A stretch of DNA of 62,943 nucleotides, counting the filler, from Cirrosporium novae-zelandiae (Eukaryota), in NCBI GenBank assembly GCA_026023565.1. It is 5 parts of 5 records of this genome, joined end to end, with 100 filler letters (N's around TTAATTAATTAA, not from the genome) between each part and the next. Parts side by side here need not be neighbours in the genome. Positions count along the whole stretch, not along the records: positions 21,258 to 39,468 come from JAPETS010000090.1; 4 more parts are not named here. One strand, 5' to 3'. Of the stretch, positions 1-62,943 are shown piece by piece (position 1 is the stretch's first letter; the number at the start of each line of letters is the position of its first letter). The notes under the pieces are model-generated. The model had not been told where the DNA came from, searched no databases, and worked only from the letters and a program-made list of their open reading frames with translations. The translations under genes and the position numbers were made by a program.

Positions 1-700
1 CTTTTTCTTTTTTTCCCCCCCCCCCCCCCCTCCCCCCAAATTCCACCAAGGTTCCAGGCCTTCAGGTTACCTTCAAGATCAAGATCCATTTCCATCTCCA
101 ATCACCCCATTCCACTTGGTTACTTGTTCTTCGTTAACCAGCACCCCAAAAATTCTACAACACAAAATAATACTCTCAAAATAATTATTCCTCGTCATCT
201 TTTCTTTGCGCGATCAAGCGCCCCGTCGCGTGAGGTATTCTCAATGGGATCGCGTTCTATCTCTTGCTGATTGGTGCCAATCCTGCAAAGGTACCGAATC
301 TTCTGTCCTTGCCTACCTTTTTCCCCATCCGTCACTCCTTTCGTTCACTTTCTTCTTCTTCACCTTTGACCTGCAGTTTGCTTACTTGATGTAGCCATTC
401 CTTTCCGTCTATTTTACTATTCATATCCGCTTAATCATATACATTCCTCGGATAATTTGCGCATTCGTTAAGCCCGTTCCGATATAAAGAGGCCCGAGGG
501 CCGAAGACTGAGTCTAGGGACCTGGAAGACTGCCATACATCTTATAAAGAGGCTGTATGGAAGCCCGCAACAACGTGGATGTTAATCGGTCGAATTTGGA
601 ACTTTGAGCGTTCTCGTTCCCCATCCCTCACGAGTCGACGCTCTAGAGGGCCAGAGTTCCGTTTAAGCCTGCAGGCCGACCGTCCTCGCCCTAACTCGCC

Positions 701-3700
701 ATGAGAATACCCATTCGAGAACAGCTTGCCTTGCTTGTTGTATTAACGGTTGGCTTTGCTCTTGCAGTTCTTGCAGTATCTACGGTATGAAGTCAGCCCG
801 TAGCTCGTCAGGATGCAGCTAATTACTCGCTGTTAGTGGATCACCGAGAATCGCTTTGTAATCCATATTAGGTATTCAACTCTAGTATTGTCGCTCCATT
901 TTGAAAACTGATTTTCGTACAGTAAACAGTCTCTGGCCCTCACTGCCTCACTTAAAGCTGCCGAAATTTCTTCCAATTTGCTACTCGTACAATCTTCCGT
1001 GGAAGCAATTACCACCAGGATTTTGATACAATCTTCGTTACGCAATTATAATATCAATGGAACAAATACAGCCGCAAATTGGGACCGCCCCACCCAAGAC
1101 TTGCAGGCTGCATTATCTGGGGGCGGAACCAATGCTCTTTTGCTGCAGGTCATACACCCTAATCGGATGATGTTGAATAGACAATCTGACTTCTTCTAGG
1201 CTCGGATATACGGAAAAAATGACTCCGGGATTGGAGATAAACACGGGTTGCTGAACGTAACTGGCAATGGTATTCTGGGTGCTGTCGAGTTACCCTATGG
1301 AAACTCTAATGGAACTGCGGTGTATTTGGGAGACGAAGATTATGGATATCCCCCTGGCCTCTACCCCAATCTTACGTATAGCTCCGTGCCCGTCAACAGC
1401 ACCTTCAATACGTCGTATGCTTTTTACAAGGGAAGACGCATAGACACCAATTCGCCTCTCATACTTGGTCCATTGCAGCTCAACGAGTCGTTCGCTCTCC
1501 TTTCACTTACTGAACCAGTAATTAACAATACATCGGCAGTTGATGTTCTGGGATTCTTGACGATTGTGTTCAGTGCCAATATGATGCTCGATATTCTTAA
1601 ATCACCCGAGGGACTTGATAACACGGGGTTGGTCCTGCTCTGCGGTCCCACAGAATTAAACAGCATTTTTTTGCCCGAGATCGAATATACAACCCTAGAA
1701 AACGCAACAAATGTGTACGGAGACCGCCAGGTGGAATATAAAATGGAACCTTTACGGAACGTAACTCGAGGGATTCGACACTCGGAACAACCCCCCGGAA
1801 CCTCGAACCTGTCGTTTTCCATGAACGAGTATCCTGCTATTCTACGAGCCTTTGCTGTTGATAATGGCAATACTAATAACGCTGATAGTATGTTTGCAAC
1901 CCACAACGAGGAGAAAAAGTCTGTCTCGGTTGGCTATGCTCAAATTTCAAGTTCTATGGTCGATTGGGCTTTGATCGTGGAAATGGCTCATAGCGAAGTT
2001 GTTGCACCGATAATCCATCTAAGGAACTTGATTCTGGCCTGTGTTTTTGGGACAATAGGAGTGATACTGCTCGTGGTGCTACCAATTGCCCATGTATCCG
2101 TGCTGCCCATTCGGCGACTCAGAGAAGCGACACGGAAAACAGTAGAACCATACGCTTTTATATCCCAAGAAGGAAGTCGCATGTCAGGCCAATATTCAGA
2201 CGCCGATGACGGAATGGACGTTCAATTGGCTAGGAAAGAGGGATTTGTGACCAATATTGTTCATTGGCGACGGCGACGGCGTGAACGAAAAAATCGTAGG
2301 GACGTGGAGAATCGTCATCACCGGTTTCGTATTCCTGGAAAGGTTCAAGACAAGCGGCATCTTATACATGACGAATTAAGCGATCTTACACGGACCTATA
2401 ACGATATGACAGAAGAGCTTATGATGCAGTACCAAAGGTTAGAGGAGAGAGTTAAAGAACGCACCCACGAGCTCGAGCTTAGCAAGAAGGCGGCGGAGGC
2501 GGCCAACGAAAGCAAAACTTTGTTTATTGCGAATATTTCTCATGAGCTCAAGACCCCCCTCAACGGCATTCTCGGTCTAGCGGCGGTCTCGATGCAGGAG
2601 CAGGACCTCACAAAGATTCAACGGTCTCTTGGGATTATTTATAAATCGGGCGACCTTCTCCTCCATCTTCTCAACGATATCCTCACGTTTAGTAAGAATG
2701 AGATTGGCTCCCAGCTAAGCTTGGATGAGAAGGAATTTCGGTTGGTAGATATAAGCTCTCAAGTCATTTCTATCTTTGAAAAACAAGCCAAAGAAGCAAA
2801 GATTGAGCTAGGTGTGGCATTTTGGGGTCCTGTGGAGAAACTAGAATCGACATCGGGTATACCTGAAATGATCTATGGCCCCACTGGAACTGGGCGCGTC
2901 CGTGATATGTGTTTGTGGGGAGACCAACACAGAATTCTTCAAGTCGTTATCAATCTTGTAAGTAACAGCTTGAAATTCACACCACAGGGAGGCTCCGTAC
3001 AAGTAAGGATCAGATGTCTGGGCGAGGTTGAAAAATCCTTACTTCCGCTGTCTAGCAGCCGCAAAAACTCGACAAACTCCAAGCAATCTAAACAATCCAA
3101 GCTATCAAAACAGTCAAGGCCGTCAAGACGATCAAAACAACACTCCTCTAACGGTCTTAAGTCACCTGATATTTACAGCTCCGACCCAGAGTCTGTGAAT
3201 AGGACACCGCTTTCTAATCCTGCATCTCCATCAGCATCAGTACATGCTTCTCCAGGTAGCAAAAAGCAAGCATCTGTCACTTTGTTTGAACGCTCCATCT
3301 CTCCACCTCCACTCAATGCGAAAACTCTCGCCTTCATATTTGAAGTGGAGGATACAGGTCTGGGGATCCCAGAAAGCCAACAGCAACGGATCTTTGAACC
3401 TTTTGTTCAAGGGGATCTTGGTCTCAGTAAGAAATATGGAGGTACTGGCCTTGGTTTAAGTATTTGCTCCCAGCTTGCTAGCCTGATGGGAGGAAAATTA
3501 AACGTTAGGAGTCAAGAGGGGGTAGGCAGTATTTTTAGTATGCAAATCCCTCTTCGATATACGAGGGAGAAATCAGCTAGTACTGCTAACTCAAGTTTAC
3601 ACTCGGATTCCCGCCGCAGTAGCCTTGGTACAAAGCCTATATCAGATGAACCAGCTTCGAAGACAACTGACCCAGCAACCGATATGCCCCCTGATCCCGC

Positions 3701-4452
3701 TCAAAATGCCCCTCCGCCTAAGCTAAGCTTCGAAACACAGGCTAATCCTAGACTCGTTGGCTTTTCGCAGCCGTTTTTTGCGAACAGTCCAGCACTAAAA
3801 CCGTCACCCGAGCAGAAGGAGGGAGCCTCCCGTACGGATGATAGAATTCGTGTTCTAGTTGCAGAAGATAATCTAGTCAATCAAGAAGTTGTGACGCGTA
3901 TGCTTAAGCTTGAAGACATTTATGGTGAGTACGCTACATATCGGCAAACTTTATAGCTAATAGTCGACCAGATGTCACCTTGGCAAAAGATGGTCAAGAA
4001 GCCTATGACCTTGTTAAAGCCAACATGGCAGAACACAAATTCTTTGATCTAATTTTCATGGATGTCCAAGTCGGTAAATTCCTTCCGGTTGTTTGATATG
4101 TCCTAACCAGAAGCAGATGCCAAATGTCGACGGTCTCCAGAGTACTCGTCTTATCCGTTCTATGGGATACAATGCTCCTATCGTGGCCTTGACAGCATAC
4201 GCGGAAGAGCAAAATGTCAAAGAGTGTATGGATTCGGGCATGAATTATTTCCTTTCAAAACCCATAAAGAGGGCGAACCTCAGGACCGTCTTGAAAAAGT
4301 ACTGTACACCAATACCCGAGGTTGACGAGGGAGAGTCAAGCTCTCCGAAGATTGGCCATCACTCCAGACGGCCGTCTAGATCTTCCGGACCTACTGGGCT
4401 TACTAAGGACGATGGAGAACAGAGAATATCCTCTAATAATCCAAAACAATGA
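701..4452 (+). CDS. SLN1: Membrane-bound hybrid histidine kinase, Sln1/TcsB type (multi-exon)
   Basis: ATG at 701 gives [27 protein letters not shown] (TM1); short introns then join the 978 and 1248 ORFs. Contains TM2 ([20 protein letters not shown]), H-box [13 protein letters not shown]-box [10 protein letters not shown]1 EVEDTGLGI and G2 GGTGLGL. The receiver (VLVAEDN...FMDVQ/MP...FLSKP) is split by introns near 3925-3970 and 4070-4116. Confidence 0.9.
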
Positions 4453-5498
4453 CCTATCCTGAGATTAGGGTCTCCCTAGTCGCATTTAATAATTCTTGAT
4501 ATTTTTTTCGAGTGGCAAAGCAGAGGCCTAATCCCGGTGTTCAAAAGTCGAGGTGTATTCCCTCCTATGCCTACTTTATTACCTGGAGTCCGAAATGTTT
4601 CCAGAATGGTAAATTCTAGGCTAGCTTGGATTCTCCTTATAATTAGCACAGTTGTATGCACTCGTGGTCATTACGTTCGAGCTCGACGGGCATGGGATTA
4701 AGTATCCGATTCATGGAGTTTTCTTTCTAATACGCATATGGTTGGGATAAGATCTTAGGCGCTTTTCTGGGTAATATGGTTTCACCAAAAGCAATGACTG
4801 GGTGATTTCTTGGGGTATGGAGGATATATTTGAGGAATTTTGCATTCGCGGTTAGACTGGGTATTGGAAAGGTGCGGCGCTTGGTGTAAAGGTTATTACC
4901 TCTATGTATATATATATAATTCGGGGTAAACCGGATGTGAGGAGGAACAAAACAGGATGGGTATCCATCCGCCAATCAGCAATCTTTTATGTCATGGACT
5001 GAATGTTATTTTACCAGTGTATAATGTCATTATTACAAGTTCTTCGGAGGACATACAGTATTGAATTTCTGACTAGTCTTATTTTGTGGGGTAACACGGA
5101 TGAGGCGGCGTGAATACATCGCACACCAGTGACATAAAAAGGATGATTCACAAATTCAGTTTCCATTTTTTTATCGTTATTCAAACATTTTATTATAATT
5201 ATCATGGTGTTGGCGTTGTGCTTACATGGGCATTAATACATGACCCAATGAGGTAAGGAGCCCAATTTGTAAGTCACGCTTTTTCTTGTCACATGAGAAC
5301 CAGTCGAGATTTCCAGAGGATGCACTAATTAACTGGCTAGCGTGGCGGCTATCTTATCAGTCAGTCGATCAACCCTTCACCTCTTTTCACTCTAGTTCAC
5401 TCCAGTTCATGTTGACCTTCAACTTTCCTTGATATCTTACAAAGTAGATTAGTAACTCTTCTACTCTTCTAACATTGTGTGCTTCCTCTATCCTTATT

Positions 5499-6857
5499 AT
5501 GGAGGCTCTTCAAAGGGAACAAAAACGGGTCACCCAAAAGGCCAATCTTGCGAAAAGTACCGATGATGTACAACGGATCTTAGATCTGCTGATTAAAGCT
5601 CGAGAGGATATCGTTGCAGGTGCGGTCTTGGAGGTCATTTATTCATATCCCCAGATTTGTCGTTAACGGATTGACTTATAGATCCAAATTCTGCCTCAAT
5701 AACACTTGCCAAGCTTCAAAATCCAGTCAAGAAGTCGTTCGAAACCACCAACGACGACCTGAAAGAGGTCTACAATAGCTTGAATAAATATTCCAAAGCA
5801 ATAGATAAGGTATGCTTCTTCAATTTGTCTTATATGGACATCATCCTGACCCCCTTTTCTAGGTATTCAAAGATAAACCTCTGCCAACCACCGAATATGA
5901 TGCTCTCTCGTCTCGCCCCTACCTTATTAATCGTGCAATCGCCATGCACCTCCTCCGCGAAGGAGAATTCGGTGTGGCATCGACCTTTTTAACCGAAGCG
6001 ACACCTCAGACGTCTATGGACGATAGAACTTTACACTCTCTCGAGTCTGATGCTCTCCGTGATGCATTTTCGGAAATGTATCAAATATTGCACCAACTGC
6101 AGCAAGCACACAACCTTATCCCTGCAATAAACTGGGCTAGAAAAAATAGTCAAGCATTGGAGGCTAGAGGAAGCAATCTAGAATTTGAGCTCAGCCAGCT
6201 ACAATATGTGTGGCTTTCTAAGGGGAGTTATAGGACGGATAACATGCCCGGTTCATCAGAGGATCAACAACGAGCTCTTACATATGCTAGACAAGAGTTT
6301 CGTAGGTTCGCTAATAGATACCAAAGGGAAATCCAACAGCTTGCAGGGGCAATGCCTTATTTTTCGAATCTCCAGCAGTCCCCGTATAAACATATATTCC
6401 TGAACGAGTCTGCTTTGGAGGAGGTTGCTAATGCTTTCACTCGTGAATATTGCTCCTTGCTTGGGCTTTCGGCCGACTCTCCGCTACACATCGCTGCTAC
6501 TGCGGGAGCTATTGCTCTGCCGACGCTTCTGAAACTACAGACCATCATGAAACAGAAGAGGACAGAGTGGACAACTCAAGACGAGCTTCCTGTATTGCCC
6601 CGGCTTTCTTGTTGCACGAAGATTACTAACTTCTGCAGGTGGAAATTCCTCTTCCCCCGGCATATCAATTCCATGCAATATTCGTGTGCCCAGTCTCGAA
6701 AGAGCAAAGTACGGATTCAAACCCACCAATGATGATGCCATGCGGCCATGTAATAGCCCAAGAATCACTATCAAGACTCAGCAAAGGCAGCAAATTCAAA
6801 TGTCCGTACTGCCCTGGGGAGAGTCGTCCGCAAGAGGCAAAGAAGGTTGTCTTGTAG
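5499..6857 (+). CDS. RMD5: GID/CTLH complex RING subunit (Rmd5/Gid2-like), multi-exon
   Basis: LisH-like AIAMHLLREGEF, CTLH/CRA LEFELSQLQY and ATAGAIALPTLLK, and degenerate RING FVCPVSKEQ...PCGHVIAQESL...FKCPYCP; GT-AG introns between the ORF pieces. Confidence 0.88.
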
Positions 6858-8332
6858 ATTCGCTAGGGTCAGTGTGTAGGTCAGCATGGTAGTGGTTGTC
6901 TTAAAGGGATGGTTCATAAAGAGCGTCTTACCGCCTCGACGCTATACCTATCTAGGTAGTTCTGGGTTGAGTATCATGAACTCTTCCACCCTTGAGACGA
7001 GAACGCACTCCCACAATCATACCATTGGATACACCAACGTATACGGCACAACACAATGGATTAGACGGATAAAGAATATAGCTACACATGAAGATATTTG
7101 GCCAGTGGAATGGCAAGGGTGCCTTTGTACGGATGGTGGGTTGGATAGGACCCAGGAGTGCTCAGGTACTGATGCATTGTCAGGCTCTTGGAGCTCTCAG
7201 GTGGTGTCGGAGTGATGAAGCTGCTAGGGGCTTATTGTCAAATGCGCTGGACATTGGGTGGACCTAACGCAGGCCGAGACCGTGGAGAACATAGCGCTTT
7301 GAGCTCAAGTGGGCTTAGAATAAGGCCTATTGGAGGGGTGGTGGAGCGGAATTATCGTCAACAGCTGCCATAAAGGTCCACGGATATTTAGATGTAAAAA
7401 TGGAACAACCGTTTTTATCAGGACATGAATTTATAAGGAGATGACAAGAGATTTAGATAGAGGTTGCTAAATGAGAGAATGTGCTATTAAAGATGAGTGG
7501 GGGGAGGATGATTGGTGCGGTTAATCCAGGCTAATCACGGGAATCAGGAACATCACGGGACCTTACCGAAATAGGCGCCCTAGAGGGACCTAAGGATGTT
7601 TTTCTTCAAGAGACGGTCAACTAGATGGACCAAACACCAATCAGCTCAATGGAACTCGATGGACCCAACGGTCAGTTCATTGTCCTCGGTTTTCGGGTCC
7701 TCTCCCTCTCCCTTTCTTGGGATCTATCTTGAATTAAAGTTTTATGTCAGCCGCTCATCTCACTGTGGAAGGGAATCGAACACCTCCTGAAACATTTTGA
7801 CTAATAGCCTCCATGGTATCAAAATCGTGTCAAATTCCGCCGTTGTGACCAATTTTCCGTTGGGAATCATTTGACCTTTTCTAGTAAACAACCTCTCATG
7901 GACTCTGGAGGAATCCACCAAGTCCACAGAGTCCACAAAGTTTACCAAAGACCGCACAAGGCCATGGGATTGCTCTCGGGGTGACATGCTATATTTGTCC
8001 ATAATGATCCGGGGGAGCTAGTCCATGGTCACGGTAAGATGTATTTCCTCGCGATGACTTGTCTTTGACTATTTTGAGTTACCTATGTGGTGTTGTCTGT
8101 TCGTCTCGTCTCGGCCATTAGTGGGGCCTTGTAAAAAATACCAACTCAAGATTGCGTTCGGATGAAAAAACCAAAAGATCGTGATTGAGAGCTTGACCGT
8201 ATTTCCCTCTTTTAAACATGGCAATCCTCGTTTTTTCAAGGGGTCGTGCTACATTGCATTGGCGAATTTGTTACGAGCCGACAGGACAAACAAGAACGGT
8301 TGCTTGACGATACCTTGAAGAGTTGCACGGCG

Positions 8333-9904
8333 ATGAAGAACACAACTGACTCCGAGATCGGACCGTCCAATTATGGCAACACCGAGAGGTCCCCTTCCAG
8401 AAACTCTGTTCAAACGCTACTTGATGATGAGAAGTTCCCGTCTCCAGTCATTACCGGCACTCCAGATCTTGAAAAGCAGCCTCCAGACTCAGAACCATCC
8501 CCTGCCACTGATCGTCCGGTAGATGATGACGATGATCGATCTCACTGCACAACCATCGTCGATGAAAATGGGCCCGATGGTGAAAAGTTCACCTACCCCG
8601 AAGGTGGACTTCGCGCATGGCTGGTCGTCTTTGGGTCTTTCTGCGCTATGATGGCTGCCTTTGGCGTCATGAATACGGTTGGAATATTTCAATCGTACCT
8701 TAAGGAAAACCAACTGCGGGACTATGACGAATCAACTATCAGTTGGATCTTCAGTGTCTACAATTCCTTATCCTTCTTCTGCAGCCTCTTCATCGGCCCC
8801 ATCTTCGACGCCAAAGGACCACGGTTACTCATCTTCTTGGGGAGTCTCTTCACCGTCTTGGCCTTCTTTCTCCTTGGAATTTGTACAGGTACGTTTAACT
8901 CGCTCAACCCCAGTCGATACGTATATCTGATAACGTTTAGAGTATTGGCACTTCATGATGGTGTTTGGATTTATTGGGGGTACAGGAACGTCGTTACTAT
9001 TTACCCCTGCTGTTTCATCTATTGGCCATTTTTTCCTCAAGAAACGTGCCAGCGCAACTGGCTTCGCTGCAACGGGGGGAAGCGTTGGTTCTGTCATATT
9101 CCCGCTATTGCTTCAGCCTCTGTTCCCTAAGATCGGTTTCGCTTGGGGCACACGCATCCTTGCGTTCATTCTTATTTTTCTTTGCATTTGCGCGTGTTTG
9201 CTTGTCCGCTCTCGATTACCGCCATCGAAGAATGCTAATGTGATGCCCGATTTTCGCATTTTCAGGGACCCTGCTTTTACAATGGTAACCGCAGGCGTCT
9301 TCTTCATCGAATGGGCATTGTTCGTGCCAATCGCTTATCTTACCTCCTACACAGTTTCCGTCGGCCTTTCTGAAACCTACTCTTATCAGATTGTAGCCAT
9401 TCTGGGAGCAGGTTCTTGTCTTGGTCGACTCTTACCCGGGATTGGTGCTGATTATATTGGCGCATATAATGCTATGATCATTACGATTGTACCATGTATT
9501 ATATGCACATTGGGGCTCTGGCTACCTGCTGGTGGTAGCTGGGCGATGGTGGTTTCTTTTGCTGTTGTGTTTGGGATTGCTAGTGGCAGTAATATTAGCC
9601 TTACTCCTGTGACGGTTGGAAAACTATGCAGCATTCAGCATTACGGTCGTTACTATGCTACGACGTATTTTATTGTGGCGTTTGGGTAAGTTTGGTCTTG
9701 GGTCTAAAGCATTGTGATAGATGGCTGACGAACGATTCCAGAACCTTGACTGGAATTCCGATTGCTGGTCAAATTTTGGCAGTCTGCGGAGGGAAATACT
9801 GGGGACTTATACTCTTTACAGGTTTGAATTACGTGGCGGGGTTAATATGTTTTATGGCAGCCCGAATTATAAAGGTCGGGTGGCATCCTCTCAAAAATTT
9901 CTAA
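8333..9904 (+). CDS. MFS transporter, monocarboxylate porter (MCH/Mch5-like) family
   Basis: [25 protein letters not shown] and [13 protein letters not shown] motifs with about 12 hydrophobic segments; introns near 8889-8940 and 9686-9741. Confidence 0.88.
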
Positions 9905-10931
9905 GGGTAATGAACGAGACACGACTTGCACGAAACACGAAACACGAGATATGGATATGGTATCGGGGAAAAGGTTAGAAAAGTTCAGAAAAGTTCAGAA
10001 AAAGGTCCGGTACGGGATATATAAATTGGTTAAAAAAGTGTTTGATGAAGGATAGAACGTATCTGGAAGATGGGGGGGTGACTTGGGATTTAAGATAATG
10101 CATAATGGAATACTTTAATGGGATATTTGTTTACTATGGATGTTGTCTGATTATTAGTAAATAAGGCTGAGGTGGAGTAATTAGCAAAGAGACGTGGGAC
10201 GCGTTCGGGGAAGAGGACGGGAAGATCTGAATGGGGAATGGTGGTGGTGGCGGTGGTGTAAAGTTTCGGGGAGTTTTTCAGCGCTTAATGTGGCAAAAAT
10301 ACAGGGCTGGTACAGCAGTGCAGGAAACCCAAGGCCATTAACCCTGTTGATTGGCTTTAGATGATTTATCGGAAGTCTTTGAAACACCATTCAACTTTAG
10401 CTGTGGTACAAAGTTCGACAGGGCCAGCCTTGACTGAATATTCAGGCCACTTCAGGCCACTCACCTTCTCAACCACGTCGCTGCCGAGTCCCCTCAACCG
10501 CGACATGTTCGTGATTTACTACTGCAAACACCGTGATCTTGCATTAATCTTCCCTTCTAAAAGTTCCAAAAGAAATTGTGACTCATTCGAGCTCGGTCAT
10601 TGAAATCATTGAAATGGAGGACTTGATCATGAATCGATGCCTCATTCCTTCATCGTCCTCAGGCTGTTTTATTATTTTCTCCCTTCAATCACCATCTTAT
10701 CCATCCAGATTTAAAAAGAAATATTCAACCAATTTATTTTTGCTGGCTGATTGATGCTTATCAAATCTTATCTTGCTTAGATTCATTGCAATTGATTGCC
10801 ATTCTTGGGTGGTCATTATTGGCGAGGATTGTTAGTATGCAGACTCCCATTATCGACCTCTTAGGGGCTTGGCTAACAGATGGGTTAATGATGAAGCCTA
10901 AGGCTGCAGTAATTTACGATATGCAAATGTC

Positions 10932-12311
10932 ATGTCGTCTAGTTCAGCCTTTCTACAATTCTGGTGGAACGATATTACCCGTGATACCTTCCTTCATACT
11001 GTCCCGAAGGATGATCTCTTCAACCTTCGACTAGTCTGCCATGACTTTAGCATCAGAACTGCTCCTGCTCTGTTTGGACATACCAATATCGCATTCAAGA
11101 GTGGAACGTTTACTCGTCCCTCACGCATGGCTGCTTTGGAGCGGATAGGTCATTATATCCGCACCTTGACCTTTCATATGGCACATAGCGCCGAGACTTT
11201 TCTGCCCCCGATTCTCAACCCCGCGACACTTGAGGAACAATCATTCATTTACACTCCCCACATTCACATTTCCCGGCATTCAGGGGGGTCGAACATGAGT
11301 GTTCCCAAATATGGGGACTGGGAAACCACCAATCTTCTTGTCCAGCAATGGCCGACCCTGTTCCATGCAGCTACTAATGTCCCTTCTTTCATACGCGCAC
11401 TCAATGCAATGCCCTCTCTCAAACATCTCGAGATTTCCTGCCCTGGGCAAGAACTATCCCATCGTTATCGCAGAAGCGCAGTTGATTATGCCTTGATATC
11501 CCTTCGCATCGCTGTTGAACAGGCTCCATTGGTATCCCTTGATACCTTGACCCTCCTCGCCATCCATCCTTCCGGGATTTTCTACTTGCGGCCTACAATG
11601 GCTTTTGGTAGTGGACCAGGGTCAACAAGAAAATGGTCGCAAATCCGAAAGCTTGCGATTCACATGGACAGCTTTCCATCTCATAACGGGCAAGCCGCTG
11701 ATCATCTCAAATTGCTCCATTCGTATTTACAGGCCTTTTCCTCGTCGGTGACGAGATTCTTCTTTCGTTGGAGAGGTAGTAAAGGACCTTCACCACTATC
11801 CCTTTCTTCGGAGCCAGGACTATCACCGAGCCCTTCCAGTAAGCGGTGCAAAGCTTGCCCAAAGAAATCTAACGTTCCACTACGGCCGCTGAAATTTGCC
11901 AAGCTACGTTATATGGAGCTTGAGAATGTTATCATGGATGCATCGCAGGTCTCTGTTTTTGTCATGCATCACCGCCACACCCTCCGAGAATTTAATTTCG
12001 AAGATGCCTTCCTGCGAAGTGGTACCTGGGAGGATGCGCTGGCACCGTTGACAAGGATAACAGGTAGCGAGAAGTGGAAAGAGAAACAGGAGGAAATTAT
12101 GGACGTTCCCATCATGCTCAGTCCCGTGGGAATCGAGAGAGGTCAGGTAGACAAAGTACTCTGGGAAGAAGAGAGAAGGAAAGCGAGGTTGAGAGATGTA
12201 CAAGTACGAGGGGGTCTTTTGAAAGCCAAATCCAAGGCTAGGGAATTATTTTGGGGGAGCCCGGAGCATATGAAAAAGTTCCTGAGAACCTCGGTGTTTA
12301 GTTTTCGGTAG
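10932..12311 (+). CDS. Conserved fungal hypothetical protein with N-terminal F-box-like segment
   Basis: 459-aa open ORF; FLHTVPKDDLFNLRLVCHDF resembles an F-box, followed by LRR-like LxxLxI repeats. Confidence 0.7.
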   Translation: MSSSSAFLQFWWNDITRDTFLHTVPKDDLFNLRLVCHDFSIRTAPALFGHTNIAFKSGTFTRPSRMAALERIGHYIRTLTFHMAHSAETFLPPILNPATLEEQSFIYTPHIHISRHSGGSNMSVPKYGDWETTNLLVQQWPTLFHAATNVPSFIRALNAMPSLKHLEISCPGQELSHRYRRSAVDYALISLRIAVEQAPLVSLDTLTLLAIHPSGIFYLRPTMAFGSGPGSTRKWSQIRKLAIHMDSFPSHNGQAADHLKLLHSYLQAFSSSVTRFFFRWRGSKGPSPLSLSSEPGLSPSPSSKRCKACPKKSNVPLRPLKFAKLRYMELENVIMDASQVSVFVMHHRHTLREFNFEDAFLRSGTWEDALAPLTRITGSEKWKEKQEEIMDVPIMLSPVGIERGQVDKVLWEEERRKARLRDVQVRGGLLKAKSKARELFWGSPEHMKKFLRTSVFSFR

Positions 12312-12810
12312 GATTTCAAGGGTTTAAGAATTCACGGGTATCTAGGTCCTGGGGGCCCTGGGTGTTGGTGGTTGGTGGATGTCGATCCCCAAGGTTATGC
12401 ATGGATATGATATTGAATGAATTTTATTTTACCTTATTCATTATTATGCGTATGGGTCCCATGATCTTTATCAATTACCAGAAAGGATAGGAAGAAATAA
12501 TCTTTAAAGATGTTACTTTAGTACTTTCTAGTCCAAGTGCACATGGATGATGACGTTGGCCTCGGTAAATCCAAAGCTGAACTGGACGCTTTCGTTCACA
12601 TGCTCCGATGAGAAATATTAGTCTAGTTTACCTTAAATACTTAAATACATGAATAAATAACTTCCCCATTCCTTAACTAACTCCTGGAAAGTAATTCTCC
12701 ATTCCCCCCCATTATTTTGCTTTCTCCTTCTTCTTCGGTGCTTGTGACAACAATCCATTCTTTATCCTCCAACTTCATCAGTGAATTCAGCCTGGATCAA
12801 TATCGCGAAT

Positions 12811-13346
12811 ATGTCTCTCAAAAACGGTATGCATTCGATGAACACATTTTAGCTTAGACAGCCTAACAAGGGTCTTTCAGATGCCTTTCCCGCCTCTCAA
12901 GCCTTTGACGCGATCAATGCATCTCTCCAGGGGGATGAGCACGAACGCAAGGATGCTATGAAGAAAGTCAATGGAACTTTTGCTTTTACACTTAAGAACA
13001 AGGAGGGTAAGGAGGAGTCCTGGTATATTGATTTGAAGAAGAAGGGTACTGTTGGAAAAGGAGCTGTTCCCGAGGGGGCCGACAAAGCGGATGGTATGTG
13101 CTACTCTCGAGACGGGCTCCATGGACTAGGAAGCACCATGTGTCTATGGCAGCAGATGACTGACTCTACTCTGGATAACTAGTGAACTTGATACTTTCGG
13201 ATGAAGATTTCGGAAAGCTAGTCAAAGGAAAAGCAAATGCCCAACGGTTATTTATGGGAGGTAAATTGAAGATTAAGGGAGATGTTATGAAGGCTACAAA
13301 GATGGAGCCTATTTTCAAGAAGGTGCAAACGAAGGCGAAGCTATAG
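12811..13346 (+). CDS. SCP2 sterol/lipid carrier protein with peroxisomal PTS1
   Basis: Three exons: MSLKN / AFPASQAFDAI...ESWYIDLKKKG / LILSDEDFGKLVKGKANAQRLFMGGKLKIKGDVMKATK; C-terminus ...TKAKL* is a PTS1 signal. Confidence 0.88.
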
Positions 13347-13451
13347 GAAGTGATATTGAATGAAAGATGAATAAAATATTACCTGATGGGAGCGGGCGTC
13401 TGGACCTTGGGCATGAAATAAATTGTCGCAGTTGTTGTCATTATTATTGTC

Positions 13452-13482
<31 letters not shown>

Positions 13483-13843
13483 CAGTGCCTAGGCAGGAAT
13501 ATAGGGATTCGGACTTTAGGATGCAGGTGGCGGTGTTAAGAAAGGCGTAAGGCGCGTTTAATGAAAATTGTAAACGGAAATTTCCGGTTTGGTAACAGGT
13601 CGTTTGTGGCATGTCATTGGTTCATTGGCCAGTAGTGCCAGCCATTCACCCATGTCTCCCCTTCCATCGTCTCCCTGAACCTGAATAATGAAAAAACAAA
13701 CCAAGTCTAACGTGCGCATTCATCACTTAGCACTCAAAGCTGTTTTTGTCCCACGGCACCTCCATCTTCTAAAATATTCCTCGACTTCGACTACGAAATT
13801 ATTTCAAAAAAAATAACATTCCTTCTTTCAAAACCCAAACTAC

Positions 13844-13893
<50 letters not shown>

Positions 13894-14188
13894 ACGTGCC
13901 CCCCTCCCTCCATCCTTCGGTAATTCGTCGAATCGAAAACCTTTCCTCATTACCTGAAAAATCTCACTCTCATCATCACTCTTCAGTGAGCTGGCAGAAA
14001 TAGACCTTTCCCGAATCGGCGTTCAGGTTGTTCATCACTTCAAGCATCATCGAGCGCATAGCGCATCGCATCTTCGAGAGACGATCTGAAATTCCTTCTC
14101 ACCTATCATTCGAGTGTCAACCAATCATAAACCTGTCTTATGCTATTTGGGGCGCGCGTTTAATCCCTTTCCTGGCGCCTGGCCGTGA

Positions 14189-17100
14189 ATGCCCAAACGC
14201 TCAGCTGAAGCCCAGTCAAGTCGGGAAGGTTGGTTTGAAGGTGCAGGACCAAACCCGACTTTCAATATGAATACTCCAGGGCGGAAGATGTCGGAGGTTC
14301 AGAAGCAAAGGAAGTAGGTGACATTTTGTTGTTTGATTTTATTGTTGACATGGTGTCGTTGATGTCGAAAATTCTTCGCGATGATGCACGACTGTGATGA
14401 TGAGATCACCTCCAACACAGCATCACTTTGTACTCTGCTTTAACTCGACATGTGTTGGAGTTGGACAACACATTCAACTCCGACCAAATCTCCCATCTTT
14501 AAGTCTGGTCAAATCGCTAACTCATCGTTTCCTCACTACAGGATCATCCAAGCTCGATCACGACGGCAACACGCTGCGACCACGCCATCTTCCTTTGCCC
14601 CCCAGCCAGCTCCATTTACGAGTACTAATCCAAGCACACTCAACTCGAACCAAGCACCTCAACAGCCATCGTTCTCTTTTGGGTCAACCCCGCAAACCGG
14701 AGCCATGTTCGGCTCATCTCAGAATAACATCAACGGGAACAATCAACAATCGCAAAGTTCATTTGGTGGCTTTGGATCTGGTGGCGGCTCAAGTTTCAAT
14801 TTCGCACCGACCGCAGGTCCCTTTTCCTTCAGCGCTGGGAGTGGCAATAATCCTTTCTCTCAAACAAGTACTGGTAATAACCCCGCACCCGCACCTACAC
14901 CTGCGTTTACGGGCGGCAGCATCTTCAAGCCGGATACCATCCCTAAATTACTAAACTCGACTCCCTCCATCAAACCAAGTACCCCATCTCTCTTTAGCAA
15001 GCCGGAAGACAAGGACCCACCGATGTTCGCTCCGATGCCTGCCAACATCGCAAATGGCTTCTCAACCCCAACGACGAACTCACACCCTCAACAGCCAGCC
15101 CTCAGCTTCGGTCAACCCCCCAGTACCCCGTGTCAATCGAAAACGAATGGTAACCATGAAGATATTGATGATGCAATGAGGACTTCGCCCGATATGCACC
15201 TTTCCAACGGATCTACCGAACCCAGTAAGGACTCACAATTACCTCAAACATCCTTTACCCCAACTCCCATCCCCAAACCCACAATACCCCTGGTGCCTTT
15301 CGCTGTATTCAAGAAACAACAGAAATACAGAGACTGGGAGCGCGCAGGACCGTCCCTGGAAATGCTAGATGCCTTCTTAGCTAATATACCTAAACCCTTT
15401 GCTAACCCATTCACACCAGAAAACGTACATCTATTCTCTTCCGAGAAAACGGCTGCCCCACCGTCAGGCAGGAAGATTGCTCAACCTGGCAAGCGTTTCT
15501 TGAATAACGGGCTATCTCAAAGCACATCCGCTCTCGGTTCAGCTCTCGGTTCAGCTACTGAGACCCCGAAGCTATCTGGAAGTCTATTTTCCGGTATTTC
15601 GAATGGAACACCTGAGCCTCTTTTCTCCAGTCAACTTTTAAAACCATTCCCGCCTAAATCACAGGCTTCCACTACATCGGACTCGCCATCCGCCTCTAAA
15701 GGAAATTCATTATTCGGTAACCTTTCCACTCCGAACCAGTCTCCAGAAAAACCTATCGAGAAACCCAACTTGTTTTCGGGGTTTCAACCTACAATTTCTG
15801 CTGGTTCTGCTGCCCAAAAGACAGATGTGAGTACTACCCAAAATCTAAACGCCGGTACGGCAGCTTCAAGTAATATTTTCAAACCTGCTTCAACTCCATC
15901 TGCGCCGACCTTTGGCATTCTACAGAAGTCACCCATAAAAAGGGCGGCCCAAAACACCAACACCTCAAATAGCTTCACAGCAAACGCACCTACTACATCC
16001 GCTTCTGTTCATTTCTCAGATGCTAAGAAGTCTGAGTTGCAACCTTGCTACAAATTATGTGTCCTTGACGCGTCATTCCAAAAGCATATCGCCACTCTTG
16101 ATGCGAAGGTCGATGATTTCGAAGTAGTTGTAAAGGCATACATTCAAAAGAGAGAACGGTTGTTGGGCTGTCCTGTTCCACCCGAGGTTGCAGGAGCTAA
16201 GCGAAAGTCTAGCGAAGATGCGAACGATTCTAGCAAGAGAGTGAAGCCAGCAACGCCTTTCAGCATGAATTCTACAGCCCAGTCACCTCAGAAGCCACTG
16301 AATGCTTCCGCCCCTGGACCTGTATCAGCTCCTAGCCCCGCCACTATATCCTCGTCTCTTCAACCGACATTCACTCCAGGTGCTTCGACCACCAACAGCG
16401 CAGCATTCAAACTCTCTCAGTCTGCATTGACTTCTGGCAATAGTACTCCGAAATCTGTATTAGGTGGGAAAAGAAAAGCCAATGACTATTTGACGAAAGA
16501 TGGCAAGGAGACTATTGACGAGGAGGAGAACATCATCAAGAGAAGCCGTACAGGTCCTAGTGTCTCATACCCTTCACTTTCTTCAGGCAACGATGACAAG
16601 GAGGAGTCGCAAACTGCCAAGCTATTCAAGGGAATTGTCAACAACGTGAATAAACCAAATCTGTCTCCGACCAAACCCTCATCGAACAACGACTCTGGAC
16701 CACGTGCATCTCCATTCAAATCCATTGCTACAAATATTACCGAGCCGCCGAAGTCAAAAGGAGAACCGACAAAGAATTTGTTCGGTGCAAGTCAATCCAC
16801 ATCAAATAGCTTTTCCGGCTTCAAGCAAGCATCAGCTTCAACCACCAAGAATTCAGATAACCTATTCGCAATCCAGCCATCTTCACCTGAGAAGAACGCG
16901 AACATCTTTACTGCTAGTCCTACCCCAAATGTCTTTGCGCCAAACTCCCCCATCAAATCTCCAATCAAACCCTCCGCAAGTCCATTCACCTTTAAGCCTT
17001 CATCCTCAACCGATACAGCACAGGCTTCCGGCATAAAGCCGCCCACTTTTGCAATTCCTAAGTTTGGCAGTGGAGGATCATCCAATTTCCTCTCTCAATT

Positions 17101-18871
17101 CGGACAGACGGCAAAGAAGGTCGATGATCTTGAAAAGGAGAACCAAAAGAAACGGAAAGAGGCAGATTTTGATTCAGATGAGGAAACTGAAGAGGAGTGG
17201 AAGAAACGAGATGCTGCCAAGCAAGAAGCAAAGAGGAAGGAATTTGAGGAAGCTTCAAAGAAGGCTGCCAAATTTGTTCCAGGGAAAGGATTTGTAATGG
17301 CAGGAGACGATGAATCAATGAAAACGAACAAGGAAGAAGTCAAACCAGCAACTTCAAATGCCTCTCCGTTCTCTCTTTCTGCGCCACAATCAACCGTTAG
17401 CAGTACTAGTAGTTTGATTGCTTGTGGTCCTACTACTCGTTCAACAATGGGTGGTGCATCTGTCTTTGATGCTCATAAACTCTTTAACTCAACGCCCCGT
17501 GACACCAACATATTTGGTCATCTCTCTGATGCCGATTCTGGAGCCGAGAGCAGCAAGGTTGGCGATGCTGACGATGAAGATACTGGGTCGGCCGAGGAGG
17601 ACCTTGACACCAAGGAAAGCACCCAGAACTCTGTCTCCGATCCTGACAGCGATGAAAGCTCGGCTCAGCAGAAGCAAGAGCAGGCTATAAAAGAGAAGGC
17701 AAAGAAGGCTATTGAGAAGATGCAAGCTCCCCAGACTCCAAGCTTTGGTACGCGAAGTCTCTTCGACAGAATCGCAAAGGATGAAAATGGCGATCCTGTG
17801 CGAACACCGCCTGCTGAAGCAGACACCAAATCTACCTCGAACATCTTCAGCGCCTCTGTCCCTATTGATCTTGGTCCTAGCATGTTGAAGCCAAAATCGT
17901 CGGTACAAAAACCGTCGTTTAGTTCTTCTGCCTTTGGTTCTTCCACCCTTAACTCTTCCCTTGGCTCTTCTACCTTTGGCTCCTCTGTCGGTGACCATAC
18001 CTGGAAGGTGGACAGTCCAATCAAGTTCAACACGAACTTTGGCGGCGATAAAAGTGGCGATGCAGCAAAGGCTAGCACAGCACCAATATTCAGCTTCACA
18101 TCTGCAACCCCTTCGAAGAATAGTAGCAATGACGAAGCAATAAACACCCCATTCAGCTTCTCATCTGCTACTCCTACGAAAACCACGAGCAACCTAGAAA
18201 GCACGACCCCCAAAGCCCCCGTACCATTCACTAATCTCTTTGGGGCCAGCAAATCTGGAAATGAATCTGAAAAATCTCCTAGTGCCCTCGACTCTCCTAC
18301 AGCAGCCTCTGCGCACAATGTTGGCTTCTCCTTTGGTGCACCCTCAAAGAATGGGAGTTCCAGCTTGTTTGTTCCTTCTGGGGCCACTTCTCATAATACA
18401 TCGAGAGCTACCTCCCCAGGCGCAACAGATACTGGCGCCGACAGCACCGCAGATTCAGCAGCTGAAGGTGCCGATACCAACGAAGGAGACAAAACGCAAC
18501 TCGACCTGACGGCAAAAGGCGCGGGCGAAGAGAATGAAGATACCTTAATGGAAGTCCGCTCAAAGCCCATGAGATATATCAGAGAAGGCAAGCACAAGGG
18601 CTGGGAGATGATGGGTCTCGGCATCTGCCGTCTCCTTAAACACAAGGAAACCGGCAAGGCGCGTGTCTTAATCAGAGCAGACCCAAGTGGGCGTGTTATG
18701 CTTAACTGCGGTCTTTACGCCGAGTTCACCTACGAGCATCAGGCTCCAAAGGGTGTGAAGTTGATTGTGCCCACGGAAGATGGGAGCCTAGAATCATGGG
18801 TCATCAAGGTTGGGAAGGACGAGAATGCCATAAAGATGGTTGATATACTTGAAACAAACAAAGGCAACTGA
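14189..18871 (+). CDS. NUP2: Nup2/Nup61-like FG nucleoporin with C-terminal Ran-binding domain
   Basis: Exon 1 MPKRSAEAQSSRE... (14189-14313) splices in frame through intron 14314-14541 (GTAGGT...GCTAAC...TACAG) to KIIQARSRR. FxFG/FSF repeats throughout; C-terminal RanBD1 GEENEDTL...GLGICRLLKHKETGKARVLIRADPSGRVMLN. Confidence 0.8.
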
Positions 18872-19259
18872 TGTTGCCCTGGATATCTGTGAATAAGGAG
18901 CACACGGCCAGTCAGCCTAGTCGACCTAATACAATAGTTATATTTTTCGATTCCCCGGTTTAACTACGATACACGAATACTTTTGTTTTAATTCGGATTT
19001 CAACGGAGTTCCAGGATCCCACAGGAGTACAAGAGATGGTCTTTCCATATGCAGAACCAGATGACAAGGCTACTAGGAACTCAAGTCTAAAGAGGTCTTT
19101 TGTTTTCCTGATGCGTCCAATGTTTACTGTGTTGACTATCATCCATAACTGGACGTATCCATTAGGGAAACATATCTATGAGAAATGTTCCCATCCCCAA
19201 ACATTTGGGGTCGCCTTTAGATTGATGCGTCTACTCTTGCCCATGAAGTGCATGGGGTA

Positions 19260-21157
19260 GGTGTTTTTGGAGGGAGGGAGGGGGGGGGGGGGATAAATAT
19301 GAACCGGAGAATCAGTTCTCAAGGGTACACAATGATTGAAGACTTCTTTGTGTTCTTTCTTAATCGAGTTTTTAACACTCCTACTCGGAAATGCATTAGC
19401 AGGACATAAAAAATGGAAATAAGCATGGCGTTGTTTTGGGGTTTACTTTTTCGATTCTTTTTTTTTTTTCTTGAAGAAGTTTTGTACAGAGAGACTTTAT
19501 TATATACAACATCTTAACTGACTGCCTTCCCCCCCTCCAACCCCCCTTGTTCTCTCTCCCACCCCCTGTTTTTTTTTTTTTTTTTTTTCATTTTTCCTAA
19601 ATCTCTCTCCAGCGAATTCGCAAACTTAGAAACGACGACATTATTGAAATGGGGCACACTACTGGGTGGGGTCGACTTTAGATTATTATTGTTTTTTTTG
19701 TGACCTTTGAATGTGTGTGTGTGTGCGCGTGTGTGCCAAGGATTGAATCGACTGGCCCCCCCCTGGACTGGACTTATGTAGGTAGTCTTCGAGTATTATT
19801 CTTGTTATCAGAAAACTTTGTCCAGCTTTGATAGATATCTCCGTCTTGACCCCTTTTCAGTGTAGATGATTGTAACTGTAACCGTAGCCGTAATCCTTTG
19901 TTCCTCATATATGTAGTAATAGTAATAGTGATTCTTGACATTTATTTGCTTGCTTGCTGGCTTGTAATCCCCAAAAGGATAGATACCACCACCATACATA
20001 GGTACTCGTCCATCCATCCATCTATCAATCCTACAATCCCTTATCCTACAATCCCTTATCCTACAATCCCATCACACAATCAATCCCACAAGCAAGCATT
20101 TGAAATTTCTCCCCCTCCCAGCTCGTCCCCGCCCATCATCCATCCCTAACCATTCATTCATCCCCAAGCATTCCCATTCACAATATCAGTGCCTACCTAC
20201 CTACCTACCTACCTACCCCATTCCCCCCCTTTACATCAAAACCCTAAACCACTCCTAAGAACGAGGGAAATTCAACCTATTTTTTTTTTTTTTATAAAAT
20301 CTCCCGTTGATAATTTAGTATTTTGCTTGGGGGGGGAAGGAGGGATAAATAAATAGGACGGAATTGGTAAGGTGGGGGGGATCCACCCCTTTTGATTGTT
20401 TTGTTTGTTTGTTTGTTTGATTAATTGATTATTATTTTTTTTCCTTTTTAAGGGGTTATAGAGAAGTAAGAAGTAAGAAGAAAATTAAAAAAAAAAAAAA
20501 AATAGATAAAGGGGAAAGGGATGGGATGGGATGGGATAGGACGTATATATATAACATCATGAAAGGGGAAGAAGAACAGGAAAAAAAAAAGGGGGGGGGG
20601 GAGGGGTTGATGAGAGAAAGAGAGAGAGAGAAGTTAAATAAACAGCGGGAAAAAATGGAAAAGGAAAGGGGAGGGGAGGGGAGATAGGACAAAATGGGGA
20701 TGAATGGATAGAGAGAATAGAGAATAGAGAATCAAAAAAATTGTTTGATTTTTTTTTTTTTGGGTTCGTCTTTCCCCCCCCCTAATTAGATCCCCCCACC
20801 AGGAAGCTATCTATCTATCTATCTAAGGAAGGAAGGAAGGAAGGAAGGAAACCAAAAAAAAAACAAAACAAAAATAAAGGGTATATATATATATCTGGAT
20901 GGATGGATGGATGGATGTTGTGTTATGGGATTGTGATTTATATAAGATATATATATATATTTCTAGTTTCAAGAATCTTTTTTCGAGTTGGTTTTCTTGC
21001 TTTTTCTTCTTCTTTCTCTCTGTTTGATAAACTATAGTTAGAATTAATCGCCTTCTATGTAAACAACCCCCCCCCCCCAACCCCGGCCCTCCGTAGCCCA
21101 GGATTAATACGCTTTGCTAAGCTACACACCATGCCATCCACCAAAAATATATAAGCC
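19260..21157. repeat. Microsatellite/homopolymer-dense non-coding tract
   Basis: (GT)n, (CCTA)n, (TTTG)n, (GGAA)n, (GGAT)n, (TA)n, (ATCT)n and poly-A/T/C/G runs; only short low-complexity ORFs. Confidence 0.85.
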
Positions 21158-21257
21158 NNNNNNNNNNNNNNNNNNNNNNNNNNNNNNNNNNNNNNNNNNN
21201 NTTAATTAATTAANNNNNNNNNNNNNNNNNNNNNNNNNNNNNNNNNNNNNNNNNNNN
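21158..21257. other. Assembly gap with artificial linker
   Basis: 44 N + TTAATTAATTAA + 44 N; identical layout at all four gaps. Confidence 0.97.
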
Positions 21258-21542
21258 GGGTGTTTTTTATTGGGTTGGGGTTGAATTGAGGTGGTTGGTT
21301 GTGATAAGTTACTATAATTAGTGTTTATATGGCGCATAGATGGATGGATAAATAAATAAATAATAACAGCGAGGGTCATCTTCTTCTTCTTCTTCTTCTT
21401 CTTCTTCTTCTTCCTTGTGTCATGCAAATGTCTAACGTCTAACGTCTAACATCTAGTATTCAGTAACATCTAAAAATTCTAATAACGTCTATCATCCCAT
21501 CATCCCATTATCTTATCATCTTATCATTCACACCCACTAAAA

Positions 21543-22766
21543 TCACCAAATACCCCAATCTCCCCAGATGCCTAGGACCTCTCTTCCCTCTGCCTCTTCC
21601 TCCCCAACCCCACCATCATCCTCACCACCACCACCCCAAGAACCAAACCCCCTCTCAAACTCCTCATGCAGATTCTCCCACCCGTCCCTGACAGCCTGCA
21701 TGCCCCTTACCCGTTCCCGCTCCATCGCTTCCAGATCCCATTTCTCTTCTCCTGATTCTGATGGTGATGAGAATGAGGATGATGAGGGACGGAATCCTGA
21801 AACCCGGATAACCGCCTCCGGGGGGATGGTAAGGCGGTTTCGCTTGAAGACGTAGCGAGCTATGCTTGTTGCGAGGACGGGGGTGTGACTTTTGGTTTCT
21901 TTTTCGTCTTTGCTGTTATGACGCTTTTCTCTTCTACTTCCCTTGCCACATTTCATATTCCTCCAAGGCTGCAGCACAAACCTCCGCACATCTACCCCAT
22001 CCATAGTCCCCCGCAGCACAAAAAACGAAATGAAATACATCCATTTGGAATCCCAGGTTAGGACGCGCGTGTAGATGTCGTAAGGGATGAATAGGGGGAT
22101 TTCCTTTCGGAACATGCAGGTTATTCCGCCGAGGGCGGTGTAGATTTTTAGACCGGGTTTTGCTTTGGTGATGGTGTCGTTGGAGTGGGGGTAGGATTGG
22201 GATTGGAGGATTGCGGGGGGTGGTGAGATGGCGGTGGAAGAGTTGTTTGGTAGTGATGCCGATGGGAGTGGGGTGGTAGTTCCGGTGCTAGGCGTCGCCA
22301 TTCCCGCAGCCACAGACGCAGCACCCCCTACAATCTCCTTGAAATCATGTCCTAACGCCTTCGCAAAGAGGCGGGTGACGAGAGTCGTGCGCGCGATATC
22401 TAGGTCCGCGAAGTAGGTGCTATTGCTTTTATGAATGTTGTAGTCACCTTCCAAGAATGGGGTACGGCTGCATTGGAATACCGAGTAGCTGAATAGGTGC
22501 TTCGGTCCTAGTACTGGTTTGGAGTCGCGGTTGAATTTTGGGAGGAATGGGAGGAGGTAATATGTGTCTTGCGTGAGGATGGTGTTTAGGAAGCGAATGT
22601 GCCAGACTAGAGGCAGGGTTTTTAGGTTTAGTAATAGGGAGAGGGCGAGGATTGTTTTTGGGAGGGTTAGGGTGATGTATCTGTGTAGGAGGAGGATGAG
22701 TGGGAGGAGCGCTGCTAGGCGGAGGAGTGTCTGCGGGTGATTGAGTGGGTGCGTTATGTACGGCAT
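21543..22766 (-). CDS. Hotdog-fold thioesterase-like protein (THEM6/YBR096W-like)
   Basis: LLNLKTLPLVWHIRF, EGDYNIHKSNSTYFADLDIAR, GGITCMFRKEIP, TRVLTWDSKWMY and ARYVFKRNRLTIPPE motifs. Confidence 0.82.
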   Translation of the reverse strand: MPYITHPLNHPQTLLRLAALLPLILLLHRYITLTLPKTILALSLLLNLKTLPLVWHIRFLNTILTQDTYYLLPFLPKFNRDSKPVLGPKHLFSYSVFQCSRTPFLEGDYNIHKSNSTYFADLDIARTTLVTRLFAKALGHDFKEIVGGAASVAAGMATPSTGTTTPLPSASLPNNSSTAISPPPAILQSQSYPHSNDTITKAKPGLKIYTALGGITCMFRKEIPLFIPYDIYTRVLTWDSKWMYFISFFVLRGTMDGVDVRRFVLQPWRNMKCGKGSRREKRHNSKDEKETKSHTPVLATSIARYVFKRNRLTIPPEAVIRVSGFRPSSSSFSSPSESGEEKWDLEAMERERVRGMQAVRDGWENLHEEFERGFGSWGGGGEDDGGVGEEEAEGREVLGIWGDWGIW

Positions 22767-23394
22767 AGCTGTTGAGGTTGATAGTGAGGAGAGTTTCTAT
22801 TTTTGGAGTTGGTTTTTTGATGAATCTTTTCTTCTTTTTCTTTTTCTTAGTCCTTGCTTCGAGACCTACGAATTTGTGAGTTTGGAAATCTGTTGGACAT
22901 GTATATAAAGATATGTCCTTGTAGTCGCACAGCAGACTGTGGACGGATTGAAACAGGAATCAGAAGTTAAATGTGACAGGTGTCTCTCCCTGCCGAAATA
23001 GAAGCACAATTGAAGATATTAATCAATAAATAAATAATAAAGAAACTAGAGAGAATAAAAATATCAAAATTGTTGGGAAATAATAGTATGAGATTGAATT
23101 AGTTTAACCAAAGGTCCATTCAAAATGCTAAGAACTTCTCTCATGATCCACTTCGGACTAAATACGTAAAGCGACCTCACACGAAATGCCGAGGTATCTT
23201 TTTTATCCGGTCATGAGGTCGGAAATGGCAAAGTAATGAGAGAAAATATCTAGACAAAACATCAACAATTGATTTCTTGCTCTTTGCCTCTGATAATCTA
23301 CAGAAATATTGTGCGATTCGCCTAACCTTGAATCCAAAAAAACCCCCACCCATAATTTAAATATCCAAACCAACTTAATCCTATCTCAATGACA

Positions 23395-24696
23395 TTATGC
23401 ATCGCGTCGTTCATATGGATTCAACTCGTGCCATTCACCTGCTGCCTCAACTGGCGCTGTCTCTAGTCCTCTGTTTTCTGCACCTCTTACTGTACTCTCA
23501 TCACTTGACTCCCTTCCTTGGTAATTCTCATCATGTCCTTGTTCTAAATCTTGTGATTGATGTTTTTCCCCAACAACATATCCCGCCCCTCCTCCAATTC
23601 CCCTCCCAAATGCCCTTCTTCTGCTTCTTGGTCCCCATGCCCATCCTTCGCCCATGTTGACTGGTAAATGATACCATCTAAAACTCATCCATCCTAGCAA
23701 AATTCCTAATAGCGACCCTGAGAGTATATCAAATCCGTGATGCCGATAATCCGTAAACCGTGTAGAGCAGATATAAACGGCCGCAGCAAGAGGGATAAAT
23801 GGGAGGAGCAAAGTCCATATTGGAGGAGCCGCTGCATGGGTACGTAGAGAGGGATTCGGATTAGGCGTTGCCACAAATAAAGGAGATGTAAGGTACGGAA
23901 TTGTAGTGCCAGTTTTGGCAGCCAGAAAAAGCGAGAGATAAAGTAGACCAGCCCAAGAGACTGCAAATATAATTAGTACAAAGTCAATAAAACCAGAGGC
24001 GGTGAAGTTTACAGCTTGAATGTCCACTTGGAAAGCTCTGGAACCCATCACTCAAAATTGCATCATCCTTCTGTTGGCAAATCGTCCAACTAACCAGCCT
24101 GGTACCATTACCTTGATAACCTACGGCATGGTCTGCGGTATGATCTAGGGCAGGATTGCATCGGCTAAGCAAATCTGGCCTTGGTTTTCCAAACAAAACT
24201 TTGCTACTCTGAGTAATTAAGAATGCACTCGCACAGGCTAGAGCAAGGCCTAACCACCCAACATGCCATTCCCAAAACTTTCGACGAAGACTGTATTTTT
24301 GATGACGATGACGAAAACACCTGAGAGGTGTGGGAGGAATGAAGAGAAGACAGACAACCGGAATAATTATTGCTGGTACACCACCAGCAATAATTATCAA
24401 AAGTGAGAGTGGTACTCTTTCATGCTCGGTGTAGGGGAATGAGATGCTCGGGTCGGTAAGATCGAATGGTCGATGATAAGGCGTGACGTTGGACAGTGCA
24501 TAGGCAACCAGCAATACAGCGCTAAATAGTTTAAACAATCAGTTCACTGCCTGAAAAAAGGGACAGCAACTCACAAGACAATAATCCAATCGAAAACATA
24601 AGATGAAAGAAGAAGAGGCGATATACGATGGGGTGCTTTAGCCATCCTATTATATGTGCCAATAAGGTGATTGGTGCTAGTGAAACTACGTCTCAT
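23395..24696 (-). CDS. PAP2-family lipid phosphate phosphatase (DPP1/LPP1-like), multi-exon
   Basis: C1 KVLFGKPRPD, C2 SFPSGHSS and C3 STRFTDYRHHGFD motifs; first exon ...SSYVFDWIIVL from ATG 24696. Confidence 0.88.
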
Positions 24697-25117
24697 GGCT
24701 GCGAAGAAAAGAGAGAAAGGAAAAAGGTATAATATAGCAAAGAATCAAAGTGGGGGTGAAATTGAACTGATGGTTCTGCGAATGTAAAGGGTGAAGACTC
24801 AAGGACTTGGGGATACAAGACTAAAACGAGAAAGGGAAAAGCGGAAACAGGAGACTTCTCTGATCTTTAATTCATGAATACCTTACGTAGTCATTAAAGT
24901 AAGAGGTTTGACGAATAATACCAAGGCTACACATGTAGAAAGTAATAGGAAAAAAATAGCCAAGCCACAATTCCGAGTGATTAACGTTAGAGATGGTGTT
25001 TTGGGGATGGATTGACGAGCATAAGTTGACATGTTGTGGCTCAATGGGGCAACTGAACACATGAAGTTAATCCTCGCCAACAAGGAAGAGTCTAACAAGG
25101 CTGATGGAACTTCCAAG

Positions 25118-25212
25118 AAGCCAAGTTAAGCCAAGAAAAGGCCAAGAAAAGGCCAAGAGCGCCAGGAGAACGCCAGGAGAACGCCAGGAGAACGCCAGGA
25201 GAACGCCAGGCA
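25118..25212. repeat. Short tandem repeats (GCCAAGAAAAG / CGCCAGGAGAA units)
   Basis: Several GCCAAG-based units followed by about 4-5 copies of the 11-mer CGCCAGGAGAA. Confidence 0.8.
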
Positions 25213-26647
25213 ACAACAAAGTCCCCAAGACTGCAATAAGATTTCGGAATGATGTAGACTGCCGATCTCCAACAATAGAAGTCAATTCCGAAGTGCCGTG
25301 TGGCTTAGACCAGTAATTCAGTAACTCCCTCACATATCACTAACTTGTTCCCAGTCTCGAGCCAATCTTTTTTCTTCAGAATGTCACTGATTATTTGATC
25401 TGTTTAATTATTGCTTTCGTGTTTAAGCTAGATGTTTCTCCTGACGCCAGATTTTCTCCGAGATTCACTCCATTGGAACTAGAGTGTTTCTCGGAGATCT
25501 CGGGCTTCTCGGCTCGGGGATCTCGTGCTTAACAAACTTCGTCCGCTAATGTTCCGAAAATTCCGTGATCAATGCTTAGCCAGCAAGCCAACGAGCCAAC
25601 TCCACAGATGTTTTCTCGAAAGAAAGCTTGGATCTCTTCTGATATCGAACCCTGATGAGATGTTTATCCTCTAGTTATCGTTTGCCATAGCTACTTTGGC
25701 ACTAGTATTATCTCAAATTTCCAAGGCTCTAGAAGAGATGGAGAATAACAAGCACAGGCCACTAATATCTTGAAAACGGAAGAAAAGTAAGCATCCAAAA
25801 AAGCTTAGGGCCAGCTGAACAAAGGTACAAATTTTCCCGTAATGGCAGTATAAGCGGTCAGGGTCAGCGCAGATAGAAATAACGAGATTGGTTCACAATC
25901 AAGCGGCGAATTTATACTCATGGAGATAGTTCCTTGGGCAAATAACACCCGAAAGATGAGAACTGCTCGATAAATAACCAAGGTATGATACGAATGAAAT
26001 GAGTATGATAAAAAATGAAATGAGCACCATGAAACTGAACTGTTCTCTCAGATATGAAACCGCACACTAGTAGCAAACTCCTAGTGACAAGTTGCTGACC
26101 CGCAAGATCAAAAATTAGTCGATCGAGAAGCTTCTGCCATAGCATGATGGACTCTCTAGACTTTTGATTTGTACCACGAGCAAATCGGGCACTAAGACCT
26201 ATTGGTAGCAATCATTTCTCATCTTGACTAGATTAAATAGCGGGTCTAACCTCGGCCGACCAGACCGAGTCTCTCCGTATATAGACCGACCCGACCGAGG
26301 GCCTTAACCTAGTCCATTCCTTTGCGGAGGGTACAAATGATACCACCTGCGCTCACGTTAGAACCTCTAAGCCTCCTCTCAAAACCCCTATCCATTTCCT
26401 ATGCACGCAGAAAGACAGAACATATACGCCAATACTAGCAGCCCCCGGATTCGACCGATACATAGACAAATCATGGAACATGATCCGCAACGACATCAAT
26501 TTACCAATCAACCATCACCCGATACAAATCCACCCACGGGGAGTGGGTGACCCACCCCCCAAAACCAAACCAAAAACCCCACAGAAAAAAAAAACAAAGA
26601 AAAAAAGTCTGCAGAATAAAGTAACCACAAAACAGGGCATTACAAGC

Positions 26648-27295
26648 GTAGGAACAACATCCTCACATTTCTACCGGCTTATAACTAACAAAACCATGCT
26701 TTCATAAGAAAAAAGAACTAACACAAACTGATACGAGCAAAAGAGTGTATAAATCTATACTCTTTTGGGGTCGGGAAGAGAAGATCTCAATTAATATCTT
26801 GTTAGTCACTTTATGATGGTGGATATCTATTTATGCGAGGCATTCACGTCTTCATATTCGCATTTATTTCCCTACATAAACCGAGGGAAAGGAGGATGAA
26901 GGGGAAGGGGGAGGAGGAAAGGGGATACAGTTAGTAGGCAACCTTGAATACTTTGGACTAAAAAACCGAAATAAAATAGGGTAGTACTGTACAAATGTAG
27001 GGAATAACATCCTCTCACATTTCTACTAAGTTATAACTAATATAAATCCATGTTTTCATGAGAAAGAGAACTAACGCCAACTGATACAAACAAGGAGCAG
27101 TGTATAAGTCTATATGCTCTTTTTGGAATCATGAAGAGAAAGAAAGAAACCTTAGATAATTTTAAATCTTTGTTAGTTACACCTACCTAGGTAGGTATTT
27201 TATGATGATATCCTATCAATCCATCCAATCCAATCCATGCAAGGCAATTTACATTTATCCTTCCTAGATACCTATATACCTATATGAAACCTAAG
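26648..27295. repeat. Diverged direct duplication of ~240 bp
   Basis: GTAGGAACAACATCCTCACATTTCTAC...TTATAACTAA...GAACTAAC...CTGATAC...GTGTATAA occurs at ~26648 and again at ~26997. Confidence 0.75.
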
Positions 27296-29090
27296 GAATG
27301 GAAAGATGGAAGAAGGGGGAAGGGGGAAGGGGGGTGCAGCTGGCAGCAGGCAATAAACACCTTAGCCTTCTATACATACATTCAAATACAGATACAGATA
27401 CAAGAAACCCTAATAGATAATTACTTAGGTACCCAGGTACGTACTTCTCATAACCCACCCATAACCCGACCCGACCTAACCCGATAGTCACACATACACA
27501 CGCCGCATGTATGTATATGTATGCATATATGCATAGAATAGCCATAGCCATCCACGTAACCAACCCCCCACTTCACGCCCTGTAAACACCACCACCTCTA
27601 GAATCCCTACCGCGTCCCTGTTACTCAACAGCGCCCTTGTCTACCCATTCATGCATCTACAAAGCACTGCCACCATCACCTACCTATCTACCTACTCTGC
27701 CTACTCCAGAAATTAATTAATTAAATTCCTTCAAGGGGTTTAAAAGAGAAAAAGAAAAAGATGAGGGAAACAAGGGTAGGGGAATAAGGGGTAAGAATGG
27801 GGTGTGGGGGGATGGGAATGGTTAGAAAGTAATTGGAAAGGGTAATTAGAGTGTGGGTGAGTGAGTGAGTGAGTGAGTGAGGGCTGAGGATTGGGGGTTG
27901 ATGGATTGATGATGGATGGTGAGTAACCACCTAACCCTTCCTTTTATCTTTTATGCTACTACTACTACTACTAGTGAATTTCGGGTTATATGTTTAAAAG
28001 GTAGCATTAATTTATAAGTTTCTGTTTTTTTTTGGTGAAAGACTCTTTTTTGTATATACTGTATAGTAAGTACATGTGCATGTAAAAAATTGAGGGGCGC
28101 GGGTTAACTCTAGGGTAGGTATCTAGGTAATCAGGGCTTTTGGTGGTTGGTCTTGTCCCTTCTTGTTCCCCTTCTTAATTACCTAAGTAGTTTACCCAAT
28201 ACTTTTGAGAAGACCTTTCTTTCTTTCAGCCCTCATCTCGTTTCCAACAACTTCTCCCCCATCAGCTAGGCTCTCCGGATCCGACACCCTAGACAAGCAG
28301 ACAGGCAGGCAGGACAGGACGGTCCTTCATGGCTTTTTATGGTCTTTTGTATTTTGCCTACCTGGTACAAGATGTGTCCTACGGTCTTCACATGTTTACT
28401 ATAGATAGGACCCAGACTAGATAGACCTCGTTATAAAAAAGAAAGAAGAAGAAAAGAAAAAAAAGGGGGGAGGGGGAGGGTCGTAGTTGTAGCTGTGGTA
28501 AGGTAAGATAAGGCAAGGGTGTAATGTGTGTGGGCTAGGAGAGACTGTATTGATTGATATTGATAGAAGTGATGATTGGGATTGGGGATTGGTAATAGTA
28601 GATGTAGATGCAGATGCGGTTGATGAGTAATAGAATTACGGGAATAGGAATAGGAATAGGAATAGGAATAGGAATACTATCATATTGTTATTATTAGGAC
28701 TTTGGAGGTAAGGAGTGCGTAGGTGAGGATTTTGTATAGATATGGATACAAACTATGCATGTAAAACGACGGTGATGCTATGGAAGAGTAGTAGTAGCAG
28801 TGAGTAGAGTTGTTTTGCGAGGGGGGAAGATTAGAAGGGTTGAGCTATATAAATATATAGATAGATAGGGAAACGTGGCCATTCTAATCGAAGGGGACAG
28901 GGAGAGTTTTGGGGCTTTAATTTTCTTTCTTTCTATGGAATACTCGGCAGATTTCTTTGGGAAATAGAAATGGGGATAGGGACTTTCTGACTGTTCCTTT
29001 GTTACCTAGCCATTCGCCTCTTAATTAACTCTACTTACAATGCTATGGTTTTAAAGTTCCAAAGTACTCTTAACCCTTCCCCCCCCCGCT

Positions 29091-30893
29091 TTAGTATTTG
29101 CATTGTCGAAGTTGTTCTACAATCCTCTCTTGCACTTCAAGCGATGCTTCATCGTCGCTCATGTCTCCAACATTAAAACAGAGTTGAACAACTTGGAGAA
29201 ACGTATCACCCATGTGAAAAGCTACATCTTGCATCAATCCCAGACTCCCATCATCATCTATTTTCATCAGCTCTTCAAGATTTGTCGGATTGATTTTAGG
29301 TAGTGTAGGCTGAGAAGCAAAAGATTTTTGGTCGAGAAGAAGGGATGCATATCGCATTAAGATGTTATCTAACCTGTCCCATAGAGCTAGTTCCAGGAAT
29401 ATGCATCCTAGACCGTACAAGTCGAATGCTTTTCTAAACAATTCTCTCGTCTGCCCGCGGGCTTGCGGGTGACGATATATATCTATTTTGGCACTCGAAT
29501 AAGGATCTTCCGTCATCTCTTCCGCGCCATCTGCTCTCGTGTATTCGTAGCCTATTAGAAATGGTTGTTTTGAAGGGAAGGTTGTCCAATCATCCTCTTT
29601 GGGGATTACGAAAAGGACATTTTCTGATCGAATGCCTTTATGGAGCCAGCCAGAGGTATGAAGTTGAAGAAGGGTTTCGGCGAGGGAGAGCGCAATGTGA
29701 ACCCTTTTGTCGAGGGAAGGTTTTCCCGACAGCATTAACGCGTTCAGGAGATTTTTGACAGCTATGGAATTGATGCTGTTATCAACTGGCCCTGATAAAG
29801 ATGAATATAGCGGAGTAACAGAACGAGAGAACGGCGGAAGCTCAAAGACAATTGCATAGCGTTCCAACCTATCATGTACAATATACCCCATGCAAGGCAG
29901 CGAATGGTAGGAAATAGCTGGTGCGTTGGATAGCAGCAGGACGAGTCCTGATACACGCGACTCTAAAAGGCGTTTATGATCTCTTGGAACAACCTTCCAT
30001 TCCACCAGAACAAGTTTCGATTTGTACTGTGCAATTTCTCGTCCCCTGCAGTCGGATGAAGGTCTTTCTTGAACCAGTAATGAATATCGCATCTTTATAA
30101 CCTTCCGGTTGACACCCTGCATCTGAGTATTTGGACCTGACTTCTTCTCATCGGACCTTCGATCCACCCCGAGTAGAAGTCTAATCTGTTTAAGACTTGC
30201 GGCAGAGGTCACGGTATCTGCATCGTGGACGGAATTGCCATCGAGCAGCTGCTTCACAGTTTCGAGCTGAGAGTTATCGGTACTGTGAGAAATAATTTCG
30301 CGTAGTAGAACTGTAAGGGCGGACTTGACAAAATCCTGATCAACGGAGTCAAGGAGGCCTTCGAGAGAGGTATTTATTTCCGCCAGACCATTGAGAATTG
30401 TCGCCGCCTGCGATTTTCCCAATGTCGCCCATTGTAATCTCTTCAGAGGGCCGTTGCTGGCCTGGATGATGCGGGCTGATTGGAGATAGACGTGGGGTTT
30501 AAGCTTGGAAAGAAGCTTCCGAAGACTGGAGCCATCCCCGCTAGCCGGCGGTTCCTTTCCACCCTTTCCACTCTCCACCCCGACATTAAGATTGTACTTT
30601 TCCTTGACTCTCCGTGAAGATGTCAAGAGAGCTTCCTGCTGTTGCAAAAGATCTCTAATGAGGCTCCAATTAAGTCGAGAATCCGGATACGTCTCATGGT
30701 CTAGTTTTGCCTTTCTAGCCCACTCCATCAAGCGATACTCTTCCACTTGCAACTTGGCTCGAATATTGTCCGCATCTGGCCCAAGATGTTGAGCTATTTG
30801 GGCAAATTCGTATGCCTGTATGCATACTCGAAACGATTGAACAGCCACTGCTATGACCCCCCCGATGGCGGACGTGGCATCTATTTCAATCAT
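29091..30893 (-). CDS. HeLo (prion-inhibition) domain + protein kinase-like (pseudokinase) protein
   Basis: N-terminal hydrophobic helix IGGVIAVAVQSFRVCIQAY, HeLo motifs KLQVEEYRLMEWA and RLQWATLGK...LAEINTSLEGLL. Kinase fold has degenerate motifs VLVEWK, WLHKGIRSENVLF, IGYEY, DIYRHP and DLYGLGCIFLELALW. Single exon. Confidence 0.85.
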   Translation of the reverse strand: MIEIDATSAIGGVIAVAVQSFRVCIQAYEFAQIAQHLGPDADNIRAKLQVEEYRLMEWARKAKLDHETYPDSRLNWSLIRDLLQQQEALLTSSRRVKEKYNLNVGVESGKGGKEPPASGDGSSLRKLLSKLKPHVYLQSARIIQASNGPLKRLQWATLGKSQAATILNGLAEINTSLEGLLDSVDQDFVKSALTVLLREIISHSTDNSQLETVKQLLDGNSVHDADTVTSAASLKQIRLLLGVDRRSDEKKSGPNTQMQGVNRKVIKMRYSLLVQERPSSDCRGREIAQYKSKLVLVEWKVVPRDHKRLLESRVSGLVLLLSNAPAISYHSLPCMGYIVHDRLERYAIVFELPPFSRSVTPLYSSLSGPVDNSINSIAVKNLLNALMLSGKPSLDKRVHIALSLAETLLQLHTSGWLHKGIRSENVLFVIPKEDDWTTFPSKQPFLIGYEYTRADGAEEMTEDPYSSAKIDIYRHPQARGQTRELFRKAFDLYGLGCIFLELALWDRLDNILMRYASLLLDQKSFASQPTLPKINPTNLEELMKIDDDGSLGLMQDVAFHMGDTFLQVVQLCFNVGDMSDDEASLEVQERIVEQLRQCKY

Positions 30894-31600
30894 CTTGGCT
30901 CTTGATCAATCACGAAAGCTGCTTTGTCTAGCATGGAAACCCGACAACAAGATAATGGACATCTCCAACAGCTTGTCGTGCGAAAGGCGGATTTATCCAT
31001 AATTTGGTGATCGATGAGGCTGCAGTAGTGCCTTCAGGAGAATGTTTGATTATTCGCTGGCACAAATGGGAGAAAAAGTGACTTACAAATCCCATTTCTT
31101 ATTTTACAATTATTTCAACCTTTCTATTATAATCAGTGATATCATAATAGTCTACGATCAATCTATTATTCTTTTTGATTTTTCTTAATTAATTATACTT
31201 GTGTTGGTTGTGTTTATATGTGGATTAATACATTGTAACATCGTTCAATGCAAGTTGGCGAGCAGGAACCAGTTTGTGAGTCTCGCTTTTTCTGTCACAT
31301 GCATGGCTGGTCATTATCGAGGCTGCATATGATGATCCTTGGCTGGCTTGCATCCTTTATACGATAGGTTAAGGCAGATCAAGGCGCCCTTCTGGCATAA
31401 GGCTATGTCTATCTGAAGCTGATAAGGCTATGAGAGATTTGGTTATAAGATGTTATTGAGTCCATCGAGTACTCTGGATTTACCTCATCCTGGGCTTCAC
31501 TTTTTAGGTCCATCGAATATTGTTCTCGAATCGATCTACTCCAACTCTTACGGTTCCGCTCTTGGACTGACCTTCTCGAGCCTTTACCAGATATATATCA

Positions 31601-34600
31601 ATGTTTCGGCTTTTACCGTTACTCTCGTGGTTCACAGGGAGCCGTCCGGTACAAAACCGGGGCTTCATACCTCAAGATGTAATTGACGAGGAACTGGATA
31701 AATACTGCAAAATTCAACACGATGAGGACGGCCGACCACTCCCCATTTCCGAAGTTGACTTTCAGCATATAACCGAATTATTGAGGAACCTTGAGGCTTA
31801 TGCTCATATATCAGGATGGAGTCGGAGACCACGAACTTATACAGTCCTCCGAAACATCAGGTGCCTTGATTTATTTCCATATTTCATTAATCACAATCTA
31901 TCAGATTACTCGTTGCCATATACGACAGAAACCCTTCCCCCAGAAGTGGCAGATGAGGCTAAGAGAGAAATGTTTTTACGAGTGCAAGAGGCAGTTTTGA
32001 CTCCTACCAAAGAGCTTGAAGCAGGCCCGGAAGGACGTCATGTACGCTTTCTAGGAAGTGCTGACGATTTCTTTCATGTCAGGCGGCCACTAGGTGAAGG
32101 GGCTTTCAGGTATGATTAATACACTTTAGCATCTTCATTCTCATTAATTTGACAAAATTATATTCTAACTGTTATTTTTTTTAGCTATGTTGAAGAGGTC
32201 TCAAGTAAGCTCAGCCTTAAGCTGTATGCTCGGAAGAGCTACAGGCGTGGTCGGGACACCTTACGAAATAGACGTCGACATCAAGCATTCGAAGAGGAAT
32301 TTTTAATGTTGAGGAGATTCTCCCACCACCATCGTCACCTAGTCAAGTTTATCGGCTCTTACACAGACAAAAGTTACATTGCATTTTTAATGCTACCCGT
32401 AGCTGATGGGAACCTGATGGAATTTCTCATGCGCCCTGACGATCCCCGGGATGATCGACTCTCCAGGCTGAGGAGCTTTTATGGCTGTATCTCAAATGCC
32501 TTAAACTACCTACATACGGTAGCCCTTATCAGACATAGGGACCTTAAGCCGGAGAATATCCTAATCAAAGACAACAAAATCTATCTCACAGATTTTGGAG
32601 CCGCCCTTGATTGGTCGGCCAGTGGGCATAGTGTGACTCAGGATCCATTCTCGGCACGAACCGAGAGGTATATGGCCCCCGAGGTTGCCAATAATCAAAT
32701 AAAGTCCTCCGCAACAGACATGTGGTGTTTGGGGGTAGTATTCCTTGAAATGACTACTGTTTTGCGAGGACGAACAATTGAAGAGATGAGGAGATATCTG
32801 GATAACAAATTTGTATTCTCAGATCTTCCTACCGCTCATAAATGGTTGGGAATTCTCAGGAAAAGTAAGATAGGATCAGCCACCGACAATGAACCGTTGA
32901 TCTGGATCAAGGATCTTATCCAGGAAGCGCCAGAAAAACGCCCCAACGCAAATTCACTCTGGATGCAGATTATGGTGTCTTCTTATTCCAAGCAGTTCTG
33001 TGGTGCGTGCTGTCATGATGACTATCGTGAAAACATGGCAAGCCAAGATACAACAATATATTCCCATACCGAAGTCGCTACATTCAAAAGGGATGTAGAT
33101 GACTTTGAGACGATTCGGTCATCCAACCTTGTTCCAGGAAATGGCATTATTCAACCTGGACGAAAACAAACAATCCTTGATTGGATGCGTGATAGCATCC
33201 AGCCACATCCAGAAGCATCTCGCACCCCTTCACCTTCACCAATCGTAAGAGACTTTAGATCTAGCCCGTCCGGCGACCACTGGCCACCTACTACAACATC
33301 TCGTTCTTACATGATGCCTGGTTCCTTTCCCGAGTTTTCCGATGACGAAGGTGACCATACCGATCATTACAATGCTGACCCAGTCTTTGCGTATGAGGAA
33401 GAACCTGAGGAAGAAGACGGGGAAGAAGAAGCTGGGGGTCTAGGCTATGAAGTGTATGAGGATAGTTCGGAATCAGAACTTACAGCTCGTCCTGATCCTG
33501 CAACCTCGTTTCAAAGCCTACCAAGGACAGACTTGACCGGATCCGTAAATCCTGCGGAGGATCCAATCCAGAGATCGAATCCATATCGAACTACCGTTAC
33601 CTCTGAAGATACACAAAATGCACAAGAGATACTTGAAAGACTGAATATGATTGACGGCGATGATTCCGATGACGCAGCCACAGAAAAACCTATTTCAAGC
33701 CATCTTGCCTACACTCAGGAGGTCCCTGCTGCAACACTATATCAACCCAACCAATTTATAATTGTTAGACCTCCAAGCCAAAATATATCCAGCGCTAGTC
33801 GTAACGAAGTAGCAAGCATGCAATTCCCTAGGCCACCCCAAATGCATGCTCTTACCAGTACACACATACCACCTCATCCATATGTGGAATCGCATGGTGT
33901 AGTACAATCCGAAAAACTGCCGGAACTGCAATCATCCCTAGGTGAGCCCGAACAGTGGGAAAATCCTTGGATCGACCAAGTTGTGGGGCAAGAGCAAGTC
34001 ATAGCCCCACCGCCTATAAGGTTCCCTCAACCATCGATAGCCGAATTTATCCCGGAACAAGTACAGCCAAATCAGTTCCTTGAGATACCGGGCATAAGAT
34101 ATAACCAACAGGCAGAAACAAACGAACCGGCCATAACCAACGGCAGCCAGGTTACCGAGACATCCCAGATAGCACATAATGACGATCAATCCCGCAATGC
34201 AGGCAGCCAAGTATCCAACAGAGTGGCAGGAGATGTATCCAAAGGAAAAGGGACCAAGCAAGTTGAAATCCGACGTGTCAAGTTTAGCGACGGCGTCAAC
34301 AATGAGCAAAAAGCCAGTGGTGCCCAGAATAACGATCCCATGACAAAAGAACCTAAGCGTTCTATTCTCTCCAATACGGGCAAACAAAGTATCAATGATA
34401 GCTTGGCCCACGGCATGTCCAAGCAAGAGGGAAAATCGGGAGTCAACCAGTACAACCATGCTAATACAAAGTATAAGATCCCTATCACCCAAGAGCGCAA
34501 GGAGGTTAATGAAAGCTGGGCATCCAAGGTCGATGAGAGCGAAACCAAGAAAGCTTCAGATGAAAGGCCATACGTTCCTTCTTCAAATCGTCTAACCGAG

Positions 34601-35782
34601 GCCAATCTAAAGGCTAGTAGCTCTAAAATATCGGCTCACGAGCTCGCAGAGACTAATAAAAGCCGAGTATCCAAAGTCGATAAGAATGAAACTAAGAAAG
34701 CTTCAGATACAAAACCAGAAGTTCCTTCTTCTTCAAGTCGTCTTACCGAGGCTAATCTAAAGGTCAGCGGCCCTAAAACGCCGACCAAAATGACAGCCAG
34801 TGTTTATATGAAGAACGTTTTCGAGGCTTCCTCCACCATTGCAACGTCTGTAATGTCCGAGAACACCGCCAAGCTGTTCAAGCAAAAAGGAGCACTGCTG
34901 AAATGGTTTGACCAGGATTATCATTACCTGGAACACTACTGCAAGGCCGGTAAAGCTGCAGCTGTACAATATCTACTAGAAATTGGCTGCAATCCAGGAA
35001 CAGAAAAGAAACGCCGGCCAAAACCATTGATCTATGCTATAAAAGGAGGTACCAGACGACATACCAAATGTGTAAGACAGCTCTTGGAACATGGGGCAAA
35101 TGTCAACATCTCTTTATCAGGGAAAACTGCTCTTCACTACGCTATCGAATTAAAAAATTTCAAAGGGTTCAATAAGTTGCTTCTGAACCTCTTGAACCAT
35201 AACGCAAATCCTAATATACCAGATAATAACGGAGACTACCCTCTTCTTAAAGTTCTCTATGGGTCCTATGAACCTCTTCAAGAACACGAACACGATATGC
35301 TAGCTTTGCTCTTACAGTCAAAATTCGAAACCAATGTCAATATCTCTCCACGTGGAACATTAAATATGCCATTGCACCTTGCAATTCGACGGACCGATCC
35401 ACTCGCTGTTGGAATGTTGTTGGCAAAAGGAGCAAAAGTCAATGAGCCTAATGCATCTGGAACAAAGCCACTTGCATTGGCGGCTCTTGCCTGGAAGGCG
35501 CCAGTCACGGCCCAAAAGATTGAAATCCTCGAACTTCTTCTCGAATCTAAAGCAAATGTGCATGATTTGTCCGGTCCATCGAAACGCACCCCCTTGCACC
35601 TAGCAGTTTTATGGGGCTCCCTTCAGGCTGTTGAGCTTCTATTGCACCATGGAGCGAACCCTAATATGGAAGATAACGATGGAAACGACCCTATTAATCT
35701 AGCGGAAAGCCATCACTTTGATGATATAACAAGGGTCCTTTTAAGGCATAGGGATGTTTTACGAGCCAAGTCTTCTCAATGA
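31601..35782 (+). CDS. Ser/Thr protein kinase with long low-complexity linker and C-terminal ankyrin repeats
   Basis: Intron 32110-32184 joins LGEGAFS/YV (Gly loop) to YARK, HRDLKPEN, TDFG, YMAPE and DMWCLG. Ankyrin repeats include GKTALHYAI, NMPLHLAI and RTPLHLAV...LLLHHGANPN. Confidence 0.9.
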
Positions 35783-36414
35783 GTTGTTGATTTTCTCTTG
35801 CTTAAGGTTTCTTCTATGATGACTATTCATTTCATCGTTCGTATGCTGCCTTTAGGTTATAGTGGACATTAAGGTTTCTTCTATAAGGCTTGAATCTAGG
35901 TGTATAACTACATGGTGTTAAGGCAACGTGTAAACCAGGCAGCGTGGTTAAGGATGACTATTCCAAGGAACCAAGGTAACTCTATATAGTAATGATAATT
36001 CACTGTTTTATGTCTTACATGCTGCTTAAAAGCTATGGCGGACAATACTCTACATAGTAATATTAATGGAATAATAATAGTAAAGAAATAAAAATCACAT
36101 GTAAGAACGCAAGAGGTGATGATAGCTTAAGTGTGTGCCCGTAAGTATAACCTGAATTGTTCCATCACATCACCCTCTAACTATATTATCAAAAAAAAAC
36201 CTCGGGTAGACTTCAAACCCCCCTTTCCTCTAACCCTCCCCTCTTCAACCCTCTCCAACCATAACCATCGCCCCTATTACAGATGCTGCACCGTGTTTGC
36301 TATATATATATATATCAACTTCATTAGAACATTAGAATGAAAAATAATAACAATCTATTCATCTTACAAAGACACGAAACTATTACAATCAAGTATGTAC
36401 TCGTCTTTGTATAT

Positions 36415-36451
<37 letters not shown>

Positions 36452-38104
36452 GAATATATATATTTCAAACTCTTGAACTAGTTACTTTAATTCTTAATCA
36501 CTCACCCCCCCTCCCTCAACCACTCGATCAAATAAAACACCCCCCCCCCTTACCCTAAAGCAAAAAGAGGAGAAAAAAAGAAAAAGAAAGAAAGAATCGA
36601 CCAATTAATAATCTACCATGATGTATAAAAATCACATCTATCAAATCCATTTTTTTTTTCTTAGGATTTTCTTTTTCATCGGGTATTATTAACTTTAACT
36701 TTATGAAAACTATGTATAGAACTAAGGGGGGAGGATCTTCCTTCCTTCTCCTTCCCCCTTTTTTTTTTTTGGTCAAGTTTATAAACTTATGTACATATAT
36801 ATATCTTCATAATCAATTACTCAACCCCATTAAATATAACCCCGATAACCCCCCCCCTCCCCCCTATGCCCGTGCTAGTAGTGCCAATAGGTAACGACAG
36901 TAAGTAAACTCGTATGGAATATTATATATATATATATTGTATTTCTTTGTTGTTATTTTTTTAGGGTCGGGGGGAGGGGGGTGGTATTGAAGTGTAGAAG
37001 TGTGGAAGTGCGTAGAAACAGAGTGAAAAAGAGATGGAAAGGAGAGGGATGGTTAACTAATTACCTAACTAACCCTAAGTAACATCCGATAATGATAATT
37101 GTGATGGTGATAGTGATGATAATGATGATGGCCAATGCCTTTGAGACTGACTGACTGACTGCCCAGGCACCATATGTTATACATATACCTAATTTGACTG
37201 GGTTTGACTAATTTGCAATTAGACTAAAGCAGTATTTCTTACAAACCCACCCACACACAACCTTGTGTATATATAACTTGTATAACTAATTACCAATATT
37301 TTACCTATCCATCTATCCCACCACCGCGCCCAAAAAGAGAGAGAGAGAAAAAAAAAAAAGAAAATTTGGTATTGAAATCCGAGAGGTTAGATCTATTTCT
37401 ATTTCTATTTCTCTCTTTCTTTCTTTCTCTCCTCTCTCATTTCTAGCTCTGGTAAGGCTGTCCCTTGACTTTAACTCGTCATGCTACCATTTGGTACTAT
37501 ACATTTGTTTGTGGAAGAAAGAGGATTTTATTTTATTTTTTTATCTACCCTTTTGGTTTATTAGGTTCGGGGATTAGCTCTGGGGTTTTCTTTGATTGAG
37601 ATGGGAGGGATGGGAGTGTTGTCAGAATGGATGATGATAAGAAATAGATAGGAATAAGATGTAGTGTGAGGGACGTTCTGTTTTTTTGTGTGTGTGTGTG
37701 TGTGTGTTTGGTTCCTAGGGTATTGCTCATCGAAATAACTAGCCAATAACCCAACAAGCAACGTCTATTCCCCCTCTAGTATTATAAAGAGATGGAGATG
37801 GAGAAGGGAGGTGGTGGGGAGCTAATAAATTTGGGGATTTATCTTTGATTGAGATGGTTTGGGGTGGGAGGGATAGAGGGAAATAGGGTTTAGTGTGTGT
37901 GGAGGACTTTTGTGTTTGGTTCCTGGTTCCTGGTTTCTGGTGAATTAAGAATTAAGTACCTAGGTAATTAACTAACTGATCATTCGTTCATTTTCATCCA
38001 ACATCCAAACCATTCATATTCATCCATTTATTCATCCGCCTCCCCCTCTCTTGAACCCCCCCTCTCACCCTCTCACCCCTCTTGGCCCTTCAAACCCATC
38101 AAAA

Positions 38105-38747
38105 TCAAACCGCCTCCAAAGCCAACAAAACCCTAGTACAACTATCCGGAAACACCAAATCCGTATCCTCCCCCACCGGATCAACCAGATAAAACAACTG
38201 CGGCGTAGACGCATGCCACCAATCGCAAACGAGCCAGCCGCCATATGGTTCGGGTGGATTTAGATATTTCGTGCTGTCATCAGTGGTAGAGGAGAGGGTC
38301 ATACCCGCGGTTCCGGGACTGAATGTTAGGATTGAGACGGGTTGCCATGCTATTTATTTTGTTAGTTAGGGGAATATATAAACATGGAATAAACATACAA
38401 GTATAGAACGTCTGAATCTCCAAATTCATTCCCCATTGGTACTCCCCAATCTCAAACTGCCAATAAGTCTCATTAATCAAAGACCCCGCGACACCATGGT
38501 CAGACGACAAAGTGGCATCGCTTTCGCCGGCGCCGGTGTGGTAGCTGGAGACGTAGAGATTATCGTGCGGGGAGGTGTCGCAGTATGTGTTTGCGGTGCA
38601 GGAGGTCAGGAGGGTGGTTTTTAGGTAGGAGAGGGATGTGCTGTTGGTGGTGGTGGTGCGGGGGTTGACGGGGAGGGCGGAGGTGGAGGTGAGGAGGAGG
38701 GTTAGGATGGTGAGGAGGGAGGTGGTGGGTGGGGATGGGATATGCAT
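38105..38747 (-). CDS. Small secreted protein of unknown function (2 exons)
   Basis: Signal peptide MHIPSPPTTSLLTILTLLLTSTSA; YVSSYHTGAGESDATL motif. Intron GTATGT...CTAAC...TAG (~38350-38398) joins to ...GGWLVCDWWHASTPQLFY...CTRVLLALEAV*. Confidence 0.78.
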
Positions 38748-39437
38748 GGTCGATGGGTTTTGGTTGGGTGTTGGGTGTTTGTTTGTTTGTTTGTCCGTTT
38801 GTCCGTTTATCCGCCTGTCTGTCTTTCTTTCAGCGTAAAGAATATTTATTATTATTCTTAACGACAAGAACAAAACATGAACATGATGGGGATGTCAACA
38901 ATACCTACCTACCTAGCTATATATATACTTCCAACCATGCACTATGCACCGTGCCCCTTTGCCTCAAACTTACACATACTCTACACACATGTAGCTACAC
39001 GAACCGGAACCCACAAAATACGAACAAACAGGTTCCCATCACCTCACTATGATTCCCCCATAGCTACTTAGGTAGCTAGCTCCCCCAAGTCCGATGATCC
39101 GCACGTTTACCAGCCCCCCCCCCGGGCCCCCCGCCCCAACTTTATTCGTTTACCTTGATTTTGAAGAAGCTGTACATCTCCAAGAGCGAATCAAATCCCT
39201 CCAGCAAGCAAGGTAAAAAAAAATACACATACACAATCCTTCAGAGGTTTGTTATATTTTTTTTTTCATTCCATTCCTTTCTTCCCCAAGTTTTACTTTA
39301 TTTTATTTTATTTTCTCATAGCTATTGAATTGAATCATTGTTGGGCTCCTACGGGAGCCTCGGCAAAAAATGGGCTATGGCCAATGGCCAAGAGCCAAGA
39401 AGTCTAGGCTAGAACTAATTAATTAGTAGATATATCG

Positions 39438-39468
<31 letters not shown>

Positions 39469-39568
39469 NNNNNNNNNNNNNNNNNNNNNNNNNNNNNNNN
39501 NNNNNNNNNNNNTTAATTAATTAANNNNNNNNNNNNNNNNNNNNNNNNNNNNNNNNNNNNNNNNNNNN
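39469..39568. other. Assembly gap with artificial linker
   Basis: 44 N + TTAATTAATTAA + 44 N, preceded by a poly-C run. Confidence 0.97.
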
Positions 39569-40002
39569 CAAAACAATTTTGAGAAGAAAGAAAGATTATA
39601 AATTTGAAAAATAACCAGAAATTTACTAGGAAATTATGAGAATAAAAATAACCGGCCATTCATGAGGGTAGTTAAATTCTGATGGTCGCCAAAAAGTGAG
39701 GGCATATATTAATGGTGGTCGAGATTCAATGGTCATGCTGGAGCTTTTGACGCTGTTTCGGCGCCTTGACACTGAAGACTTTCGCGCGCTAACATCCACC
39801 AATTCTCAATTCACCCACCATCCGATTCGCCTATTATCAAATAGGATTAAATCTATGATATCATAGGCGGTGTTATTTTTAATCGCTACCGGCGTTTAAA
39901 ATAATTATTCTTTATCCAACTTGTTGTAGAGTACAGCCATCCGAGAACCCAGAAATAGATGAAATGCGCATCGGCCCTCTACCAGAAATACTGCTATCTT
40001 GA

Positions 40003-40220
40003 AACTAATTCTCCGGAATGACACCAAGCACACCAAAAGCTTTTCCGAACTCATATCACATACCAGTTCGGCCTATTAAGTAGAGTAGAAATTCAGTATT
40101 CGCCAAATACAAGGATAAGTATACTAAAAACTGTGAAGTTTGCCGTTCAAAACTCACTAAGCGGTCAAAGTCAGTTATCTTTTTTATCCAAACATATTAT
40201 TTTATTAACTCCGGATTACT
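40003..40220 (+). repeat. Dispersed repeat copy (partner at ~48262-48485)
   Basis: AGTTCGGCCTATTAA...ATTCAGTATTCGCCAA.TACAAGGATAAG...GAAGTTT.CCGT.CAAAACTCACTAAGC...TTATCCAA...AACTCCG is shared by both sites. Confidence 0.8.
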
Positions 40221-41245
40221 TACCGTGAATGTTCTTCGAGGGCTCATCTGGTCTGGAATGTCGTATCTTCTCTGGATGATTTTAACCTTATCAGATTTTT
40301 CGGAATATTCCGTGCCAAGACTGAATAGTACAGACAGTATAATTTTCATAAAGTAATATAAAAAAGCCTATCTTATTTCGCCATCATTTTTTTATTAAAG
40401 GTGGTCAGTAGTTTCTATTTTAGGATATTATTTAATGGAGGCATCACAATTAAGACCCTACATATAACTGGGCCGAAGGGTCGAAGGGATTGGATATATT
40501 TCCTACCCAGCAAAGCTTGGCAGCATGGGTCTCAGTGGCCAGAACCTACGTGTAATTTTCTGGCCAAATCATGGCTAATCTTTTCACGTTAATTGCTTAA
40601 TTTTTTTTTTATCGATCGTAATCCATCTGACAGGTAGTTTTCCAGACAGGATGGTACTTAATCTGGATATCCCAATGTGCCAATCAAGCTAAGCCAGGAT
40701 TTTCAAAGGTTAAGCCAAGCTTCGGCTTCGGCTTGGCTTGATCGAAACACTGCAACATCCAAGCTTGCAATAATGTGTTAAACAATGGGCCTGAAGAAAA
40801 CAACTAAAAAGTATTGGATATTCAAATTTCTATATTTTTTTTGCGAGACAATATTGAAAGCCATCTCTAGCTTATCTAAATTCAACATTGATGTCTGACC
40901 GCTGATCTGATTGCTACCCGCTTCCATTGGTAGAACAACTTATTCTAGCATGATGTTGTACAACAGTTAGAAATCAAGCCAATGAAGAAATCGTTCTACA
41001 TTCGAATGCCGTGTTTGGCTTTTCAATTATCTGGGCCGAATGCAATTAACCATTTTCTCATTGAATACCAAATGAAAGAGCTAGTCGGCCTCTACTTGCA
41101 CATGAAAACACTAATATAAATTTTGATCTCCATCATTTGCCTCTTCTTTTAGTTTTATTCCATAATCCTTTCCCTTTCTCATCATTTTTAACTAATATTT
41201 TAGAATCCAAGCACACTCTAGTTGTTCACTGTTTCTTTTACAAAC

Positions 41246-43544
41246 ATGGCGTCTGGATCTGTTTTAGAAAGCTGGATACGAGAACAGTATTATGTAATTG
41301 GAGTTAATCGGAATGGGGGATTCTGTGGGAAAAGGGTATTTAAAAATATGCTCATCAATCTTCGCCCAAAGCAGAAATCCGAGATTCGTCAAGTTGTTAA
41401 CAAGTAAGCATTACCTTCGAACAATATATGGCAGCGATTCCCTCACATTCTTCGTGGTAGGATAATAAAGCAAGGCATACTCAGACAGGAAGCCTTTGGA
41501 TCTTCGTCGTCCCAAATCCGGACAATTTCTTCATCAATATCCCAGATAAAGCCAGTTGTGCGATCGCTTCCTGAAGAGCAAACTCAATTGAAGTTCAAAA
41601 CAGTTCCATATCAAATGTTCACTGCTAACAATCAAGTCAGTTCAGGCTAGGGATTTGAGACAATGAATCCAAAGTCCCTTTCGTTTGTAGATTTGATTCC
41701 ATTCTATTCCTTTGCTACCTCGCTAATATGATAATCGAGCATTACAGATACCGAGCAAAGAAGTGCCTGTGGACACTCAGGACATCATTGGCTATTCTAT
41801 GCAAAACACTGAACCCCATACTCTCACGCCAGGGACCGGAAAGTCAATGGTGGATCAGAATGTGATCAAGCAAGCCATTTCAAATCCAAAAATCCAGGGT
41901 AGTACTTTTGCCGTTGATAATAAATCACGTGAGTTGACAAATTCCAGAGCTGAAAGCATACCTTAAAACAACCATAAGCCATGACGATGACTCATCCAGC
42001 AAAAACACGGATGATATTGTTGAATCGTCTATGATGGACCTTCAATCAATTTTATTATCGCACGAAGTGAACGGATATGGTGACGCTGATAATGTTGAGA
42101 AGAAACTCTCAGCTAGCGATATTGCAAACGGTGTCCTTTTTACTGCAGATCTGTTGGAGCACTGTGACCAGAGCCTGCTTCCGCAGTATGGGTTGCTAGG
42201 AAGCTTTGTATTATGTGACCATACGTACCCTACAGCGACCTCCGATCGAAGGCTTTACCTGAATTCCAATATTCCATTTTCTATATTCATATGTGGGGTC
42301 CAGGGTAGTGGGAAATCGCATACAACTTCATGTTTGATAGGTCAGCAAGGACTCATTTCACATTTCGGCATCGCTGAATAGTCTCACAGAAAACTGTCTC
42401 ATCCGCTCACCAACGTTAGGGGTGCTTCAGAAGCCCCTTTCAGCCTTAGTTTTTCATTTTGGTGAATATACCTCACACTCGAATTTTACTCCAAGCGAAG
42501 CCGCATTCCTAGCCATTCCAAACATGTCGATTCTCAATCATTCCCATGTCGCCGCAATCAGGGTTCTCGTATCCCCGTCAAATTATTTTCAACTAAACGC
42601 ACTCTACTCACAAATCCCTGGCGTGACAGTCCAGCCCTTCAAGCTTCACCCACAGGACCTGAATATCGGCACAATACTAACACTGATGTCGGTTGATCAG
42701 ACACAAGCAACGCCATTATACATGGGGCAAGTCACCAAAATCCTGCGTCGGATGGCTTCCGAGTCAGAGGGGACATTCAATTATTTCCTTTTTAAACGCC
42801 AGTTGGATGAGATTGGGTTTGATAGGAAGCAACGAGAATTTCTAGATCAACGATTAGACCTTTTAGAGTCTTTTCTCGACCTTAAGTACTCTACCACCAG
42901 TCCTATTTTTGCAGCTGGCGAGATCACTATTTTAGATTTATCCTGTCCTTTTGTGGATGCCAATACTGCGTGCATCTTGTTTCAAATCGGGCTGAGGATG
43001 TATCTGGAATCCAGTTCGACTTCTGGTAAAGTTGTCGTGGTGGACGAGGCACATAAAGTAAGCGTACCGATCGAATTTCTTCTACCGGCATATCTGTGGA
43101 ATACTGACTACTAATTTATAGTATATAACGGACACTCCTTCCTCCAAACAATTAACCGAATCTTTACTGGCGGTGATCCGACAACAGCGCCATTATGGCA
43201 CAAGAGTCATAATATCAACTCAAGAACCGACAATTAGTCCCCAACTTATTGGTCTGTGCTCGATTACTATCATCCATCGCTTCTCAAGTCCAGAATGGTT
43301 TAGCGCTCTCCGAAAGCATGTCTCGACTTTCCGGAAAGAAGACGAAAATAATAAACGAGCAGAAGAGCTGTTCAATAGAATTTTGAAACTTGGAACAGGC
43401 CAAGCACTTGTTTTTGCTCCAACGGCGATTGTGAGGAACACAAAAGCAAAAGATGAGTGGGTGAAGCTGAGTACTGAAACACTGGAACTCGAGATTCGGA
43501 AAAGAATGACTTGGGATGGTGGGAAATCAGTGGTATGTCTTTAA
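41246..43544 (+). CDS. P-loop ATPase of HerA/FtsK/VirB4-like type (multi-exon; N-terminal exons less certain)
   Basis: Walker A FICGVQGSGKSHT, Walker B KVVVVDEAHK, and IRQQRHYGTRVIISTQEPT. Introns near 42341-42389 and 43058-43121. Putative intron 41899-41947 joins the 41763 ORF in frame, which suggests a start at ATG 41246. Confidence 0.78.
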
Positions 43545-44176
43545 CTAAGAATACGATTATGCTGGCAATGTTTACGGGAACCGGTTGCGCTGATTGATGC
43601 CAAATATATTCACGAGCAATAAAGCAACTAAATTTAGAGATCGCTGCTTTCCATTTCCACCAGAATCTCGTAATAATAACCGATTGATATCCATCAACGA
43701 GTTGGGTTTAGAAAAGATGTAGACGGACAATGAAGGTAAGAAGAGAGATACTGGTTCGCAAAACGCGTTAAGAGTGGATTGAATTGAATAGATAAGACAG
43801 TGTTCCTTATATCAAAGATCCTGGATCAACGTAATTCTGCTTTGACAGCAATCCACTTCACACTCAATAGTAACAAGCTTCTTAAAAGTACCATATGTTA
43901 GCTGACCCCGCGATTGTAAATAGTTCTATAAAGGAGCGCTGGCGGTCAGACTGCAACACGCACGGGAGCTGTTGCTTGACGCCCATCCTAGGATGGATGT
44001 CGGACTAGAAGCTCAGCCGAGCCGACTATCTAGGAGGTGTGGTGCAATGTCATGAATTTGCTTATTGGTGTTAAGTTCCTTCTATTGAGATAGTCAATCA
44101 CGTGCCAATTTATGACTGGATAGTATAGATAGCATATTTTCATAGATTCAACTTTACACAAAATAACATTTATGTT

Positions 44177-45851
44177 ATGAAAAACGTGCTAATTTTAAAT
44201 AAAGAACGAGAGTCTCGATGTCAATCAGAACAACAAGCCCAGCAAGCAGAACAACGCGTTTTAGAGGAACAATCAAAGAGACAATCCACAACCTTCGAAG
44301 AATTTCTTGACATTTGTCATGCCGCTCTTTCTCGACCCCTCACGATCTAGACTAATATGTCTCTTACCACAAAAGGTTCTATCACGAACCCCAAAGGAAA
44401 ATACTGTCCCACTTATCTTCGTCATTGGGATGATTTCCCCCCAGACACGGCAACAGCTCTTTGATGACGTTCATCAACTGTTCCATCCTTCTTCCGAACC
44501 ACCACAACATCTTTTTTCACCAAAGCTGGCGCTGGAACATCTTGGCCAACAATTATGCCGACGACCTCTTGCAAACGAAGATGATCTACGAAGTTACGAA
44601 CGATTCGCAGTGGAAAAGAAGATCACCGACATAGTATCTGGCTCAACGAATATACCGTGCACATACCGCGCTTGGTCGAGGTCTGAATCTATGCTTGATA
44701 GGTCTCGATTCAAAAATACGCAATCAAACGTGGCGGTTTGAGGCGAAGCAACAGTTACATCGATAGGAAGATGATTTTGAACATATTCTTCGACAGATGC
44801 CAACTTCGGAAAGGAAGCAAACTCCACTTGGGTCCGTATATCGAGAACCATCCTTTCCTTTTATTATTCGATCGTTATATCGATTCCGGCGACGTTCAAA
44901 TTGCGCATCACCACGTATTGTTCCCAGGGACTCTTACAGTTCATCGGAGGAATCTAACGAGGATTTTGATCCAACTGATACTCCCAGTCGACAGGAAGGC
45001 GGTCAGAAAAGAAAACGGATCTTAAGTCCAGATTTGTTTTTGTCTCCCACGGAAAATCGAAGTCGACACCGATCTGAACATTCGCCTCGACAGTATTGCA
45101 CACAGAAATGTTTTCTCGGCCCAAAAAATCGAGCCAGGTTAGATGCAACTTGTCCCAATGTTAAGCTACATTGCCAAAAAAAATGCGACAACCGGCATAT
45201 GATCGATCAATCGGAACTGGTTAGGTTGACGAAAAAACAAGCTGGGAGCAGACTTGGATCATCACTGTGATCCTTTTGGGAAAGGCAGTGCACGAGGGGT
45301 GCTTTTCAAGATTATATTAATTTCACACGGCTATACATTTGTGGGTAAAGACACCCGGGAGCGATATTTATCTAATACATATCGTGAAGCTGGTGCATAT
45401 CAGCAGCTGGAAAAAAATTCAAGGATTGGCCGTCCCAGTTTGCTTGGGAAGCATTCATCTAGAGAGGTTCTTCCCTCTTGGTGCTGGAGTTGAAATTACG
45501 TACATATTGTTGCTATCCTGGGGAGGTGAAAGGGCAGACAAAACCTCAGGCCTATCACGATCGATTTTACACAAGGAGCTACATCGGTCGGTGGATGATA
45601 TATACCAACTGAGAGTGAACCATGACGATCTACATGAGCCGAATATTTTATGGAATCCGGAGCTTCATCGGGTGTTCTTGATTGATTTTTACGAACCTAC
45701 TTTACTGAACGAGGGTGGCCTCAGGCCACTGGTGGAGATTTTTCCTAATAAAAAAAGGAAACGGGAAAGAAGCCTATCGGATTATTTGAAACGGAAGAAA
45801 TTTATCCAACGTGAACTTGCTTCATACGATGTTCGAATGATTCGACTATAA
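44177..45851 (+). pseudogene. Spok (spore killer)-family homologue, decayed, with internal deletion
   Basis: Coiled-coil then TTFEEFLDICH...KGKYCPTYLRHWDDF, LANEDDLRSYERFAVE, HTALGRGLNLCL, Cys cluster RQYCTQKCFLG...LDATCPNVKLH, and kinase-like GVLFKI...GYTFVGK...QGLAVPVCLG...LLLSWGG...HDDLHEPNILWN...FLIDF. Stops at 44348 and 44764; frameshifts at homopolymer runs. Confidence 0.8.
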
Positions 45852-46490
45852 TCTTTTCCATATTCACGAAGCAATTTTTCTGAGTCGAATGCGGACTCTC
45901 CATTCCATGATGATCGGACGGAATAGCCAAGGCTATAAAGCACTACTGATGATTTGATATATGAACACTGCGGCACGATATACGGTTTCAGGAGAGCTAT
46001 GTTCTACTGACTAGCAGATTGATCAGTGCCTACAGTCCTTCTATCTATCCACCCAAGCGACCCCCTCTCTCTAAATGCATCGATCTGGCTGTGACAAATA
46101 TTTAGTTCATGATACATTGTGTCCTAATCACGCATTGCCAGCATTGCCATTCCCTGAATCGAGATCCTCTGCCAGGCTTAGATCCATGTATGGCCTGATG
46201 AGGTGATCTTTGCCGTTGGAGCGGCTTCAAGAATGGTCCTGTGTGAATTGGTGTGAAAACGCTATATGCATCAAGGGGTACTGGCGTACGAAAAATTCCC
46301 GGCGACAGCCATATCAATCCCCGGGCAATGAGGCCATGTCTCCACCTTGGCCCAGGGTCAGCCAAATATATAAAGGGACAACTTTTCCTTTCCAACTGAT
46401 TGTTGCTCTACTTTCCCTCCATTCGATTTCCGCTTTTTCTCCAATCCTATATATTCATACTTCATTCCAATTATTCAAACATCATCTATC

Positions 46491-47444
46491 ATGCAGTCTT
46501 CACGCCCTTCCACCTCCAGTTGGTGTCCTCTTGACATTCTGTGCATCGATCCTGAAGGAGATGCTAGTTGTGTCGGCATAGCCTGCTCCAAAAATCGAAA
46601 ATGCAAAGCTGTTGTTGCCAAAGCGACCCGAATCAAGGCTCAGAAGTTTCTTGATGAAATTGCTCAGCTTCCAGCCGACTCAGAAGAAGTCCGACAGAAG
46701 CTTATTGACCTTGCACACTATCTTCTTTGTAAACGCTTCCATCAGAACCAGGCGGATGAGATGATGGAAAAATGGTGGTCGAAAATTCACCAATCAACGG
46801 AACTGTCTCCACAGAATCTTACGCCTCCACCAAGTCCTCGAGTATCAGGACGACATAACACACCCTCGATTCAATCCAACCGTACCCGGCTAACATCGAG
46901 GAATACCAATGTGCAGTCAGCTACAACTACTTTTTCTACGCCTTCTCGGGGACCAGCTGCAGTCTCGACACCTCCACCCAGTCCTCGTCCGACTGTGGGC
47001 CGACGCAATTCCGGTCCGAGACAAAACAACCAACAGTCAGACGATGATGATGATAATGATAATGATGATGATGATAATGAATCAGTTTTATCACTCGCGC
47101 AAGAGCATCACGATTCCGTTTTGATTTCATCATCTGCCCCAAATAATGTCCGCTCTTCGCCTCATGAAACCAATGGAATTGATTTAACCGACTGCTGTAC
47201 GATTTGTCAGGAATCCTTGCAAGGACACTGGGGAGCTTATTATGTATGCAATCGGTGTTCTAAAGCACTTCATTCCGGATGTTATCAACGTCTGAGAGGA
47301 TCTCGTCGGGATATTCCTCCATGTCCGAGCTGGTAAGTTTTTTTTTTCCAGATTTTGTGAATGCAATAGTTACTAATTTTCGGTTGTAGTCGATCTAGAG
47401 AAGGGTTCGAATGCTATTCGCGACTTCGGAACAGAAGGTCTTGA
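46491..47444 (+). CDS. Protein with N-terminal Cys/His zinc-binding module and C-terminal RING-type finger
   Basis: N-terminal CVGIACSKNRKCK...LLCKRFHQ; C-terminal CTICQE...CNRCSKALHSGC...CPS(C), completed by intron 47333-47388. Confidence 0.72.
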
Positions 47445-47520
47445 TTGCTACGCCATGTTCTTGTCAAAATATTGATACAAAGTCAGGATTTCATAGTAGA
47501 CGATGACTTAGTATGTAAGA

Positions 47521-48335
47521 GGACTTCAGTGTTGGAACTATGGTCATCATTGGTTTTATTTGTTGGGTTGATGTCAGTTCTGGAGAATTAGGGCACTGTT
47601 TTTTATAATAAATGTTTTTCCTCTCTAGTTCACGTTTTATCTATGGGTTATATATCTCACCAAGTTATAATTTTTGATGTCTATAAGCAATACTATGACG
47701 TATATTTTATCTGTTCCATCATGCTCGAAGGCGCCAAATCAGACCGTCAAATGCTTTCGATTTCGCTTTTTATAATCTCAAGAGTTTGCAATAAACTAAT
47801 AAGTCGAATATTCTATTCCTAGCACACGCCATAAGGAATGAGATGGACATAAGGGCAGAAATTGACCCAAGTCAATTTTCTGACTTGGGGACTTGACTAA
47901 CCTGAGTCAATTCTCGGACATAGGTCAAGAGCCTGACTTACGGCCGAGAATTGACTCAAGTTAGTTAAGTCCCCAAGTCCATTTTCTGATTTGGGTCAAT
48001 TTCTGCCCTTATGTCCATCTCATTCCTTATGGCGTGTGCTAGGAATAGAATATTCGACTTATCAACTCATCACAAACGATTGGAATCATAGAAAGCGAAA
48101 TCGAGAGCACTTGGCGGTCTGGTCCAATGTGTTCGAGCATGATGGAACAGGCAAGATCTACATAGTAGTATTTTCTATCGACCTCAGAAATCATAGCCTA
48201 GTGAGATGTATGGCTAGTAGACAAGATGTCACGTAGAGGGAAAAGAGAGCTATTGCAAAAAGCCCTACTCTTCCAGAACTAACGCCAACTCAATAAACAA
48301 GACAAACGACAACCATAGCTCCAGTACTGAAGTTC
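47521..48335. repeat. Long DNA palindrome (~400-bp arms, almost no spacer)
   Basis: 47799-47870 is the exact reverse complement of 47991-48062 (72 bp). Centre lies between 47930 and 47931. Outer arms still align, with more mismatches, out to GGACTTCAGTG / TACTGAAGTTC. Confidence 0.92.
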
Positions 48336-48894
48336 GGCCTATTAAATGAGATAGGGATTCAGTATTCGCCAAGTACAAGGATAAGGATGCTAAAGACCTT
48401 GAAGTTTACCGTACAAAACTCACTAAGCAACCAAAATCCGCCACCTCTCTTATCCAACGCGTTATTTTATCAACTCCGAGTCACTGGGTATTGTTAGGAT
48501 CGCAACGCACATGGGGTTACAGAAGACCTTTGCTTTGGTGTAAGCAATTTATCAATATAATATTGAATAGAAGTTAGTTATCCTATAACCTGCCTAGAGC
48601 GTGGAAAAATTTTCACACACCGATTCACAATATCTTATTTTATCTTCACGTGATATCATCTAATCTTTTATCTAATCCAAGCAAATTAAAAATATATAAT
48701 CCTTATACAAAATAACAAATATTCTCATGGTAAGAATCATTGCCTCAAGGAATCACTTTACATTAATTACAACGCAGAATCCACAGTTTTTTTTCTTACG
48801 AGGCATAACAAGAGTATAGAAGGTGAACTAATGAAATTTCCCTACTAAATATCTCCCGCTCACATACGCCTTAGCAGCTGTCTACGGTGCAGCT

Positions 48895-49899
48895 ATGAGC
48901 CGAAACGTCCCCAACGATAATTTCACTAAAGAAGTCCACCGTCTCCGAGTCGAATATATGGAATTGCGGGAGAAAACCCATTTAGTTCCACCAGCTGGCC
49001 GATCCGTAATCGAACAAAGCATAGATATGATTGAAAACGTGATGTACCACACATATTGGTACGACGACGACGGCAGGCCTCAAGGTCAATGCATTCGACT
49101 GGCTGATCTTCCAGATACTCTCTCTGGTGATATCCTTCGTTTACGCCGGGACTTGCCATTATTGAATGGTGACTACGAGATTGTTGGCAACTATATCCGC
49201 CAGCTTGAAAATACACCAAAACGACCAGAGCCGTACGAAAACGATTCAGAAGATCTTACTACAATTCTTGCTTCGCTTCCCTCGATAAAAGTCGATCCGG
49301 ATAAACATTTCGTTAAGAAAGGGAAATATGAAAGCGAGATTCGGAACCTGCTTAAATGTCAAGGAGGGTCCTGTCCAGGAAAACCAATTTCGCCTTCCAT
49401 TATCCAACTTCTTGGAAAATCATCTGATGGTAAACTGGTATTTGAGAAATTCAAGTCTCGACATATTGTGGCACTTTTCCATTCTCTCGATATCTACAAA
49501 AGCTGGATCTTACAATTGATTGCCGGTCTTAAATGCCTCCATTTGCTTGGAATTGTTCATCGCGATTTGCGCCTTGACAACTTGCTCTTTTCTCCCGATG
49601 GCAGGCGCTTACTTATCTGTGATCTTGAGGGGCGGTGGGGAAATCGCTTAGCACCAGAGATTTCCCGTCAACCTGTCTTGAACGCTGGTTGGACGGAAAA
49701 GTCAGATATCTATGACCTCGGCCATGTGATAAAAGGTATAGTATATGGAAACGCCCCAATCACAAATCTGGTGGAATGGCCTGTTCCCCCTCCCCTTGAT
49801 GCTATCGTGAAAGCATGCGTTCGCGATTCCCCTCAGGAGCGCCCAAGCTTGGAAGAATTGGAGATTATGGTTGGCGGAATTAAAATGGCCGACTCTTAG
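48895..49899 (+). CDS. Atypical fungal protein kinase, single exon
   Basis: HFVKK...SEIRNLL, IVHRDLRLDNLLF, ICDLE in place of DFG, LAPE, KSDIYDLG and ERPSL; no recognisable Gly-rich loop. Confidence 0.8.
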   Translation: MSRNVPNDNFTKEVHRLRVEYMELREKTHLVPPAGRSVIEQSIDMIENVMYHTYWYDDDGRPQGQCIRLADLPDTLSGDILRLRRDLPLLNGDYEIVGNYIRQLENTPKRPEPYENDSEDLTTILASLPSIKVDPDKHFVKKGKYESEIRNLLKCQGGSCPGKPISPSIIQLLGKSSDGKLVFEKFKSRHIVALFHSLDIYKSWILQLIAGLKCLHLLGIVHRDLRLDNLLFSPDGRRLLICDLEGRWGNRLAPEISRQPVLNAGWTEKSDIYDLGHVIKGIVYGNAPITNLVEWPVPPPLDAIVKACVRDSPQERPSLEELEIMVGGIKMADS

Positions 49900-49923
49900 A
49901 ACGTCAAATGAACACTTTACATA

Positions 49924-50023
49924 NNNNNNNNNNNNNNNNNNNNNNNNNNNNNNNNNNNNNNNNNNNNTTAATTAATTAANNNNNNNNNNNNNNNNNNNNN
50001 NNNNNNNNNNNNNNNNNNNNNNN
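49924..50023. other. Assembly gap; flanks overlap by 127 bp
   Basis: 49797-49923 is repeated exactly at 50024-50150. Confidence 0.95.
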
Positions 50024-50298
50024 TGATGCTATCGTGAAAGCATGCGTTCGCGATTCCCCTCAGGAGCGCCCAAGCTTGGAAGAATTGGAGATTATGGTTG
50101 GCGGAATTAAAATGGCCGACTCTTAGAACGTCAAATGAACACTTTACATACCACAGCTAGGTCCATTTCTTTTGTACCTGTTTGGCATTCTCGGGTTAAG
50201 CTATTCAATTATCTAAGGAGAGTTACTAAATAACACCATCATCTACCAGCCGTGATCAGGGCAGCCACAACACCTTCTTAAAAGTCTCTTAATACTTA

Positions 50299-50949
50299 TT
50301 AGTTAAGATGAGATTTGGTGCCTGTTAAATATATCCCAGTTAGCATTATATTTTGAAATTCCTCGGTAGAAATTTAATACATACTTTTGTGCACGGCTCC
50401 TCCTCGAGTCGTCCGTGAGTCACATACAATCACACACGCCATAGTGACTGGATCTCCTTTCCCAAGATTCCACGCAGTCTCAATGTGATTGATTGTTTGA
50501 GTTCGGTTGGCTTCTAGAAATGGCCTTAAGATGTTTTTGCGTCCCTCGGTATATTCAATCTTTTTGCTTTCGCTTTTGTCGTCGATGTGGTATAACCCTA
50601 GGACACCAATGTGAGAAGTAAGGCGCTTAAATTCGTTGCTGAGTTCAGCTGGTGGCGCGGTTGTAGGCCTCGTAGTGAACTCATATACCTCCCCGGTCGG
50701 CAGCCAGCGTTCCGGATAGTAGTCTTTCAAGGATGACGCCTTTTCCGGCTGGGATATGTCTTCTTTAGCAAGCATCAGCTCGTCTTCGGCCAGAGTACAG
50801 TGTGCATGGATGAGGCAGAGGCCAAAGGCATTCCCGTACTGCGCAAGGAGATTTCCTACGGCAGCGAACACATTCTCACGATCGACGAACTGCTTCTCAG
50901 CGTCCCCCAGACAAGGCAGAGTATTGTACAAAATAGATACGGTCGCCAT
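50299..50949 (-). CDS. Hypothetical fungal protein with HxH motif (2 exons)
   Basis: MATVSILYNTLPCL...FGLCLIHAHCTL...YYPERWLPTG...IETAW...MACVIVC; intron GTATGT...CTAAC...CAG gives C-terminus HKSTKSHLN*. Confidence 0.7.
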
Positions 50950-52360
50950 GATCAACTTAGAACAGAGAACACAGAAACCTGTGATGGCTTCGCATAGGCC
51001 TATCCTTACAACCGGAAAACGAGACACAAAATTAAGGTTGATATAATTCAGAATGAGGTAGCTGATTGAAAATAAAGGATTTCAGACCACGAAAAGCAGA
51101 ACTTGATGTAATCACCCAATTCCTGTTTGACTTCCAAGGGCACAAGAGCGAACCCAGAGACTGATGCGACCCTTCCCCTCATGCTCAAATTCCTCAAATG
51201 CCGCAGATAATAACCGAGGAACAGAACTTACTTACCGGCTGTTTAGTTCTTGCGAGTACCAAATACAAAATGTGCAAGATCTGTTTGGTCTATATAAATG
51301 CGAATTATAAAGTGAGGGGGCGGATTTTCGGTGGCAAAGAGGGGCTTCGCGGGTTTTTTAATGAACCCGAGCTCCGAAGGTATTCGGTTTCTCTATGATG
51401 ATTCACCCGTTGCTTGTAACCCTAGACTCATTCATCAGTCCAAACCAGTTCATAAGCTGTGCTGTTGTGCGGTGTTTGGTGGTAGCAAGCCTATCCTACG
51501 CGACGTGGGCTTACTACTATCCATCTGCAGGTGCTTACTACTATTAAACTTTTTGATCCGAACTAGATGAATTCGGTACCGTCCGAAAATGCATCAATCG
51601 GGAGACCAAGGTTCCTAAGTCTGGGACAGTTCCCCCATCAAGTAGGTCCATTGTCGCGACCGTTGAAGTGGGTAGAATAGGTGGGTGAAAGTTTTGATAG
51701 TGTCGGCAAAGTCGACTGCCAACCCCCGACCGATAATTGACAAAAAAGTTCAGGACCAAAAACTCAGGCCGGAACTAATTATAAGGTTGCTTAAGATTAT
51801 AAGCCGTAAAACCAAGTTGGTTTGAACTATATGTATTCTTTTAGAATATCAGATTGGCACAGATCAATTATAAGTTCGTGTTTAAATATTACAAACGCTG
51901 CTGAGATAGGTATCCCAAGTGGAATAATGCTGATTAATTTTAGTTAGTTATGCCTACTGCGGGGCATCATAACGGTAGCTAGAAGCTTGGCTAGTAAGTT
52001 CTCAATGGCGAAAAAAATTTCGAATCCTAAGAGCATTAGTGACTGATAACAGTGTTCTTCTTCTCCCCTCACCGTGATCCTGGACCATCTTATAACTCTA
52101 TTAATCTTCTTAGATTTAGATTTAGTTCCTATCCTTTCTTCATTAGGTCTAGTTCCTATACCTCTAACAGTTCTTATCCAAGTGAGGTATCTTCTCTTCT
52201 TAGATTAGGTGTTCTTGGCGGCCTGTGATACTCAGGAGACTTCGAGGTCGAAAATATAAAAACTCCAAACAGAGCCACTCTGCTTTGCATTCTTGGCTAA
52301 CGTTCCTCAGAGCGAAATACATAAAAAAGAACGAGCTCACTTCCCCTGCACATTGGGATC

Positions 52361-54643
52361 CTAAAATACTGTACTTCCCATAACGTTTTTGAATATTCCT
52401 TGACCGTGTTTCAATTTTTCGATCCGATCCTCCAAAAATTCCCTCTGCCTTTTAGCTGACGCAGGCTCCGACGCAATTCCCTCCACTTCGGATTCTGATA
52501 AACCATTCACAACAACTGGCGAAAATATCTTCTCGAGCCCACGGACAATATGGCGTTCAATAACTTGGGTGGTGATGTTTGCAACAAACGTTTTTTGAGA
52601 CACCTTGATCGAGAAATTGTTAACTTGACATGGTATCGAAAAATTGGGATGATAAAAGTTACAGACCTTGTAAATGGCAAACAAGCAATCCAAAGCCTCT
52701 TCACAGCTGAATTTTTCCATATCAGGGTCAACCTGTTGAGTATATCCCTTTACAGCACTATCGATGTCGACGATTGCGGACGTGTGATTTGATTGGCATT
52801 CTGGAAGCAGTACGTGGGTTGTCGCGTTGTTCACGCAGTCTGCGAGATTTTTTTTCTGTCTTTCTTGGCGGCGCTTATTGATTACGTCGGTATAATAGTG
52901 ATTGTAATTAATTGGATAACTCCTAATATCTTCCATTATCCGGTCAAGCTCCTGAAGAGCGGCTTTGTGTCTGATTTTGAGGACATCCTCGACTTGAGCC
53001 GACCAAAGACGGGATCGAACATCCTTGGGACACTTGTCCGTGAGTAGAATATTGAGGAACTCACGGCATATTGCTGCTACTTGATCCACGTGGCCCACGG
53101 CTAGTTGATGCCAATTGGAACACTGCTCCCAAAAAAGCTCACTGATAAGAAGTGGGTTGAAATTACCTATCAGCTCTTTTCCCCGAGTGCGAATGATAGC
53201 CTGACTAACCCATTCGAGAGCGGTATCTTTGAACATTATCACCGGCTTTTTGGATATTAGGTCCAGATGTTTCGAGCTAAAGGTTGTCGACTGGCTAGCA
53301 TCAGATAACTCCTCCTCCATGTCGATGTAATATTTGTGGCCGTTAGTACGAATGTTGTCAGAAAATTTAGTGTTCATGAACTGCACAACCGCACGAACCC
53401 TTCGGATTGTTGATGGCAAGGTAAGCGAAAAAGGCTGACCAGTACCACGATGAAAGTAATCTCCTTCGTAATGCCCGCCCACTGCAGCTTTGCATATTTC
53501 GTAGTAGTCAAGGCTCAGTTGAGTCAAGTATATTCTACAATCTGCCGGTGTTGTTCGACGATCTCCCATCACATCTAGCTGCTTCTTTGCATCATTCAAT
53601 GCCTTTTCGAGATCCTCCTGTAGGTTTGGAAGCTCTTGTTTGACGTGTTCGAATAATAGGCTACTCAACCGGAGCCGCAAGGAATCGATTCCCCAACAGT
53701 CTTCAGGTAGACTGCTAAAGATTGAGTTGCGAATATAACTAACCTCTGATATATTTCGCTCCATGAGCGAGCTAGACGTCTCTTCGAAACTGCGGTTTTT
53801 TAGCACGTGCCAACCCAGCTTTAAAAAGACATCCTCGTTGCGTGCTAGAGCAAAAAATGCCTTCTCACTACCAGAACCTCGAGGGAGTCGATCAGGTTTG
53901 GTGATGATACCCAGTGTACGTTCTCCCTCTGGATCAACTTCCCTTACCTTGGTGAGGATTTTCTGGTTGGCGTAATCATGAGTTGCAGAGACAACGGCTA
54001 AGCAAATCGTCCTAGATTGCGAGATATATTGATCCGTGATTTGCGCGACGAGATCTACATCTGCCTTCGTCACACCTTTTGTTTCGGTCTGAATAAGGCC
54101 TGGGATGTCGACCAATGTCAATTGAGGCCTTGAAGGTCCTTCGATTTCAACACTGAGCACGTCTCTAGCAAATGCCTTAAGATTCGACGTTGAACCGTCG
54201 TTGAGCCCCATAACAGCCATTGCGGCATCCATAACGATCGGGAGCTCATCGAAGTCCGTAATTGACTCTTGGAATGATTTTATGGATTCCTGTTCTGGGG
54301 TAGGTCGCTTGGCATCGGGAATCACTTTTATTGTAAGAGAGTTGACCGTAGCACGTCGGAGGATTATTTCCGTAGCAAAGCGTGTACATAGGTTATCGTT
54401 TCTTGGAAATGGAATCTCGGTGAGTGCTTCAAGGACGGAGCTTTTCCCGGCTGATTGATCCCCGCATACCACTAATTGAGGAAGCGACAGGATACTATCA
54501 AGACCACATTTGCGGACCTGGGCAATAGTATCAAGAACACGTCGTTGCTCATCGGTCTGAAGGTCTTCGAGTGAAGGAGTGATATTCAATTCTTCGACAC
54601 AAGCAGTAATGAAACGCTCATCAAGATGCTCAGACTCTCCCAT
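52361..54643 (-). CDS. Dynamin-superfamily GTPase, Mx-like fungal accessory type
   Basis: LPQLVVCGDQSAGKSS (G1), LCTRFATE (G2), TLVDIPG (G3), GIITKPD (G4) and GWHVLKNR; C-terminal GED-like helix. Confidence 0.92.
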   Translation of the reverse strand: MGESEHLDERFITACVEELNITPSLEDLQTDEQRRVLDTIAQVRKCGLDSILSLPQLVVCGDQSAGKSSVLEALTEIPFPRNDNLCTRFATEIILRRATVNSLTIKVIPDAKRPTPEQESIKSFQESITDFDELPIVMDAAMAVMGLNDGSTSNLKAFARDVLSVEIEGPSRPQLTLVDIPGLIQTETKGVTKADVDLVAQITDQYISQSRTICLAVVSATHDYANQKILTKVREVDPEGERTLGIITKPDRLPRGSGSEKAFFALARNEDVFLKLGWHVLKNRSFEETSSSLMERNISEVSYIRNSIFSSLPEDCWGIDSLRLRLSSLLFEHVKQELPNLQEDLEKALNDAKKQLDVMGDRRTTPADCRIYLTQLSLDYYEICKAAVGGHYEGDYFHRGTGQPFSLTLPSTIRRVRAVVQFMNTKFSDNIRTNGHKYYIDMEEELSDASQSTTFSSKHLDLISKKPVIMFKDTALEWVSQAIIRTRGKELIGNFNPLLISELFWEQCSNWHQLAVGHVDQVAAICREFLNILLTDKCPKDVRSRLWSAQVEDVLKIRHKAALQELDRIMEDIRSYPINYNHYYTDVINKRRQERQKKNLADCVNNATTHVLLPECQSNHTSAIVDIDSAVKGYTQQVDPDMEKFSCEEALDCLFAIYKVCNFYHPNFSIPCQVNNFSIKVSQKTFVANITTQVIERHIVRGLEKIFSPVVVNGLSESEVEGIASEPASAKRQREFLEDRIEKLKHGQGIFKNVMGSTVF

Positions 54644-56435
54644 GGCGGCGAAAATAACGATGCAAATAACGGTAGTATCGATGAAAGCTTCAGTCAGACG
54701 ATGACAAAAGCGTAGTTGGAAAGTCTAGGAATGCTTTACTAAGTCATACAGGCCGTCTTTATATGAAATGAGTGAAATCATCAAAGAAAGTCGAAATTAT
54801 TGCATTCCCCATTAGGTGGCCAAGTATGTCAATCTTGTGAAATATCAAATAGCGGTAACAACATTATGCATAAGGGTAACCACGATATGAGACCAAATTA
54901 TGATGAATTCTCTCGTCTTTTTTTTTGCCCCTATGTGTTGTCTGCTGCATTGTTTAAATCTCTGGCAATCTCGTGACAGTGATTCCAAGAAATTAATTAG
55001 CTTTTCATGGTACTGGCAAAATTGTTTGGTCAATAACAGTAAAAAGCAAAGTGTATATTGTGATATGTGATCTCATAAAAGGATGCTGTTCCATTATTTA
55101 CCAGAATTTCTCACCAATCCCTACAGGAAGGGAGGAATAGGCATGGATGATATGGATATTCTCAAGTTGTTTGCCCGTGTAATGGTACAATATCAAGATA
55201 ATATCTAGGATATAGTACAGATGACTGGCTTTGTGGGAATTGATAAGTCTAATCATTCCCTCCGATATTATGCTTCCGACGTTGTGCCACTACATCATGT
55301 AAAAGATAAATCAAGAAATACCAAGGCTTTGTTTTTTTGTCCAAAATATACGTAAATATAGGCGGTGTAAATAGTGTGACCTCACATCGTTAGCATGCTT
55401 CAAAAGAGCTGCCAACGACGTATAACTTTCTTTTTCTCGGGATGCTGCTCTGCAGGTGAAGAGCAGTAGAACATCGCCATCGGCTCACCCACAGATCGGG
55501 AAAATCAGCAGAACACTACGGCGAGACTGAAAGAAATGCCATTGAAATGTTGGGTCTGAATTGGCTTGGGCAAAGAAGGATAGCTATCATTGTCTTATAG
55601 ATTTTGGGCTAATACGACCCTCATGTTCCCATTATCGCTATCATTATCATCGTGAGTATCACCATCAATGATCGTCTTCAAATTGTCCGAAAGATTAATA
55701 GCAGTGTTATAATGTAGTTTGTTTCTCTTGTCGGAACCTATTGAATAGTGATTGTCTAGATCCCCCCTCGTCTCGTAGTGATTCATAGGTCTTGTGACGA
55801 AGAGTGGTTATGGGCCTTTTATGTTGGCCCGATGGAAACAAATCATCTACAAGAAACAGAAGCACCGGCGTTACTATGAAACAGTCCCCAAGTTAGTGTC
55901 AAATTCTAAGGAACTAGGTTTTGGCTGTTATCATGCTTGTCATCGTCGAGTACCATCGGCCGATTTGTATATTTTTGATAGGGCATCCCCTGTATGCCAA
56001 GGGAATGATTTGACAGTCGAAAGACATGCATAACTCAGCTGGAACAAGCTGGCGGTAAGGATGCGTTGAGCTAGAGGCCTTGTACAACCGTAATAAGATC
56101 AATCAATCAAATCTTCTGTTAACCGTTTGGGTTATGGTATATTGATCGATGGTCCAGTTAATCCACTAATTGGGGATTTTGCAGTTGCTTAGGCACATAG
56201 GCTGCAAATTCATGCAATCGTGGCACATCTAAATATGCAATAGTAGTTCCAAGAACTCTTCTTCAGTAGCAATCTAATTTATATAATATATACTTGCATG
56301 TATACCCTGGTTCTCTTCTCACACGTAGCCCACAGCCGAGGCTGCAGCCATGGCCTTACATCTATATATATAATCTATAGTCGAAATTAATGTCGATAAG
56401 TTGAACACCCTTCATCACCATTTGAAAATTTCTCC

Positions 56436-57438
56436 ATGCCAAGCAAAGTGGAACTAGAGCGGAGACGATTTCAATCTTTAAGAGATCGTGTAATAAATCA
56501 AGTCAGAGCAGAGCTAGCATACAGACGAACTCAATCCTCAATAGATCGTCTGGGACATCCGATTTTTCAAGAGTCAACGTCACAACAATTGCCAGATACT
56601 TCCGCTCCCGACAGGGAGCTTATATCTCAGTTCACCTGGCAAGTATTAACATTCCGTAAAGTACACAACGACTATGTTAATGTCTCATAGCAAGTTACCC
56701 GGGATAATGGATGGTGACCAAACGAAATTGTTAAAAGGCATCTCTAAGTCAGGATCTCTAGCCCAAAAAATAAAGGTCGGCTAACATGATACAGGCTTTT
56801 TAATAGCACCGAATACTCAGATGTAACTATCTATATTGGGAAGATAGAGCTACCTGCTCATGCCTCGGTATTGGCTGTTCAAAGCAGATACTTCGAAAAG
56901 GCCTTGAAATCCAGGTTTCAGGAAGGGGAAACCAAGGTCTTTCGTTTTGAATCAGGGAGCGGGCACGCTTATTGGAGAGTTTTTGATTATTTATACACGG
57001 GAACCTACTCGGATGAAGCATATCAAAATCTAGAAATCGATGGTAAGTGCACCTCATCCTCAGTCATTATAGCTGGGGTTGATAATAAGAATAGACGACA
57101 TTGAACTCCTCAAGCACATCCGGGTATATGCATTAGCGGATTTCTTCTTCATCGATGAATTGAAAGAGATTGCCTGCAAAATGTTCAAATCAAAACTACA
57201 AAATCTTTGGGTCAGCGAAACCTTGGTTGATTGTATTTCGGAAGTATACACCACAACTCATGAGGAGGACAAGGCGATGAGGCGAGTGGTATTGGACGTG
57301 GTCAGCAATCATCTAAAAGACCTTTGGAACGGAAAAGTATTCCAAAACCTTGTACGAGATAATGGCAATTTTGCTGTGGACCTTGTTGAAAAGCTGAATG
57401 AAATTGTCAGGGCAGCGCCTAATAAGTTAGGGTGGTAG
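56436..57438 (+). CDS. BTB/POZ domain protein (first exon tentative)
   Basis: YSDVTIYIG...PAHASVLAVQSRYFEKALKSRFQEG...FDYLYTGTY and HIRVYALADFFFIDELK. Introns ~56748-56793 and ~57043-57094; a putative GC-AG intron 56639-56690 links the 56436 ORF. Confidence 0.8.
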
Positions 57439-58084
57439 AACAACTACTCACTAACTAATGAGGTTCCTGGCTTGATAGTAGTATAGTAATAGTAGAATCT
57501 TATGCAAGACGCAAGAGATGATGACAGCTTAGGAATCGCGCATGAGGTTATTCGGTTCTACAACAAAACACCTATTCCTTGAATGGACATCACAAAATGT
57601 TTGAAACTCATTATCGGGGATCACGAATTTAGAGCTATATTCTGGGCGTTGTAATAGGAACGCCTAAATGTTATTTTGTAAGGATATCGAATTAAATCTA
57701 TGAAACCGATGCTATCTGGTCTTGGCACGGAATACTCCGGAACATCATTATATCCCTGCTGAAAACCCTAGTTGAATATGCTTTGTCACCAAACGTTTAG
57801 AGAAAGTGTAAAAAATTATCGTAGGGAGGAGTTTCGTCCAGCCCGGTCAGTTCGGCTCTGTTGCTCTCTATATCTTTGCACATTAGACACCATCACGTAA
57901 AAAAATTGTTATTAGAAAAAGGATACGACCCTATAATTGATGGTAGCCTTATGGGACCTTCCTACCCTATGGGCCACAAATCCCACAGGCTACCTGATCC
58001 CATAAGGAATTGCAACCCTCATGGGATTTGCCTCCCACATGGGCGATAATCACCACGCGGTAGCGCATCCCACCGGGGATGTGG

Positions 58085-58184
58085 NNNNNNNNNNNNNNNN
58101 NNNNNNNNNNNNNNNNNNNNNNNNNNNNTTAATTAATTAANNNNNNNNNNNNNNNNNNNNNNNNNNNNNNNNNNNNNNNNNNNN
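58085..58184. other. Assembly gap with artificial linker
   Basis: 44 N + TTAATTAATTAA + 44 N; truncates the EST1-like gene. Confidence 0.97.
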
Positions 58185-59546
58185 TTTCAAGGGATTTTCG
58201 AATGGGGTCTGACTGGGATTTACTTTCGGTAGTTGGTCCAGTGTGATGGCCGAGGCGTTTATTATAAGCTCGTGTGAATATGGCATCAGAAAGTCCGTAC
58301 TCGAAAAATGCGGCGTGGTTTGCAATCGCGACCCAGGGACCTTGTTCCTTAAATTTAGCAGTAACCCTGCTGATATAATCGTCAAACAACTGTGGAAGAT
58401 TGAGAATATTTTCCATGAAAGCTTCATCGGATCCTTGTGTAAATATGATGGCATGAGTTCGAATAAAAATAGTTTCAACAGGCTGCAGTTTATAATATGT
58501 TGGCTCGTTGGCTTCCAATATTGGATTCAAGAGAATAAGGATACTTTCTCTGGCACTTTGGAATGGCTGGACGCAAGTTAAAGATCGAGTATAGAAATAA
58601 AGCTGCTGTAAGGCGACAGGCCGTGCAAGAATAGCAAGATGATGGTAGAGACGGCCAACGTTCGGGTTCTTATCAGCGGCCTTCGAATACCAAAAACATG
58701 AAACCCCAGTCCATATTTCTCTGTCACGAATATCATCATCCTCAATAGCCATACGATAACGTCCCAAGTCTCCGAGACATTCAATCCAAGTGTCTTCATA
58801 AGTAGGGACCGTTTCATATAAAAGTGTCACCATCGAATAGGCCAAATAAATGAAAGACAGCATATGATCTAAGGATTCAGGTAGTCTGTGGCGTAAAACC
58901 TCTAGAAACGAATGTATTCCATGACGCCACATTCTGGCTGGCATACTATATTTCGCTGCCAATTTGCGCAAAACAGGACTAGCAGAAGGATGTTGGGATG
59001 CTAAAAAAAAATCGTGATGTTCATGAAGGAGCGTGCGATGAAGAGCTATTAATGCATGCCATTGTTCGTTGTTAAGCCCAGGTTCATTTGCCTGAAAAGC
59101 TATGGTTTGCGCGTTGTCGACATCAATACATCGTTTTTCGACCATACGTAGTCCTGCATATATACCTTCTCGCATGATTAGATAGGCACGTAAACAATAA
59201 TTAAAGGAATGAGCGACGTACTTTTAACTTCATTGATCAACTGTTTTTGGGAAATAGGCCGAGTTTCAGGTCGAAGAAGGAGATCAGGTATATTTTGATT
59301 TGAGGTCGAAGAGTGACCTTGGTCAATGTTTAGATACTGAAACGTGAAATTGACTGGACCCTGTGGATGACGAGGGCGGGAATAGTCAAGCTGCGATTTC
59401 CTTTTTGGCGGCGTTTTTAATTCCGGCATCTTTTTGTTTGGAGAAGCCTTAAAGTTGTTCAGTCCTCTTACGGCCACGCCTGTATCACTCCCTGAGGTTG
59501 ATGGTGATGTTGAACTGGGAGTTACTCGGCATGATTTGGAAGCCAT
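58185..59546 (-). CDS. EST1/Ebs1/SMG5-7-like TPR-type DNA/RNA-binding protein (3' end lost in gap)
   Basis: RPISQKQLINEVK/GIYAGLRMVE, QWHALIALHRTLLHEHHDFFLASQHPSAS, TWIECLGDLGRYRMAIEDDD and GRLYHHLAILARP, as in the Pezizomycotina EST1-like family. Confidence 0.85.
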
Positions 59547-59934
59547 TTCAGGATACAAAGTCAACTTGATACTTGGAATCACTGCTCGTTATTTTGAACT
59601 GTCTGAGCTAACTCTAACTTTTAATTCATTAGTATTTGAAAGTGGAAAAATATCGAAGTGAGAATATCTGTGAATCAGGGTAGTATAGCCACATACCTAA
59701 TTCGTCCTGCTTTCAAATATAAATGTCCCCGAGTGTCTGTAAGTCTCAGCTCCGGTGTAAAAGATACAAGAACCATGCATGGTGTGTTTTAAAGGATTGG
59801 TAGGACTTGTTTTTTGAGACTCGAAGATAGCATCGCTCAGATTTCTAGGCATAAGGCTTTGGTGTAAATGATTACAGGCAAGGCGTTTGTAATTGGTTCA
59901 GTCGCCTTGTTGCCTTGATGAAGTGTTTGCCAGG

Positions 59935-60250
59935 AATGAAGGCATCAGAGCCTCAATCCTTCAATCTTTTCCGCCCTGTTTCTCCTTCTTTGGTTCAGGC
60001 AGGAGCTAAGTGGTAATAGTTTTTGACATGTCCTAGGAATTCATTTCAGCTCGCATCCTTGCACATTGGTTGCAGGGCCTCGGAGGATTTTCCGGACATA
60101 GTACACCTTACTTACTCTAGGTCGTACATCATTTGCATCAAATAGCGTCTCGTGGTCTAAACATTGGCTTTCTTAATCTTGCAGCAGATTGAACATTGGA
60201 CTTCCGCGATCAAATCAGATATTGTCAAAGAATCAATAACCAACAAGGGG
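59935..60250 (+). repeat. ~310-bp direct repeat, copy 1 (copy 2 at ~62525-62845)
   Basis: Shared blocks TTCCGCCCTGTTT, ATCCTTGCACATT, GGGCCTCGGAGGATT.TCCGGACATAGTA and TTGGACTTCCGCGATCAAATCA.ATATTGTCAAAGAATCAATAACCAACAA. Confidence 0.88.
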
Positions 60251-61118
60251 CTGTATTCTAGAACGTTCATCACTAGACCTATATAGAGCTCAGAGTATAA
60301 TCAACGATAACTCATCCTAGCTACGGAATGAGTTTCCATGGAAGCCACGTTCACGGCAGACTCGATCTTATACAGATGTCCCATTTCCAGGGCAGTCAAT
60401 CAAGTTTGCTCTAATCAGCTCCACAACAAAATCCGTACCGGCTCGGCTTCTGTCGCCAAGCCCGGAAATAAACGACCTATTAGCCGAGTTTTTTCAAAAA
60501 AGTATGTTATAATATAACTACAACTCTTGGCCCTTGCATACCTCTGCCAAAGGGACCATTTGACAAACATTCGTTGGATAGGTAATTAGGAAAATTGAGT
60601 CCAACTAGGAGAGGGAATAGTTCAAGAATGGTGAAGCTGGGATATGGTTTACTACTGTGGTTGGAATGCTTGGCCAAATAAGCTCGGAGGTTTCGGCTAG
60701 GGATCCACTTAAACGCTGCCATCGATTTCAACTACAACAACATCTTTTAGGTAAATCCTAGTAAATCCGGCGTCAGTGAAACCCTACTTTTCTATACTCC
60801 AAGAACAGCGGTTGGGAACAAGGGCCCTGTGACCTATTCTTATCCCTTCCTCGGTTCTCCAAGGAATGCGTTTTGGAATAAGGGCTTCCTTATTCCTTTA
60901 AGGTTTCTATTCTCCTAACACATCTTCTGTCTTGAAGTTTTTATTCCTAGGACCTCTGTTTTTCTAGGACTTCTTCTTTCTTGAGATTTATATTGCCTGA
61001 GGGTTTCTATTAACCTGAAATTTCTATTTTCCTAGGGCTTCCGTTTTCTAGCATTTTTAATAGCTGAGAATCATATTTAGTTTGTCTATGTTGCATCTAA
61101 TCTAATCAATCCCACAGC

Positions 61119-62315
61119 TTAACATTTTTTCCCCCGGTTTTTGATACCTTTGTTGCTGTTCTTGTAGATCCTGGCGAAATATTCCCATAATTCTTTGTCT
61201 TGAGCAGAATGAACATCTTCTGGGTTCATAGAGGCGGATCTGGAAATAAGGTTTTAGAGGGTGGTTATATGAAATTTTTTCTGGTGAGACTACAATGGAT
61301 GTTAGATCTTCATACTAAATATAGCTCGATAGGACAGTTAGGACCTTAAGATTTTTTGATTGAGTGAAATATTTCCCGCAATTGTCGAGTTTGCATATGA
61401 AAGGTTTGCGTTTTTCGTGTATGATATGATGGGCGTAAAGATTGCTTCGTCGAGTAAACTGTTTTTTACAAATCGTACAGAAGTAAGGGTGGTCACCGGT
61501 ATGGTATATTTTGTGTGTCTATTATATATAGGTTAGTGGCAGAATTTTTATTTTTTGAGCTGTAAAGGAATATTTACTATCAAATCTTCGAATTGGGAGA
61601 ATCTTTGTCCGCAAGAAGGTTCTTCACAAAGCTGAAAATAAATAGTTAGCCTATTCTGTCCAGATATAGAGCATCTGAAATTTGACTAATATACATATAG
61701 CTTTTCTCCAGTATGTTCCTGAATATGGTTATTTGGGTGCGTTATCCTAGAAAAGCTTCTGTCACAGCTGGAGGATGCAAAGTAATGTTTTCGACCTCCG
61801 TCGTGTTGAGGTAGAGTGAAGAGGGCAGAGGCTTGGGTATCCCGAACGCTTAAGTTAAGAGGAGTATCGGTTTGCGGAGCTGTTATTGTCTGCTGCGGAT
61901 TCGACCTCCTAGGCTTCGTATCGATCTCGGTATTGAATTGAGCTTCACTGGAAATTGAAGTTCCGTCATTGCTAGGGACCTGACAGGTCCCCCATTGAAA
62001 TGGAACCGAATAGACAGGATAATAGTTTTCGTGCTTGACTGGTGAGCATTGAGAGATGTAAACTGCTGTATCTTTGGCCTCGGGTGGTTGCGAAACTCTG
62101 TCGATGATGTTTGGGGGTTGAAACAGTATCATCGGTTCCTTGGTTGATTGGTATTCTGTCATAGCAGTATTCACGAAGAAATCGGTCTCCGAATACGGGG
62201 TTGGATAAAAGGCCAGGGAGGTTGGAACAGAAATATCAGAGAAGCAGGACATGTTTGGATCAAGATCACAAACAGTCATTCTGTACGGAGCAGAGTTCAT
62301 CGGTTGGGGGAACAT
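61119..62315 (-). pseudogene. AZF1-like C2H2 zinc-finger transcription factor, probably pseudogenised
   Basis: Spliced exons give CEEPSCGQRFSQ, HTGDHPYFCTICKKQF, KPFICKLDNCGKYFTQSKNLK/SHQKKFH and the AZF1-type tail [24 protein letters not shown]. In-frame TAA at 61254-61256; finger 1 lacks its first Cys. Confidence 0.78.
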
Positions 62316-62524
62316 GTCGAAAATTATTGAGTATCAAATACAGCTTTCTAGACTGTCACATAGCAGAATAAGCCAGCGCTTTATATACCACGGAAAATAT
62401 ATTAGAGAGGAAGAAATGTGACATAGCAGTGTCGGGGATCAGTACCGCTGCATCTCAAATCAAGGACTGGAGGACAGCGAGATCGAGCCATGGTAATGGC
62501 ACTAAGATTACTGGGCTTCTACAA

Positions 62525-62845
62525 GGATTAAAAGCCTTCAGAACCTCAAAATCTCAACCTCTTCCGCCCTGTTTTCTCTTCCTTGACTTAGGCAGGAACT
62601 AAATAAGAATAGTCTATGATATATCCTGAGAAATGAATTCAGCTTATATCCTTGCACATTAGCTGCGGGGCCTCGGAGGATTGTCCGGACATAGTATACT
62701 TTGTTTATCCTAGATCGTATGTTATTTCTACCAAACAGTGCCTTGCAGATTAAATATTAGCCTTTTTTATCTTGCAGCGGATTGAACGTTGGACTTCCGC
62801 GATCAAATCAAATATTGTCAAAGAATCAATAACCAACAAAAGGTT
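62525..62845 (+). repeat. ~310-bp direct repeat, copy 2
   Basis: Aligns collinearly with 59935-60250. Confidence 0.88.
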
Positions 62846-62943
62846 GTCTCCACGTGATATCACGTAGAGATAAGATAAGGCGTCGTGAATCGGAGATGTG
62901 AAATTTTTCCTCCCGTTCCGCGTGGCCTGTGTTATGTGATTGT

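Follow-up and report, generated by a model that had tools for sequence, protein, structure and literature searches.

Fungal regulated cell death is known to be armed either by NLR-driven amyloid templating of HeLo or HELL proteins or by the proteolytic activation of gasdermins. A locus of Cirrosporium novae-zelandiae raises the question of whether a HeLo executioner may also be controlled by phosphorylation, through a protein kinase encoded beside it. An earlier note on this DNA had described a head-to-head pair of genes, one for a HeLo domain joined to a pseudokinase and the other for a kinase with ankyrin repeats, and had proposed a fungal death module like that of RIPK and MLKL. We analyzed this pair within the window, by which we mean the whole stretch of DNA studied (62,943 nucleotides, filler included; class Xylobotryomycetes), and its relatives in other fungi.

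A compact divergent gene pair

The two genes, here called A and B, form a compact pair of about 6.7 kb, and the borders given for it in the earlier note (29091-35782) coincide exactly with the two frames, stop codons included. Gene A is one open frame (29091-30905, minus strand) with its ATG at 30893; the start codons, said to lie about 700 bp apart, are separated by 707 bp, and this intergenic region is probably a bidirectional promoter. The neighbors of the pair in the window are housekeeping genes, and no NOD domain (NACHT or NB-ARC) was detected by Pfam in gene B or in 21 other large frames of the window. No prion-forming, PP or RHIM-type motif was found in the proteins of the pair, and a crude pattern test found the RHIM tetrad [IV]Q[IVLC]G in neither of them. 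As the kinase fold of gene A reaches the last residue, there is no room for a C-terminal prion-forming motif. These results fit the earlier proposal of a system with no NLR or amyloid step. The features of gene A and of the intergenic region are as follows.

29091..30893, minus strand: coding sequence of gene A, the HeLo-pseudokinase (600 aa plus stop; database protein P0001 is identical)
30261..30860, minus strand: HeLo domain, residues 12-211 (Pfam PF14479, E 7.4e-26), with a hydrophobic N-terminal helix
30102..30260, minus strand: helical connector from HeLo domain to kinase fold, residues 212-264, placed as the brace is in MLKL
29094..30101, minus strand: pseudokinase domain, residues 265-600 (VIA-align, profile matches to MLKL, weak Pfam match to DUF7580)
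29634..29642, minus strand: HKG in place of HRD, residues 418-420, catalytic Asp missing
29544..29552, minus strand: GYE in place of DFG, residues 448-450 (family columns G40 D3, Y32 F11, E33)
29511..29513, minus strand: Thr461 in the activation-loop equivalent (T31 S12 of 43), candidate phospho-acceptor
30894..31600, no strand: shared intergenic region, 707 bp between start codons

The dead kinase of gene A and its likeness to MLKL

The HeLo assignment was borne out by Pfam, and a profile of the gene A family matched the N-terminal domain of HET-s/HET-S (2wvo) at E 5.2e-17. In the AlphaFold2 model (pLDDT 80, pTM 0.84), the connector contains helices at residues 207-216 and 225-241 and may be comparable to the MLKL brace, and residues 261-600 form a protein-kinase fold that VIA-align superimposed on BRAF with Z 20.8 and rmsd 3.1 over 255 residues. 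VIA-align Z values were about 20 for BRAF, MerTK, MLK1, the JAK1/TYK2 pseudokinases and IRAK4 alike, and Foldseek matched the fold to RIPK1 at E 4.9e-7.

The loss of catalytic motifs described earlier recurs in the gene A family. In gene A, LHKGIRSEN stands where HRDLKPEN would be expected, IGYEYTR stands at the DFG site, and there is no Gly-rich loop (GxGxxG absent). His418 and Lys419 are present in 43/43 family members, the column of the HRD Asp contains no Asp in any of the 43 (G30 S6 A5 N1 E1), and that of the DFG Asp contains Gly in 40 and Asp in the other 3. The beta3 Lys is kept (K39 R4 of 43), and many surface-type residues are invariant.

A single-sequence PDB search with the kinase part of gene A returned only GCN2, at E 0.6, and profiles were therefore needed. 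With a profile of the pseudokinase only (A4), MLKL chains took 11 of the first 13 places among distinct PDB sequences (E 8.3e-7 to 1.1e-5), a MAPK ranking first, and the full-length profile (A1) matched MLKL at 3.7e-7, in a tie with IRAK4; KSR1/2 and BRAF were also among the solved relatives. HMMER placed the G-Y-E of gene A on the G-F-E of MLKL, its HKxIRSxN on HGKIRSSN of the human protein, and Thr461 on a Thr of the mouse MLKL activation loop, so that Thr461 could serve as a phospho-acceptor. On these profile matches, of modest significance (E ~1e-6), the dead kinase of gene A appears to resemble the MLKL pseudokinase, with which it shares G-aromatic-E in place of DFG. Of the traits by which a protein is counted among the MLKL-like proteins, three occur together in gene A: a helical-bundle or HeLo head, a C-terminal kinase fold and the loss of catalytic residues.

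A predicted active kinase with ankyrin repeats in gene B

31601..32109, plus strand: exon 1 of gene B, ATG at 31601, residues 1-169 plus two bases of codon 170
32110..32184, plus strand: intron of 75 nt, GT..AG, inside the Gly-loop codons
32185..35782, plus strand: exon 2, residues 170-1368 plus stop
31658..32005, plus strand: helical N-terminal domain, residues 20-135, conserved, pLDDT above 90
32063..33010, plus strand: protein kinase domain, residues 155-445, split by the intron (Pfam Pkinase, E 2.1e-32)
33011..34897, plus strand: Ser/Glu/Pro/Thr-rich linker, residues 446-1074, 16-22% identity among orthologues
34898..35779, plus strand: ankyrin-repeat domain, residues 1075-1368 (Pfam Ank_2, E 8.5e-31, and related families)

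The spliced product of gene B is identical to a database record of 1368 aa (P0123), the splice yielding GEGAF/S. All the motifs earlier listed for this kinase (GEGAFS, YARK, HRDLKPEN, DFG, APE) are there, and Pfam matched both Pkinase and the ankyrin repeats, as had been anticipated. D289, N294, D306, F307, P335 and E336 are found in 28/28 orthologues and K187 in 26/26, and from these residues the kinase is predicted to be catalytically intact. The earlier label of a RIPK/MLKL-like module agrees with the profile likeness of the dead kinase of gene A to MLKL, but not with the sequence of the gene B kinase, whose best PDB relatives are SGK1 (8.6e-16), ASK1, PDK1 and DAPK2, with RIPK absent among the best 60 of 1717 matches.

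The N-terminal domain of gene B had no match in Pfam and none in Foldseek at E <= 0.001; the wide VIA list for residues ~73-135 consisted almost entirely of SAM domains, and this part may tentatively be called SAM-like, no Z value being above 5.7 (rmsd of the best match 1.9, with 61 residues aligned). The N-terminal domain and kinase also occur as a unit in fusions with WD40, TPR or different ankyrin arrays, a pattern shared with the signalling heads of immune-type proteins in fungi. Neither a Pfam family nor a NOD domain was detected in the disordered linker of about 630 residues. We considered whether gene B might be an NLR in disguise and ruled this out, its middle being of low complexity and without a Pfam family.

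Mean pairwise identity among orthologues is 43% in the ankyrin domain versus 49% in the kinase domain, and no tandem DNA repeats were found in the ankyrin domain. This conservation, together with the absence of tandem repeats, points to the binding of a conserved partner and away from a sensor of non-self under rapid evolution. Many fungal NLRs have hypervariable sensor repeats, and the ankyrin repeats of gene B are unlike these, which weakens the earlier suggestion that the protein senses a trigger.

The two genes are neighbors in distant fungi

The earlier note had staked its proposal on linkage in other genomes, and linkage was found both in named genomes and in metagenome contigs. For named species it was read from locus-tag numbers and contig records rather than from the DNA itself. 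The two genes bear consecutive NCBI locus tags in 15/15 assemblies (14 species) in which both are serially tagged, these being Lecanoromycetes of two subclasses and Pyrenula (Eurotiomycetes), mostly from a single family, Teloschistaceae. In Triangularia setosa (Sordariomycetes) both proteins are encoded on one contig of 24367 bases, and in Diplodia intermedia (Dothideomycetes) one gene model joins Pkinase, HeLo and DUF7580.

Among metagenome contigs, a protein-kinase gene lies next to the HeLo-pseudokinase in 17 of the 26 informative loci (51 in total), all chosen through one conserved peptide, HT[SA]GWLHK, so that only part of the family was sampled. Thirteen of the 17 adjacent kinases are divergent, with gaps of 169-830 bp, 3 are tandem and 1 is convergent; ankyrin repeats follow the kinase in 10 of the 13 divergent loci and in 3 of the 4 others. 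The 9 informative loci without an adjacent kinase are of several kinds. In L009 and L031 one gene separates the HeLo-pseudokinase from the kinase, L038 has its kinase 4.5 kb off, L027 has kinase-like fragments only, L013 has only a fragment at the contig edge, and no kinase was found on the contigs of L021, L033, L035 and L050.

A tblastn search with gene B (E 1e-5) had found partners in 7 loci and had suggested that many relatives were unpaired. This reading was dropped after Pfam was applied to the flanking frames, since most of the loci concerned have a diverged kinase-ankyrin neighbor; the kinase-adjacent loci include those of a deeply branching sister group, the kinases of which had escaped tblastn at that threshold. 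Kinase-ankyrin genes are otherwise rare in the DNA examined, with one in the 63-kb window and almost none in loci away from the HeLo-pseudokinase. Adjacency is found in five classes or more and on both sides of a deep split that runs through the two families, and the pair is a real, conserved two-gene module of filamentous ascomycetes.

The partner trees match

Co-evolution, put forward earlier as a further check, was assessed with 36 pseudokinase/kinase pairs. The partner trees share 16 of 33 splits, whereas 2000 label shuffles averaged 0.22 and never exceeded 3, and the deepest split (26 versus 10 rows) is starred in both. Gene A and gene B are co-inherited. Such congruence is expected for the shared descent of neighbors and is not proof of interaction.

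A proposed kinase-controlled switch and its alternatives

The recurrence of the pairing across distant fungi suggests a kinase-controlled cell-death switch akin to animal necroptosis. Gene A would be an MLKL-like executioner whose pseudokinase holds the HeLo head in check, and gene B its dedicated upstream kinase, the ankyrin repeats of which would bind an input. Upon a trigger, the kinase of gene B would phosphorylate the activation-loop equivalent of the pseudokinase, the candidate site being Ser/Thr 461; the phosphorylated protein would then free its HeLo domain, which would oligomerize in membranes, with death or injury of the cell as the outcome, the whole acting as a necroptosis-like death or immune module without NLR or amyloid. 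We infer here the contact between the two proteins, the phosphorylation, its activating direction, the toxicity of the HeLo domain and the nature of the trigger. A mechanism of the RIPK3/MLKL kind is plausible for the pair, and an executioner with its activating kinase is our best explanation, which we hold with moderate confidence.

Linkage and co-inheritance would fit equally well if gene B restrained its neighbor, keeping the HeLo-pseudokinase phosphorylated or bound and thereby inactive. The executioner would go free once the kinase was lost, inhibited or sequestered, as might happen when the ankyrin repeats catch a molecule from a pathogen, and the two genes would resemble a guarded or toxin-antitoxin-like pair. 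The short gaps of the divergent pairs favor stoichiometric co-expression, as in toxin-antidote pairs, and the conserved ankyrin domain fits a conserved self partner. We nevertheless judge such a restraint, the pathogen example included, to be unlikely: in the sole worked-out analogue, that of RIPK3 on MLKL, phosphorylation activates, according to excerpts of a 2025 review (PMC12881547), and the four loci whose contigs yielded no kinase hold a HeLo-pseudokinase that would be risky to the cell were the kinase an antidote. The pair might instead signal without killing, with the pseudokinase as allosteric activator or scaffold of the gene B kinase (compare KSR-RAF and STRAD-LKB1), the HeLo domain for membrane targeting, and other proteins as substrates. 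The presence of KSR1/2 and BRAF among the solved relatives, the retained beta3 Lys and the invariant surface-type residues speak for this. So do excerpts of a study of plant MLKLs (10.1101/681015), in which these proteins can act without cell death and their role in immunity is separable from it, so that a HeLo domain need not mean killing. However, a HeLo domain with a hydrophobic N-terminal helix is a membrane-disrupting executioner in HET-S and HELLP (PMC12881547, in part), and the locus, with its housekeeping neighbors, suggests no other substrate; this possibility, too, seems to us an improbable one.

Allorecognition of the het type would involve polymorphic linked partners, mismatched alleles causing HeLo-mediated death after the fusion of unlike strains. 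Fungal incompatibility offers classic examples of both HeLo proteins and tightly linked gene pairs (parts of PMC12881547 and PMC10197012), and deep subgroups have arisen within the module, but its orthologues are kept across classes with good conservation of the ankyrin domain, whereas het determinants are typically hypervariable. We consider it quite improbable; it concerns the trigger alone and is compatible with our best explanation. That the genes are mere neighbors, with a common promoter region and joint inheritance but products that do not act on each other, is very improbable. Plain synteny can yield both tree congruence and adjacency, and most named cases come from Teloschistaceae; yet the breadth of the adjacency over classes and across the deep split, the rarity of kinase-ankyrin genes elsewhere in the DNA examined and the single Diplodia gene model all argue otherwise, and because adjacency is kept in divergent, tandem and convergent orientations, shared promoter use cannot explain the pairing.

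The reading in which gene B activates gene A can be extended to an ancient heritable switch from kinase to MLKL-like executioner, in which a protein of RIPK4/ANKK1 layout and its HeLo-pseudokinase would have remained adjacent and diverged in step from a time before Pezizomycotina separated into classes. We offer this extension tentatively, as possible but rather doubtful.

Comparison with known systems

Several features of the pair recall RIPK3/MLKL: in gene A, the HeLo head, the helices that connect it to a pseudokinase devoid of the catalytic Asp, the G-aromatic-E at the DFG site and the conserved Ser/Thr in the activation-loop equivalent, and in gene B, a separate Ser/Thr kinase with intact catalytic residues as the candidate activator. 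In contrast, the sequence of gene B does not place it among the RIPKs and lacks the RHIM tetrad, there is physical linkage between the fungal genes, and Pfam assigns the head of gene A to the HeLo (HET-S) type rather than to the animal 4HB. Excerpts of a survey list fungi as without RIPK homologues and describe RIPK4 and ANKK1 (RIPK5), in which an N-terminal kinase is followed by C-terminal ankyrin repeats as in gene B, a likeness of architecture and not of homology (PMC9573974). Gene B differs from these in its additional N-terminal helical domain and long linker, and showed no specific sequence relationship to them, judging by the same best 60 PDB matches. RIPK4 and ANKK1 are not known to partner with MLKL.

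The plant MLKLs (AtMLKL1-3, Pm13) likewise join HeLo to a pseudokinase without phosphotransfer residues and have a role in immunity (10.1101/681015 and PMC10951266, in part), but the available part of the former describes no genetically linked activating kinase, and the plant proteins have a C-terminal Ser-rich region whereas gene A ends with the pseudokinase. Among fungal systems, HET-S/NWD2 and HELLP/PNT1 also place a HeLo-type executioner gene beside its presumed activator (PMC12881547, in part), whereas the present pair has no NLR and no prion-forming motif; with a pseudokinase as the regulatory module and a kinase as the neighbor, control would be by phosphorylation and not by amyloid templating. 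In gasdermin/protease clusters, a pore-forming executioner lies beside an enzyme often fused to ANK, TPR or WD40 (same excerpts), repeats that also accompany the N-terminal-domain-plus-kinase unit of gene B, but here the enzyme is a kinase and not a protease, and the executioner HeLo and not gasdermin.

The same review notes that some fungal HELL/HeLo-like domains occur on kinase or pseudokinase proteins, a remark of one sentence which, in the part available, comes without partner kinase, linkage or family analysis (PMC12881547). In the literature searched (open-access papers and bioRxiv, supplements excluded), no kinase-ankyrin gene beside a fungal HeLo-pseudokinase was described, and the term DUF7580 was not found. 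New here are the MLKL likeness, the linkage in named genomes and metagenomes and the matching trees, and the module is kin to known fungal death-gene clusters.

The review further calls for broader work on HeLo/4HB domains and on the extent to which necroptosis is conserved (PMC12881547, in part), and a conserved, linked candidate activator kinase makes this open question accessible to an experiment with two genes in tractable fungi; Sordariales such as Triangularia setosa have orthologous pairs. The pair also provides a dated point of comparison for judging if the animal kinase-to-MLKL logic is ancestral or convergent. Should the mechanism hold, it would amount to a simple phosphorylation-gated, membrane-disrupting switch. 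On the extended reading of an ancient switch, necroptosis-type signalling controlled by phosphorylation would predate animals or have arisen twice, and fungi could arm a pore-forming executioner by a third route in addition to amyloid templating and proteolysis.

Structure and surroundings of the gene pair

The two genes are divergent, with 707 bp between their start codons, in line with the roughly 700 bp read in the earlier note, and every motif quoted there was found in gene A or gene B, so that the observation itself stands.

29091-30905, minus strand: gene A (HeLo-pseudokinase), a single uninterrupted frame with its ATG at 30893, encoding 600 residues (P0001, the gene A product)
31601-32109 + 32185-35782, plus strand: gene B (kinase-ankyrin protein), two exons

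The gene B intron (75 nt, GT..AG) splits the Gly-loop codons, and the spliced product of 1368 residues is database record P0123, a metagenome-assembled protein of Cirrosporium novae-zelandiae (class Xylobotryomycetes). Around the pair, the remaining large frames of the window encode a histidine kinase, a CTLH protein, an MFS transporter, a RanBP1-domain protein, a PAP2 protein, a DUF7907 protein, a second partial kinase, a dynamin and an Est1-like protein. They include neither an NLR nor a HET gene, nor any other of immune type, which fits a system proposed to work without an NLR; the module is gene A plus gene B alone. The second, partial kinase (window 48835-49899) matches Pkinase in profile positions 96-142 alone (E 4.5e-9), and is probably a single exon from an unrelated kinase gene.

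Gene A is a predicted HeLo-pseudokinase

The HeLo domain read at the N-terminus of gene A was recovered by Pfam (PF14479, residues 12-211, E 7.4e-26), followed by a sub-threshold match to DUF7580, and A1, a profile of 43 gene A family members, matched the solved N-terminal domain of HET-s/HET-S at 5.2e-17. Among solved structures, the C-terminal half of A1 matched IRAK4 (3e-7) and MLKL (3.7e-7). Residues 261-600 form a protein-kinase fold in the AlphaFold2 model (pLDDT 80, pTM 0.84); its best Foldseek matches, from E 4.9e-7, were RIPK1, IRAK4 and BRAF, and VIA-align gave Z of ~20 against BRAF, MerTK, MLK1, the JAK1/TYK2 pseudokinases, IRAK4 and CTR1.

Loss of the catalytic motifs from this fold, also claimed from the window sequence, extends to the whole family of 43 sequences: the column of the HRD Asp reads G30 S6 A5 N1 E1 (Asp 0/43), that of the DFG Asp reads G40 D3, and the Gly-rich loop is absent. 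The beta3 Lys is retained (K39 R4), and H418, K419, R453, H475 and D491 are invariant. A decaying kinase is ruled out by these conservation columns, and because of the same counts we regard the domain as an old, well-conserved pseudokinase.

A further profile, A4, was built from the pseudokinase domains of the window and 19 metagenome relatives. MLKL chains made up 11 of its 13 best distinct sequences in the PDB (E 8.3e-7 to 1.1e-5), behind a top match to a MAPK (2.2e-7). HMMER alignment with A4 placed the family motif G-Y-E-Y-A-R on G-F-E-L of MLKL, and HKxIRSxN on HGKIRSSN of human MLKL. Position 461 of gene A, which lies between GYE and a conserved YRHP, holds Thr or Ser in 43/43 sequences and coincides in this alignment, loop alignments being uncertain, with a Thr in the activation loop of mouse MLKL that we take to be one of the RIPK3 target sites. 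Compared with animal MLKL, gene A shows the architecture of an MLKL-like protein, and on that architecture it is a predicted MLKL-like executioner.

Gene B is a predicted active kinase with ankyrin repeats

The catalytic motifs and C-terminal ankyrin repeats ascribed to gene B were both confirmed, with Pfam matches to Pkinase (2.1e-32) and ankyrin families (8.5e-31). In A2, an alignment of 28 gene B orthologues, D289, N294, D306, F307, P335 and E336 do not vary, and the 26/26 rows covering the K187 column have that Lys; by these residues gene B is a predicted active-type Ser/Thr kinase. At the A2 column of K291 (window 32546-32548), Sordariomycete and Leotiomycete orthologues have HRDL[T/S]xRN in place of HRDLKPEN (T6 S2 of 28), which presumably recalls the tyrosine-kinase type of catalytic loop.

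The best solved relatives of the kinase domain were SGK1, ASK1/MAP3K5, PDK1 and DAPK2, with no RIPK among the best 60 of 1717 solved-structure matches, and neither the gene A nor the gene B protein has a RHIM-type tetrad. Of the RIPK/MLKL-like label in the earlier note, the MLKL half holds for gene A by architecture, but gene B is by sequence not a member of RIPK1/RIPK3. Gene B does have the kinase-ankyrin layout of RIPK4/ANKK1 that one survey describes (PMC9573974); the same survey reports finding no RIPK homologues in fungi.

Residues 20-135 of gene B form a helical domain, modelled with high confidence, that has no Pfam family and no Foldseek match at E <= 0.001. An independent structural scan of residues ~73-135 returned almost exclusively SAM domains, with weak scores (Z up to 5.7; rmsd 1.9 over 61 residues for the best), so this part of the model is tentatively SAM-like. 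A search of 1.84 billion cluster representatives with this domain gave 561 relatives at E <= 0.001, and of the best 150 of these, 54 chosen by length, the longest left out, were scanned for domains. Pkinase directly follows the N-terminal domain in 49/54, and this unit occurs together with ankyrin repeats (8), TPR (5), HSP70 (2), WD40 (1), YTH (1) or RRM (1). In P0341, P0401 and P0200, three related database proteins, the unit is annotated as a C-terminal extension of HSP70, either through an unusual fusion or because gene models were merged.

The middle 630 residues of gene B, a Ser/Glu/Pro/Thr-rich stretch, show low conservation (16-22% identity) and are devoid of a NOD domain. Within this linker (window 34487-34792) are two diverged copies of ~50 residues, around SKVD..ETKKASD...RLTEANLK, with 21/52 positions in common without gaps; the duplication was not reported by Tandem Repeats Finder. 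Mean pairwise identity among orthologues is 43% in the ankyrin domain versus 49% in the kinase domain, and no tandem DNA repeats were found in the former. Such conservation in the ankyrin domain favours a conserved ligand over non-self recognition that evolves quickly.

The pairing is conserved

Lack of linkage in other genomes, a refuting outcome named in the earlier note, was not borne out. Adjacency in named genomes was read from NCBI locus tags, which show adjacency without orientation, using homologue searches with both proteins and cluster look-ups, the homologue lists being clustered at 90% identity. Among the matches listed, the tags were consecutive in 15/15 assemblies (14 species) for which both partners' tags were seen: Xanthocarpia lactea, Xylographa trunciseda, Xylographa soralifera, Gyalolechia fulgens, cf. 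Caloplaca sp. 2, Seirophora lacunosa (two assemblies), Seirophora villosa, Caloplaca aetnensis, Teloschistes flavicans, Pyrenula sp. 1, Flavoplaca sp. TL-2023a, Flavoplaca navasiana, Xanthoria parietina and Gallowayella weberi. These span two subclasses of Lecanoromycetes and one Eurotiomycete. Both homologues of Triangularia setosa (Sordariomycetes), P0054 and P0183, come from a contig of 24367 bases, and the partners of 10 further database pairs come from contigs with identical numbers of bases. A 1404-residue gene model of Diplodia intermedia (Dothideomycetes) carries Pkinase, HeLo and DUF7580 in one chain, and is either a genuine fusion or the annotator's merger of two tandem genes.

Scanning metagenome contigs with A1 gave 51 loci, picked via the peptide HT[SA]GWLHK, of which 26 were informative (at least 2.5 kb upstream or a visible partner). 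Their neighbours were read with our own HMMs and Pfam on flanking frames. L032 duplicates L034, and L024 and L048 resemble L026 and L049, respectively.

Neighbours of the HeLo-pseudokinase gene in the 26 informative metagenome loci
Kinase next, divergent: 13 loci (L008, L010, L016, L018, L025, L029, L032, L034, L037, L041, L043, L048, L049)
Kinase next, tandem: 3 loci (L003, L024, L026)
Kinase next, convergent: 1 locus (L023)
Fragment of the gene B N-terminal domain at contig edge: 1 locus (L013)
Kinase near, not adjacent: 3 loci (L009, sugar transporter between; L031, PfkB between; L038, 4.5 kb off)
Without clear partner: 5 loci (L021, tyrosinase upstream; L027, kinase-like fragments only; L033, AT-rich upstream, GC 0.32; L035; L050)

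Gaps between divergent genes range from 169 to ~1300 bp, and ankyrin repeats follow the kinase in 10/13 divergent loci; in L024 the downstream gene is visible only in its ankyrin part. Searches by tblastn with gene B at E 1e-5 missed the partners in 10 loci (L023, L025, L026, L029, L032, L037, L041, L043, L048 and L049), which were detected only as Pkinase-plus-Ank frames. Kinase-ankyrin genes are rare elsewhere in the examined DNA: L038 has a further one, and the entire 63-kb window has one. An intact kinase is a conserved neighbour of gene A, long co-inherited with it and in several orientations; on the question raised in the earlier note, whether orthologues stay a divergent pair, they stay paired, in some loci in tandem or convergent order.

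Several loci depart from the common layout. In L036 (34-1674), ankyrin repeats (34-756) share a strand with a HeLo-family pseudokinase piece (1117-1674), HeLo itself being absent from the interval, and the two may represent an ankyrin-pseudokinase fusion or a rearranged module. Adjoining kinase-ankyrin genes in L038 (21-5477), at 21-1508 (+) and 1577-5477 (-), ~4.5 kb upstream of the pseudokinase gene, may reflect local duplication of the partner. L023 has a divergent TPR gene (TPR_10, TPR-S) on its upstream side and a convergent kinase-Sel1-ankyrin gene on its downstream side (2528-5833, 8421-12270), so that the HeLo-pseudokinase is flanked on both sides by repeat-bearing genes. In one deep subgroup (L025:497-3265, L026:12530-16633) the partner ends in a ZZ zinc finger, which gene B of the window lacks. 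The 6 kb upstream in L033 (3000-9100) is AT-rich, has no frame of at least 130 residues and looks like DNA degraded by repeat-induced point mutation. Directly upstream of the HeLo-pseudokinase in L027 (6897-7722), and divergent from it, are only frame-broken pieces weakly similar to a kinase (E 5e-6 to 5e-4); Pfam finds no match in them, and they may be a decayed partner gene.

Joint evolution of the partners, a check put forward in the earlier note, was followed in trees of pseudokinase domains and partner kinase domains from 36 pairs (19 database, 17 loci), including the three near-but-not-adjacent loci and omitting L041, where both pieces are short. The trees had 16/33 splits in common, whereas 2000 label shuffles yielded 0.22 on average and never more than 3. 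Patristic distances in the two trees correlated with r 0.73. The deepest split (26 vs 10 rows) was starred in both, indicating that the pair predates it and was inherited as a unit. As shared descent alone yields such congruence, it is evidence of long co-residence and not of interaction.

Proposed working of the pair

By analogy with RIPK3/MLKL and with fungal executioner-plus-activator clusters, both described in a 2025 review (PMC12881547), the gene B kinase would act on the gene A pseudokinase, for which Ser/Thr 461 is the candidate site. The HeLo domain, freed by this, would attack membranes, and input or assembly would come from the N-terminal domain and ankyrin repeats of gene B. We give this mechanism an even chance. 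The data fit either activation or its reverse, in which the gene B kinase restrains gene A, and the output of the pair could possibly be non-lethal signalling rather than killing, for which plant MLKLs offer a precedent (available part of 10.1101/681015).

A single sentence in a legend of the 2025 review (PMC12881547) has some HELL domains carried by kinase or pseudokinase proteins. Because a linked partner kinase goes unmentioned in the available parts of PMC12881547, PMC10197012, PMC9815663 and PMC8778642, and elsewhere in the open-access main texts searched, we regard the pair as a new form of fungal executioner-plus-activator gene pair, one whose link would be phosphorylation.
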